Below, in pieces: positions 1 through 52,600 of a DNA stretch of 52,600 nucleotides. The notes beneath the pieces are model-generated. The model did not search any database. It had not been told where the DNA came from and saw only the letters and a list, made by a program, of their open reading frames with translations. The stretch spans positions 1-52,600 of IMG/VR virus record IMGVR_UViG_3300046003_005111; one strand, written 5' to 3'. The position numbers and the translations under genes are program-made. The number at the start of each line of letters is the position of its first letter. Within the stretch, counting starts at the first letter, position 1. This DNA comes from a virus. Its lineage: Duplodnaviria; Caudoviricetes.

Positions 1-2379
1 ACCAGTTGAATTTGTATCACTACCCGCCATTGTCCTTGCAAACGCATCGTAATGCGTTCCCGTTCCATTAATTTTTTTTATTTTATTATTTATATTAGCA
101 TAAAAAACACTAAGACTTGTCTTATCAGCTTTTCTAACAGAATCTTCTAACATCGAAAATTCGTGTGTGGTCAACATATCGATTAATTTCGGGTTTATTT
201 TATCTGTTGTGGTATTTGCAAAACCAGAAAATAACATTAATTTATCAACAAACTCATAAACAGTTTCAATCGGGGTTTGTTTTATATCGTAAGAGTTTAT
301 ATTATTTATAACCAATAACGATGATATTAACCCACGAATTTGATTACTAACAATTTGATTGTTTTCATTTATTAAATTTACATTCACCACCTCTTCTGAT
401 ATATCATCATTGGTATCGGTTGAATTTTTAGGGAGTTTCTGCATGGCTTTTAAAGCACGAAAAATTTCCTCGGTAAACTGAACTTCAAACCATTGGTTTG
501 TATTTATATTTCCTGGATATGTTTTTTTAAAAACATATGTATCACTAGCAATATCTAGTTCTTTTTTAAAATAGTTGGGGAAGGGGTAGAATTTTTTTAT
601 ATCGGGATTATCAATATCAATTTCATATTCACCAAAAAGAGATTGTATTTCTCCCCTGTGTTCATCATCAGCAATTTGTCTAAAAGAATTTAACGCTGAT
701 AAATTTAATAATGTTAAGAACACTTGCATGTTATTCATTAAAATACGGATAACATTATCAATATTAGGCACAAAACCTATTTTTTCTTTTAAATTAAAAA
801 ATAACTGATCTTCAGTATTAGAATCCACTTTTTCAAAGAAACCAATAAGATTTTTTATTATGATTTTATGAACTTTTATGAAAAATACATCACTAAAATA
901 TACATTCTTAAGGGTGTTAATATCTTTCGAAGAGGTGTTATTAAACAGTATTAAATCATCATTAAAAATTGTTTTTAAATCACGATCACTTAATTGAGCT
1001 ATATATGATTTTTCGTTATCGAAATCTTTACTATTACTCAATTCTGATATAATATTCTTAATAATATTACTTTTTAAAGCATCTCTATTATTAATATTAG
1101 AATTAGTGGTAGATGAAAACGATAAACCATCTATTTGTTCCACAACCTTTTCAGAGTACTCTCCTATTAAAAGATATGGGTTAATTTTATTACCACCAGT
1201 CTCTTTAGCCATTGCACCAGAAGATAAACCAGCTATTGACCCATTTTTTAATCTATTCAAAAGATTATCATTAAGGTAATATTTACTAAAACTTCTGTTA
1301 TCTTCTACTAACTTTTTCCGCCATTCTGGTATTTGTGTTTTTATAGACCTTTCAAATATTCCCTCTAATGCAGAATATGCGTTTAAAGCTTCTGATCTAT
1401 CATTATTAATCGCAGTAAGTGTATCTTTAAAAGATAAATCATCACGACCTAGAGCAGTATCTGTTCTAATCATATCCATTATTGATGGATATTTTTTAAA
1501 TTCGTGTTTTTTGTATTCGTCTGTATTTTCACCGTATTTTTTTGCGTATTTTCTGTTTTGTTTCTGATATAACGCTTTTAATAATCTTTTACCAAGATAA
1601 TCTTTACTATTCTCACCACCAATTTTATACATATAAGGTGCTAAGTAAGCATATACCATTAAAAAGTTATTATATATTGAAAATGTTCTTGATAAGAATT
1701 CAGCCCTAATAATGTAATTACCTGTTGATGAATCAAATGTTGTTGACGTTTTTGTCATTGACAAAGGGTATTCAATACCTTTACCATAGTAACCCTTTAT
1801 TGTTAAACTAAACAAAGGATATGGAAATCTATAAAAAATATTATATGGGTTTGTTGGGTCATTACCTCTCTCAAGCAACGTTCTACCCTGTACATCAACA
1901 AATTCTATCTTTATGATGGGTGTCATCGCCGCATTATGAGAAACGTCAATACTTGTTATACCAAATGTTTCTGGGTCAAAAAAACCATCTTGTTCATTAT
2001 TTGTTGTAAAAAAATCACTCCAGTCTGTTGTAAAAACACCCTTATTTCTTTTTTTAGCAAAATTTATGGTACCATCATTATTTTTATCCGCTTTTTCTAA
2101 AGGGTTCATAAAATTAACCCCTATTTGGCCAATAGTAAAAACTTTAGATCCATTCCTATCACCACTATCTACAATAGCACTATCAGGATTTAAACGAGCG
2201 GTAAGATTTGCGTACATCACAAGATCTTCCTGTTTAATATATCTAGGAATAATATTGTTATCGCTGTTAATTACTTTATTCGGATCAACAACAAAAATCC
2301 CTTTTTTTTCAGGTTTACCTACCTCTGTTGGTAGTTTACCAAAACTGGATAATATCTTTTCATCATATGTGTTACCCAT
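1..2379 (-). CDS. Large virion/baseplate hub-like protein, partial (runs off window start, >793 aa)
   Basis: Not in the ORF track because it is truncated. ATG at 2379 overlaps the stop of the upstream gene and reads MGNTYDEKILSS...VVDPNKVIN...EDLVMYANL...FGITSIDVSHNAAMTPIIKIEFVDVQGRTL...PYPLFSLTIKGYYG. No stops in the stretches spot-checked. Hub (gp27-like) role inferred from its position after the gp53-like gene. Confidence 0.6.
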   Translation of the reverse strand, partial: MGNTYDEKILSSFGKLPTEVGKPEKKGIFVVDPNKVINSDNNIIPRYIKQEDLVMYANLTARLNPDSAIVDSGDRNGSKVFTIGQIGVNFMNPLEKADKNNDGTINFAKKRNKGVFTTDWSDFFTTNNEQDGFFDPETFGITSIDVSHNAAMTPIIKIEFVDVQGRTLLERGNDPTNPYNIFYRFPYPLFSLTIKGYYGKGIEYPLSMTKTSTTFDSSTGNYIIRAEFLSRTFSIYNNFLMVYAYLAPYMYKIGGENSKDYLGKRLLKALYQKQNRKYAKKYGENTDEYKKHEFKKYPSIMDMIRTDTALGRDDLSFKDTLTAINNDRSEALNAYSALEGIFERSIKTQIPEWRKKLVEDNRSFSKYYLNDNLLNRLKNGSIAGLSSGAMAKETGGNKINPYLLIGEYSEKVVEQIDGLSFSSTTNSNINNRDALKSNIIKNIISELSNSKDFDNEKSYIAQLSDRDLKTIFNDDLILFNNTSSKDINTLKNVYFSDVFFIKVHKIIIKNLIGFFEKVDSNTEDQLFFNLKEKIGFVPNIDNVIRILMNNMQVFLTLLNLSALNSFRQIADDEHRGEIQSLFGEYEIDIDNPDIKKFYPFPNYFKKELDIASDTYVFKKTYPGNINTNQWFEVQFTEEIFRALKAMQKLPKNSTDTNDDISEEVVNVNLINENNQIVSNQIRGLISSLLVINNINSYDIKQTPIETVYEFVDKLMLFSGFANTTTDKINPKLIDMLTTHEFSMLEDSVRKADKTSLSVFYANINNKIKKINGTGTHYDAFARTMAGSDTNSTG

Positions 2380-2689
2380 AATACGCTACCCTGTTTTTTA
2401 ATTTTATATCATATTCGTTTAAAGTATCTTGTAAAGGATATGGTATCCTAAGCGTTGTGTTATCAGGTATTTCCCATTCACTGGGTGCCACCTCTGGATT
2501 CGCCATTAAAATTAACCAACCGTAATATGGTACCGAATAATATTGTTGACTAATCTTATCCAACCTACTTTTACCTGTGTTATAAACAGTAAATAAATCG
2601 GTTGTTTTTTCGATTAATTTAATAAACGGTGGGGATATGTGTTTTGAGTCACTATCTAATGTTTTATATCTATTAAAGTATCTAGCCAT
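2372..2689 (-). CDS. Baseplate wedge protein, T4 gp53/LysM-like
   Basis: RLDKISQQYY..PYYGWLILMANP...IPDNTTLRIP matches the gp53/tail-X LysM-like pattern; baseplate context. Confidence 0.75.
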   Translation of the reverse strand: MARYFNRYKTLDSDSKHISPPFIKLIEKTTDLFTVYNTGKSRLDKISQQYYSVPYYGWLILMANPEVAPSEWEIPDNTTLRIPYPLQDTLNEYDIKLKNRVAYYG

Positions 2690-2697
2690 ATCAATAA

Positions 2698-5600
2698 TTA
2701 ATTATAAAGCTCTGGGTAAAGTTTAGCCAATTGTGTTTCGGTGTTTATTTTAAACGACTCAGCTTCGTTTACTGAACATATATTAATAATAGACTCATTT
2801 TTATATTTTGTAAAGAGTTTTAAGTTTTTAATGATCGTACTATCTGGTTTACTTGTCTCCCTGAATGTAACTTTATAATCATCATAACTACCCTTAATTA
2901 ATTTATTTTGTGTCTCTATTCTATCTAACACTTTACTTGAATCGTCAATACCAAAAATGTTTTTATTTATTTTTTTTATGGTATTATCATTTATATTTGA
3001 CGCATAATTAAAAACATCAGTTAAATCAGAGTCATATTTTTTAACAAAAGTTTCGATAAGTTTGAATGTGTCCTCAATCGATTTTTTAATTTTGGATATT
3101 TGTTTTTTCTTATACCCAATAAGCCTTATCGGGTTATTTCTGATACTCGCTGGGGGGTTAATACCAGTATTTTCTATTTTAGCCATAATAGCTTCAATAT
3201 GAACTGATTTGTTCACATAAAGATTATATAAAAATTCTATGAATAAAACATCTTGCATAGCTGACATTTTTACCGTTTCACCATATACGTCACTATTATA
3301 ACTTAATTTAAGTTTTTGTTGGTCTGGTAATGAATTAATATACTCTTCTGTTATGGTATAATCATAAGCCATTAAAGTATTAAGGTTTTTTAATTGCGTT
3401 TTTAAATCAGTATCAGTTAAATTTGGGTTATTATCATTAAATAAATAATAATTTATCTCTTTTATAAAACTATTACCAGAATTAGTTTTCTTATTTAAAC
3501 CATAGTAAAATAAAACATCTGAAATCGTTAATTTGCTTGTTGGAACACCAGAAGTTCCAGAAGTTCCTGAAGTTCCTGAAATACCAGATGTCCCAGAGGT
3601 ACCAGATGTCCCAGAGGTACCAGATGTCCCAGAGGTACCAGAGGTTCCAGATGCCCCTGGGTTTAATAAAATACCACTCAAATTATTAATCTGTAAATCA
3701 AATTCATAGGCTGGTGTATAAACTAAATCAATGTCATTGTTTTTAGTTTCAGAATCATCTGATAACATAAAATCTAACGTTTTATTACTAAAATCTAACA
3801 ACTCATAATTAATTTTTTCAAATGTATATTGCATTTGGTACTTACCTTGATTATATATGTTATTAGCCGTATTAGTTACGTTAGTGCTATCATCCCTACT
3901 AACCAATGCATATGACGTGGTTTCTAAAGACCTAGCGCTGGTACCGTACTCATAAGGGTTAAATGAGAAGTTCTGATCTGTTGGGCTAGTATTCGATGGT
4001 AAAGTTAATTGACCAAACTTAAAAGTGTTCGTAGCTGCCGTACCATTGATTTTTAATACATTATTTGATGGTAAAAAATTATTAAAATCATACTGATTTG
4101 GTAAGTCTGTAAGTGTTGGATAACCTAACACTTCACTAATGTAAGTCATATTCCTTATATACTCTTTAATAACACTATCAGATATTGTATTATCCAGTTC
4201 GTTTTTAAGTTGTTTAAAGAAATACAATCCGTTACCAAGTGACGCGTATTTTTTTATTAAACTAGGTGTTGGTGCACCAGTACCAGTACCAGTAGTAAGA
4301 ATATTATAAACACCACTTAAATTAATTAATTCACCACCGTCTATTGATAATTTTTTATATTCTTCATACGGATTGTAACCAAACATTGTACTATCATTGA
4401 TTGGGGTACTTAATTTTTTAGCGTTAGGTATTACTTCATATAATGTGGCTCTACCCTCTGAATATGTTGCATCATAACCGTATAATGGTAGTGATAAACC
4501 AGCTAAGATAACTGACATTTTTGCGATTGAATCATTTAACGCTGTTATCGTTAAGTCGGTATCTGAATCTCTCTTAGAATAAAAGTTTGTAAATTCCGTA
4601 TCAATATAACTCGTAAAATCTTTTATGTGCCCAGTTTCCAGATTTTTATAAAAGTTTTTAAACCCTTTTAAATCATCTGTTGTATCAAACCAAAAACCTA
4701 AAGTGTTTGTCGCAATTTTTGTTCTAAACTCATCAACAAAGTTAGATTCAATATCTTTATATATTTTTATACCATTCGTATCTTTAAAGAAAATACCACC
4801 AGTTTCAGATTTACCATCTACATTGTTTGTATAACCATTCGTAAAATTACCTTGGAAATATTTACCACTTCTACCGTTATTTTGTGCGCTTGTTAAAGCT
4901 GTGAAATTATAAGGTAAACCTTTACCATCACCAATTTTAAACATGTACTCTTGTGGGTGTAAATTTAATTTTAAAGCTTCAAAAGGTTCTGGTTTATTAC
5001 CATTTTTACTTAAAAAAAATGGGTGTTGTTTAAACACATCACCAAGTTCTAAATATCTTCTTTCTTCAGCGACCGTGTTAAAGATTTGATAGTATGTTAA
5101 ACCATTAAGGACTACCTCTCCGTTAACCTCTGTTGGTATAGTTGTATCAGATATGTTACTAATTATCTCACTTATAGTAGTATCAGTACCAGATAAAGGT
5201 TTTTTATAATTTTTATTTCTTAATACATTATTAAGTACTTTGTATTTACCAACTGTTTTATCTTCTGTTTTACCGATGTAATTAGCAAAATTATTTACGT
5301 AATCACCAAAACCATAATACAACTCACTAAATAAATCATAATATTGTATATCATATCTTTGCATGTAGTTTCTACCGTATTCTTGTCTAAAAGCGTATTC
5401 ACCAAAATTAGAATGGTCTATTGCGGTCCAAACTTTCTTCGCGTCTTGTGGTAATGGGTCGGTTGGTTTTAATTTTGTGTAAACACCATTAACAATTGGG
5501 TATTGGTTAGCTGTTCTAACATAATATTGACCAAGATAAGTAACACACGCTTCCGTTTGATATTCTTTTGTTGCATCAAATTCCACCGCACTAGTTAATT

Positions 5601-8600
5601 GATTATAATACGTGCCACCAGCCAATTTTGGTAATAACCTTTCGCTAATAACACCAATCGTACCATAAGGTATTGGTAAACCTTCTGTTGAAGGTATTAT
5701 TAACTCAGCTGCTTTAACAATTGGGATTAAATCCAATGAATTTTCAACAAAAAAATCTTGTTCAAGATTTATTAAATCTCTTTCTCTTCTATCTGTATTA
5801 GCAAACGTTCTTTCATCATATACATCTGTATTTGCGTAATAGTTAAATGTTAACGCGTTTTGTAATTGATCAACATATCTTCTTAAACCTTGTCCACCAA
5901 TATATTTAAATGACATAGTGACTTTTGCAAGCATCGGTTGTACACCAATACCTTCAGGGTTTAAATCCCATAATAACGGATCATAATTAATATTTAAACT
6001 ATTAATAATAATTTTTGTGTGATAAAAATCACCAATTCTTAAAACAGATACAGGTGGTCTACCAAACGCTGTATTCTTAGCATCGCAACCAGAAATACCA
6101 ATGTCCTTGGTGATTGTATCACCAGGTCTCATACATTGCTGTAAAAAGGTTAATCTAGCGTTTAACCCTTCAGGTGTCATCGCATGGAATGCTGGGCTAA
6201 AATATTTTAATTTTTCTTTTAAACTATCAAAAATAATCGGTGATTCTTTTGACAAATATTCGAAGTAATCACATTCTGTTAATAATTTATTAAGTATTCT
6301 TTGCGCAATCTCTCTTTTTGTAACATTGGTTGTTGGGGCTTTTTCTTCAACATACAATGGTGATGTTTCAGCTGGTGGTTCTTCTCTTTTCAAAGGAATT
6401 TCTTTTGGGGTTAAAGTTGATTTAACCTCAACCCTTCTAGCGAATGAAGCTATTCCTGATAAGTTACCGCAAACAACATCCGCTTCTGTTTTTGTTACTT
6501 GTTGAAATGATGGCTTTTGACGTATAGATACACACGTACCGATAAATTCCTTACCTTTTGTTTCCGTGTTTCCTTCTGGTAATGAAGGTATAAACGGATT
6601 TTTAATTATTTCATCGAACTCATCATATGTTCTAACCATATAATATGTTTTGTTTTCACCATAAGGAATAGCGAAATACTCTATACCTTCATCTGTTTTT
6701 AATGGTTTACCAAATAGTTTAGTATATTCATTTTCTATTTTTATATTAGGATCATCAATAGAGTCTTGATATAAATCAGCCACTGTTTGACCGCCACCTT
6801 GTTGGATGCTAAACGTAATCAATTGTCTTTCTTCTGTACCAACCTCACCTCTATAAATTATGATATTTTTAGTTGTTTCTAAATCACCATGTAATTTATC
6901 AACAACGGTTCCATCACTTATCTCTTCGTTTTCTAATGTGAAGCATTTAATATTATTACTAGTCATTACATTGAGTATTAACCATTTTGTAACCGAAACA
7001 AATCTTCTTGACGCTAATTTATCGTTATATTTCTGTAAAGCATCTTGATTTTGACCAGGAGCTGATGGTGATGCGTAAGCAAGCATAGCAATACTTATAT
7101 TATAATCTTTAACAGACGTATAATTATCCGCTGAATAAGTTGTGGCAACGCTTTCTTTTTGTTTTTTATAGTTATATGCTGGTGATTGGTTAGGGTCTAA
7201 AGGGTCCCCAAAGAAGTATTCATTACCTGCGGGCGCAGATTCACCTAAAGTATAGGCATATTGAATCCATTTCTTTTCCCCACTTTCTGAAAGAGGTTTA
7301 CCGCTTACAGTCTGTTCTTGATATTCAGAGTTTTTTTCAAGATCTATATTATTAGCTAGATTTGAATATATATTGTAATATACATCATACCCATCCACCT
7401 TGAAATCTTTAGGTTCTTTATAAATATTTTTAGATAGAGGTATATCGTTTTCAAAAAATAAATTAAATGTACCATTAATTATTGTCTGAAGCGATGGTGT
7501 TTCAATTTTAATACTTTCTTGTTGGAAACTACCTGATGATTCAACTTTAGATCTAATTTTATCATTTGGTAATCTAACATCTAAATCAGCTATAACTTTT
7601 TTAAAATATTCGATATCACTATCACTGAATACACCCCAAATTCTCGCCAACTCAAAAATGTCATAATCCAAACAACCAGCCCAGAAAGCCGCCAATAATT
7701 CATCAACCTCACCATCTGTTAAAGCCGCAAATTCTTTATCCACCAATAAGTTCATTATTGTCGGGTGATCAACAACAATATCCCATGATAATGTTCCAGC
7801 TCTTTCGGTGTTGTTATATGTGTATATTGCCTCTGGTCTACCTAAGAATTGATGTGTTGTCCAGTTTGTTGTCGTATCATCTGTAAATCTTATGTTATAT
7901 GGTGGGAACCACATAATTCTACCACCATTAGAACCTTTTTCACAAGGTGGTAAGTCTCTGAACTGAGCTGAATCTCTCCAAGCTAAGTTCTCAAGTGAGA
8001 ACATGTATTTTCTAGCTCTTTTTTCACCAAAAGCTTCAACAACAGCATCACCCAATCCATCACCCAATCTACCGTAACCTTCGTTAACATTAAGCGCTGA
8101 TGGGTGTATATTTAAATTTCCGTATCTATCCAATACAGAGTTTCTTTCTTTTCTATTTAACTCTTTCCATCTAATAAGGTCAGTTACTTTTGAGAATGGT
8201 TTTGCTTTTGTCCAAGACCTACAAAGAGAAACCTCATTGTACATTTTTTTACCATCTCTATTACCACCTCTATCTAAACCTGGTATCAGATAGTTATAAC
8301 CAGTAACCTCACCTTTTTTGTTTTTTCTTTCAACCTTAAAAGGTGATATTACATTAGAACCTTTTGATGAAAAAGTATATCCATCAAAAAATTTAGTTTT
8401 TGTTTGGTCAATAGAATTGATCGCATCATTTCTTCCACCAGCTTCCAATAATTTTTGTGTAACAGCTAATATTGAACAATCTCTAAATCTACTAGCAGAA
8501 TTTACTGATAAGCTACCGATATCCTTAATTTTACCATCCCAACTATCTGGATATGATGTCATTGCGACTGGATCCATAAAAGTTTCTTTACTCTCACCTC

Positions 8601-11559
8601 TCCAAATAAATGAAGTTTGAATTGACCCATATTTTGAAACATCTTCAACACCTGGTTCAATATAATAATTTTCAATACCACCCTCTCTCTTTATTCTAAT
8701 AGCTCTGGTTAACTCACTATTAGCTCTAACTTGTAAACCGTTATCATCTTGTAATAAATGAAATATACTAACATTTTTACCAGCTGTAATGTATGGGGTA
8801 AAAACAACATCTTCAGTACCTTTTTGAGCTTTTGCAGCTCTTTTAAATAACCTAGTATCAGCACCTCTTAATTTACTCTGATAGTCTGGGGAGTACTTGT
8901 TATTACCAAGATTTGAAAATAAGAAAAATCTTTGCGCTCTACCAGTTTCATCTAGTCTATCAATAACTCTATTTTCTAATTTATCTTCTATTCTTGAGTT
9001 ACCACTATCATTTGCACCAAAACATGTTGGTCTTAAAACAATAGAATCGTCTTCAAAGAATTCAGATGTTAATCCACCTAAATTAGTGATATCTGAAATA
9101 AAACTAGCTAATTTACCTAAACCACCTTTAAATGTTGTGATATCAGCGTTACCTCTTTCAATTATTGATGATGGGTCTTTAATAAATTCAATAACTTTAA
9201 GTGGGTTTTTTAACATATCATCAATAGTTGTTAAACCAGCCACCTCTTGAGCTGTTTTAGTTAATAGTCTTGTTTTTAAATGAAATTTTAATTCCAAGGC
9301 ACCTATTTGTGCTAATAACGTATCATTTTTTAAACCAGGTTCCGTTAATAAATTAGTGATATCTAAATTAGGACCTAATAGAACGCTCAACGGAGTTGAT
9401 GCTGTAGGTACGTTTAAGAAATCACCCATCTTTATATTAACTGGGTCGGAATTGTTTAATTTATCTTCTGTAAGATATGGATTTTGTGGTGTATTTGGTG
9501 TATTATTTAATAATAAATTCTCTAAAATTTCATAAACAATAGTATTTTCAGCACCATATTTATTGGTTACTACGTTTTTTGTATAGTCAGTTGTAAGCGA
9601 TGATAATTGTGCTTGATTAGGTACAATAAAATCATTTATCAATGTTGCTGTACCAACTGGGATAGCACCTGGGTTAGACAAAGCAAAAGCGTCTGTTGGA
9701 TCTGTTGGATCCTTTGCCATATTTTTATTAAACAAACTGATCATTATTGGACCAGATAATGTACCAATATCACCAGGGTTAACATTTGAAAATGTACTTA
9801 TTTGTGATAATGTACCTCTACCAGCTAAATATTGAGCAGCAACTGACGCACTTGGTGATAATGTTGTAATACCAGCAGCAACATCAATTGGTGTGTTTAA
9901 TGTCATTGAGATGTTTAAAGCTCTTGGTGTTACAGAGTCTGTAAGAACATCACCAGGATTAACAACATTAAAGTTATTAATTGTTGTATCTAAACCTCTA
10001 CCAGCTAAGTATTGTGATGCGATTAAACCTGAAGGTGTTAAATTAACAATACCAGCGGCGATATCAGCTGGTGTGTTCAAATTCATCGCAAGATCCAATG
10101 TTCTTGGTGCAAATGAATCGGTAACAATATTACCAGGGTTTATGTTAATATAATCATTAATAACACTATTTAAACCTCTACCAGCTAAATATTGTGCAGC
10201 CAAAGAACCGCTTAATGATGTAACCCCAGCAGTGATGTCCGCAGGTGTATTTAATGTTCGTGCAAAGTTTGAATTTCTTGGTATTACAGAGTCTGTAACA
10301 ACATTACCAGGATTTACATTAGGTAAAGTTGTAATCGCAATAAATGTACCTTTACCTGAAAGATATTGTGCAGCGTAGGCACCACTTAAATTTGTTAATC
10401 CAGCTGTTATATCAACTGGTGTACTTAATGTTTGTGCAAAGTTTTGTGTTCTTGGTCCTACAGCTTGTGTTATAACATTACCAGGATTTACATTAGGTAA
10501 AGTTGTGATAGCAACAAATGTACCTTTACCTGAAAGATATTGTGCGGCTAAAGAAGCACTAGGGCTTAAGTTATTTACACCAACAGTGATATCCGTAGGT
10601 GTACTTAATGTTTGAGCAAAGTTTTGTGTTCTTGGTGTTATGGCTTGTGATATAACGTCACCAGAGTTAACAACATTAAATGTATTGATAACACTAGGTG
10701 TTCCAAGACCTGATAAATATTGAGCAGCAAACGATGCGTTAGGTGTTAAGTTGTTTACGCCAGCGGTGATGTCTGTTGGTGTACCGATGTTCATTGCAAG
10801 GTCTAATGTCCTTGGTGCAACCGAATCGGTTACTACATCCCCAGAGTTAGTATTTTGGAAATTATTAATTACCGTAAAAGCACCCTTACCAGAAAGGTAT
10901 TGGGCTGCGTATGTTGCGTTAGGCGTTAAATTTTGTACACCAGCAGTAATATCAGCTGGTGTGTTTAATGTCATAGCAAAATCCAAATTTCTTGGTGCAA
11001 CGGCATCTGATAATACATTACCAGGGTTAATATTAATAAAATCATTAACAATTGTTAAAGCGCCTCTACCTGAAAGATACTGAGCCGCAATCGCTGCATT
11101 AGGTGTTAAGTTATTTACACCAGTAGTAATATCTGTAGGTGTATTTAATGTATGTGATAAACCCAAATTTCTTGGCGCAACAGATTCTGTTAGCGCATCA
11201 CTTGGGTTTGTATTTGAAAAATCGTTTATTACTGTTAATTGACCTTTACTATTAACTAAAGAAGCTACATAAGCAGCACTTGTAGTTGTGTTAAGTAAAC
11301 CAGCATTAATGTCAGCTGGTGTATTTAATGTTTTATTAAGGTTTGCTGTTCTTGCTGGGATACCATTAGTATCAACATCACCAGGGTTTTGTACGTTATA
11401 AAAATGTATTGCGGTATCTTGTCCCAATGAACTTAAATACGCATTAACTGTAACCGAATTAGTTAGATTAACTAAACCAGTTACAACATCAGGTGGGGCC
11501 TGTAAATTTAAATTAAGGATCACATTCCTAAACTGTCCCGATATACTATTTAAGCTCAT
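2698..11559 (-). CDS. Giant multidomain baseplate protein: N-terminal 60-aa repeats, split tube-initiator-like domain, OmpA-like insert, CBM5/12-like motif, SGT linker
   Basis: 2953 aa, directly downstream of the tape measure genes. Tube-fold halves [17 protein letters not shown]...[10 protein letters not shown]...[14 protein letters not shown] and [22 protein letters not shown]...WD...[11 protein letters not shown]. OmpA-like [13 protein letters not shown]...RRVEV. Confidence 0.65.
3547..3657 (-). repeat. 9/18-bp coding microrepeat encoding about 11 Ser-Gly-Thr units
   Basis: accagatgtcccagaggt x3 and gaagttccw x3 on the + strand; protein [35 protein letters not shown]. Confidence 0.95.
9770..11500 (-). 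repeat. About 10 tandem coding repeats of 174-180 bp (58-60 aa)
   Basis: NPG(D/N)V-type anchors near 11381, 11201, 11021, 10841, 10661, 10481, 10307, 10133, 9953 and 9773. Consensus NPGxVxTxSxxPRxxNxxxTLNTPxDITAGxxNLxPxxxxAAQYLxGRG. Confidence 0.95.
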
Positions 11560-11563
11560 ATGT

Positions 11564-11572
11564 TATAAATAT
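11564..11572 (-). promoter_or_regulatory. Putative late promoter motif ATATTTATA
   Basis: Recurrent motif on the coding strand just upstream of structural genes; here 4 nt from the ATG. Confidence 0.5.
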
Positions 11573-11596
11573 TATTTAAACTGTTTTTTTATTAAA

Positions 11597-14356
11597 TTAT
11601 ATCGGAGCAACGCCAAAGTCAACAATATAATTCGCACTACCATTGCTGTTTTGTGACATCGTTCTTTTAATCCACTCACCCATCATAACAGGATCTGAAT
11701 CATAAAATTCTTTTGCATTTATTTTTTGAGTACCGTTTTTAGTTTTTGCTTCAAGCTCTCCACTAACAACAACTGTTATTGTTTGTTGACTATTGTTTGT
11801 ATTAGAATTTGCATATTTATTAGCGTTTAATTCTGATATCAAAGCCATGGCTGATCCAGGTGCTCCAGACATTGCCTGTCCATTTGATAAAGCTAGATAA
11901 TCATTAACTTTACTTGCCTCTGCTATTTCAGACCCATATACACCTGGAATTTCTGGGAGACCCATGAAACTTTTTAAAGTTTTATCATCACGTTTTAATC
12001 CTTCTGTTATTAAATCTTGTTTAGCTTGATTACCACCAGTAAAAAGATCTGAAAACTGAGCACCAGAAACTTTAAAATTATTCACCATTCTATCACTCAT
12101 GTAAGTACCAACACTTTGCATACCTAACGCATCGCTTGCAAACATACCAACAAAATCAACAACACCACTAACCCCAGCCGCTAAACCACCTAATAAATCA
12201 TTACCCCATCCAGCTTCATTTTGTTCCTTTCTAACATTTTTTACTTTTTCAGTTAAAGTTGATTTATTATCAATACCCATTGCAGCCGCCTTACCCCTTG
12301 TGTTTTCGTCATTCGACTGCATAGCAATACCAGCGTTTTCCAACATCCCACCAATACCTGTGATATTTTTCATTGATTTAAGTATTTCACCAAATGCAAT
12401 TTTTACGTAAGGTATGACATTATCAAATACAAATTTTATAATACTAGTAAATATTTCCTTCATCTTATCAAAGAAAGCACCATCACCATTCATTATCTTT
12501 CTTATACCACCAATAAATTCAGTGAAACCTGATAAAAACATATCAACACCAGTTCTAAATTTACCACCTGGACTAAAAACATCTTTTATAAGTGGTATCA
12601 ACGTTGATGCGATATCTTTACCTAATTTTTCAATTTCATTTAACAAACCACTATCAGCTAAAAGCTTATTTAATTCTGTAAATAATGGTGTTAAACCAAT
12701 TGCAAATCTTTCTAATATATTATTAAATCTATCTTGTAGTGTTAATCTTTGTTTTGCGGCCTCATCATTAGCTTTTCTTTGATTTAATATTGTTTGTAAC
12801 TGATCTTTACTTGTAATCGAACTAACTAATTTACTAACACCGTTTGGCATTTTAATCTCATATTGACCACTTTTATTTATGGTCATTAAATTAGCCAGAG
12901 ATTGTTTATCATCATCACTAAAACCTACTAAAGAACCAGCTCTCTTACTAAGAGCATTCATTTTATCAGTTGTTTTAGCTTGTTCAATAGCAGCATTAAC
13001 AATACTATCATAATTTTGACCAAGAGATTCAGCAACTTCTTTTAATATTTGACGTTGTGCTGGTGGTATTATGAAATCACCGTTTTTGTTTTTAATCGCT
13101 AAACCTTTTGCTGCGTTAATTAATTTTTCAGCCATTCCATCCGCATTGTTCATTGAATCATACATCAATTGGAATGGATCCCCAAACATTTGTGCAAACT
13201 CACCACCAAGTACTTGTATCTTAGCAGCAGCTTCTACAGCTTTTTCTGGACTAAAGAAAGCATCTTTAAATGATTTTATTGATTCAGCTAAGTTAAATCT
13301 TAACGATTCAGCTTTAGCGGCTAATTTTGTTAAACCCTCAACACTTCTACCAAAACCAGATCCTGTTAAAGCTTTAACAACTTCTGTAGTTGTTTGTAAT
13401 AATTTTGTTTGATTAATATTAAACCTAGCGGCTTCGTTTCTACCTTTTTGAGCAACTTTGAGTGTTGTACCTAAAGAGTAACCTAAATTATCAAATTCAG
13501 CAACCATTTTAGTTACACCTTCAACAGCTAACCCAGTGCTATTACCAAGATTAACAATATCAGTAATTTCTTTCGTACTAAAAATTCGGTTTTTACCCGT
13601 ATCCTCACTAAATCCTTTTATGATTTTACCAACATCTTCTATTTTACCACCATATTCAAGTATTTCATTATATATTGTTGGCATCGCATCTAATAGTCGA
13701 TAATATTCTTTATTGGTCATACCGATATCCGCTGACAATGCACCGACAACTTTTTGCATTTCAAGGAATAACTTCCAAGCTTTTTCAATAGGGAAAATAA
13801 TTTTAAAAATAGCTTTACCGATATCAAACGCAGCACCTAATATATTACCAAACATACTGAATAAACCACCAAAACTTGATGATAAAAAACCACCAACTTT
13901 ACCAAAGATGTTAAGCGCTTGACCCAATTTACTAACGGAAGATTTTGCCATTTCGTAATTTACTTCCTGTATTTCTTTTTCAAGTTCTAACTGGGCTTTT
14001 TTCTTTTTAACTAAATCAGCGGCCGCTTTATTACCTTTTTTTTCGAGTTGCTCAGCAACCTCAGCCATGGTTTTGATTTCAACTTCGGTTTTCTTAAGAC
14101 CTTTTTTAGCTTTTTTAAGATTTTCAGCGTCTTCAGCCATTTCTTTACCAAACCTTTTTAGGTTTTGGTAAACTGATTGTGTTTTTAAATCCCATTCTCT
14201 ACCAGCTGCTTTTTTTGCGTTTATAGCATCATACATCGACAACATCTTATTGATGTGCTCCTCTTCTTGTTGTGCTGTTATGATATTGGCTTTTTTTGCG
14301 GCATCAAGTTTCTTTAACGCCCCATCTAAATTACCAAAAATATCCCCTTGTGCCAT
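11597..14356 (-). CDS. Tape measure protein (paralogue A, 919 aa)
   Basis: Helical, Ala/Gly/Lys-rich with amphipathic G-rich segments; lies between tube/chaperone and baseplate genes; FGDPFQLM motif shared with paralogue B. Confidence 0.75.
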   Translation of the reverse strand: MAQGDIFGNLDGALKKLDAAKKANIITAQQEEEHINKMLSMYDAINAKKAAGREWDLKTQSVYQNLKRFGKEMAEDAENLKKAKKGLKKTEVEIKTMAEVAEQLEKKGNKAAADLVKKKKAQLELEKEIQEVNYEMAKSSVSKLGQALNIFGKVGGFLSSSFGGLFSMFGNILGAAFDIGKAIFKIIFPIEKAWKLFLEMQKVVGALSADIGMTNKEYYRLLDAMPTIYNEILEYGGKIEDVGKIIKGFSEDTGKNRIFSTKEITDIVNLGNSTGLAVEGVTKMVAEFDNLGYSLGTTLKVAQKGRNEAARFNINQTKLLQTTTEVVKALTGSGFGRSVEGLTKLAAKAESLRFNLAESIKSFKDAFFSPEKAVEAAAKIQVLGGEFAQMFGDPFQLMYDSMNNADGMAEKLINAAKGLAIKNKNGDFIIPPAQRQILKEVAESLGQNYDSIVNAAIEQAKTTDKMNALSKRAGSLVGFSDDDKQSLANLMTINKSGQYEIKMPNGVSKLVSSITSKDQLQTILNQRKANDEAAKQRLTLQDRFNNILERFAIGLTPLFTELNKLLADSGLLNEIEKLGKDIASTLIPLIKDVFSPGGKFRTGVDMFLSGFTEFIGGIRKIMNGDGAFFDKMKEIFTSIIKFVFDNVIPYVKIAFGEILKSMKNITGIGGMLENAGIAMQSNDENTRGKAAAMGIDNKSTLTEKVKNVRKEQNEAGWGNDLLGGLAAGVSGVVDFVGMFASDALGMQSVGTYMSDRMVNNFKVSGAQFSDLFTGGNQAKQDLITEGLKRDDKTLKSFMGLPEIPGVYGSEIAEASKVNDYLALSNGQAMSGAPGSAMALISELNANKYANSNTNNSQQTITVVVSGELEAKTKNGTQKINAKEFYDSDPVMMGEWIKRTMSQNSNGSANYIVDFGVAPI

Positions 14357-14384
14357 ATATTAAATTTAATGATTATTGCTTAAC

Positions 14385-14393
14385 TATAAATAT
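14385..14393 (-). promoter_or_regulatory. Putative late promoter motif ATATTTATA
   Basis: 28 nt upstream of the tape measure A start. Confidence 0.55.
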
Positions 14394-14409
14394 TAAACAT
14401 TATATTTTA

Positions 14410-16992
14410 TTATGAATAATAGACCATTTGGTTTATTATTTGTTTGGATACAATGTTCGTTGCCTCTTTAATACCACCACTATCTAAATCATGTTGTGTC
14501 ATATCGATTGTACCCGTTAAATTTATATTAACCACTGGTTTTTTTACGGACGCTATTTGATTAGCTTTTTCATTAAAAAATAATACAGCATCATCTTTTC
14601 TACCTTGTAATATCTTACCGTTTGCAAAAACAACTGGCCCCTTTGTATTTAATGGATTTAAAATTGGGTTATTATCCATCTTAAATGGTACCGAAACATT
14701 TGGTGTATTTTGCTCATAACCCATAAAATTTGGGGTTGGCGTTGTATTAATAGCTTTGGTTGTTTTTTTACCTTCAGCAGCTTTTTTGTTTGCCGCATCA
14801 ATTTTTTGTTTTAAATCAGTAAGTTTACTTAAATCAATTTTATCTTCATCTAAATTTGATGTATTATAAGCTTTTACATCCTCTATTAAACCTGGTAAAG
14901 CTTCTTTTGCTAAAAAACTATCTTCACCACCAGATAAAACAGCTTTAGATTTCATTTGTAAACCATAACCTTTCATTGAATCAAAACCAAATAACTCACC
15001 CAAATTTTCAATTAGAATCCCACCCGTATATTGTAAGTAAGGTATAACATTAACTTTAAATAACGAAAAAATTAAAACACCAGTTTCAGAAATTCTTTGA
15101 CCAAGTTCTTTTTTCGGATCCATCCATATGTCGAATAATTTATGAAAAATATTTTTAATCGTAACAAAACCATCAAATACTAATTTTCTAAAATTACCAT
15201 TTTCAGAAAAAGCTTCGTGTATAAAATCAATCATATTAGTTGATATATCTTTAGCTAAATTTTCTATATCACCTATTGTGTTATGGTTATCAAATAAATT
15301 ATTCAGTTCAATAAAAACTTGTGAAAAACCAATACTAAATCTATCGATTGCAATACCAATTCTTTCAGCTAATGTTTTTCTAAGTAAGGCTGTTTGTTCG
15401 TTTTTTCTTTCTTGATTTAAAATACCGTATATTTCTGCCGTGCCTGGTGTTTCTTCTAGTCTTCGTATAATTCCGTTTGATAACATTATACTATAAGAAC
15501 CATCCTCATTCATTGTCATTAAATTAGTTAGTAAAGTATTTTGTTCATCAGTTAATCCGAATGTTTTAACACCTTTACTTCTTAAAGCTTCTATTTTATC
15601 ATTATATTTAGCGTCCTCAATAGCGGCGTTAAATAATTCATCTGCATCTTGATTTATTGTTTTAGCAAATTCTCTTATTAATTCACGATCTTCTGGTGAT
15701 ATTTGAAAACCATTTCTACCTTTAAACGCTTTACCTTTAACAACTTCCATTAAATCAGCTGTTAATTGTAATGGATCTTCTATACTTTTTGCCATTAACG
15801 TAAAAGGGTCACCGAAGTAAAAAGCGAATTTACCACCAAGTAATTTAGCTGTCGATGCAACTTCTATCGCTGTTTCTGGATCGGTAAAAGCGTCTTTAAA
15901 AGCACCAACACTTTTTTTAACATCAACTCTAGCTTTTTGTGTTTTAATAACTAATTTAACCATACCCTCTAAACCTTTTTGGATACCAAAACCTGTTAAT
16001 TCAGTAACCAATTCACTAGTTTTTTTAAGAACCGTTGTTTGGTTTTGAGAAACTGCCATAGACTTTCCTCTAACATATTTTGTAAAACCTAATGTCTTAT
16101 CTAATGAATATCCTAAATTTTCAAAATTACCGATTAATTCACCAGCCGCATCAACACCAAGTCCAGTCCCTAAACCAAGTTCAATTATTGATTTAAATTG
16201 CTCACCGCTAAAAACCCTATTTCTATTTGTTAATTTGTTATAACCTTCATAAGCTTCACCAACTTGCTCAATAGTACCACCAACATCTAAAACTTCGTTC
16301 ATTATTAATGGCATGTTATTAAAAAAACGCTTAGATTCTGACGCTAATAAACCAGAATCCGCTGAAACTTTACCGACAAGTCTTTGCATTTCTAAAAACT
16401 TCTCGTACACAGCACCAATACCCATATCAACACCAAGTACATTCTGTAAAAATGAAAAACCTATTTTAACAATACTAACAGCAACATTAAATAACATTTT
16501 TGCTGCGCTAATAATAAGACCACCAACCACCATTATGGCGGCTAAATAAGGGTTACCAGATTTTGCCCCAGATTCAACCGAACTTGTGACATCATCCATA
16601 GCTTCTTTAATATCTTTTTCAATTTCTAACTGAACCCTTCTTTTGTGTAAAGCTTTACCTAATTCATTTTTATGGTTAGCTATTGCATCATTTTCTTTTT
16701 CTTTATAAAGATTTATCTGTTCGTCAAGAAATCGTATTCTATCTTTATTTTTTTGGCGTTCTTTATAAATCTTTTCTTTTTCTTTTTGTACTCTTTTAAA
16801 ATACCCCCATAAACTTTCGTTTTTGGCATTCCATCGATACATTTCTTCTTTTTGGGCAATAGCATCGTTATACGTATCAATTACATCTTGTACGTACCTT
16901 TCAATCATTTGTTGTGAATTGGCTGAAGCTGCTGTATTAACTTGCAACTTTTTAACCATCTCATCTATCGCTGATGATATATCCCCTTGCAT
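14410..16992 (-). CDS. Tape measure protein (paralogue B, 860 aa)
   Basis: Collinear similarity with 11597..14356: QGDI start, FLEMQ..VG..SAD.G, NR.FS, F.NLGYSL..TL, FKDAF..PE.A.E.A....LGG.FA..FGDPF.LM. Confidence 0.72.
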   Translation of the reverse strand: MQGDISSAIDEMVKKLQVNTAASANSQQMIERYVQDVIDTYNDAIAQKEEMYRWNAKNESLWGYFKRVQKEKEKIYKERQKNKDRIRFLDEQINLYKEKENDAIANHKNELGKALHKRRVQLEIEKDIKEAMDDVTSSVESGAKSGNPYLAAIMVVGGLIISAAKMLFNVAVSIVKIGFSFLQNVLGVDMGIGAVYEKFLEMQRLVGKVSADSGLLASESKRFFNNMPLIMNEVLDVGGTIEQVGEAYEGYNKLTNRNRVFSGEQFKSIIELGLGTGLGVDAAGELIGNFENLGYSLDKTLGFTKYVRGKSMAVSQNQTTVLKKTSELVTELTGFGIQKGLEGMVKLVIKTQKARVDVKKSVGAFKDAFTDPETAIEVASTAKLLGGKFAFYFGDPFTLMAKSIEDPLQLTADLMEVVKGKAFKGRNGFQISPEDRELIREFAKTINQDADELFNAAIEDAKYNDKIEALRSKGVKTFGLTDEQNTLLTNLMTMNEDGSYSIMLSNGIIRRLEETPGTAEIYGILNQERKNEQTALLRKTLAERIGIAIDRFSIGFSQVFIELNNLFDNHNTIGDIENLAKDISTNMIDFIHEAFSENGNFRKLVFDGFVTIKNIFHKLFDIWMDPKKELGQRISETGVLIFSLFKVNVIPYLQYTGGILIENLGELFGFDSMKGYGLQMKSKAVLSGGEDSFLAKEALPGLIEDVKAYNTSNLDEDKIDLSKLTDLKQKIDAANKKAAEGKKTTKAINTTPTPNFMGYEQNTPNVSVPFKMDNNPILNPLNTKGPVVFANGKILQGRKDDAVLFFNEKANQIASVKKPVVNINLTGTIDMTQHDLDSGGIKEATNIVSKQIINQMVYYS

Positions 16993-16994
16993 TA

Positions 16995-17729
16995 TTAAAA
17001 AGTAACAATTATTTGTCTACCACTTTTTTTTATATCCGTAAATTTTTTAGGTAAAACCCTATTTACGTAATCCACATTAGCTTTATTTTTAAAATAATCT
17101 ATGATTTTATCGATTGTTGACCCAGAAATATTATTAAACTCAATTTTTTTTGTTACCTTCTGTTCATTTACATGTACGACCACTGTATCATTATCGGTAT
17201 TTATTTTAATGTCATTAGGGTCATTTGGATTTTTTTGTATAGTAACATCTGTGTTTTTAAAATTATCATTACCTAAAATACCTTGTAAATTTTTTTTATT
17301 TAAAAAATCAAGATTTCGTTCATATTTAATTTTAACATCTGAATATTTTTTGTTATCAATAAAATAAGCTATTGTTAATATAATAAGTGATAAATCTTCC
17401 GCGACACCCAAAACATTATTATCATATTTAAGATTTGAGTATATACCCTTATGATGTTTACCAGCAATCGCTAATAAATTATCTTCAACTTTATCAATGC
17501 TAGCCGAAGCTCTATTAGCGGAAACATTAGCAGCAACGTTAGCTTTAATATCATTATCTTTAGCTAAAAATTCTTGAAATGACAATGGTTCAATTTCTTT
17601 AGTATATTCAGCGTCCGTTTTTTTTGGGTCTGAACTTTTAATATCAGGTAAATCCTCAAATTCAACTCTTTCATCCAACTTATTGAAAAGTTTTTCTAAT
17701 TGGGTTTCTGTTATAATATATTTTTTCAT
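16995..17729 (-). CDS. Hypothetical protein, probably virion-associated, N-terminal KYIITETQL motif
   Basis: 244-aa ORF with late motif upstream; 2-nt gap to tape measure B. Confidence 0.6.
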   Translation of the reverse strand: MKKYIITETQLEKLFNKLDERVEFEDLPDIKSSDPKKTDAEYTKEIEPLSFQEFLAKDNDIKANVAANVSANRASASIDKVEDNLLAIAGKHHKGIYSNLKYDNNVLGVAEDLSLIILTIAYFIDNKKYSDVKIKYERNLDFLNKKNLQGILGNDNFKNTDVTIQKNPNDPNDIKINTDNDTVVVHVNEQKVTKKIEFNNISGSTIDKIIDYFKNKANVDYVNRVLPKKFTDIKKSGRQIIVTF

Positions 17730-17742
17730 AAATGTGTTTTAA

Positions 17743-17752
17743 TATAAATATC
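17743..17752 (-). promoter_or_regulatory. Putative late promoter motif GATATTTATA
   Basis: 13 nt upstream of ATG 17729 and immediately after a terminator. Confidence 0.6.
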
Positions 17753-17755
17753 GAA

Positions 17756-17788
17756 TAAAACAAAAAACCCACCTTGATAGTGGGTTTT
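17756..17788 (-). terminator. Intrinsic terminator
   Basis: Minus strand AAAACCCAC-tatcaag-GTGGGTTTT followed by TTGTTTT, directly after stop at 17791. Confidence 0.8.
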
Positions 17789-17790
17789 AT

Positions 17791-18054
17791 TTATCTTCTA
17801 CCAGCTTTCGCCTTGCTCATCTCTCTTTCTCTTGCTTCTTTTATTTTTTCATTCTCTTCCATCAAAATATCAATAAATTTCCTTCTTTCAAAAACTGGCA
17901 TTGCCATTACATCAGCATAGGTAAAATTAGCGTGCTTAACCAGGATATATGATTCATACATCATCTGGTTCCTATAATCAAACGTAAGGCCAAAGAAATT
18001 TGGCTGTAATAGGAAGTTCACCAAAAAAAAACTCTCCACTCGGAGCTTGTACAT
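17791..18054 (-). CDS. gp51-like tail/baseplate assembly protein; own start at 17964 or C-terminal part of a frameshift fusion
   Basis: YILVKHANFTYADVMAMPVFERRKFIDIL resembles the small ORFs that follow gp26-like chaperones; overlaps the upstream gene in the +1 frame. Confidence 0.6.
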   Translation of the reverse strand: MYKLRVESFFLVNFLLQPNFFGLTFDYRNQMMYESYILVKHANFTYADVMAMPVFERRKFIDILMEENEKIKEAREREMSKAKAGRR

Positions 18055-18736
18055 TAATAGTTAAATCAAGACCTGGTTCATTGTCAGATAAATGCTTCCT
18101 AAACTCAGCTGAATCCATTGGTGACATGGTATCAATAAATTGTGCAATAGCAGCCTTTTCTCTAATACCATCAATCTCAGTAATTTGACTTTGTAATCTA
18201 AGCGTCATAACTTGGCTAATCGCATTTGAACCCATTTTTTTGGTTCTTGATTGATCTTCTTTAACCAACTTATCATCTTCATCAGACGTTAAATATTTAA
18301 ATTTAACCGTTTTTTTGCATTTTGGTAACGTAAATGAACACTCACCGTTTTCATCTGGTTTTAACGCATTTTCTTTTATTGGTAATTGACTGATATCAAT
18401 ATCCTCTGTAAATTTTTCATTTGTTTTAGGGTCAGTTAATTCTACTGGGTAGATCTCACCATAACCTGTTGCTCTTAAAAAGAAGATAATAGCGTTTCTA
18501 TCACCTGGTAATAATTGACCAGCTTTGATATCTTTATCTAAAATCTTTTTTTCTAATAAAACATCTAAAACTTTACCACTTTGTAATAAGTTTGGTGATG
18601 TTAAAATGTTCTCATCAGCAGCTGTCATATAAGCAACCTTGATAGTATCTTTTTTGTTTTTGTAAAATTTACCACCTGAAGGTAAGCTAATCACATCATG
18701 TGCTGGTTCAAAGTAAACTTGTTGTTCGTTATCCAT
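17978..18736 (-). CDS. Baseplate hub/tail assembly chaperone, T4 gp26-like
   Basis: LPSGGKFY...YMTAADENIL...GDRNAIIFFLR..GYG..Y...DP...FTLP....VKFKYLT...FLWP pattern; located between tube and tape measure. Confidence 0.75.
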   Translation of the reverse strand: MDNEQQVYFEPAHDVISLPSGGKFYKNKKDTIKVAYMTAADENILTSPNLLQSGKVLDVLLEKKILDKDIKAGQLLPGDRNAIIFFLRATGYGEIYPVELTDPKTNEKFTEDIDISQLPIKENALKPDENGECSFTLPKCKKTVKFKYLTSDEDDKLVKEDQSRTKKMGSNAISQVMTLRLQSQITEIDGIREKAAIAQFIDTMSPMDSAEFRKHLSDNEPGLDLTINVQAPSGEFFFGELPITAKFLWPYV

Positions 18737-18852
18737 ATTTTTTATTTATTTAGATTAATTATAGTACATTATTAAATAGTGTAAACAGTATTTTTTTTAA
18801 AATATACAATTTACCCCGTTTTTAATAATACTTATTATAATAATACGCAGAT

Positions 18853-19254
18853 ATGGCCAAAAAGAAAAGAAAAATTGGAAAATTATTTAAAAAAATGGGT
18901 GGTACTTCAAATCTTGAGGTATCTTTCGCTGAAATACTTACGAGTTTAAATATAAAATTTGAACAACATTTTGTTTTTAAAAAAAGAGAATTTGATTTTT
19001 TATTAACTGAACATAATATTTTGGTTGAAACTCATGGTTGTTTTTTCCACTGTTGCAAAAAACACAATCCAGAGGCTAAATACGCCTTTCAAAGACGAAA
19101 CCTAAAGAATGATCAGTACAAAGTTAAACTGGTCAAATTTGACCCCACATACACCTTATTAGTCATTTGGGAACATGAGGTGAATACCCAAACAGTACTA
19201 ACGGAAAAAATTAATACTTTCATCGGAAAATATAGTAAATTACTAAATGAATAA
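18853..19254 (+). CDS. Vsr/DUF559-like PD-(D/E)xK endonuclease, possibly a homing endonuclease
   Basis: FDFLL...ILVETHGCFFH...D..K......LLVIWEHE matches Vsr-like motifs; antisense within the tail module; TTTACC-N17-TATTAT upstream (18810-18838). Confidence 0.75.
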   Translation: MAKKKRKIGKLFKKMGGTSNLEVSFAEILTSLNIKFEQHFVFKKREFDFLLTEHNILVETHGCFFHCCKKHNPEAKYAFQRRNLKNDQYKVKLVKFDPTYTLLVIWEHEVNTQTVLTEKINTFIGKYSKLLNE

Positions 19255-19283
19255 AAAAAAAGGGGTCGCATAGCACCCCTTTG
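19253..19283 (-). terminator. Intrinsic terminator between convergent tube and nuclease genes, possibly bidirectional
   Basis: AAAGGGGT-cgcatagc-ACCCCTTT stem; long U-tract on the minus strand. Confidence 0.8.
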
Positions 19284-19302
19284 TAAAATTAATTGAAAAA
19301 TT

Positions 19303-19791
19303 CTAGTAAACCAATATACAACGATCCATTCTCAATGTAACCGTAATATCTGCAATTTCATCATCGCTGTATTCTAACGATCCAAAATCAGCATTGGTTA
19401 TAAATGTACCTTGAAGGATCCATTTTTCTACAACAACACCCGTTGGATCAAGCATTTCTAATTCTATATCTTTTTTATAACCAGCAGCATAACCCATTCT
19501 ACCAGTAACAGACTCAGCATGTAAACGAACCCATTCCATTAACGCTTGTGAAGCAGAAGGACCGATAGGATCTTTAAACGTAACGTCAATAGCATCCCAT
19601 GTAAATCTACCAGCTACATATGTAGAAGTATTTAAAAACGGTATCTCAACTTCGTTTATTGCGATTTTAGGTCTTGATGTAGAGATTACAAACCACTCGT
19701 TAATTCCAAGTGAGCTTGGGAATCTTAAAATAAATCTGTTCTTTCTTTTTGGTTCGTAAGGAACAGGCATTTTCATTAATAAGTTAGCCAT
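19303..19791 (-). CDS. Tail tube protein (T4 gp19-like)
   Basis: EPKRKNRF...RP...YVAGRFTWDAIDVTFKDPI...EW...YKKDIELEMLDPTGVVVEKWILQG.F...FGSLEY; directly downstream of sheath. Confidence 0.92.
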   Translation of the reverse strand: MANLLMKMPVPYEPKRKNRFILRFPSSLGINEWFVISTSRPKIAINEVEIPFLNTSTYVAGRFTWDAIDVTFKDPIGPSASQALMEWVRLHAESVTGRMGYAAGYKKDIELEMLDPTGVVVEKWILQGTFITNADFGSLEYSDDEIADITVTLRMDRCILVY

Positions 19792-19827
19792 ATTTTTTCT
19801 TTATTTAGTTTTGTTTTATTGTTTATT

Positions 19828-19837
19828 AATAAATATC
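19828..19837 (-). promoter_or_regulatory. Putative late promoter motif GATATTTATT
   Basis: 36 nt upstream of the tube ATG. Confidence 0.55.
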
Positions 19838-19885
19838 TTTATTTTTGTATTTGTACACTTTTTTTAAAAAAATATTTAGGAATAC

Positions 19886-19916
19886 TTGACTTTTCGCGTT
19901 TTTTATATTATTTTTG
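19886..19916 (+). promoter_or_regulatory. Host-sigma-type promoter TTGACT-N17-TATTTTTG with no downstream ORF
   Basis: Fits both a -35/-10 spacing and the Bacteroidota TTG...TAnnTTTG consensus; points into an AT-rich non-coding stretch. Confidence 0.4.
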
Positions 19917-20053
19917 TTAAGGTACTTAACCAAAGTACTCTATTCATATAGTACTATAATATATTATCTATTATATTCTATTATATATATGTACTATATA
20001 TTATTTTTCTTTGTTACTTTCTTTTTAACCACCAGCATAAATTAACCAACGAT

Positions 20054-20090
20054 AAAAAAAATATGGGGGTACTATTAACGCACCCCCAAT
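20054..20090 (-). terminator. Intrinsic terminator after the sheath gene
   Basis: TGGGGGT...ACCCCCA stem followed by ATTTTTTTT on the minus strand. Confidence 0.75.
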
Positions 20091-20094
20091 TTTA

Positions 20095-23000
20095 TTATAT
20101 GTTATCAAATGATACGTTTTGTGGAGTTACTGTAAATTCAAGTTCAATGAATTCTAAAGTAGGTGTTGGTTTGATAAAGATTCTACCTCTTAATGTGTTT
20201 CTATCGTTATCTTCAACGTCCATTGCAACGCTAACTCTAAAGTCTGTTAAACCTCTTTCTTTTCTGATGTTATCCAAAATTGGGTTAACCAAAGACAAGA
20301 ATTGATTTCTAACTGTAGTATCGTTTGGATCAAATAATAATCTCTTAGATACACTCATGATCAATCTTCTTGCTTGTAATAACAATCTTCTGATGTTAAG
20401 TCTATCAAGAGCACTTGATTTGATTTGCAAGTTTCTGTTACCCCAGATAACAACCCCAACGTCTGAATAAGTCGCTAATGGATTAATTCTACCTGGATAT
20501 AAAACATCTCTAGATTCTTGGTCAAGAACAATACGAGCTCTATTACATTTTACTAAACCTCTATTGTAACCAGCAGTTGCAAACCAAGGGAATGCTACGT
20601 TATCAGTGTAAGCCATGTTTCTTACTACTTCAGCAGTAGGTGGGATAAACAAGTTTGCATTGTTGTCTGTATCTACGATTTGAATCCAAGGATAGTAAAC
20701 CGCAGTGTAGTTAGAATCAATTTCAGTATTTTCTAATTCACTAACGATATCTTCCGCATAGTACCAGTTTTCAGTATCTGAAGGGTTGTTATTGTTTAAC
20801 AACTTGATATCAGGTAATGTTGGTAAATAAATCGCATCCAATCTTTTTTCTTCAACAACCTCAATTGCATCTCTAACCAAGTCAGTATTATTTAAAATAT
20901 CAATACCTGGTGTTGCTAAAATATTGATAGCAGTTTCTTCTGGGTTTTGGAATTTTTTGATACCGTACATTGTAGCGTAGTAATCAGAAGTACCAAATAA
21001 CTCAGCGTATTCAACATTTGTGAATGTATCGAATAATCCAGCTACGAAACCAGTTCTACCGATTTTATAATCATCTGTGTTTGTTCTGTTAACTCTATAC
21101 TCATCCCAACCATCAAAACCACCATAAAATAAAGCTGTGAATTTTCTTGTTCTCATGTTATTGTATGGGTGAGTTGTTGTTCCATCAACAACTATTGGAT
21201 CAATGAATGAAGCGACACCAACAGAAAAAACTTGTTCTCCAGTTACAGAATCAATAAGGCTACTTGCGTTAATATCCATGTGGAAACCTTTTGTTTTAGT
21301 TACGTAATCATCTCCAGTGTTATAAGCGTTGTCACCTAAAGTACTGATTTTACCTTTGAATAATAACAAATCTTTATCAGCACCAAATTGAGTTGAAAAA
21401 CCTAAGTAGTGTTTTCTTATTACATCACCACTAGAAACTGTAGCGTTAGCAAATGGCGGGTTATAAATTGTATCACCAGGTGCATAATATTTAAGTTTGT
21501 ATGGTATTTCTGGAACCTCTGTAGCTGTGTAACCGCTTAAACCATTTGTTCTAAATTCATATCCTTCAAAACCAGCTGGAACACCATCTATAGGGGCGTT
21601 TATAGCCATTTCAAGTACAACATAAGAACTCTTAAGTGGATATTTGTTATCAATTGTACCTATTTTTCTACCAACAAAGTTATCTAACGATTCGTCCATT
21701 GTACAATCAACAAATTTTTCAATTATAGAAGCGTTTGCATCTGTGTCACTAAATGATCTAACGTAGATATCAAATGTTTTCTTAGATAAATCAACATTAG
21801 CGATTGAAGCTTTAATTTCAGTATTAGCGTTAGCACCGTCAGAGATTGAGATTAATCTAAACAATCTTTGTGGTAAACCACCTCTTAATTCAGATACGAA
21901 GAAAGGTGTTACTGGTGATTGATACTGGAATCTGTAGTGATCCCAATCATTAACTGATGTTAATTCACTGTATAAACCTTTAATTTTACCGTTTAATCTA
22001 CCAAATTTTAAAGAAGCATCATAAGTTTCCTCAACGTAGATATAAGAATCTTTATTGTTTGGTGTTGTACCAACCACTTTTTTAATGTAGTTAGATTTTG
22101 TGCTATCTAAAGAAACTGTATATGTGAATGTGCTACCAGTTGGGTTTGCACTTGTACCAGTTAAATCAAAAGCTAAGTATGGATCATTAACAATCCCTAT
22201 TGGGGCAACCATATCCAATGTGTTAACTTTATAACCTAATATATCTGAAGTATAAGTACCTCTACTTCTTATAGTTGCAACATTTTTGTTATGACCTTCC
22301 ATGAATGGATCAGCCATTAAATCAACAGTGAATAATTCTAAAACACCATTAATAATAGTAGCACCAGCAGATGTAAATGTGTGGCAATATAAAGCAAACG
22401 AAGGTCCGTTATATGTTTGAGTACCTGTGTTATATGTTAATTCATTATTTAAGATATAAGCATCTCTATCAGCAGAAGGTATTGTAAAAGGTAACTCATA
22501 TGCATCAACATAATTTGGTGTTAAACTGTGTGTAGCTGCGTCAACTGTTAAATCAGTATCCATATCTTGAGTCAAAAGACCCCAGTATAAAGCATCACCA
22601 ACATAAAAGTCAGCTGTTGTATAAGTACCAATAGTTGTAAAGAATTGATTAAATGATGTATCAAAATCTGTTGTATCAACACCAGTTGCGGTAGCGATAT
22701 AATCAATTAAATCAGTATTACCAGAAACCCCAGTGACATAAAAAGTATTACCGCTAGTATCGAACTGAAAATTAATTGATGTTTGAGTAACACCGCTAGT
22801 TGTTAAAGTTGATTGATCGATCGCACCTAATGTTTTAATAACCCAAGCCATACCAGCATCGTAGCCAGATAAACCTAAAAGTCTTGTTACATACAATTGG
22901 TTTGATTGAGTTAAATACTGTTTTGCAATGTACGGTAATTCGTACTTAACAATCTGCGTATTTTTAAATTTTTCTGGGTTAGTACCACCAAAAGTAGTTT

Positions 23001-23160
23001 TAAATTCATCGAAATTTCTGATGAATATTGGTTGGAATGCTGGACCTTTTAAGGTTTCACCAACTAAACCTAATGTTGTAACACCAACTGTCTCAGTTGT
23101 AAATGATAAGTCCTTTTCGGTTGTGTAGACACCTGGAGATGCATAAACTTTGTTTGCCAT
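20095..23160 (-). CDS. Contractile tail sheath protein (T4 gp18-like)
   Basis: SPGVYTTEKDLS...VGETLKGPAFQP; YYPW; PWFATAGYNRG; RINP; WGNRNL..SALDRLNIRRLL; FDPND; IKPTPTLEFI. Confidence 0.96.
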   Translation of the reverse strand: MANKVYASPGVYTTEKDLSFTTETVGVTTLGLVGETLKGPAFQPIFIRNFDEFKTTFGGTNPEKFKNTQIVKYELPYIAKQYLTQSNQLYVTRLLGLSGYDAGMAWVIKTLGAIDQSTLTTSGVTQTSINFQFDTSGNTFYVTGVSGNTDLIDYIATATGVDTTDFDTSFNQFFTTIGTYTTADFYVGDALYWGLLTQDMDTDLTVDAATHSLTPNYVDAYELPFTIPSADRDAYILNNELTYNTGTQTYNGPSFALYCHTFTSAGATIINGVLELFTVDLMADPFMEGHNKNVATIRSRGTYTSDILGYKVNTLDMVAPIGIVNDPYLAFDLTGTSANPTGSTFTYTVSLDSTKSNYIKKVVGTTPNNKDSYIYVEETYDASLKFGRLNGKIKGLYSELTSVNDWDHYRFQYQSPVTPFFVSELRGGLPQRLFRLISISDGANANTEIKASIANVDLSKKTFDIYVRSFSDTDANASIIEKFVDCTMDESLDNFVGRKIGTIDNKYPLKSSYVVLEMAINAPIDGVPAGFEGYEFRTNGLSGYTATEVPEIPYKLKYYAPGDTIYNPPFANATVSSGDVIRKHYLGFSTQFGADKDLLLFKGKISTLGDNAYNTGDDYVTKTKGFHMDINASSLIDSVTGEQVFSVGVASFIDPIVVDGTTTHPYNNMRTRKFTALFYGGFDGWDEYRVNRTNTDDYKIGRTGFVAGLFDTFTNVEYAELFGTSDYYATMYGIKKFQNPEETAINILATPGIDILNNTDLVRDAIEVVEEKRLDAIYLPTLPDIKLLNNNNPSDTENWYYAEDIVSELENTEIDSNYTAVYYPWIQIVDTDNNANLFIPPTAEVVRNMAYTDNVAFPWFATAGYNRGLVKCNRARIVLDQESRDVLYPGRINPLATYSDVGVVIWGNRNLQIKSSALDRLNIRRLLLQARRLIMSVSKRLLFDPNDTTVRNQFLSLVNPILDNIRKERGLTDFRVSVAMDVEDNDRNTLRGRIFIKPTPTLEFIELEFTVTPQNVSFDNI

Positions 23161-23196
23161 ATTTAGTTAATTTTGTTTATTTAATTTTATCTTATT

Positions 23197-23206
23197 GATA
23201 AATATC
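23197..23206 (-). promoter_or_regulatory. Putative late promoter motif GATATTTATC
   Basis: 36 nt upstream of the sheath ATG. Confidence 0.55.
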
Positions 23207-23263
23207 AGATTTTTTACCAAAAAACCAGAATATTTGTTGATTTTTAAAATTCTTTTTTTATTT

Positions 23264-24031
23264 TTAAATATTTTCTGTTATTGTAAAAGTTCTACTAATC
23301 GCTGGTGTCACAATATAATCATCTGGATCTGATAAAAAACCTTGTAAATTAAAATTGTACATTTGCACATAAAACCTTTTATTATCAAGATCAGTCACTT
23401 GACTTTCATCTGAAGAATCTTCTAAAATAATTGGAATATAATGTCCATTAACCACCGTATAAGCTTGCTTGCTTTGAAAATTTTTTAAAACGGTTGCGTT
23501 AAATTTATTAAGTTCTTGTTGTCTATAAGCGAAAATTCTAACATCGTAAGTTATATCAACAGGAATTGGTTGTGGTATTTGATAAACGTCAACACCCATT
23601 TTATTACCATCCCAAGTTGGAACTTCCGCATACGTATAATGTTTACCTGTCGGTATATTATAAATTAAAGATGGGTTTGTACCGTATTTTGTATCTGGAT
23701 TTCTAACGATATTAATAAACGGAATCTTTAAATTTTTGTACTCATCTGAAAATTTCCATGTTTGTGAAAACTCATTCCATTTCTGGATACCCATCATAAA
23801 AACAGGTACTTTCTCACCGTCAAGAGAAATAGCTAATTCGTTAGTAATAAACTCTTTAAAACCTCTATCTAAATCAACATGCATCACACCCTTTGGTAAA
23901 TACGTATCATTGTTGGTGATCATATCTTTCATATTTTCAGCCGCACCGCTTTGCATTGAGTAAGGATACTCTATGTTTGCACGTTGTTGTGTAAGATTAA
24001 TATTCTTTTTAAATGAACCTGGTAAAGCCAT
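23264..24031 (-). CDS. Tail terminator/sheath stabiliser (T4 gp15-like)
   Basis: IPFINIVR...PIPVDITYDVRIFA....LN; canonical position between neck and sheath. Confidence 0.65.
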   Translation of the reverse strand: MALPGSFKKNINLTQQRANIEYPYSMQSGAAENMKDMITNNDTYLPKGVMHVDLDRGFKEFITNELAISLDGEKVPVFMMGIQKWNEFSQTWKFSDEYKNLKIPFINIVRNPDTKYGTNPSLIYNIPTGKHYTYAEVPTWDGNKMGVDVYQIPQPIPVDITYDVRIFAYRQQELNKFNATVLKNFQSKQAYTVVNGHYIPIILEDSSDESQVTDLDNKRFYVQMYNFNLQGFLSDPDDYIVTPAISRTFTITENI

Positions 24032-24033
24032 GT

Positions 24034-24555
24034 TTATAGTCCCTTAAATACGTTAGGATCCACGTTTGTACATTTTATTCTTTTAAAATAACCAGAGTAA
24101 CCAAATTGGGTACTTGGGTTATCAGTATTCACGGTATCATCATCAAAAACCGTAAAATATTTAAAATTGTTTTGTCTATCCGAATAACCAATAATATCAC
24201 CATAACTTATTTCGGTATTCTTCTCATCCAATTGTTTCTGTAAAACCGTAAACTCAAGATTTCCATAGTCTTGATACCTTAAATTACCGTTTGGTGAATA
24301 TGATTTATTCTCACCATTTTCAAGGTTAAGTATAACCTTTAACTCGACTGGTGATAAAAATCTGATATCATTTACGTTACTTTCACCGTAAACATCATCC
24401 ATTTGTGTGTTAACCCTATCAACTCTAAATAAAACAACAGTAAAATTCATATCACCCTCGATTAGCTCTGTTGCCATATCAAGCTCAAGTTGAAAATCTT
24501 CTTCGTCATAAAACCTATTCAACCTTGTATTTGGTATTCTAGTTTTTCTTTCCAT
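24034..24555 (-). CDS. Neck/head-closure protein (T4 gp14-like); start probably MERK at 24555 rather than 24567
   Basis: DDVYGE....F..PVEL...GDII pattern; the late motif at 24567-24575 overlaps the upstream ATG, favouring the second Met. Confidence 0.65.
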   Translation of the reverse strand: MERKTRIPNTRLNRFYDEEDFQLELDMATELIEGDMNFTVVLFRVDRVNTQMDDVYGESNVNDIRFLSPVELKVILNLENGENKSYSPNGNLRYQDYGNLEFTVLQKQLDEKNTEISYGDIIGYSDRQNNFKYFTVFDDDTVNTDNPSTQFGYSGYFKRIKCTNVDPNVFKGL

Positions 24556-24592
24556 TGCTGTTTTCATATAAATACTTTGATTTATTAATGAA

Positions 24593-24621
24593 TTGACTTT
24601 ATCCTAAAAATTTATTATTAT
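24593..24621 (+). promoter_or_regulatory. Sigma70-like promoter TTGACT-N17-TATTAT
   Basis: Near-consensus hexamers with 17-nt spacer, 34 nt upstream of the helicase. Confidence 0.65.
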
Positions 24622-24655
24622 TAAATAACAATAAATTAAGGTAAAACAAACATAA

Positions 24656-26434
24656 ATGCAATTACCAATAGAAAAGAGGGCTCTAGATATATTAAAAACA
24701 TACAAAGGGTCAAATGATTATATATTGGGTATACAGAATACTTACTTTACAAGTAAAAGTTTTATACCCACAAAAAACCAAAGTGATTATATCATTAGAA
24801 ATGGTAATGTTGATCCAGTTGTTGTTAATAAATTATTTGATATTAGTAAATCTTGTAGATCTTTTATTGCTGAACAATTAAAATTAGATTTTATCCCTGA
24901 AAATATATTCATCAATAAATTACTTAGTAGAAAAGAAAATTTTTTACATGTTTATGGTTGTTTTGAGGAAGGTTGTGATGAATATCACACTTTTTACATA
25001 TCAAAAGAATGTGTAAAAGTTAGTCGCCCTGAACCAGAAATTGATCCAACAAAGTATGAAAGGGATCCAAAACCACATCAGATAACAGCTATTAAAAAAT
25101 TATTGACAAACGATAAGTTTATCTTGGCGGATGAAATGGGTTTAGGAAAAACCACGTCTGCTATTATCGCAGCCATGGAAGGTCAATTTAAAAAGATATT
25201 AGTTGTTTGTCCAGCATCTCTTAAACTTAACTGGAAAATTGAAATTTCAAACTACGATTCACCAAATAACATCAGTGTTGTTGATGGAAGTAATCTTACC
25301 GTAAAGAAATGGACAATTGTAAATTACGATATTCTTAAGAACTTTCATCATTTACCTAGACGTGGTGTTAAAACCGCTGATTTACCTGTATCACCAATTG
25401 ATTACCATAAATTTGATTTGGTTATTGCGGACGAGGCTCATTACCTTAAAAATGCTGCATCAAATAGAACAAAAATATTTAATGATTTTGCTATGAAAAT
25501 ACCAGTAAGATGGTTATTGACAGGTACTCCAATCACAAATAAACCGATTGATTTTTATAATCTTTTGTATTTGTGTGAATCTCCTGTGGCATCTAATTGG
25601 GTTGGTTATGTTAAAAGATATTGTGCTGGTAGACAATTTAACCGTAAAGGTACAAAGCAAAAGTATTGGGTTTGTTCTGGGTCCTCAAATCTTGAGGAAT
25701 TAAAAGATTTTTCTGCTGATGTTATTTTGAGAAGAACTAAAAGTGATTCTATTGATTTACCACAAAAGACTATCAAACCTGTTTATTTACCATTAGAGTT
25801 CTCAACCAGTTATAACGCTTATATTGATGAGTACGAAGCTTGGATTGAAGAAATGGAAGCTGCTGGTGAAAAACCAACAATTACTGATCACTTAACAAAA
25901 CTTATCAAAGTTAGACAATTATTATCTTATGATAAAATTGCGCATACAATTGAAATGGCTGAAGAAATTATTGAGAACGGACAAAAGGTTATTATTTTCA
26001 GTTGTTTCTCGAATACTATTAAGGAATTAATGGCTCATTTTAGTAAAAAAGCTGTTATGATTGACGGATCGGTTTCAAAAGAAAAACGCCAACAGGCTGT
26101 CGAGTCATTTCAGAATGATGAAAAAATTACAGTTTTCTGTGGTAATATTGTAGCTGCTGGTGTTGGTTTAACATTAACCGAGGGTAGTGTTGTAATATTT
26201 AATGATCTTGACTGGACCCCAGCTAACCATATGCAAGCTGAAGATAGAGCACATAGAATTGGTCAACAAAATCAGGTTCACATCATTTATCCTTTGTTTG
26301 CGGATACTTTAGATATGATCATGTATAAAGCACTTCAAAGTAAGATGAAGATTATTAGTACGATTATGGGTGATAACCCATCAGAAGAACAAATTTCTGT
26401 CGGTAAAGAAGTTATTATGCACCTTAGACGTTAA
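24656..26434 (+). CDS. SNF2-family (SMARCAL1/HARP-like) helicase/translocase
   Basis: LADEMGLGKT, VVCPASLK.NW, DEAH, LTGTP..N, RRTK, GVGLTLT, QAEDRAHRIGQ. Confidence 0.95.
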   Translation: MQLPIEKRALDILKTYKGSNDYILGIQNTYFTSKSFIPTKNQSDYIIRNGNVDPVVVNKLFDISKSCRSFIAEQLKLDFIPENIFINKLLSRKENFLHVYGCFEEGCDEYHTFYISKECVKVSRPEPEIDPTKYERDPKPHQITAIKKLLTNDKFILADEMGLGKTTSAIIAAMEGQFKKILVVCPASLKLNWKIEISNYDSPNNISVVDGSNLTVKKWTIVNYDILKNFHHLPRRGVKTADLPVSPIDYHKFDLVIADEAHYLKNAASNRTKIFNDFAMKIPVRWLLTGTPITNKPIDFYNLLYLCESPVASNWVGYVKRYCAGRQFNRKGTKQKYWVCSGSSNLEELKDFSADVILRRTKSDSIDLPQKTIKPVYLPLEFSTSYNAYIDEYEAWIEEMEAAGEKPTITDHLTKLIKVRQLLSYDKIAHTIEMAEEIIENGQKVIIFSCFSNTIKELMAHFSKKAVMIDGSVSKEKRQQAVESFQNDEKITVFCGNIVAAGVGLTLTEGSVVIFNDLDWTPANHMQAEDRAHRIGQQNQVHIIYPLFADTLDMIMYKALQSKMKIISTIMGDNPSEEQISVGKEVIMHLRR

Positions 26435-27606
26435 TGTTGTAATAAATAACTACCTTTAACATCTTTTCTTTGAGCACCTATGTCACTGTCACCAGCAGGT
26501 AACACAATTACATTATATTTAAATGGTTCGTCTTGTGTTGTTGGTAGCTCGTCTGTATAAACAATCGATTCGTATGGTATATTATACTTAACACTAATAA
26601 GATTTTTTAACGTTTCTTTAGCCGCATCATCAATAAAAGTAGCTTTTTCTTTTTCATCTTTAATGTAACTATTTCGGTCTTTTTTAAATAAACCTTTAAA
26701 TAATTCCTTTGGTACTATTTTAGAAATTTTAGCTGTATCGGTATTAACTTTAGCTGTTTCTTTTTTATTTGCATCATCAGAAAAATTCATAACAAAGTTT
26801 GGGTCAGCGATATTAGCGATGTCACCCATTTTTGTGTAAGCGTAAGATTCAACATTATAACCAGATTTAAGTAATTGGTTTGTAACACTAATCGCTATAT
26901 CATAATATTTTTTAGCAAAAAAATCACCAGCATCATTCCATCTTAAAATCATTTTAATGTCCACACCATCTTTTTTTGATTGTCTTTTTAAACCGTATGC
27001 TAACGGATCTAATTCATCCATTATGATATTTTCATACATTTCAGGATCGTTTAATAATAAATTAAGTCTTTGTGTGTATTTTAGGTTTTTACCGTAATTC
27101 ATGATATAAAAACCTTTTCTAGCATAACAGTCAATCGCACATGAACCAGCCCCAGGACAAGTATTAATCGTATAGAATTTACCTTGTTCTTTATCATAAA
27201 GAATACTTCTTAATGCTGGTATACCTGTATTAACAGTATACTGTAAACCACCCCTATCGCTTTTTTCCATTTTAGGATTTCTATCGAATATTTGTTGTGG
27301 TAATGTAGTGATTTGTCTAATAAAATGATCAATATCAATCTCACCTTCATTATCTGTTGGTATATTTTTACCACTTATAATTGGTTCATCCGCATTTATC
27401 TTACCTCTATCTTTTGATGGCCTGCTTAATCTATCTAATTGTGAGTTTAACATAGCTACAACAGATTCTGGGGATAAGCAACTTTTTTTAACATCACCAA
27501 AATCTTTTTCCCAATCAACCTCAGATATGTTTGTGGACTCATTTAAACGAAAACCAATTAATTCTTTTGTTCTGAGTATCGCGTTATTAAATTTGTTATT
27601 AGTCAT
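26431..27606 (-). CDS. GP88-like protein with Cx5Cx3C motif (radical-SAM-like); start probably 27606
   Basis: TCPGAGSCAIDCYARKG.Y, RWNDAGDFF, YAYTK, NFS motifs. The 27687 start would overlap the divergent gene and promoter. Confidence 0.7.
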   Translation of the reverse strand: MTNNKFNNAILRTKELIGFRLNESTNISEVDWEKDFGDVKKSCLSPESVVAMLNSQLDRLSRPSKDRGKINADEPIISGKNIPTDNEGEIDIDHFIRQITTLPQQIFDRNPKMEKSDRGGLQYTVNTGIPALRSILYDKEQGKFYTINTCPGAGSCAIDCYARKGFYIMNYGKNLKYTQRLNLLLNDPEMYENIIMDELDPLAYGLKRQSKKDGVDIKMILRWNDAGDFFAKKYYDIAISVTNQLLKSGYNVESYAYTKMGDIANIADPNFVMNFSDDANKKETAKVNTDTAKISKIVPKELFKGLFKKDRNSYIKDEKEKATFIDDAAKETLKNLISVKYNIPYESIVYTDELPTTQDEPFKYNVIVLPAGDSDIGAQRKDVKGSYLLQH

Positions 27607-27625
27607 AATATTCCTGTATTTAAAA

Positions 27626-27643
27626 GTATTTATTATAAATATT
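27626..27643. promoter_or_regulatory. Adjacent late motifs for divergent genes (GTATTTAT on +, AATATTTATA on -)
   Basis: Two oppositely oriented copies in a 43-bp intergenic region between divergent genes. Confidence 0.6.
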
Positions 27644-27649
27644 AAGTAA

Positions 27650-28741
27650 ATGAGAATAAATCCGATTGAAAAAGAAAAAATATACAAACAAGCTAAACAT
27701 AGACTTGGTGCCCCTATTAGAAAAATTCAATTAGAGGATGAACAAATGGACTCACTTCTTGAAATCGCAACAGAAGACTATGTTGAGTTTATCAATAATT
27801 GGTTAATTGAACATCAATGGCCAAGTTTAATTGGTTTAAGTATTAGTGAAGCTGATTTGACAAGAGCTTTTATTTATAGAACTTTTGATTTGGTTACCCA
27901 ATATACTTACTCCTACTCAAAAATCGTTGGGTTAGGTGCTGGTGAAGGTGGTTATGTACTTAAAAAAGATTACGTTGAGTTGTCTAAAGGCCAACAAATG
28001 TATGAGATTCCAGCCAACAGAGAGATAAATGAGGTTTTGTGGTTTACACCAGCTTCTTTGGACCAATCTGTTATCGACCCATTCTTGGGTGTTTGGAATA
28101 ATCAATTTGGTGCTGAATATATGGGGTTAGGTAGTTACTATATCTTACCAGCTTTTGATATTTTAATGAGAACAACGGATAGAAATCTTAAAAATAGAAT
28201 GATTCGTTCTGAATTAATTTATAAAATCACAAATGCACCTGATGGGAAAAAATATCTTCATTTAATGAACACACCTGGTGGTAAGTTTGATTTTAGAGGT
28301 TCAATGCTTGACCAAGGTAAATGCTGGTATTGGTATTATGATATTAACCCATTAATTAAAGATGATTGTTTAGCAAAAAACAAAGATATCATTAAATCAC
28401 CTTCCGATGTTCCTTTGGATGATATTTCATTCGATGATTTAAATGACCCAGCTAAAGTTTGGATAAGAAGATACTTCATCGCTTTATGTAAAGAAACTTT
28501 AGGTAGAGTAAGAGGTACATTTAGTGGTAAAATACCAGTTCCAGATGCAAATATGGAAATTGAATACCAATCTCTTTTATCTGAGGGTAAAGATGAAATG
28601 GTTACACTTAAAAAAGAATTAGAAGATAGAATGCTTAGATTAAACCCATTAGAAATACTTAAAAGAATGTCTTCTGAGGCTGAAGAGGTTAATAAATCCC
28701 TTAAATATAGAGCGTTCCAAAAACCAATTAAAATTATATAA
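27650..28741 (+). CDS. Neck protein/head-tail adaptor (T4 gp13-like)
   Basis: RLGAPIRKIQLEDEQ N-terminus and WIRRYFIALCKETLGRVRG.F...P C-terminus. Confidence 0.8.
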   Translation: MRINPIEKEKIYKQAKHRLGAPIRKIQLEDEQMDSLLEIATEDYVEFINNWLIEHQWPSLIGLSISEADLTRAFIYRTFDLVTQYTYSYSKIVGLGAGEGGYVLKKDYVELSKGQQMYEIPANREINEVLWFTPASLDQSVIDPFLGVWNNQFGAEYMGLGSYYILPAFDILMRTTDRNLKNRMIRSELIYKITNAPDGKKYLHLMNTPGGKFDFRGSMLDQGKCWYWYYDINPLIKDDCLAKNKDIIKSPSDVPLDDISFDDLNDPAKVWIRRYFIALCKETLGRVRGTFSGKIPVPDANMEIEYQSLLSEGKDEMVTLKKELEDRMLRLNPLEILKRMSSEAEEVNKSLKYRAFQKPIKII

Positions 28742-30357
28742 TGTTTTATACAGCCCTAGATAAAAGTGATTATTTTGATTTAGTTGTCACAAAAGATTGT
28801 CGTGATTTTTATCGTGATTATAACGAATGTAAATTAATAAACATTAACGTTACTGAAGACTTATGTTCAATACCTGGGGGTGTTCAAACAGGGGAAGTTG
28901 AGTTAAAAAATATAACCCTTACTGGTTATGATAATTTTTTCATATATAACGGTGTAACGTTTAATACTAATAATTTTACATGGAATACAGCAACTGTTGC
29001 TTGGTTAAACGCTAATTTTAGTTGGTTAAATGATATAGGTGACGGAACAACTGGTTATACCGTAAATAATAACACTATTATTGATATTAATAATGATTTA
29101 ACTTACATTATTGAAAGTGGTGACACATTTTGTTTTCACGAAATATCTGGGTATAGTGGTAACTATTGTTATGAAATTAATCATCTTGAATTAGATAACG
29201 GTGTGTATTATAATAAATTAAACGGTGGGTTTTATCAAGGTTTTTATAAAATATTCGGGCAAAACGTTGAATGGTTTCCAGCTAGAGCTAAAAAGGGTTG
29301 GACTGTTGATATGGTTGTCCATTTTCCAATGGATTTATCTGGAACAACATCTGGAACAACATCTGGAGAAACGTGTGTTATCTTAAATGACATTTACCCA
29401 AATAATAGCGGTTTTATTTTTTATATCGGTACAAGAGCTGAGAATAAATTTGCTGATCAAACAACAATTGAAGTACAAAGATTAGAAACAGAATATAGTG
29501 TTACACCTTTAAATACAAATAATTTATACACATACAATAGTTTAATAACCCTGGATGGTTTAACAAACTACATTGGTTATTTCAATTATTATAACGGTTT
29601 AATGTATACTGGTAGAAATTATACAACAGATTCACAACCATTACAATACCACCAAAAATATGGTGATTTAACATATAATGCGTTTGGTATTAGAGTTACT
29701 AATGATGGTAAAATTGGTTATAGAACCATATACCCAACTGACGTTTGTTATAGTGGTGCCACACAAGAGGTTAGTGGTATAACAAATAATTCATTTATTA
29801 TGGAACCTGACGATCCTTGTGTTAATTACACAAAAGCTCTTATCGTTACAAAATATTTTACTATCGAAGAATGTTACACAAAAAAACCTATTATTAATGT
29901 TAGCGAAAATAAATTTTTAAACATAACTGGTGTTTTTGAAAGAGATTTTGCTTATGGTGATAATTGTCAATTAAAATATGGTGATTACAAAAAAGGTTCT
30001 TTTTCAATTTATTTAAATGGGTTCTTAGTTTTTAGAAATAAAAATTTTATTGAAGTCATGCCGCATGAATTAGACACTGACTCAAAATACCAAGAAGGTG
30101 TACCATTTAATATTTCTTTTGGCGGTGGTACCCAAAATTTAATGGATTTTATTTCACTCGATAACACAAAACATATAAACACTGTACTTGAAAAATTCTT
30201 TGCTGGGACATTTTTAGGTGGAGTTAAATCATTTAAAATGCATTGCGTACCTTTATACACTGTTGAGGTTAAAAAAGAGTTTAGAAGTATTGCGGATATG
30301 TACGATTTACCAATAATAAACGGTGGGAGACAAATATTTATAAAAAATTTATTCTAA
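28741..30357 (+). CDS. Putative virion structural protein, beta-rich, possible LamG/concanavalin-like C-terminus
   Basis: LNGGFYQGFYK, GFIFYIGTRAENKF, IYLNG, ISFGGGTQNL..F.G motifs; coupled to the neck gene; many SGxT motifs. Confidence 0.55.
   Translation: MFYTALDKSDYFDLVVTKDCRDFYRDYNECKLININVTEDLCSIPGGVQTGEVELKNITLTGYDNFFIYNGVTFNTNNFTWNTATVAWLNANFSWLNDIGDGTTGYTVNNNTIIDINNDLTYIIESGDTFCFHEISGYSGNYCYEINHLELDNGVYYNKLNGGFYQGFYKIFGQNVEWFPARAKKGWTVDMVVHFPMDLSGTTSGTTSGETCVILNDIYPNNSGFIFYIGTRAENKFADQTTIEVQRLETEYSVTPLNTNNLYTYNSLITLDGLTNYIGYFNYYNGLMYTGRNYTTDSQPLQYHQKYGDLTYNAFGIRVTNDGKIGYRTIYPTDVCYSGATQEVSGITNNSFIMEPDDPCVNYTKALIVTKYFTIEECYTKKPIINVSENKFLNITGVFERDFAYGDNCQLKYGDYKKGSFSIYLNGFLVFRNKNFIEVMPHELDTDSKYQEGVPFNISFGGGTQNLMDFISLDNTKHINTVLEKFFAGTFLGGVKSFKMHCVPLYTVEVKKEFRSIADMYDLPIINGGRQIFIKNLF
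29337..29367 (+). repeat. 12-bp tandem repeat (2.5 copies) encoding SGTT
   Basis: atctggaacaac atctggaacaac atctgga. Confidence 0.9.
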
Positions 30358-30758
30358 TGATATTCAGTATAAGACAAAATGCAACATTACCTATTTTAAA
30401 AATGAAAGTTTTTAGAGATGGTCGTAACGATTTTAGACGTTTTGAAGATTTAATCGAAAATTGTGTGGCAACTTTTGCCATGAAAGATGAAAAAACAGGT
30501 GTTTATAAAGTTGCTAATAAAGCAGCGAATGTTGTCCTTGAAAACCCATGTGATGAAAATGGTTACAAACACTATATCATAACATACCAGTTTACAAAAG
30601 ACGATACTGACAAACCTGGAATATTTCTTGGTGAGTTTAAATTAACTCTTTTTGATCCAGCTGACCCAATGGAAGTTTATGGTGAATTAATAGCACCAAT
30701 CCAAGAGGAGTTATACATACATATCATCGATTCATTTGTAAAAACAGATATTATTTAA
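30357..30758 (+). CDS. BppU-N/Ig-like virion protein
   Basis: FSIRQNATLP.L...ATFAM...YQF...DT..PG.F.GEF pattern. Confidence 0.55.
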   Translation: MIFSIRQNATLPILKMKVFRDGRNDFRRFEDLIENCVATFAMKDEKTGVYKVANKAANVVLENPCDENGYKHYIITYQFTKDDTDKPGIFLGEFKLTLFDPADPMEVYGELIAPIQEELYIHIIDSFVKTDII

Positions 30759-30765
30759 CTTTTTT

Positions 30766-30796
30766 TTTGTTTTTTTCAGTTTTATACTTATATTTG
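30766..30796 (+). promoter_or_regulatory. Bacteroidota-type promoter TTTG-N19-TATATTTG
   Basis: Exact match to the -33/-7 consensus, 17 nt upstream of the polymerase ATG. Confidence 0.55.
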
Positions 30797-30813
30797 TCCC
30801 AAAATAAATAATT

Positions 30814-33800
30814 ATGGCTGAATACAAAATATCCCTTGAAGAAATAGAAAGATTTTTAAATGGACACGATGATGAGAAATACATCGTTAATGTTGAGTAT
30901 GACGCTGAAACAAATTTAATTCATAAAATTAAACAAGACCCTGAAAAAGGTAATTTAATTGAGACAGAACCTTTAATGGCTTTTATGTGGATTAAAAATC
31001 TTAACAAGGTTAAGGATTTAACTAATTTTTATGATAACAGTGATTCTAAAATTAAATCAGCTAGACAAAGATTTGGTATTGAAATCAAATCTTTAGGTGG
31101 TGATCACCCAAAATTATTAGAAGGTTATAGATATTTAGTTACCTGTAATCAAGGTAATAAAAGAATGTTAGATTTCTTCAGAGAAGGTGGTATCTACGTA
31201 TATGACACAAGAAACGATATTAAATCACACTTTTTAATGATATCACCTGTTGAGCAATATTTTATACACACTGGTAAACGTTTGTTTAAAGGGTTTGAAG
31301 AATATGATGATATCCATAAATTTATATTTGACTTAGAGACAACAGGTTTAGACCCAAATATTAATAGAATATTCTTGATTGGTATCTACACTAATAAAGG
31401 TGTTAAAGAAATCATACCAGTTGAAAATAATGATGAATCTGAAAGACAAGCAATCACAAAATTCTTCGAAGTTATTAATAATATTAAACCAACAATTATT
31501 GCTGGTTATAATAGCGCTAACTTTGATTGGGATTTCTTTTTTGTCCGTTGCCAAAAACTTGGTTTAGATATTCAAGATATTGCGATAACACTTAAACCAG
31601 GTGAACTTATCCAAAGAAAAGAAAAAAGTATGCTTAAACTTGGTAATGAGGTAGAGGAATATACCCAAACTAATATGTTTGGTTATAGCATCATTGACAT
31701 CATACACTCAGCTAGACGTGCACAAGCGATTGATTCAAGCATGAAATCTGTTGGTTTAAAATACGTTTGTAAGTATAACAAGATCGCCAAAAAGAATCGT
31801 GTTTACATTGTCGGTGATAAAATCGGTAACACATGGTACTCAGAAGATAAATTCTATTTTGATGATAGAACTGGCGCATATTCTAAGACAAAACCAGCTT
31901 TAGAATTTATGGATTATATTCGTAGAGAAGATATCCAAGCTAACCCAGATAAAGTGTTTATTTTTGGTGATAACTTATTAAGAGAAGGTCTTGGTGGTCA
32001 GGCAAAAGAAATGCGTGGTGAACCTAATGTTATTGGTATTGTAACTAAACATTCACCTGATTCAAATCCAGAATCTTATTTCAACGACAAAGATTTTGAT
32101 AACCTTAAAAAATATATTGATTCTGATATTAATCGAATAATTGAAAAGATTAAAGAAGGTAAAACTATCGTATTCCCTAAAATGGGTATTGGTACAGGTT
32201 TGGCCCAGTTAGATATGAGAGCACCAAAAACCTTTAAATATTTAGTAGGTTTATTACGTGCATTACGTGATTATAGTAATTCTTTTCAAGAAGTTGATGG
32301 TAAATACATTGTTGAGCGCTACTTGATTGATGACTTATGGGAAACCATGGAAGTTGATGCTGTTTATAACCAATCATCATTTTTGTTAGCTAAATTAGTA
32401 CCAACAACATATCAAAGGGTTTCAACAATGGGTACTGCTGGTTTATGGAAATTGCTTATGATGGCTTATTCTTTTGAAAATGATCTAGCTATACCATTAT
32501 CTGATACAAAAAGAGATTATACAGGTGGTTTATCAAGGTTATTTAAAGTTGGATATTCAACAACTTTAAGAAAAATGGATTACAACTCACTTTACCCAGC
32601 TATTCAGTTAGCTCATGATGTATTCCCAAGTGTTGATGTTAATGGTGCGATGAAATCGATGTTAAAGTATTTTCACACTGAACGTTTTAATGCTAAAAGA
32701 TTATCTGATAAATATAAAAAAGAGGGTAACTACCAATTAGCTGATAAATATAAACGTAAACAGTTACCGCTTAAGATCTTCATTAACTCGATGTTCGGTG
32801 CACTTGGAGCCCCAATGGCTTTCCAATGGGCTGAAATCGATGTCAGTGAACGTATTACATGTACGGCAAGACAATACCTTAGATTAATGGTTACATACTT
32901 CCTTAAACGAGGTTATACACCTTTGGTTCTTGATACGGATGGTGTAAACTTTATGGCACCTAAAAACGGTGAGCATTATACATATGTTGGTAAAGGGTTA
33001 AATGATGAGGTTGAAGCTGGTAAAGAATACACAGGTGTTAAAGCTGTTGTGGCTGAATTTAACGACACATACATGCGTGGTGAAATGGGTCTTGGTTTAG
33101 ACGGTATTTGGCCAGCAACCATAAATCTATCAAGAAAAAACTATGCTTTATTAGAAGATGATGGGTCGATTAGCTTAACAGGTAATAGTATCAAATCAAA
33201 AGCTATGCCTGTTTATATTGAGGAGTTTTTGGGTAAAGGTATGAAAATATTATTGAATGGTCATGGTTATGACTTTGTTCAATATTACTATGAATATGCT
33301 GAAAAGGTCTATAATAAAGAAATACCGTTGTCTAAGATCGCTACAAAAGCTAGGGTTAAGAAGTCAATAAACGGTTATATAAATCGTGGTGGTGATAAAA
33401 ACGGTAGACAATTAGCTAAACAAGCGCACATGGAATTAGCTATTAAACATAATCTTGATGTTAATCTTGGTGATACAATTTATTATGTTAATAATGGTAA
33501 AACAAAATCACATGGTGATGCTCAGGAAGATAAAAATGGTGAAATGTATGCGACATTGGTATCGAATGAGATCATTGAGAATAAACCAGACTATATTGGT
33601 GAATATAATGTACCAAAATACTTGGAAGCTTTAAATAAAAAAGTTGAACCACTATTGGTTGCTTTTCCCCTTGAAATTAGAGATAAAATTCTTATTAAAA
33701 AACCTGATGAAAGAAAAATGTTCTTAAGATCTGAATTAGATTTGGTAAATGACCAACCAACAGATATCGAAGATCAAGACACATTACAAGAATTTTTTAC

Positions 33801-33915
33801 ACCATCCCCAATGGAAAAAGAATTCTGGGCTAAAATGGAATATGAATCAGATTATTGGTTTTCAGATAAAATAACATTCAAAATACCTGGTTTGGATGAA
33901 GAATTTACGGTTTAG
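30814..33915 (+). CDS. polB: Family B DNA polymerase with macrodomain-like insertion in the 3'-5' exonuclease
   Basis: ExoI FDLETTG, ExoII GYNSANFD, ExoIII YLIDD, PolA DYNSLYP, PolB KIFINSMFG, PolC DTDG; insert at aa ~363-486. Confidence 0.95.
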   Translation: MAEYKISLEEIERFLNGHDDEKYIVNVEYDAETNLIHKIKQDPEKGNLIETEPLMAFMWIKNLNKVKDLTNFYDNSDSKIKSARQRFGIEIKSLGGDHPKLLEGYRYLVTCNQGNKRMLDFFREGGIYVYDTRNDIKSHFLMISPVEQYFIHTGKRLFKGFEEYDDIHKFIFDLETTGLDPNINRIFLIGIYTNKGVKEIIPVENNDESERQAITKFFEVINNIKPTIIAGYNSANFDWDFFFVRCQKLGLDIQDIAITLKPGELIQRKEKSMLKLGNEVEEYTQTNMFGYSIIDIIHSARRAQAIDSSMKSVGLKYVCKYNKIAKKNRVYIVGDKIGNTWYSEDKFYFDDRTGAYSKTKPALEFMDYIRREDIQANPDKVFIFGDNLLREGLGGQAKEMRGEPNVIGIVTKHSPDSNPESYFNDKDFDNLKKYIDSDINRIIEKIKEGKTIVFPKMGIGTGLAQLDMRAPKTFKYLVGLLRALRDYSNSFQEVDGKYIVERYLIDDLWETMEVDAVYNQSSFLLAKLVPTTYQRVSTMGTAGLWKLLMMAYSFENDLAIPLSDTKRDYTGGLSRLFKVGYSTTLRKMDYNSLYPAIQLAHDVFPSVDVNGAMKSMLKYFHTERFNAKRLSDKYKKEGNYQLADKYKRKQLPLKIFINSMFGALGAPMAFQWAEIDVSERITCTARQYLRLMVTYFLKRGYTPLVLDTDGVNFMAPKNGEHYTYVGKGLNDEVEAGKEYTGVKAVVAEFNDTYMRGEMGLGLDGIWPATINLSRKNYALLEDDGSISLTGNSIKSKAMPVYIEEFLGKGMKILLNGHGYDFVQYYYEYAEKVYNKEIPLSKIATKARVKKSINGYINRGGDKNGRQLAKQAHMELAIKHNLDVNLGDTIYYVNNGKTKSHGDAQEDKNGEMYATLVSNEIIENKPDYIGEYNVPKYLEALNKKVEPLLVAFPLEIRDKILIKKPDERKMFLRSELDLVNDQPTDIEDQDTLQEFFTPSPMEKEFWAKMEYESDYWFSDKITFKIPGLDEEFTV
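31900..32271 (+). other. In-frame macrodomain-like (DarG/TARG1-type) insertion
   Basis: VFIFGDN (N387), GLGGQA loop, GIVTK (K412), VFPKMGIGTGLA loop, in macrodomain order. Confidence 0.65.
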
Positions 33916-33937
33916 TTGAAATATTACCTAAATCACC

Positions 33938-33947
33938 GATATTTATA
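33938..33947 (+). promoter_or_regulatory. Putative late promoter motif GATATTTATA
   Basis: 13 nt upstream of ATG 33961. Confidence 0.6.
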
Positions 33948-33960
33948 AATAAAATATTGA

Positions 33961-34533
33961 ATGTCACAAAGTAATAACATAAAAGAATTTATTGATCAAG
34001 ATGGTGATATAATTAGTGGTGATAAAAATTACATTAATTACGTTAACACTAGTCATGATACAACCGATGCCGCTATCTTAAAAACTAGACAACCATTTGT
34101 TTTTCAAAACTATAGAAGATATTACGGTGAATCTGTATTACCTTTTAATAATGAAGCAGATTCTTGTAAAAACAACCCTAAAAAGTTCTACGATTTTTTA
34201 GAAAAAAAGGGTATGGAACACACTTTTGAAGATTATTTTACGGAAGTAAAACAAAGAAAAGATGTTAAACCTGTCATTGATCCGAAAGACAAATTAAAAG
34301 AGGTTGCAAAAGAAAAGGCTTTTAAAATGCTTGAAGACCTTCTTTCAAAAAGAAAAGATAATGACTATCTTATATCCAGAGATATGCCAACAACTATCGA
34401 AGAAATTAAAGATAAAGAAAAATTACTTTTTGATAAATTCGATAAAATAGTCGAATTTTTTAAAGAAAACCTAAATGAAGGTGAAAAAAAATTATTATTA
34501 TCTTATTTTGAAAACTCATTAAAAAATGGATAA
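33961..34533 (+). CDS. Hypothetical protein (late, charged)
   Basis: 190-aa ORF, first of a tightly packed operon. Confidence 0.6.
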   Translation: MSQSNNIKEFIDQDGDIISGDKNYINYVNTSHDTTDAAILKTRQPFVFQNYRRYYGESVLPFNNEADSCKNNPKKFYDFLEKKGMEHTFEDYFTEVKQRKDVKPVIDPKDKLKEVAKEKAFKMLEDLLSKRKDNDYLISRDMPTTIEEIKDKEKLLFDKFDKIVEFFKENLNEGEKKLLLSYFENSLKNG

Positions 34534-35014
34534 CATAAGTGAAGAAAACTCAAAACTTATAGGTAATTTTTATGAAGTACCTGAAGAAGTATTGGTTTAT
34601 GTAAAGCATGCTTTAAATAAACATGGTGAGAATAATAAAACAGCTAAGGGTTATAAAAGAGCAAATCATATTATCAATAACCCAAATCAGCCGTTTGTTA
34701 ATCTAGTTAATATTAAAAACTATTTTGACACGTTAGACACCAACAATATAAATAACATTGAATTTGATTTACATGGCGGTAAGGTTATGAATACTTGGGT
34801 TCAAGATCTTATAAAAAGAGAAAGAGAAAGAGTTGAAGGTAATAAAGTTGCTAGAACAAATGCAGGTATGGATGGTCAATTTAGAAAAGATTCTGAAGGG
34901 GATGATTTTAATACCGATTTACCAAAAAATGTGATGGACACACCAGATATAATGTTTAATAGTGCGTTACTTGAAGATATTACTAGAATAAAAAATTTAA
35001 TAAATAAAATATAA
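34526..35014 (+). CDS. Hypothetical protein with C-terminal LLEDITRIKNLI motif
   Basis: 162-aa ORF overlapping the upstream stop. Confidence 0.6.
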   Translation: MDNISEENSKLIGNFYEVPEEVLVYVKHALNKHGENNKTAKGYKRANHIINNPNQPFVNLVNIKNYFDTLDTNNINNIEFDLHGGKVMNTWVQDLIKRERERVEGNKVARTNAGMDGQFRKDSEGDDFNTDLPKNVMDTPDIMFNSALLEDITRIKNLINKI

Positions 35015-35016
35015 TC

Positions 35017-35280
35017 ATGGCAGATAACATTTTAAGAGTACCAGCGTCTACAAAGTTAAGAGACGTTGCTTATGAAGAATTAAACGGTAAATTAATACCA
35101 GTTAACGAATATAAACCAAATTCTTTTGAATACAGTGCAACAAATCCTAACGCACTTAGTGGTGACGCTAAAGGTAAAGACGAGATTGGTAATACTACCG
35201 ATGTTGAAGAAAGATCAAGATTAGTAGCTGTTAACAATTATAAAGATACTAATACATATCCAGACCCAACTGTGGTTTAA
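35017..35280 (+). CDS. Hypothetical protein
   Basis: 87-aa ORF; internal L.(P/A)VN.YK..N.(F/Y) duplication. Confidence 0.6.
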   Translation: MADNILRVPASTKLRDVAYEELNGKLIPVNEYKPNSFEYSATNPNALSGDAKGKDEIGNTTDVEERSRLVAVNNYKDTNTYPDPTVV

Positions 35281-35292
35281 TTTTTTTTAATT

Positions 35293-35871
35293 ATGCTTAT
35301 TATTGAACAAAACGAAAACGAAAAATTGTCCTTATTACGTCAAGCAATTGAAGATAAGGTAGAAATTTCGTTTTGGTATAGAGGTGTTAAAGTTAGCGAC
35401 CCCAAAAATAAGAGATACACCAAACAAAACTGGAGATTTGCTCAACCGACTGATTTAGGTAAGAGTAAAGGCGAAGGTAATAGATGGATGTTAAGAGCTT
35501 ATCAAAAAAGTGGGGCTAGCAACACTAATAATAAAGCGTGGAAAACATTTTTAGTAGATGAAATGAATAATATAACTCTATTAAATAGCGATAATAAGGC
35601 ATACATATTACAAAAGTATGGTTATTTCGAAAAACCAGACGGATCTGGTTTCAATTTAAGTGGGGATAAAAAAATGGTTAATGATAAACCAGAAATTAAA
35701 ATAGATATAAACAAAAAAAGACCTGAAAATAAACCAGAACAAAAACCAGTGGAACCTCAAGCACAAGGAGAACCTAAAGGACAAAATGTCCCAGAGAACC
35801 CAAATGATAAGGAACCAATAACTGAACATAGTTCTGGATTCTTAAAATGGATATATAACATATATGAGTAA
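35293..35871 (+). CDS. Stand-alone WYL-domain-like protein
   Basis: LRQAIEDKVEISFWY...R...P..LG......LRAYQ...WKTFLVDEM follows the WYL layout; no HTH; Pro/Glu-rich tail. Confidence 0.6.
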   Translation: MLIIEQNENEKLSLLRQAIEDKVEISFWYRGVKVSDPKNKRYTKQNWRFAQPTDLGKSKGEGNRWMLRAYQKSGASNTNNKAWKTFLVDEMNNITLLNSDNKAYILQKYGYFEKPDGSGFNLSGDKKMVNDKPEIKIDINKKRPENKPEQKPVEPQAQGEPKGQNVPENPNDKEPITEHSSGFLKWIYNIYE

Positions 35872-36478
35872 TCAAGATAAAGCTGCGTTACTAGCGCAAG
35901 GAATCGCTAAAGCAAGAATGGTAATGGAAAAAGTTGAAGCCAATACTGGTGGTAAAATGGCCCAAGATAGAGGTATGGGTTCTATGCCCGCATCAAGAGA
36001 AATTTATTCCGATAATTATGAGGAGCGTGAGCCAGAGTACTTAACTGAGGAACAAGTTGCTGCCAGAACAAGAAATGCCGCTGGTAATGTACCAAAAAAT
36101 ACTATGAGAAACCTATCAACATCAAAAATGCCTAAAGAAATATTACAATCGTTTATGGAAAACCCAATTGTTGACCCTACAATGCCTGTTGGGATGGATA
36201 ATTTAATGGAACAAATCGCCAAAACGCAACCTAAAACAAAACAAATTGAGGAAATAACTCAACCAAGATCCACTGCACCAAATCAATCAGCACCAATGTT
36301 AACAATGGATAAAGATTTGATTGAATATATTATCAAAAAAACCGTTGAGACTGTTCTTGAAGAACAAGCTAAAAAAACAAGTATCGATGAAAACTTCCAA
36401 ATTAAAATAGGTAACAAAATATTTGGTGGTAAATTAAATGTTTTAAAGGAAAATAATAATAAAACAACTAAAAAGTAA
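35864..36478 (+). CDS. Hypothetical protein
   Basis: 204-aa ORF; SKMPKEILQSF..NPI and IKIGNKIFGG segments. Confidence 0.6.
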   Translation: MSNQDKAALLAQGIAKARMVMEKVEANTGGKMAQDRGMGSMPASREIYSDNYEEREPEYLTEEQVAARTRNAAGNVPKNTMRNLSTSKMPKEILQSFMENPIVDPTMPVGMDNLMEQIAKTQPKTKQIEEITQPRSTAPNQSAPMLTMDKDLIEYIIKKTVETVLEEQAKKTSIDENFQIKIGNKIFGGKLNVLKENNNKTTKK

Positions 36479-36482
36479 AAAC

Positions 36483-36671
36483 ATGCACGTAATTAAATTT
36501 TGTAAAAACAAATGCTGTCCAGTTATTGAGGTTCAAGAAAACGCAATCGTATTGGGTGATAAAGAAGGACCAGAAGGTATAACAACATGGACTAAAAACC
36601 AATTTGCTGACTTTGTTGAAGCAGCTAAAGAAGGTAAATTTGACGAAATAGTTAATATTGAAAACAACTAA
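36483..36671 (+). CDS. Small DUF397-like protein
   Basis: C..IEV....IVLGDKEGP....WTKNQFADFVEAAKEGKF resembles DUF397 (CVEVA..V.VRDSK.P..L.F...W.AF...VK.G.F). Confidence 0.5.
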   Translation: MHVIKFCKNKCCPVIEVQENAIVLGDKEGPEGITTWTKNQFADFVEAAKEGKFDEIVNIENN

Positions 36672-36699
36672 TTGTTAAATTTTTAACAAAAAACTAATG

Positions 36700-36728
36700 A
36701 TGGGAGATTTAATATCTCCCATTTTTTT
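36700..36728 (+). terminator. Intrinsic terminator
   Basis: ATGGGAGAT-ttaat-ATCTCCCAT followed by TTTTTT. Confidence 0.85.
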
Positions 36729-36880
36729 ATACATTTGTGGTATGAATGTGATAAAAATTGTGCGTGGTGTAAAGCTTATGATAATATGATTAAAATAAAT
36801 GTTATTAAATAAAAATTATTTTATAATATATTTTGATTTTTGATTAATTTTTATTATTATTATGAAAATATAATTAACTT

Positions 36881-38101
36881 ATGGGTAAAATTAATATACT
36901 AGTACAACCAAATGACCGAGCTGGTTCAGGTAAATATAGATGTGTGGATCCACATGTAACCTTACAGAACAATAACCCTCAAGATTTTTTTGTTGAAATT
37001 AATGAAAATGTTAATTTTAATGATGATAATTATTTGAAAAAATTTGAGTTATTCTTTTTCCATAGAGCTCCAGGTGGTAATTATTTACAGGGTGTTGAAA
37101 TTATTAAAAAAATTAAATCTTTTGGTGGTAAGGTTATCATCGATTTAGATGACCACTGGAATTTAGACCCATCACATGGTTTATATCAAACATCAAAAAA
37201 GAATGATATACCTCTTCATACTATTAATATCATAAAAGAAGCTGATCTGGTGACAGTATCAACACACTTCTTACAAAAAGAAGTTTTAAAACACAATAAA
37301 AAATGTGTTATTTTGGCTAACGCAATAAACCCAAATGAAACACAATTTAAACCAACACCTAGTGAGTCCGATAAGTTAAGATTCGGTTGGTTAGGTGGTT
37401 CCTCACACGTTAAAGATATTGAATTATTAAAAAGCATACCTCAAAAATCAAATGGATGTGGTGATAAAATGCAAATTGTGTTATGTGGTTACGATACAAG
37501 AGGTGTTGTTAGGGCTTTAAATCCGCAAACAGGTGAAATGATGGAAAGAGATATGCAACCTGTTGAAACAACTTGGTTTATGTATGAAATATTCCTAACT
37601 GACCATTTTAAAACAATTAAAGATCAGGAGTATGTTAAACATTTAATGAAATTCGATTCGACATTAAATTACGATGATAAAAATATGCCATATAAAAGAG
37701 TATGGACCAAACCTATTGATACATATGCAAAAGGTTATAATGAGTTTGATGTTGCTTTAGCCCCATTAAATGATAGTTCTTTTAATAAATACAAATCTCA
37801 ATTAAAGGTAATTGAAGCTGGGTTCCATAAAAAAGCTATAATCGCTCAGAATTATGGACCGTACACCATTGATTTGGTTTCTGCAATTGAAAAGGGTGGT
37901 GGGTTTAACTCAAAAGGTAATTCTTTATTAGTAGATTCAAATAAGAACCACAAACAATGGGTTCAACATATCAAAAGATTAATTGATAACCCAAATCTTG
38001 TTAAAGATCTTGGAGAAAAATTATATGAGACTGTTAAAGACAAATATGATATAAATTACGTAACAAAATTAAGATCTGAAATATATAAAACATTAATATA
38101 A
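36881..38101 (+). CDS. Glycosyltransferase, GT-B fold (GT4-like)
   Basis: YR...P, DLDDHW, ADLVTVST, GWLGG.SH..D, DVALAPL...FNKYKSQLKVIEAG. Confidence 0.85.
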   Translation: MGKINILVQPNDRAGSGKYRCVDPHVTLQNNNPQDFFVEINENVNFNDDNYLKKFELFFFHRAPGGNYLQGVEIIKKIKSFGGKVIIDLDDHWNLDPSHGLYQTSKKNDIPLHTINIIKEADLVTVSTHFLQKEVLKHNKKCVILANAINPNETQFKPTPSESDKLRFGWLGGSSHVKDIELLKSIPQKSNGCGDKMQIVLCGYDTRGVVRALNPQTGEMMERDMQPVETTWFMYEIFLTDHFKTIKDQEYVKHLMKFDSTLNYDDKNMPYKRVWTKPIDTYAKGYNEFDVALAPLNDSSFNKYKSQLKVIEAGFHKKAIIAQNYGPYTIDLVSAIEKGGGFNSKGNSLLVDSNKNHKQWVQHIKRLIDNPNLVKDLGEKLYETVKDKYDINYVTKLRSEIYKTLI

Positions 38102-38102
38102 C

Positions 38103-38687
38103 ATGAACGACAAATTAGGAAATTTAGATATGGGTGAACTTTTTGATGATGAAATGAAAAGTGAATTGGATAGCATATTAAAACAAACTCAGAACATGAT
38201 GGGTGATTGGGATTATGACCCAGCTTCAATGTCAATTAAGTTAAAAGTGTCTTTTATTAACAAATCAAATAACCCTGACCCAACCTATGAAAAGGAAGGC
38301 GATAGTGGTTTTGATATTAGAGCTTTTATTGATGAACCAATTGAAATTGAACCAGGTTGTAGAACCTTAATAAAAACAGGTTTATATTTTGAAATACCTT
38401 ATGGTTATGAATTACAAGTTAGATCTAGAAGTGGTTTAGCTTTAAATAACGGTGTTGTTGTTTTAAATAGCCCTGGTACTGTTGATTCTGGATACAGAGG
38501 TGAGATTGGTGTTATTCTATACAATACAGATAAATTAAACCCTTTTTATGTAGATAATGGTGATAGAATTGCACAAGGTGTTATCGCTGCTGTACAAACA
38601 ATGGGTAAAACAAAATTTATAAAAACTGATACACTATCAAGTAGTGATAGAGGTTCTGGTGGTTTTGGTTCAACTGGTGTTAGTTAA
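38103..38687 (+). CDS. dut: Trimeric dUTPase with acidic N-terminal extension
   Basis: All five motifs: SGFD, RSG, GTVDSGYRGE, GDRIAQ, RGSGGFGSTG. Confidence 0.96.
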   Translation: MNDKLGNLDMGELFDDEMKSELDSILKQTQNMMGDWDYDPASMSIKLKVSFINKSNNPDPTYEKEGDSGFDIRAFIDEPIEIEPGCRTLIKTGLYFEIPYGYELQVRSRSGLALNNGVVVLNSPGTVDSGYRGEIGVILYNTDKLNPFYVDNGDRIAQGVIAAVQTMGKTKFIKTDTLSSSDRGSGGFGSTGVS

Positions 38688-38992
38688 TGATAGTATTTAA
38701 AGACCAAATAAGAGCTTATAAAGCGATCACACCTGATATTTTAAACCAAATAGAATATAAAACTGTTTGGTCTGGTAAAAGAATTGAGGTTGGTGATAAA
38801 GTTTTGTATGCGTTTGTGTACCCTTTAAATTCAGAGGATTATAAATTAGCTACATTTCTTGAGCGTGAACTTGATGAGGTTAATCAAATGTTTACGTTCA
38901 TTCAAACAATAAAAGGTATTATACCAGTGTTAAAATATAAAAATGATAATCTTGTAAGAGATTTAATCATAGAAGAAGAGAATGAGTTATAA
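38687..38992 (+). CDS. Hypothetical protein
   Basis: 101-aa ORF overlapping both neighbours. Confidence 0.6.
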   Translation: MIVFKDQIRAYKAITPDILNQIEYKTVWSGKRIEVGDKVLYAFVYPLNSEDYKLATFLERELDEVNQMFTFIQTIKGIIPVLKYKNDNLVRDLIIEEENEL

Positions 38993-40418
38993 AATTAGTG
39001 TTGTTTTCTCAACAAGAAAAATAGATGAAAATTTTATTGAGCATGTTAAGAAAACATGTATACATAAAGGTGTTGAGGTTTTGCCGTATGAAAATAACGG
39101 TGAGTATTCTTTAACAGAAATATATAATAAAGGTTTAAACGATGCGTCAAGTGACATAGTTGTTTTTTGTCACGATGACATATTATTTGAGACAAAAAAT
39201 TGGGGTGAAAAAGTTTTAAAAGCTTTTGAAAAAAACCATGAATATGGTATCCTTGGTGTTGCTGGTACTGATCATATGATTAGTGGTAGGTGGTGGCAAA
39301 TACGTAATGCCATGTATGGTACTGTTAAACATACTGACGGTACTAATGTTTGGGTAAGTAAATATTCTCAAAACTATGGTAACGAGTTAAAAGAAATGGT
39401 TGTTATTGACGGTTTATTTATTGCTGTTAATAGAACTAGGATAAAAACTATTTTTGATGATCGATTTAAAGGTTTTCATTTTTATGATATATCATTTTGT
39501 TTATCGAACCATGTTAACGGTATAAAAATAGGTTTAATCTCAAATATTTTAATATTACATAAATCCGTTGGTCAAGTTAATGAACAATGGGGTGAAAATA
39601 AAACTTTATTTGAAGAAATATATGGTAATCAATTACCAATATGTTTGAATGATAAAACAAAACATATAATCTTTGATAAAGAATTACCAAAGATCGACAT
39701 GCATGTTCTTTGTTGGAATGAAGAAAAGATAATACCTTATTTTTTAAAACACTATGAGAATTTTGTTAGTAATATTTATGTTTATGACAATATATCAAAT
39801 GATAATAGTGTTAAATTATTAAAGTCACACCCAAAAGTTACGGTAATACCATATGATACTAATGGTGAAATTAGAGATGATATTTATTTACAAATAAAAA
39901 ATAACGCGTGGAAAAACTCAACGGATAAAGCTGATATCGTTATTGTGTGTGACATGGATGAATTTTTATATAGTAATGATTTAAAAAAATCAATCAATAA
40001 ATTTTATGAAAGTGATGCGACTGTTATTAAACCAACTGGTTATGATATGGTTGTAAACGATTTCCAATTTAATCATGGTGATAAATTAACTAATCTTGTT
40101 AAAACTGGGTATAAAAATAACCTTTTTGATAAATTAGTTATGTTTAAAACAAAAAATATAACGGAAATAAATTATAATGGTGGTTGCCATGTTGCAGCAC
40201 CTAGGGGTGATAAAATTAAATTATTTGAAGGTGAATTTTTACTTTTACACTACAAAAGACTCGGTTTAAAATATTTTTTAAATAAAATGTCTGATTATAA
40301 AAAAAGGTTAAGTGAATTTAATAAAAAACATAAACTTGGTTATGAATATGAATTTAATAGTGATAAACACACCGAAGATTTTAATAAATCTTTAGGTAAA
40401 ATATCTTATGTCATCTAA
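38982..40418 (+). CDS. Bifunctional glycosyltransferase with two GT-A (GT2-like) domains
   Basis: Domain 1: YNKG...FCHDD, IDGLF, FD..F.GFHFYD, H.S.G. Domain 2: WNEE, YDN.S.D, CDMDEF, LLHYK. Confidence 0.85.
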   Translation: MSYKISVVFSTRKIDENFIEHVKKTCIHKGVEVLPYENNGEYSLTEIYNKGLNDASSDIVVFCHDDILFETKNWGEKVLKAFEKNHEYGILGVAGTDHMISGRWWQIRNAMYGTVKHTDGTNVWVSKYSQNYGNELKEMVVIDGLFIAVNRTRIKTIFDDRFKGFHFYDISFCLSNHVNGIKIGLISNILILHKSVGQVNEQWGENKTLFEEIYGNQLPICLNDKTKHIIFDKELPKIDMHVLCWNEEKIIPYFLKHYENFVSNIYVYDNISNDNSVKLLKSHPKVTVIPYDTNGEIRDDIYLQIKNNAWKNSTDKADIVIVCDMDEFLYSNDLKKSINKFYESDATVIKPTGYDMVVNDFQFNHGDKLTNLVKTGYKNNLFDKLVMFKTKNITEINYNGGCHVAAPRGDKIKLFEGEFLLLHYKRLGLKYFLNKMSDYKKRLSEFNKKHKLGYEYEFNSDKHTEDFNKSLGKISYVI

Positions 40419-40425
40419 TTCATAA

Positions 40426-40434
40426 CTATTTATA
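40426..40434 (+). promoter_or_regulatory. Putative late promoter motif CTATTTATA before the GT11 cassette
   Basis: 16 nt upstream of ATG 40451. Confidence 0.5.
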
Positions 40435-40450
40435 TTAAATAAAATACTAT

Positions 40451-41608
40451 ATGGGATTTTTTAGGATTAAAAAAATAATAAAAGATAATGATAATAATCA
40501 GGTTGATTATAATATAACAAAAGGTTTTATAAAAGAGGAAAGGTTAGGATTACCTGAAACACCAAAAAAAACAACAATAAGAAAAAGTTATACAGCTGGA
40601 AATAAAATTGAACCAAATACGGAAAAAATATCAGTGATAATTAAAAAAGGTAGTTATTCTGTTGACGTTAAAAAAATTTTTAAAGAAAAAGATATTTCTG
40701 TTGATACTGTTACTTCTGTTGATACTGTTACTTCTTTTGATACTGTTACTTCTTTTGATACTGTTACAGCTCTCGAACCTACAGAAGAAAAAATAAAAAA
40801 AAGAAAATACGGTATGAATGGTTGTGTTTTTTCAAAAACAATTGGATCCAACGGAAGATTAGGTAATCAATTATTTCAATTTGCTGCGATATATGGCTAT
40901 GCCATGGATAATAATAAAAAATATTCGGTATCAAATTGGGTTTGCGCTCGCTCTGGTAAAGATTTTAAAAAATATTTTAACGGACCGCTTATATCAACAC
41001 CTATTAACGATGAAGCGGTGGAAATAAATTATATTGAAACAGATTTTGATTATAACGAAATACCGTATATTAAAGAAAATCTTAACATATGTGGATATTT
41101 CCAATCTGAATTATACTTTAAAAAATATACTGATGATGTAATTGATATATTACAACCATCTATTGATTTACATTTAGATTTAAGGATAAAATATTCAAAC
41201 ATTAATTTTAAAAAAACAGCTTCATTACATGTTAGAAGAGGGGATTACCTATCTTTAGGTAGTTTTTATAATCAATTAACAATTGATAATTATTATACTA
41301 AAGCTATAGAAGAGTTAACAAAAAATGGGGTTGAGGATATATTAATATTCTCAGATGATATAAAATGGTGTAAAGAAAATTTTAAAGGTGATAACTTTTA
41401 TTTTTCTGAAGGGAACTCAGAAATAGAAGATTTATTTTTAATGAGTTTTTGTTCACACAATATAATAGCGAACTCAAGTTTTTCGTGGTGGGGAGCTTTT
41501 TTAAATAAAAATAAGGATAAAATTGTTATAGCACCAAAAAAATGGTGGGGTGTTATTAATAATATGAATGAAAATACCATAATACCAGAAACATGGGTGA
41601 GATTATAG
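40451..41608 (+). CDS. Alpha-1,2-fucosyltransferase-like (GT11) with ~120-aa N-terminal extension
   Basis: GRLGNQLFQ, GYFQSE.YF, HVRRGDY, FSDD..WC, NSSFSWWGA. Confidence 0.92.
   Translation: MGFFRIKKIIKDNDNNQVDYNITKGFIKEERLGLPETPKKTTIRKSYTAGNKIEPNTEKISVIIKKGSYSVDVKKIFKEKDISVDTVTSVDTVTSFDTVTSFDTVTALEPTEEKIKKRKYGMNGCVFSKTIGSNGRLGNQLFQFAAIYGYAMDNNKKYSVSNWVCARSGKDFKKYFNGPLISTPINDEAVEINYIETDFDYNEIPYIKENLNICGYFQSELYFKKYTDDVIDILQPSIDLHLDLRIKYSNINFKKTASLHVRRGDYLSLGSFYNQLTIDNYYTKAIEELTKNGVEDILIFSDDIKWCKENFKGDNFYFSEGNSEIEDLFLMSFCSHNIIANSSFSWWGAFLNKNKDKIVIAPKKWWGVINNMNENTIIPETWVRL
40696..40767 (+). repeat. 18-bp tandem repeat x4 encoding S(V/F)DTVT
   Basis: ttct(g/t)ttgatactgttac x4, in frame. Confidence 0.95.
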
Positions 41609-42423
41609 ATTTAAAAGACACCACATTCATTATACCGATAATGATAGATAGTCAAGACAGGGTTGATAATTTAACTATTAACTTAAATTTCTTAGCTAAA
41701 AATTTTAACACAAATGTTATTATTTTTGAATTAAAGAAACCAGGTTATAATGTTGTTGACAACATTATAAAAAAATTGGTAAAAAACAAATTAAAAATTA
41801 CGTATCTTTATGAGGTGGTTGAATTAACAAATGAAAGACCAGAAATAATTTTTCATAGAACAAAATACCTTAATATGATGCTTAATATGGTTAAAACAGA
41901 TTTTGTTGTTAACTATGATGTTGACGTTTTATTAAACCCATTAGATTATGTTTTATGTGTTAATAAGTTAAAAGATGATTGTGATGTGGTTTATCCGTAT
42001 TTTTTTGGTTTATCACAAAGAGCTGTATTAAATAGTGGTAAGAATAAATTATTAGAATCCTTTGATCTTAATTTATTAACAGAAAATGATTACAAACTAA
42101 ACCAAAATCGTTTTGGTTTGGCCCAATTCTTTAAAACTAGTGTTTACATTGAAGGTGGTATGGAAAATGAACATTTTATATCATACGGACCAGAAGATTT
42201 TGAAAGAGCTCATAGGTTTAAAGTTTTAGATTATAATGTTGAGTGGGCTGATATTTATATATACCATATTGAACATAGTAGAGGTGATAATAGTAGTAAT
42301 AAAAACCCATATTTTAGTAAAAATAATGAGTTATATAGTAGTCTTAATGGTTTAAATAAAAAAGAGCTAAAAATGTATTACGATACTATTGATTATAAGA
42401 ATTTATATAAAAAAAATGGGTGA
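41593..42423 (+). CDS. Glycosyltransferase, GT-A (GT7-C galactosyltransferase-like)
   Basis: TFIIP, DR..NL, YDVD, GGMENE.F.SYGPED, YHIEH. Confidence 0.85.
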   Translation: MGEIIDLKDTTFIIPIMIDSQDRVDNLTINLNFLAKNFNTNVIIFELKKPGYNVVDNIIKKLVKNKLKITYLYEVVELTNERPEIIFHRTKYLNMMLNMVKTDFVVNYDVDVLLNPLDYVLCVNKLKDDCDVVYPYFFGLSQRAVLNSGKNKLLESFDLNLLTENDYKLNQNRFGLAQFFKTSVYIEGGMENEHFISYGPEDFERAHRFKVLDYNVEWADIYIYHIEHSRGDNSSNKNPYFSKNNELYSSLNGLNKKELKMYYDTIDYKNLYKKNG

Positions 42424-43159
42424 TAAGATAAATTTTCAGAAGATTAATTTTAAATATATTAATCTAAAAAGTAGGGTGGATAGAAAAAATCGTGTTGACG
42501 CGTATTTAAAAAATAACGGTATTATTGCTGAAAGATTTGATGCGATAAAAGATTTTAGTAATTGTAATATTAATTTTGGTAAAAATTATAATGATGGAAC
42601 TAAAGGTTGTTTTTTATCACATTATAATATCATAAAAGAATATGACAGTAATAAAGTATTGGGAATACTAGAGGATGATATTGTTTTATGTAGCGATTTC
42701 ACCGAAAGATTTAAATATATTGAGGATAATTTTAACCTTGATTGGGATATGTTTTTCTTATCATCATTTTATCATTTAAACGATGATAAAAATAGACACC
42801 ATGAAACTGGTGATTATGAATTTAGTGGGATTAAATATATCCATAGAACATACGGGTCATTTTGTACGCACTCATATTTAGTTAACCCAAAATCAAAAGA
42901 AAAAATATTAAGATTAATGGAAGAGAACGTTCATAAATCAAACGCTCTCGACCACCTGTATATACTAATACAACACCAATTAAATGTTTTTGCAATAACG
43001 CCTGGTATAACAACACAACTAGGTGATCATAGTGACATAACAAACAGTATGTTAGACCATACAGATTATTTCACAAAGGTACTTGGCCAACATTGTTATG
43101 TTGATAAATTGAGTGAATTTAATTACGATGAATACTTTAAATATAAAATAACAAAATAA
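42416..43159 (+). CDS. Glycosyltransferase family 25; start at ATG 42416
   Basis: YINL..R.DR, ERFDA, GCFLSH, ILEDD, WDMFFL, THSY. Confidence 0.88.
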   Translation: MGDKINFQKINFKYINLKSRVDRKNRVDAYLKNNGIIAERFDAIKDFSNCNINFGKNYNDGTKGCFLSHYNIIKEYDSNKVLGILEDDIVLCSDFTERFKYIEDNFNLDWDMFFLSSFYHLNDDKNRHHETGDYEFSGIKYIHRTYGSFCTHSYLVNPKSKEKILRLMEENVHKSNALDHLYILIQHQLNVFAITPGITTQLGDHSDITNSMLDHTDYFTKVLGQHCYVDKLSEFNYDEYFKYKITK

Positions 43160-43163
43160 AATT

Positions 43164-43913
43164 ATGAAAGATATAGCTAAAAACATAAAAAAATACTATT
43201 TTAATAACGATGGCTTAAAATATGTGATAAATAATTTTGATTACTTAACAACCGAATACCATATTTCAAGTGATGAATATATAGACGCTTCTGGTGTCTA
43301 CGTTTTAATGAAAAGGGTTATTGATCTTATGGATAAAGATAAGGTTGTTATTGACATAGGTGGTAATTGCGGTTTAACATCAATCCCATTTTGTTTAAAT
43401 GGTTATGAGGTTTATACATTTGAACCGATTAAAATGAATGTCGATTTAATAGAGATGAATAAAATCGAAAATAAATGTGATAACTTAAATATAGTACCAT
43501 ACGCTCTAAGTGATAAAACAAAAGAGGAGATAATATATATACCGTATTGTTCTGATAACACATCTTTTAACAAAGACGTAGCTGTTAGTAATATGAATGA
43601 TAAGAGTATATGTGTTGAAGAAACCGTTAATTGTATAACATTTGATGAATGGTTAGAAAATAACGGGCAAATAAATATCGGGTTTATAAAAATAGATGTG
43701 CAAGGTCACGAAAAGAATGTTCTAGAAGGTATGGTTAATTTTCTATCAAATTGTAATGACGTTTATCTTTTTATTGAATGGGATGGAAACCACACAATGA
43801 TGTCTGGTAATACACTAGAAGAAATGGAATCGCTATTAAATCGTACTGGGTTTAATGAAAAAAACCTATTCAATAGGGATCTATATGATGATAAAATTTT
43901 TTATAAAAAATAA
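43164..43913 (+). CDS. FkbM-family SAM-dependent methyltransferase
   Basis: IDIGGNCG, FEP, ALSD, IKIDVQGHE..VL.G. Confidence 0.92.
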   Translation: MKDIAKNIKKYYFNNDGLKYVINNFDYLTTEYHISSDEYIDASGVYVLMKRVIDLMDKDKVVIDIGGNCGLTSIPFCLNGYEVYTFEPIKMNVDLIEMNKIENKCDNLNIVPYALSDKTKEEIIYIPYCSDNTSFNKDVAVSNMNDKSICVEETVNCITFDEWLENNGQINIGFIKIDVQGHEKNVLEGMVNFLSNCNDVYLFIEWDGNHTMMSGNTLEEMESLLNRTGFNEKNLFNRDLYDDKIFYKK

Positions 43914-43926
43914 AACATAAAAAAAT

Positions 43927-44691
43927 ATGAGTACAAGACAAACAAAACCAACAACAAAAAAAACAAGAAAAAAATTAACATCTGAAGAAGAGTTTGAAGC
44001 TCTTGAAGATATGAACCGTGCACATGCTGGTAATGTATTAGATAAAATGAAGGTTGATATTAAGTGTAAAACCCAAAATCAAAAGAAACTCATTACTGAG
44101 ATAAAAGATAAAGAGATTGTTATTTGTTCGGGACTCCCAGGTACAGGGAAAACTTTTTTATCTTGTGCTGTAGCTTTAGAACTTCTTAAAAGTGATCCTA
44201 GATACCGAAAAATTGTCATTGTTAAATCAGTAACAACTTTAAAAGATGAGGAAATTGGGTTTTTAAAAGGTACCATGAAAGAAAAGATGGAACCGTTTAT
44301 GTACTCTTTTATGCATAATTTTGAAAAAGTAATTGGTAAACATAGTGTTGAGCTTTTAAGAGCCAATAACATGATTGAAGAAATGCCAATTGCGTATATG
44401 AGGGGTATTAATATTGATAACTCAATCACAATTATCGATGAGGCTCAAAACATATCTATTGATAATATTAGAACTATCATGACCAGACTTGGTGAGAATT
44501 CTAAAATGATATTTTTAGGGGATGAAAATCAGATTGATATGAAAAAGAAGGGTGAAAGCTCTTTGAATTTCATCATCCAAAAATTTAGTAATTTTGATGA
44601 GGTTGGTACAGTAACATTAGGTGAAGATGATGTCGTTAGAAACCCATTGATCAAAAAAATAGAAAAAATATTTAACGAAAGTAAAATGTAG
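43927..44691 (+). CDS. phoH: PhoH-family ATPase
   Basis: GLPGTGKT, IGFLKG, YMRG, IIDEAQN, TRLG, GD..Q.D, VVRNPL. Confidence 0.95.
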   Translation: MSTRQTKPTTKKTRKKLTSEEEFEALEDMNRAHAGNVLDKMKVDIKCKTQNQKKLITEIKDKEIVICSGLPGTGKTFLSCAVALELLKSDPRYRKIVIVKSVTTLKDEEIGFLKGTMKEKMEPFMYSFMHNFEKVIGKHSVELLRANNMIEEMPIAYMRGINIDNSITIIDEAQNISIDNIRTIMTRLGENSKMIFLGDENQIDMKKKGESSLNFIIQKFSNFDEVGTVTLGEDDVVRNPLIKKIEKIFNESKM

Positions 44692-44741
44692 ACTTTATTT
44701 TAAACCAAAATTGTGTTATTTTTATATAAAAAAATGATAAC

Positions 44742-45377
44742 ATGGTAATAGGTATTACAATAAATAACATTTTAAGGGAACACATTAGTAAACTAAAGGA
44801 TTTATATGAATTTGAGTTTGAAAAAGAACCCATTTTACCTATAAATCCTTTTGATTTATCTAAATCATTCCCAGATATTGAAGGTGAGATTGTCGACACT
44901 AATTTTGAGGTTGGTAAAGAATTAGAGTTATCTGAAAATAAAAAAGATAATTCATTTAACCTGAGTAAATTCATGTATGAAGATGCGTGTTTTGAGGTAT
45001 TTGGTCGAGTTGAGGAAAGTCAACCTGGTATCATTAAACAAGTATGTGATTTCTCTAACAAAAATAAAATCAAAATCGTATTATTAAATAATGAAAGCCA
45101 AAGATCTAAATCAGCTACATTATTCTTCCTAAGTAAAAACTATTATAATTTAGAACAGATAATCTTTCCAAGCAAATGGAAAGATTTTTGGTCGTATTGT
45201 GATATCTTGGTTACCGATAACCCTAAGTTATTAAAAAACAAACCAAAAGATAAAATATCTATAAAACATAAAAACGATTTTAATGTTGATATTAAATCGG
45301 ATTATACTATAATTAACATTGAAGAATTATTTAAAATTTTAAAAAAATTAAAGAAAGAACAAAATGGAAAAAACTAA
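44742..45377 (+). CDS. HAD-fold 5'-nucleotidase-like protein with degenerate catalytic motif
   Basis: IGITINNIL in place of IGIDxDGV; K..W..CDILVTDNP as motifs III/IV. Confidence 0.5.
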   Translation: MVIGITINNILREHISKLKDLYEFEFEKEPILPINPFDLSKSFPDIEGEIVDTNFEVGKELELSENKKDNSFNLSKFMYEDACFEVFGRVEESQPGIIKQVCDFSNKNKIKIVLLNNESQRSKSATLFFLSKNYYNLEQIIFPSKWKDFWSYCDILVTDNPKLLKNKPKDKISIKHKNDFNVDIKSDYTIINIEELFKILKKLKKEQNGKN

Positions 45378-46446
45378 CGAAATAGTTAAAAACATTGAGT
45401 CGGCTATAAGCAAGATTCAAAACAAAGAACAAAAAATTGTTTTTTTGGTGCCAGACACCAAAGGTAACGCTAAATCAAGCGTTATCCACCTCTATAAACA
45501 AGCGTTAACACTTAAAAATTTAGGTTATAGTGTTAGTATGTTACATGAGAAAAATGACTACATTAAAGTTGGTTCATGGTTGACACCAGAATGCGATGAA
45601 TTAGAACATTTATCAATTGAAGATAACAATCTTGTTGTTGGGGCTTCTGATTTTATCATAGTACCAGAAGTGTATGGTAACGTATTTGAACAAATTAATA
45701 AAATGCCTTTAGAAAAGGTTATTTACATACAATCATTTGATTATATGCTTGAAGCTTTCGCACCTGGTAAATCTTGGGTTGATTTAGGTGCTGAAGAATG
45801 TATAACAACGTCAAACTCACTTAAAACATTGATTGAGGATACGGTTCCAGTTGTAGATGTTCAATTTATCGAACCATCGATTTCAGATAAAACGTTTACT
45901 TTAAACGATAAACCACAAAAACCTATTATTGCTATCTATTGTCGTGAGGCTAGAAAAGCGGCAAAAATTATCAAATCATTCTATTTGAAATACCCTATTT
46001 ATAGATTTGTTTCATTTAAAGATATGCATACAATGCCACAAGATACTTTTGCTAATAACTTAAAAGAATGTTGTGTTTCTATATGGATTGATGATGATTC
46101 GTCATTCGGTAGATACCCAGTTGAATCTATTAAGTGTAATGTACCTGTTATTGGTAAAGTACCTAATATTATCCCAGAATGGATGACAGATGAAAATGGT
46201 GTTTGGGTTTATGATGAAAATCAAATACCCGAAATTTTATCTAGTTACATTAAAAATTGGTTAGAAGATACTTTACCAGAGAATTTATTAAATGTCGCAA
46301 AAACAGTTGAAAATAAATACACTGAAGAAGTTTTTGAAAAGAATACTAAAGAGGTTTATGAATACCTTTTCAATAAAAAAATCTCGAAATTAGAAACAAT
46401 AAAAGAAAATTTTAAAAAAGAAGTAGAACAAAATGAGCAAAACTAA
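45364..46446 (+). CDS. Glycosyltransferase-like protein, GT-B fold
   Basis: DFIIVPE, SSFGRYPVESIKCNVPVIG resembling the GT4 E.FG...EA..CG.PVI motif. Confidence 0.7.
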   Translation: MEKTNEIVKNIESAISKIQNKEQKIVFLVPDTKGNAKSSVIHLYKQALTLKNLGYSVSMLHEKNDYIKVGSWLTPECDELEHLSIEDNNLVVGASDFIIVPEVYGNVFEQINKMPLEKVIYIQSFDYMLEAFAPGKSWVDLGAEECITTSNSLKTLIEDTVPVVDVQFIEPSISDKTFTLNDKPQKPIIAIYCREARKAAKIIKSFYLKYPIYRFVSFKDMHTMPQDTFANNLKECCVSIWIDDDSSFGRYPVESIKCNVPVIGKVPNIIPEWMTDENGVWVYDENQIPEILSSYIKNWLEDTLPENLLNVAKTVENKYTEEVFEKNTKEVYEYLFNKKISKLETIKENFKKEVEQNEQN

Positions 46447-47263
46447 TTTAACAGTTATAATCCCAGTACACTCAGTTGCTGATATTGGGAAACAAAAATT
46501 TGATGATTTATTCGATATCGCATTATCGTCTATTAGTAGAAATGAGGTTAAACCAGAAAAGGTTTTAATTGTAAGATGCAATTGTATTGAAGTTGACGCT
46601 AAATTAGAGTCAATTGATTTAACAAAATATGATTTAAATATTGAAATCATAACAAATGATGGTGATACTGATTACCAGAGCCAAATAAATTACGCGGCTA
46701 AGCATGTTAACACCGAATACATGTCAATTTTGGAGTTTGATGATGAGGTATCAAAAACATGGTACAGTAATGTTAAAACACATGTTGCGGCCTACCCAGA
46801 AGTTGATATGTTTTTACCTATTGTTAATGATGTTTCTGAGGACAACAACTTTATAGGTTTATCAAATGAAGCTATTTGGGCTTATAATTTTAGTGAATCA
46901 CTTGGTAATGTTGATTTAGAGTGTTTATTAGAATACCCGAATATCAACCCTTGTGGTATGGTTATTAAAACAGCTATTTTTAACGAGATTAATGGGTTTA
47001 AACAAATCAAATTAACATTCAACTATGAGTTTTTACTACGTTTTCATAAAAACGGTTACAAGTCAATGGTTATCCCGAAAATCGGTTACAAACACGTTAA
47101 TATGAGGGAAGAATCGTTGTTCTGGTTATATAAAAACAGTGAAGCTGTAGAATACAAAATGGACCCTAAACAAGCATTATTTTGGATGGAAACAGCTAAA
47201 AAAGAATATTTATTTAACGATGATAGACATATAATATATGAGGAAAATGAGGTTATTGAGTAA
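46433..47263 (+). CDS. Glycosyltransferase family 2
   Basis: TVIIPVH, N......TEY..ILEFDD, INGF, YEFLLR. Confidence 0.8.
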   Translation: MSKTNLTVIIPVHSVADIGKQKFDDLFDIALSSISRNEVKPEKVLIVRCNCIEVDAKLESIDLTKYDLNIEIITNDGDTDYQSQINYAAKHVNTEYMSILEFDDEVSKTWYSNVKTHVAAYPEVDMFLPIVNDVSEDNNFIGLSNEAIWAYNFSESLGNVDLECLLEYPNINPCGMVIKTAIFNEINGFKQIKLTFNYEFLLRFHKNGYKSMVIPKIGYKHVNMREESLFWLYKNSEAVEYKMDPKQALFWMETAKKEYLFNDDRHIIYEENEVIE

Positions 47264-47976
47264 TGGCAAAACAGAAAAAAGATCGCAACTACTATGGTGT
47301 AGACCAAGAAAAAGCGGTGGTTATGTTTCTGGAATCCGAAACAGTTGCTGAACGAGAAAAAATTTATAGAGAGTTTTTACAAGAACCTATCAACACAATG
47401 ATAGAAAGTATTATCAGAACTTATAAATTATACAGACAATCATACGAATTCCACGATTTACACGCTGACACGCTATCATTCTTGATGACAAAATTTGATA
47501 AATTTAAACCTGAAAAGGGTAAAAGATCATTTTCGTACTTTGGTACAATATGTAAAAATTATCTTTTCGGTGAGATGGTCAAAGAATATAAGAAAAAAAC
47601 AACTGTTGTTGATATCGATGAATCAGAAAATGATTTACAAAAAAGAGATGATTTAATATATCGTATTGATAATGAAGATCTTGATCTAACTTTTTTTATT
47701 GAAACTTTAACCGCGAATATAAAGGACGAATTAAAATCAGATGATTTAAATGACAACGAATTTAAAGTTGGACATTCGTTAGTAAAGATACTTGAAGAGT
47801 GGCGTGAATTATTTTCACAAGTTAATGAGGGTAAAAACTCACCAAAATTCAACAAAAACCTAATATTACTATATATCCGTAATATGACTGGCCTAAATAC
47901 AAAGGAAATTAGGAATAGTATGAAAAGATTTAAGTCATTATATCGTATTTTTAAAGATAATTATTTAGATACTTGA
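47263..47976 (+). CDS. Phage-encoded RNA polymerase sigma factor (late, gp55-like)
   Basis: Region-2-like DL.ADTLSFL..KFDKFKPEKGKRSFSYFGTICKNYL. Confidence 0.72.
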   Translation: MAKQKKDRNYYGVDQEKAVVMFLESETVAEREKIYREFLQEPINTMIESIIRTYKLYRQSYEFHDLHADTLSFLMTKFDKFKPEKGKRSFSYFGTICKNYLFGEMVKEYKKKTTVVDIDESENDLQKRDDLIYRIDNEDLDLTFFIETLTANIKDELKSDDLNDNEFKVGHSLVKILEEWRELFSQVNEGKNSPKFNKNLILLYIRNMTGLNTKEIRNSMKRFKSLYRIFKDNYLDT

Positions 47977-48000
47977 TATTTATATTAAATAATATTTATT
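47975..48000 (+). promoter_or_regulatory. Two tandem late motifs (GATATTTATA, AATATTTATT)
   Basis: Both fit in the short gap before ATG 48001. Confidence 0.55.
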
Positions 48001-48387
48001 ATGGTACCAAAAAAGAAAAAAGTTGACGTTTCGGAAGATAGCATGAAAGAGCTTATGCAAGAAACTTATAATGAAATTGTTGATGAAAGAAATAGGGCTT
48101 TAAGCGCTTATAAAAAATTTACAAAAGATATTAACGAAAATTCTGATATTGCTTTAGTTGGTAAGATTACAAATGATTTATTGAAAATAATCGATTCATC
48201 TATTGAAAAAAAACTAAGGTTAATTAAAATCCAAGGTGATATTCTATATAAATCTGGTAAGTCATCCGATGCATCTAGCGCTGGTAATATGACGATTACT
48301 GATGAGGATAGAAAATGGGCTGAAGATTTTATTAAAAAACAAGCAACTACAAGCGGATCGGATACAAACGAAAAAGAATATGAATAA
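48001..48387 (+). CDS. Hypothetical helical protein (terminase small subunit not excluded)
   Basis: 128-aa helical ORF behind a late motif. Confidence 0.5.
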   Translation: MVPKKKKVDVSEDSMKELMQETYNEIVDERNRALSAYKKFTKDINENSDIALVGKITNDLLKIIDSSIEKKLRLIKIQGDILYKSGKSSDASSAGNMTITDEDRKWAEDFIKKQATTSGSDTNEKEYE

Positions 48388-48389
48388 TA

Positions 48390-50288
48390 ATGAGTTCACA
48401 AAGCGAAATATTTTCAAGATATAGGTCACTGGTGGTTTCTAATAAACAGAAACCATATGCTACCGATGCACAAAAAAAATTAGATAAATTAGAATTTGTC
48501 GACTTTTTAGTTGAGTTGGTTAAATCAACCAGAGGTCAAAAAGAGTTTAAAAGTTTAATATTAAAAGGTAGTCTATCCCAATTAAAAAAATTTGATGAAA
48601 TCAACAAAGTTATTGTTGATAATTTTATCGCTTTATTTGGTTGTGATAGTAATTTATTTATACCTCAAAAATATACAACATTAGCGGTTGGTGGTGTAGA
48701 AATGACCAAACAAGAGATTGATTCTTTTGGGTTATTAAATATTGACCCTGATAGTAAGTCGGGTAAGTTAATGTATGAGGGTAATGATATTACCAAACAT
48801 GTAAATTATTTTTTTAGTAAATCACAAAACGCGACAATTGACTCGCCATTAGAATTAAAAAAAGATAATAGAGTATTATTTACTTTACACGCAAAAGACC
48901 CGTCAACATTTGTATTTAAATTCGGTGAATTTTATTCAAAAAAACAATTTTCAATCTTTTTAAATGACTATTTAGCTGTTGTAACACCAGTGTTTAATTT
49001 CCCTAATTTTATGTCCATATTAATGGATATATTGACAGGATCAGTTTCAACTAAAGCAAAACTAAACAAAAAAATCATAGTTAAACAAAGTGCTTTAATT
49101 AAAGGGTTAAAAAAAATGTTTGGGTTTTGTAATGAGGATGATAATGGAATGCCAGATGCGTCAAATAAAAGTTTTTTAGATAAAGAATTTAAACCATCAG
49201 ATGCGCAAAAAAATGGTGATGGTATTTTAAACTCTGACGCTGATTTTGATAATGTTTTTAATTTTAATAATAAAGAGTTAGATGATATTGAAAACACTGG
49301 TAATCTTAGGGCAAACAACTTTTTAAGATTTTCTTCATGTGGTAATCTGGATGTTGGTATAAACCCAGATGATATCATAAATTCTTTAGAAGAATTATTT
49401 AATAATAGTCAGGGTGATAGATTAATTTTCCCTAATGAAAACCCACAAAATGTTGTACCGCAAGAAAATGCTAGTACAATAGATAATTCTAAAAAAATAC
49501 CAAATTTAGACCAAGCGTCTGATATATTAGATAAAGCTTTAAAAAACGGTATTAACGATGTTGTTAATTCAGGTGAAATAGACGCAGCAATTAATTTACC
49601 TAATATAAATGCTGAGATTCAATTAAATATTTTAAAGGCTATACCATATGCTATTATGCAAATGATTATAACACCTAAATTATTGGTGGTACCTAAATTA
49701 TATTTAGTTTTAAAAGATGATAACACAAAAAAATCACCAGAAGAGATGATATCTTTTATGAAACCTTTAATTAAAAAAATAGGTAGTTTTATCACGGATT
49801 TATTAATTAAAAATATTTTTAATCTAGTAAAAAAAGATTTACTTAATTTAGCAAAAAAGATTAGTGCTGATTTCTTAAAACAAAGAGGACTTGATTACAT
49901 CTCATCATTAAAAAGTCTATTATCACTTTTAAGTGCTTTAAAAGGTTTTAAAGTTGGTGGATGTCAATCAATAATTGAACAAATATTACGCTTATTAAAA
50001 CTATTAAACGTAGCACCGATGCCACCTATGCCACCACCATTAGTTTTATTGGGTGGTGCATTAAAACCAGGTTTAAATCAAATCGCTATGGTTAATGATT
50101 TAAAATCAAGCTTAAGCGATAAAGGTATTGAGACGGCTGCAACGTTTCCAGATGGAACACCAAATCATCTTATGATTGCTTTGGAAGAAAGTATGAAAAC
50201 TATGGTTAGCCATATAAAAACAAATTCAAAAATTGAAGTAACCACTGTTGGTGTTGGTTTTACAACAGGCTTCGGACAAATGCAATAA
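48390..50288 (+). CDS. Hypothetical protein, probably virion/baseplate
   Basis: 632 aa, Pro-rich PMPPMPPP segment, upstream of the spike gene. Confidence 0.55.
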   Translation: MSSQSEIFSRYRSLVVSNKQKPYATDAQKKLDKLEFVDFLVELVKSTRGQKEFKSLILKGSLSQLKKFDEINKVIVDNFIALFGCDSNLFIPQKYTTLAVGGVEMTKQEIDSFGLLNIDPDSKSGKLMYEGNDITKHVNYFFSKSQNATIDSPLELKKDNRVLFTLHAKDPSTFVFKFGEFYSKKQFSIFLNDYLAVVTPVFNFPNFMSILMDILTGSVSTKAKLNKKIIVKQSALIKGLKKMFGFCNEDDNGMPDASNKSFLDKEFKPSDAQKNGDGILNSDADFDNVFNFNNKELDDIENTGNLRANNFLRFSSCGNLDVGINPDDIINSLEELFNNSQGDRLIFPNENPQNVVPQENASTIDNSKKIPNLDQASDILDKALKNGINDVVNSGEIDAAINLPNINAEIQLNILKAIPYAIMQMIITPKLLVVPKLYLVLKDDNTKKSPEEMISFMKPLIKKIGSFITDLLIKNIFNLVKKDLLNLAKKISADFLKQRGLDYISSLKSLLSLLSALKGFKVGGCQSIIEQILRLLKLLNVAPMPPMPPPLVLLGGALKPGLNQIAMVNDLKSSLSDKGIETAATFPDGTPNHLMIALEESMKTMVSHIKTNSKIEVTTVGVGFTTGFGQMQ

Positions 50289-50291
50289 AAT

Positions 50292-50510
50292 ATGAATAAT
50301 CCAAAACTAAAAGAAATTTTTGAAAACGTTGATAAAAAATCAAATAAAGATTTGGCAACGCTATTACACGCTTTAAAAAATGATTTTGAAGGTGTTAAAG
50401 AAACTGTTTTAAGATTAACAACGACCATGGAAGAGGTTGAAGTTACATATGAAAAAGTCTATAATGAATTAAAACAAAGACTAAAATTCGAAGATAAAGA
50501 TGAAAGCTGA
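50292..50510 (+). CDS. Small coiled-coil protein
   Basis: 72 aa with heptad pattern. Confidence 0.6.
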   Translation: MNNPKLKEIFENVDKKSNKDLATLLHALKNDFEGVKETVLRLTTTMEEVEVTYEKVYNELKQRLKFEDKDES

Positions 50511-52170
50511 TTTTAGTTTAGGTATTTGTTTTAATAATAGTGATCCGTTAAATTTCGGTAGAATACTTGTTGTTTCTTACGAAGAATATAAGGAACATGT
50601 TTCTTATTCATCTATTGAGAATGCAATTGATTTATTGAACATAAATTCAATAAAATATGATAAATGGAGTGATAGTGGTGTTGGTGCTAAAACCAGAGAT
50701 CCGCATGTTGTAACCCCATTTTTACCAAATCAAATATCGGTTATACCTAAACCTGGTCAGGTTGTTAGATTAATTAGATTTGATGACGGAACTGTAAATT
50801 ATATTGGCCCTGTAACACAAAATCCTTTAAAACTAAACACAACATATTTTGAGGAAAATAGTAGGAGAAAATTTTCCGTATCTAACGACATTTCAAATAG
50901 CGTTAACGATGCGGTCTTTTCTGGTTTTAACAATGAGCAAGTTTCTTTAGGTAATGATAGGATTCTACTTAGGTTAGATCATTTAGATAGTCAAGCTAGA
51001 AAAAAAACATATCCAGTGTTTCAATTATCAAAGTTTACAAAAACAATAAATTACACTGTTAAAGATGTTACTGAAACAACTAAACCAGATGTTTTTTTAG
51101 ATTATATGATTGAAATAACATTTGATTATACCAGAAAAGAAGCTCTTGATAGTAAGAATATTATATGTAGTATAAACCTATATAGTACTTTGGAACTTAT
51201 AAGCACCAAACAAAACAATACTTCAAAAATTGTTAAAGGTTTGATGAAAAAAGATTATAATAGGTTTAAAAATTATACATCTGGTGTGAATAATAACCAG
51301 TATGTTGTTAATCACACGCTAGAGTTTAATGATGTTGAATCAATAGATAAAACCATTGAAGATATTATTTCCGCTTATAAGACAAAAAAAATTAAATTTT
51401 ATAACCCACAAACAATTGGTTCACAAATAATCGAATCTGAAAATAATATTATAAACCTGGTTAATAGAATACCTTTCAGATCTAATAGTTCTGGAGCTAA
51501 TCACGATACAACAGACGAGGTTGCTGATTTAAAAAACTTTGTTGTCAGAATAAATCCGAATAATAGAGATACATATACAACCCCGAGTGCTGATTTACAA
51601 AACGAACTTGGTATACCAGCAACACAACCAACGGATTCAACATCACTAAATTATGTTAGGTTTAAAGAATTTAACGGTTTTATACGTAAAATTAGGAAAT
51701 ATGACAATGATAGATTCTTAGGTGATCAGGAATTGCAAGCACCTATTACAACAACAACTAAACAAACACAATCCACGGTAAATGATAAAGAAGTTACCGT
51801 AAACGTTAACTACGCTGATAAATTTTTATTTTTAAGTAGCTTAAACTCAAGAGATTATCTTGAAAGTGCTAATGATGGTATGAGTAAAGAAACAATCTCT
51901 AAATTTTTATCAAATCTTTCTTCGGACGATACTAATAGAAGTTATGAAACTTATGGTTTTGTTAGAGGTGAAAAAATACTAGATTTAGTAGATCAAATAT
52001 TATCACTTTTCTTATCCCACGGGCATTCAATCGGGCAATCTGAAGGTTCTTTAAGTAAAAATGCTGTGGAATCGGTTAAAAATTTAAGAGGACAAATTGC
52101 TCAAGAAATAAATGGAAATACAACAAATTCCACGACAAAGATAATTAATCATAACTTACGTATTAATTAA
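50500..52170 (+). CDS. Baseplate central spike (gp5/gpV-like): N-terminal OB fold, C-terminal HxH
   Basis: DPLNFGRI.V...PFLP...PKPGQVV OB-fold signature; VRGEKILDL....L..HGH near the C-terminus. Confidence 0.65.
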   Translation: MKADFSLGICFNNSDPLNFGRILVVSYEEYKEHVSYSSIENAIDLLNINSIKYDKWSDSGVGAKTRDPHVVTPFLPNQISVIPKPGQVVRLIRFDDGTVNYIGPVTQNPLKLNTTYFEENSRRKFSVSNDISNSVNDAVFSGFNNEQVSLGNDRILLRLDHLDSQARKKTYPVFQLSKFTKTINYTVKDVTETTKPDVFLDYMIEITFDYTRKEALDSKNIICSINLYSTLELISTKQNNTSKIVKGLMKKDYNRFKNYTSGVNNNQYVVNHTLEFNDVESIDKTIEDIISAYKTKKIKFYNPQTIGSQIIESENNIINLVNRIPFRSNSSGANHDTTDEVADLKNFVVRINPNNRDTYTTPSADLQNELGIPATQPTDSTSLNYVRFKEFNGFIRKIRKYDNDRFLGDQELQAPITTTTKQTQSTVNDKEVTVNVNYADKFLFLSSLNSRDYLESANDGMSKETISKFLSNLSSDDTNRSYETYGFVRGEKILDLVDQILSLFLSHGHSIGQSEGSLSKNAVESVKNLRGQIAQEINGNTTNSTTKIINHNLRIN

Positions 52171-52183
52171 AATATTTATTACT

Positions 52184-52600
52184 ATGGGTATATACAGAAC
52201 ATATTTTGATAAAAACAACACTATTGTTAAAGATAGTAACGTTAATACTGGCAGAAACCAAGTGTCAGAGCTATATTTTGGTGATCTCATCAGTAGGTTT
52301 TTGTTTTATTGCTCATTTGATGAGGTTATAAATCTTGTAAACTCTGGTGTTATAAATCCAAACGGTAACGTGAAACATATTTTAACAATCAAAAATACAA
52401 GTAATTTTGATATTAAAGATATATTGAGTATCGACAATAATTTAATGTTCGGTAGTTATTTTAGACCAACCTCATTTGATCTTGAATTACATGATGTTAA
52501 CGAACTATGGGATGAGGGTAATGGTTATGATTTTGTTACTGGAATTCAATCATTCCCACAAAACATTGAATATATTTTAGGACCATCAAATTGGATACCT
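52184..52600 (+). CDS. Putative virion structural protein, partial (runs off window end)
   Basis: MGIYRTYFDKNNTIVKDSNVNTGRNQVSELYFG...SRFL...WDEGNGYD open to the end; late motif AATATTTATT at 52171-52180. Confidence 0.65.
   Translation, partial: MGIYRTYFDKNNTIVKDSNVNTGRNQVSELYFGDLISRFLFYCSFDEVINLVNSGVINPNGNVKHILTIKNTSNFDIKDILSIDNNLMFGSYFRPTSFDLELHDVNELWDEGNGYDFVTGIQSFPQNIEYILGPSNWIP

What the first reader, a model, noticed from the sequence alone, without database searches (positions are those of the whole stretch)
31900..32271. Family B DNA polymerase with a DarG/TARG1-like macrodomain inserted in its exonuclease: possible built-in eraser of DNA ADP-ribosylation
Seen: a ~125-aa in-frame insert between ExoII (GYNSANFD) and ExoIII (YLIDD), with all polymerase and exonuclease motifs intact. 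The insert has, in macrodomain order, a strand ending in Asn (VFIFGDN387), Gly loop 1 (GLGGQA), a strand ending TK (GIVTK412) and Gly loop 2 (VFPKMGIGTGLA). Known: these loops clamp ADP-ribose in macrodomains; DarG and TARG1 use a catalytic Lys in a similar TK motif (NFPTK/YLITK) to remove ADP-ribose from thymidine; DarT toxins of DarTG anti-phage systems modify ssDNA and block phage replication. Inference: the replicase carries its own ADP-ribose reader or eraser next to the ssDNA, a counter-defence fused at the fork. I do not know of a described PolB with this architecture.
Basis: partly seen in the sequence, partly recalled or inferred. Interest (0 to 1): 0.9.

Follow-up and report, generated by a model that had tools for sequence, protein, structure and literature searches.

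The report
Phage DNA polymerase with macro-like insert
A phage DNA-copying enzyme carries an extra small domain of an uncharacterised family whose predicted shape is closest to enzymes that remove ADP-ribose marks, so it may let the phage undo a bacterial defence right where its DNA is copied.

Summary
ORF 30814-33915 (+) is a 1033-aa family B DNA polymerase with all exonuclease and polymerase motifs. It carries a ~115-aa in-frame domain (aa 364-478, window 31903-32247) between ExoII and ExoIII. Relatives without it have a 12-residue linker there.

The insert belongs to Pfam DUF7831 (E 6e-44), an uncharacterised, mostly viral family. About 2600 clusters at 50% identity match it, many of them ~130-aa stand-alone phage proteins.

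The macrodomain reading is partly supported. Two confident AlphaFold models have DarG, TARG1, Poa1p and BT1257 macrodomains as best structural matches, and 15 and 17 of the top 20 chains are macrodomains. But Z is only 6.5-7.0, Foldseek finds nothing, the models have four strands, and profile comparison with DarG or MacroD scores no better than shuffled controls.

Context points to ADP-ribose chemistry. In multidomain proteins DUF7831 sits beside NADAR, DUF4326 and YpsA-SLOG domains, in virion-packaged and conjugative-element giant proteins.

Within this polymerase group the insert looks ancestral. It was deleted or decayed several times and evolves faster than the enzyme in one lineage, as an accessory counter-defence module would.

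An eraser of DNA ADP-ribosylation at the fork is plausible but untested. The rival is processing of soluble ADP-ribose derivatives.

The parts
30814..33915 (+). Family B DNA polymerase gene (1033 aa) that hosts the insert
   Evidence: ORF list. Pfam DNA_pol_B_exo1 E 5e-11, RNase_H_2 E 3e-9, DNA_pol_B E 7e-9. PHROG 262 DNA polymerase E 2e-45.
31327..31347 (+). ExoI motif FDLETTG (aa 172-178)
   Evidence: Motif located; name of motif from general knowledge of family B polymerases.
31504..31527 (+). ExoII motif GYNSANFD (aa 231-238)
   Evidence: conserved in all 17 aligned PolBs.
31903..32247 (+). Inserted DUF7831 domain (aa 364-478), macro-like fold
   Evidence: Pfam PF25176 E 5.7e-44. Six-frame match 31903-32247. 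Absent from 908-951-aa relatives. AlphaFold model pLDDT 90.2.
31963..31974 (+). FGDN (aa 384-387), end of strand 2; N387 kept in 28 of 28 intact PolB inserts
31987..32004 (+). Gly-rich loop 1, GLGGQA (aa 392-397); N387-x6-GG spacing as in MacroD-type macrodomains
   Evidence: (MacroD sequences show NAAN-x6-GGVD)
32014..32028 (+). RGEPN (aa 401-405); R and N invariant in the family; no counterpart known to me in macrodomains
32038..32049 (+). IVTK (aa 409-412), end of strand 3; K412 kept in 28 of 28 intact PolB inserts and at least 90% of the family
   Evidence: paired with the DarG NFPTK Lys in hhalign (not significant)
32185..32205 (+). Gly-rich loop 2, GIGTGLA (aa 458-464), after strand 4
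   Evidence: This is the only stretch with a local profile match to macrodomain loop 2. It also matches the triosephosphate isomerase phosphate loop weakly.
32320..32334 (+). ExoIII motif YLIDD (aa 503-507)
32578..32943 (+). Polymerase motifs A (DYNSLYPA), B (KIFINSMFG) and C (LDTDG)

Best explanation
The insert is a member of the uncharacterised, mostly viral DUF7831 family. It is a compact three-layer alpha/beta domain that is most likely a stripped-down macro-like module binding or hydrolysing ADP-ribose or an ADP-ribose derivative. Two glycine loops (GLGGQA, GIGTGLA) and conserved polar residues at strand ends (D386/N387, Q396, K412) would line the binding site. In this phage lineage the module was inserted into a surface loop of the polymerase's proofreading domain. 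This places it on the replisome, where single-stranded DNA is exposed. The most likely job is to remove ADP-ribose that DarT-type defence toxins put on single-stranded phage DNA, so that synthesis is not blocked. Shown here: the insert, its family, its distribution, its domain partners, the predicted fold and its nearest structural neighbours. Inferred: ADP-ribose as ligand, hydrolysis, DNA as substrate, and action at the fork.
For: Family membership: PF25176 E 5.7e-44. The family has 2600 representative clusters at E<=1e-3, and the nearest Atlas clusters are 73-92% viral.

Fold: model 1 (the window's insert, pLDDT 90.2) and model 2 (a stand-alone homologue, 44% identical by alignment A3; pLDDT 96.8) have the same secondary-structure order.
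- All-against-all VIA search, model 1: DarG 5m3i Z 6.5 (rmsd 3.7, 109 aligned), 2afc 6.2, Poa1p 6.0. 15 of the top 20 chains are macrodomains.
- Same search, model 2: 2afc 7.0, DarG 6.8, Poa1p 6.3. 17 of the top 20 are macrodomains.
- Second looks: TARG1+ADP-ribose 2l8r Z 6.9; DarG 6.8 and Poa1p 6.0-6.3.
- 2afc, Poa1p and TARG1 are the closest sequence relatives of DarG in the PDB.
- Phosphatase-fold chains score only Z 3.6-4.3.

Motifs: N387-x6-G394G395 matches the NAAN-x6-GGVD spacing of MacroD sequences fetched here. Strand-P-x-x-G-I-G-T-G aligns locally with macrodomain loop 2. K412 pairs with the DarG NFPTK Lys.

Domain partners: among 41 multidomain DUF7831 proteins, NADAR occurs in 6, DUF4326 in 3, cpYpsA-SLOG in 3 and DUF488-N3a in 2. 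There is also one MuF protein and one N4-type virion RNA polymerase. Canonical Macro occurs in 0. In two acidobacterial metagenome-assembled genomes, DUF7831 lies in 1553- and 2044-aa ORFs with DUF488 or YpsA, one of them directly after a MobL relaxase. Iyer et al. [quoted passage not shown]

DNA context: stand-alone genes sit between SSB genes and RNase H, or next to DNA methylases.

Accessory behaviour: the insert looks ancestral, was deleted at least twice and decayed at four or more places on the PolB tree. It is 44-46% identical where the rest of the enzyme is 77-84% identical.

Precedent: phage macrodomain AdfM and NADAR AdfN erase DarT marks, and polymerase mutations let phages escape DarT (PMC13309987 abstract; PMC11825919 passages; PMC11481870 passages).
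Against: No sequence method links DUF7831 to macrodomains.
- Pfam Macro matches 0 of 48 members and nothing in the window at E<=10.
- The PADLOC DarG model matches 0 of 48.
- hhalign against DarG gives probability 12.6%, and 1.7% with larger alignments.
- The real score of 18.6 was reached by 9 of 60 column-shuffled controls and by the reversed profile (20.3).
- hhalign against MacroD gives 0.7%, while the positive control DarG vs MacroD gives 94%.
- In those hhalign alignments FGDN/GLGGQA was not placed on macrodomain loop 1.

The structural evidence is also limited.
- Z 6.5-7.0 is below the value the tool calls clear (8). CbiL methyltransferase N-domains reach 5.5-6.2.
- Foldseek finds no match at E<=1e-3 for either model.
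- The models show 4 strands, whereas macrodomains have 6-7.
- The invariant RGEPN motif has no macrodomain counterpart that I know of.

Nothing here shows ligand binding, catalysis, or the position of the domain relative to DNA in the polymerase. Iyer et al. 2022 argue that phage Macro, NADAR and SLOG domains mainly target soluble ADP-ribose derivatives. No DarT, NADAR or Macro gene is in the 52.6-kb fragment, which is about 18% of the genome by CheckV.
Confidence: 0.4

Rival explanations
1. The domain processes soluble ADP-ribose-derived molecules made by host immunity (cyclic ADP-ribose isomers, ADP-ribose-1''-phosphate, O-acetyl-ADP-ribose and the like). The polymerase is only a convenient early-expressed carrier, as in polyvalent phage proteins.
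For: Partners NADAR, DUF4326 and YpsA-SLOG are the set that Iyer et al. 2022 (PMC9503650, section 30 read) assign to countering diffusible ADP-ribose derivatives. One of the best structural neighbours, Poa1p, is an ADP-ribose-1''-phosphate phosphatase. Most family members are free-standing ~130-aa proteins, and some sit in virion-packaged giant proteins (MuF, vRNAP).
Against: Insertion into a loop of an essential enzyme, kept over PolBs down to ~48% identity, is an odd way merely to co-express a soluble-metabolite enzyme. Stand-alone genes lie next to SSB, RNase H and DNA methylases. No ligand was tested.
Confidence: 0.25
2. The domain is a Rossmann-like nucleotide- or phosphate-binding module unrelated to macrodomains and to ADP-ribose. 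It could be a phosphoesterase, a nucleotide hydrolase or a methyltransferase-like fold acting on DNA ends, modified bases or nucleotides.
For: No sequence-level link to macrodomains. CbiL/tetrapyrrole-methylase N-domains (Z 5.0-6.2), T4 polynucleotide kinase (Z 4.8-5.4) and weak Foldseek phosphatase rows (E 0.03-0.1) are also listed. The P-x-x-G-I-G-T-G-L-A loop resembles a generic phosphate-binding loop, with triosephosphate isomerase at E 0.02. Invariant R401, E403 and N405 have no macrodomain counterpart known to me. One partner architecture has an AAA_33 kinase-like domain (P0280).
Against: Macrodomains fill 15 and 17 of the top 20 places among 48,161 chains for two independent models. The thousands of other three-layer alpha/beta folds supply only 3-5. 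The domain partners are ADP-ribose enzymes.
Confidence: 0.17
3. The domain is a non-catalytic sensor or purely structural addition. It binds a nucleotide (NAD+, ADP-ribose) to tune proofreading or synthesis, or serves as a docking surface for replisome partners.
For: At least seven related PolBs keep an insert of 92-134 residues whose conserved motifs are gone (P0185-7, P0203-6). The scaffold can therefore persist without the putative active site. Some macrodomains are readers, not enzymes (general knowledge; Iyer et al. 2022, section 17).
Against: Strict conservation of polar residues (N387, Q396, R401, N405 and K412 in 28 of 28 intact PolB inserts; invariant D, Q, R and N across 93 family members) is more typical of catalysis. 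The same domain works as a free ~130-aa protein in many phages.
Confidence: 0.1

Closest known systems
DarG / TARG1 / Poa1p clade of macrodomains (PDB 5m3i, 2l8r/2lgr, 6lfq, 2afc)
   Same: They are the best structural neighbours of both models (Z 5.5-7.0, 107-114 residues aligned). Both have a strand ending in Asn followed by a Gly loop, a strand ending in Thr-Lys, and a strand-Pro-Gly-x-Gly loop before a helix, in the same order along the chain.
   Different: There is no detectable sequence-profile relationship. DUF7831 has four predicted strands against six or seven, and is about 30 residues shorter. It has an invariant RGEPN motif. It lacks the DarG C-terminal DarT-binding domain and has no DarT neighbour.
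Phage anti-DarT factors: AdfM (PhiKZ gp104, macrodomain) and AdfN (T4 NADAR)
   Same: All are phage-borne, and AdfM and AdfN are ADP-ribose-removing counter-defence enzymes against DNA ADP-ribosylation (PMC13309987 abstract; PMC11825919 abstract and passages). DUF7831 is fused to NADAR in 6 of 41 multidomain proteins.
   Different: AdfM and AdfN are free proteins of recognised families with shown activity. Here the domain belongs to an uncharacterised family, sits inside the polymerase and has no tested activity.
DNA polymerase escape mutations against DarTG (SECphi18; LeRoux et al., as cited in PMC11825919 and PMC11481870)
   Same: In both cases the replicative polymerase is the place where the phage deals with ADP-ribosylated template.
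   Different: Those are point mutations thought to allow bypass. Here a whole extra domain is built into the exonuclease domain.
Polyvalent proteins of phages and conjugative elements with Macro, NADAR, SLOG and DUF4326 modules (Iyer et al. 2022, PMC9503650; jumbo phage survey PMC7824862)
   Same: DUF7831 occurs in giant multidomain proteins with NADAR, DUF4326, YpsA-SLOG, MuF and virion RNA polymerase, and next to a relaxase. The jumbo phage paper notes that DUF4326 links this network to DNA replication components.
   Different: Neither paper mentions DUF7831 or a polymerase insert in the passages I searched.

Membership tests
Pfam DUF7831 (PF25176) | Match to the family model above the curated cut-off | tested here: met
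   149.2 bits against a cut-off of 27, E 5.7e-44, profile positions 2-116 of 118; 153.9 bits in the six-frame search.
Family B DNA polymerase | ExoI-III and polymerase motifs A-C, plus matches to PolB family models | tested here: met
   Motifs located; Pfam DNA_pol_B_exo1 and DNA_pol_B above cut-off; PHROG 262 E 2e-45.
Macrodomain superfamily | Match to the Pfam Macro model (PF01661) or another macro profile | tested here: not met
   0 of 48 family members match PF01661 at E<=10. One of 48 matches ThsA_Macro at E 0.13 and one matches PADLOC ThsA1 macro at E 0.02. There is no PF01661 match in the window at E<=10.
Macrodomain superfamily | Profile-profile similarity to bona fide macrodomains | tested here: not met
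   hhalign against DarG gives probability 12.6% and 1.7%. The score was reached by 9 of 60 shuffles. Against MacroD it is 0.7%, and against the combined macro profile 18% over 44 columns. The control DarG vs MacroD gives 94%.
Macrodomain superfamily | Three-layer alpha/beta/alpha macro fold | tested here: inconclusive
   Best matches of two models are macrodomains (Z 6.5-7.0; 15 and 17 of the top 20). But Z is below 8, Foldseek finds nothing, and the models have 4 strands rather than 6-7.
Macrodomain superfamily | Gly-rich loop 1 after a strand ending in Asn (N-x6-GG in MacroD type) and Gly loop 2 after a later strand | tested here: met
   By inspection: N387-LLREGL-G394G395, compared with NAAN-x6-GGVD in MacroD sequences fetched. 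VFP-KM-GIGTG aligns locally with AFPA-ISTG / IPPLGxG. Motif likeness alone is weak evidence.
Macrodomain superfamily | Binds ADP-ribose | not testable with these tools
   Needs ITC, thermal shift or a co-crystal of the purified domain.
DarG/TARG1-type ADP-ribosyl hydrolases | Catalytic Lys at the end of the strand (NFPTK / TK) | tested here: inconclusive
   K412 is kept in 28 of 28 intact PolB inserts and in at least 90% of family members. It pairs with the invariant Lys of NFPTK in non-significant hhalign alignments. The catalytic role of that DarG Lys is recalled from the literature, not from a call.
DarG antitoxin | C-terminal DarT-binding domain and a neighbouring darT gene | tested here: not met
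   The insert is ~115 aa and lies inside PolB. The PADLOC DarG model matches 0 of 48 members. There is no DarT match in the window at E<=1.

The most novel reading that the evidence does not exclude
The polymerase is a self-repairing replicase. The macro-like DUF7831 module in its exonuclease domain meets the single-stranded template or the primer strand and removes DarT-type ADP-ribose adducts in cis, so lesion removal is coupled to DNA synthesis. This would be a new principle of counter-defence built into a core replication enzyme. It would also give the first function for a large viral family (~2600 clusters at 50% identity) found in phages, giant viruses and conjugative elements.
Probability: 0.22. 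Interest if true: 0.85.

Novelty: new variant of a known kind. Interest (0 to 1): 0.66.

Why it matters
DNA ADP-ribosylation by DarT blocks phage replication. The known phage answers are free-standing erasers (AdfM, AdfN), toxin binders (AdfA, AdfB) and point mutations in the polymerase. A replicase that carries its own eraser would merge two of these routes. It would show that core replication enzymes can absorb counter-defence modules.

Independently of that, DUF7831 is a large, mostly viral family with no known function. It sits in the same architectures as NADAR, SLOG and DUF4326. A testable assignment to ADP-ribose chemistry would annotate thousands of phage, giant-virus and plasmid proteins. 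The repeated loss, decay and fast evolution of the insert within one polymerase group also offers a natural experiment on when the function is needed.

Tried and rejected
1. Sequence search of the insert against PDB chains found nothing: phmmer gave only cytochrome c at E 0.94. The family profile gave only a local triosephosphate isomerase loop at E 0.02. I read that as a shared phosphate-loop pattern, not homology.
2. Foldseek against the PDB gave no match at E<=1e-3 for either model. The best rows were dual-specificity phosphatases at E 0.03-0.05 and TM about 0.3. With VIA-align those phosphatases score only Z 3.6-4.3, so I set the phosphatase-fold idea aside.
3. A SLOG/LOG-like reading, suggested by my recall of the LOG 'PGGxGTxxE' motif, has no support. 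No LOG, DprA or YpsA chain appears in the 50 rows of either wide search. Absence from a list does not exclude it.
4. hhalign with small and large alignments against DarG, MacroD and both combined gave nothing above the shuffled controls.
5. The protein atlas returned only DUF7831 clusters and had no structure to search.
6. Literature searches found no paper on this family or architecture: 'DUF7831' gave 0 papers, and no paper describes a PolB with a macro or DUF7831 insert. The 2023 paper on the rhodanese-phosphatase superfamily that I recalled was not in the library.
7. An intein or other self-splicing element is not supported, because the insert matches no Pfam family other than DUF7831.
8. 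Earlier notes of this scan held nothing for this place or this sequence.
9. I did not use complex prediction, since no protein-protein binding is claimed.
Full report
**What is there**

The window is a 52.6-kb fragment of a large tailed phage. CheckV estimates completeness at 18%. It encodes a tail sheath, a T4-type baseplate protein, an SNF2 helicase, PhoH, dUTPase and a block of glycosyltransferases.

ORF 30814-33915 (+) encodes a 1033-aa family B DNA polymerase. All six catalytic motifs are present. These are ExoI 172-178, ExoII 231-238, ExoIII 503-507 and polymerase motifs A 589-596, B 654-662 and C 706-710.

Between ExoII and ExoIII, aa 364-478 (window 31903-32247) match Pfam PF25176, 'family of unknown function DUF7831'. 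The match has E 5.7e-44 and 149 bits against a cut-off of 27. They also match the unannotated PHROG 2072.

**It is an insertion, and it is patchy**

I aligned the polymerase with 16 relatives. The polymerases are co-linear up to '..TGAY-SKTKPA' and again from 'FQEVDGKYIVERYLIDD' (ExoIII). Relatives of 908-951 aa have a 12-residue linker in between.

Among the query and the 120 best polymerase hits, 76 carry a strong DUF7831 match (E<1e-10). Six have a weak one: five with a decayed insert and one N-terminally truncated fragment. The other 39 have none.

At least seven polymerases (P0185-7, P0203-6) keep an insert of 92-134 residues in which FGDN, GLGGQA, TK and GIGTG are gone.

I built a FastTree of 52 of these 121 polymerases: 28 intact, 8 decayed and 16 without insert. 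The choice was mine, and the insert columns were removed first. The tree puts intact inserts on both sides of the midpoint root. The insert-less forms are one clade of 15 plus one single sequence. Decayed inserts appear at four or more places. With the caveat that the root is only a midpoint, the simplest reading is an old insertion followed by repeated deletion and decay.

In one close lineage (P0129, P0132, P0135) the polymerase is 77-84% identical to the window's enzyme outside the insert. Inside it the identity is only 44-46%, and the glycine loops are eroding. Even so, N387, G392, G394, Q396, R401, N405, K412, P455 and G460 are kept in all 28 intact inserts compared.

This is how an accessory module under changing selection behaves, not a core part of the enzyme.

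**The family**

A profile of 48 homologues finds 2600 cluster representatives (50% identity) at E<=1e-3, and 2058 at E<=1e-10. Most are ~125-140-aa stand-alone proteins, all unnamed or 'hypothetical'. The nearest Atlas clusters are 73-92% viral.

Homologues occur in 102 of 50,697 GenBank phage records, including phages of Caulobacter, Rhizobium, Brevundimonas, roseobacters and cyanobacteria. In the 60 rows shown none lies under a polymerase gene. Predicted structures of giant-virus and crAss-like phage proteins also match.

The family also occurs in 29 loci of bacterial genome contigs, mainly Pyrinomonadaceae and alphaproteobacteria.

The polymerase-insert architecture is therefore common in metagenomes but absent from the deposited phage genomes shown. 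I found no paper on it in searches.

**Fold**

AlphaFold2 with the 48-sequence alignment gives a confident model of the window's insert (pLDDT 90.2, pTM 0.83). A second model is of a stand-alone homologue, 44% identical in alignment A3, built with 93 other sequences. It is even more confident (pLDDT 96.8) and has the same order of elements. That order is a short strand, a helix, a strand ending in FGDN, Gly loop 1, a short helix, a strand ending in TK, a long helix, a strand ending in P followed by Gly loop 2, and a long C-terminal helix.

Foldseek finds nothing in the PDB at E<=1e-3 for either model. Its best rows are dual-specificity phosphatases at E 0.03-0.05 with TM about 0.3.

The aligner that compares the model with all 48,161 PDB representatives gives the rows below.

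| Search | Best chains (Z) | Macrodomains in top 20 |
|---|---|---|
| Model 1, wide | DarG 5m3i 6.5 (rmsd 3.7, 109 aligned); BT1257-like 2afc 6.2; Poa1p 6.0; alphavirus nsP3 macro 5.9; CbiL 5.5; TARG1 5.5 | 15 |
| Model 2, wide | 2afc 7.0; DarG 6.8; Poa1p 6.3; alphavirus macro 6.3; CbiL 6.2 | 17 |
| Model 1, second look | TARG1 with ADP-ribose, 2l8r, 6.9 | not counted |
| Model 2, second look | DarG 6.8; Poa1p 6.0-6.3 | not counted |

A DarG sequence profile built here finds TARG1, Poa1p, 2afc/2fg1 and the macro-scaffold design 4ess in the PDB. The top structural neighbours are therefore one sequence-related clade.

These Z values are below the level (about 8) that the tool's own notes call clear, and rows within one Z unit are tied. 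The models also have only four strands. I take the dominance of macrodomains in the top ranks, over the thousands of other three-layer alpha/beta folds, as real but not decisive evidence for a reduced macro-like fold.

**Sequence tests of the macro idea fail**

To test residue equivalence I needed real DarG sequences. I searched 301 genomes for DarT and found it in 17. I took the downstream gene from 11 loci. All 11 match Pfam Macro (E 5e-17 to 1.5e-26), and the 3 of them I tested match PADLOC DarG (E about 1e-132 to 1e-141).

- hhalign of the DUF7831 profile against these gives probability 12.6%.
- With larger alignments (195 and 130 rows) it gives 1.7% and a score of 18.6.
- Sixty block-shuffled versions of the DarG alignment average 16.1 (sd 3.1). 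Nine reach the real score, and the reversed alignment scores 20.3.
- Against 18 MacroD/YmdB-type macrodomains the probability is 0.7%. These 18 were kept from 30 fetched ORFs; 12 failed a motif filter, and at least five of those were wrong-frame ORFs.
- Against DarG plus MacroD combined it is 18%, over 44 columns around loop 2.
- The positive control, DarG against MacroD, gives 94%.
- Pfam Macro matches none of 48 members and nothing in the window.

What remains is motif-level likeness. The hhalign alignments pair the TK Lys with the invariant Lys of DarG's NFPTK, and strand-P-GIGTG with IPPLGxG. By eye, N387-x6-GG reproduces the NAAN-x6-GGVD spacing of MacroD sequences. The invariant RGEPN motif has no macrodomain counterpart that I know of.

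**Context**

I ran Pfam on 41 longer DUF7831 proteins chosen from the 150 listed. Some long ones were left out, for example one above the size limit.

| Finding among the 41 proteins | Count |
|---|---|
| No second recognised domain at E<=1e-6 | 25 |
| NADAR | 6 |
| DUF4326 | 3 |
| Circularly permuted YpsA-SLOG | 3 |
| DUF488-N3a | 2 |
| AAA_33 + UvrB_inter + MuF | 1 |
| N4-type virion RNA polymerase | 1 |
| NADAR + DUF4326 + helicase-type AAA_19/AAA_30, in the same protein (also counted under NADAR and DUF4326) | 1 |
| Canonical Macro | 0 |

For the bacterial loci I scanned 70 of the 105 ORFs listed.
- DUF7831 lies between two SSB genes and an RNase H gene in two Pyrinomonadaceae loci.
- It lies next to a 930-aa C5 DNA methylase protein in one locus.
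- It lies in prophage-like settings in others.
- It lies inside 1553- and 2044-aa ORFs with DUF488 or YpsA-SLOG in two acidobacterial metagenome-assembled genomes, one of them right after a MobL relaxase.

Iyer et al. [quoted passage not shown] They assign this network to ADP-ribose processing in virus-host conflict. The jumbo-phage survey notes that DUF4326 also fuses to DNA replication components (PMC7824862, searched passages only). DUF7831 thus keeps the company expected of an ADP-ribose-processing domain, in the slot where those authors list Macro.

It may concern the same family, but I did not check it.

**Mechanism**

Best reading (about 0.4): the module is a reduced macro-like binder or hydrolase of ADP-ribose. 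It has been placed on the replicase, where single-stranded DNA is exposed, to remove DarT-type adducts that would stall synthesis.

Several points fit this reading.
- DarT acts on single-stranded DNA.
- Phage macrodomain AdfM and NADAR AdfN erase such marks.
- Polymerase mutations let phages escape DarT (PMC13309987 abstract; PMC11825919 and PMC11481870 passages).
- DUF7831 is fused to NADAR, the guanine-specific eraser.
- Stand-alone genes lie near SSB genes and in conjugative-element proteins, which also enter cells as single strands.

None of these steps is shown.

The main rival (about 0.25) is action on soluble ADP-ribose derivatives, as Iyer et al. propose for phage Macro, NADAR and SLOG domains, with the polymerase as a carrier. 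Lesser rivals are an unrelated phosphate- or nucleotide-binding enzyme (about 0.17) and a non-catalytic sensor or scaffold (about 0.1).

**Verdict**

The finding is a new variant of a known kind, namely phage ADP-ribose counter-defence. It comes in an undescribed architecture and in a large family with no assigned function. The question can be tested directly with ordinary biochemistry.

Noticed in passing
window 31903-32247 compared with proteins P0129, P0132, P0135: Three close PolB relatives are 77-84% identical to the window's enzyme outside the insert but only 44-46% inside it. Their Gly loops are eroding (FGDN to YDEN/YSDN/YSEN, GGQA to GQQS/GEQS, GIGTGLA to VPGNGES/GIGTDSS). This means fast evolution, or the start of decay, of the insert alone.
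   Followed up: partly
related PolB P0175 (1392 aa): This PolB homologue carries the DUF7831 insert and also intein-type Pfam families (PF14528, PF14890) in the precomputed list, so the same polymerase group also hosts inteins.
   Followed up: no
L011:5911-10569 and L020:5260-11391: Open frames of 1553 and 2044 aa in acidobacterial MAGs (L011 and L020 are labelled Pyrinomonadaceae) combine DUF7831 with DUF488/DUF488-N3a and, in L020, a YpsA-SLOG domain. L011's follows a MobL relaxase. They look like polyvalent anti-defence proteins of conjugative elements. Their gene boundaries were not checked.
   Followed up: partly
L001:5500-9638 and L003:5499-9633: A conserved block SSB - DUF7831 - unknown 565-639-aa protein - SSB - RNase H occurs in two Pyrinomonadaceae genomes. 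The large unknown protein has no Pfam match.
   Followed up: no
window 38982-47263: The phage carries a run of sugar-modifying genes: GT2-type, GT11 (fucosyltransferase family) and GT25 glycosyltransferases and an FkbM methyltransferase, with PhoH at 43927-44691 in their midst. The target (host surface glycan or phage DNA/virion) is unknown.
   Followed up: no
window 2698-11559 (-): A 2953-aa ORF whose only Pfam signal is a sub-threshold collagen-repeat match (aa 2635-2671; 23.2 bits against a cut-off of 27.2). It lies upstream of 919- and 860-aa ORFs with no Pfam match, and is probably a giant tail fibre or virion protein.
   Followed up: no
window 1-28000 against 28000-52600: GC skew is negative over the left half, where the long ORFs are mostly on the minus strand. 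It is positive over the right half, where they are on the plus strand. The switch is near 24-28 kb, where the divergent SNF2 helicase and GP88-like genes sit.
   Followed up: no
protein P0243 (300 aa): The best hit of the family profile has two DUF7831 stretches in one 300-aa protein, a tandem duplication of the domain.
   Followed up: no
BFVD hits A0A7M1RTM7, A0A7M1RV35, A0A7M1RU68; protein P0379: DUF7831-like folds occur in 1278-1451-aa proteins of crAss-like phages and in a 4126-aa protein with N4-type virion RNA polymerase domains. An earlier scan note (e1-5841853) on a NADAR nested in a 'macrodomain' of a crAss-like virion RNA polymerase may concern the same family.
   Followed up: no
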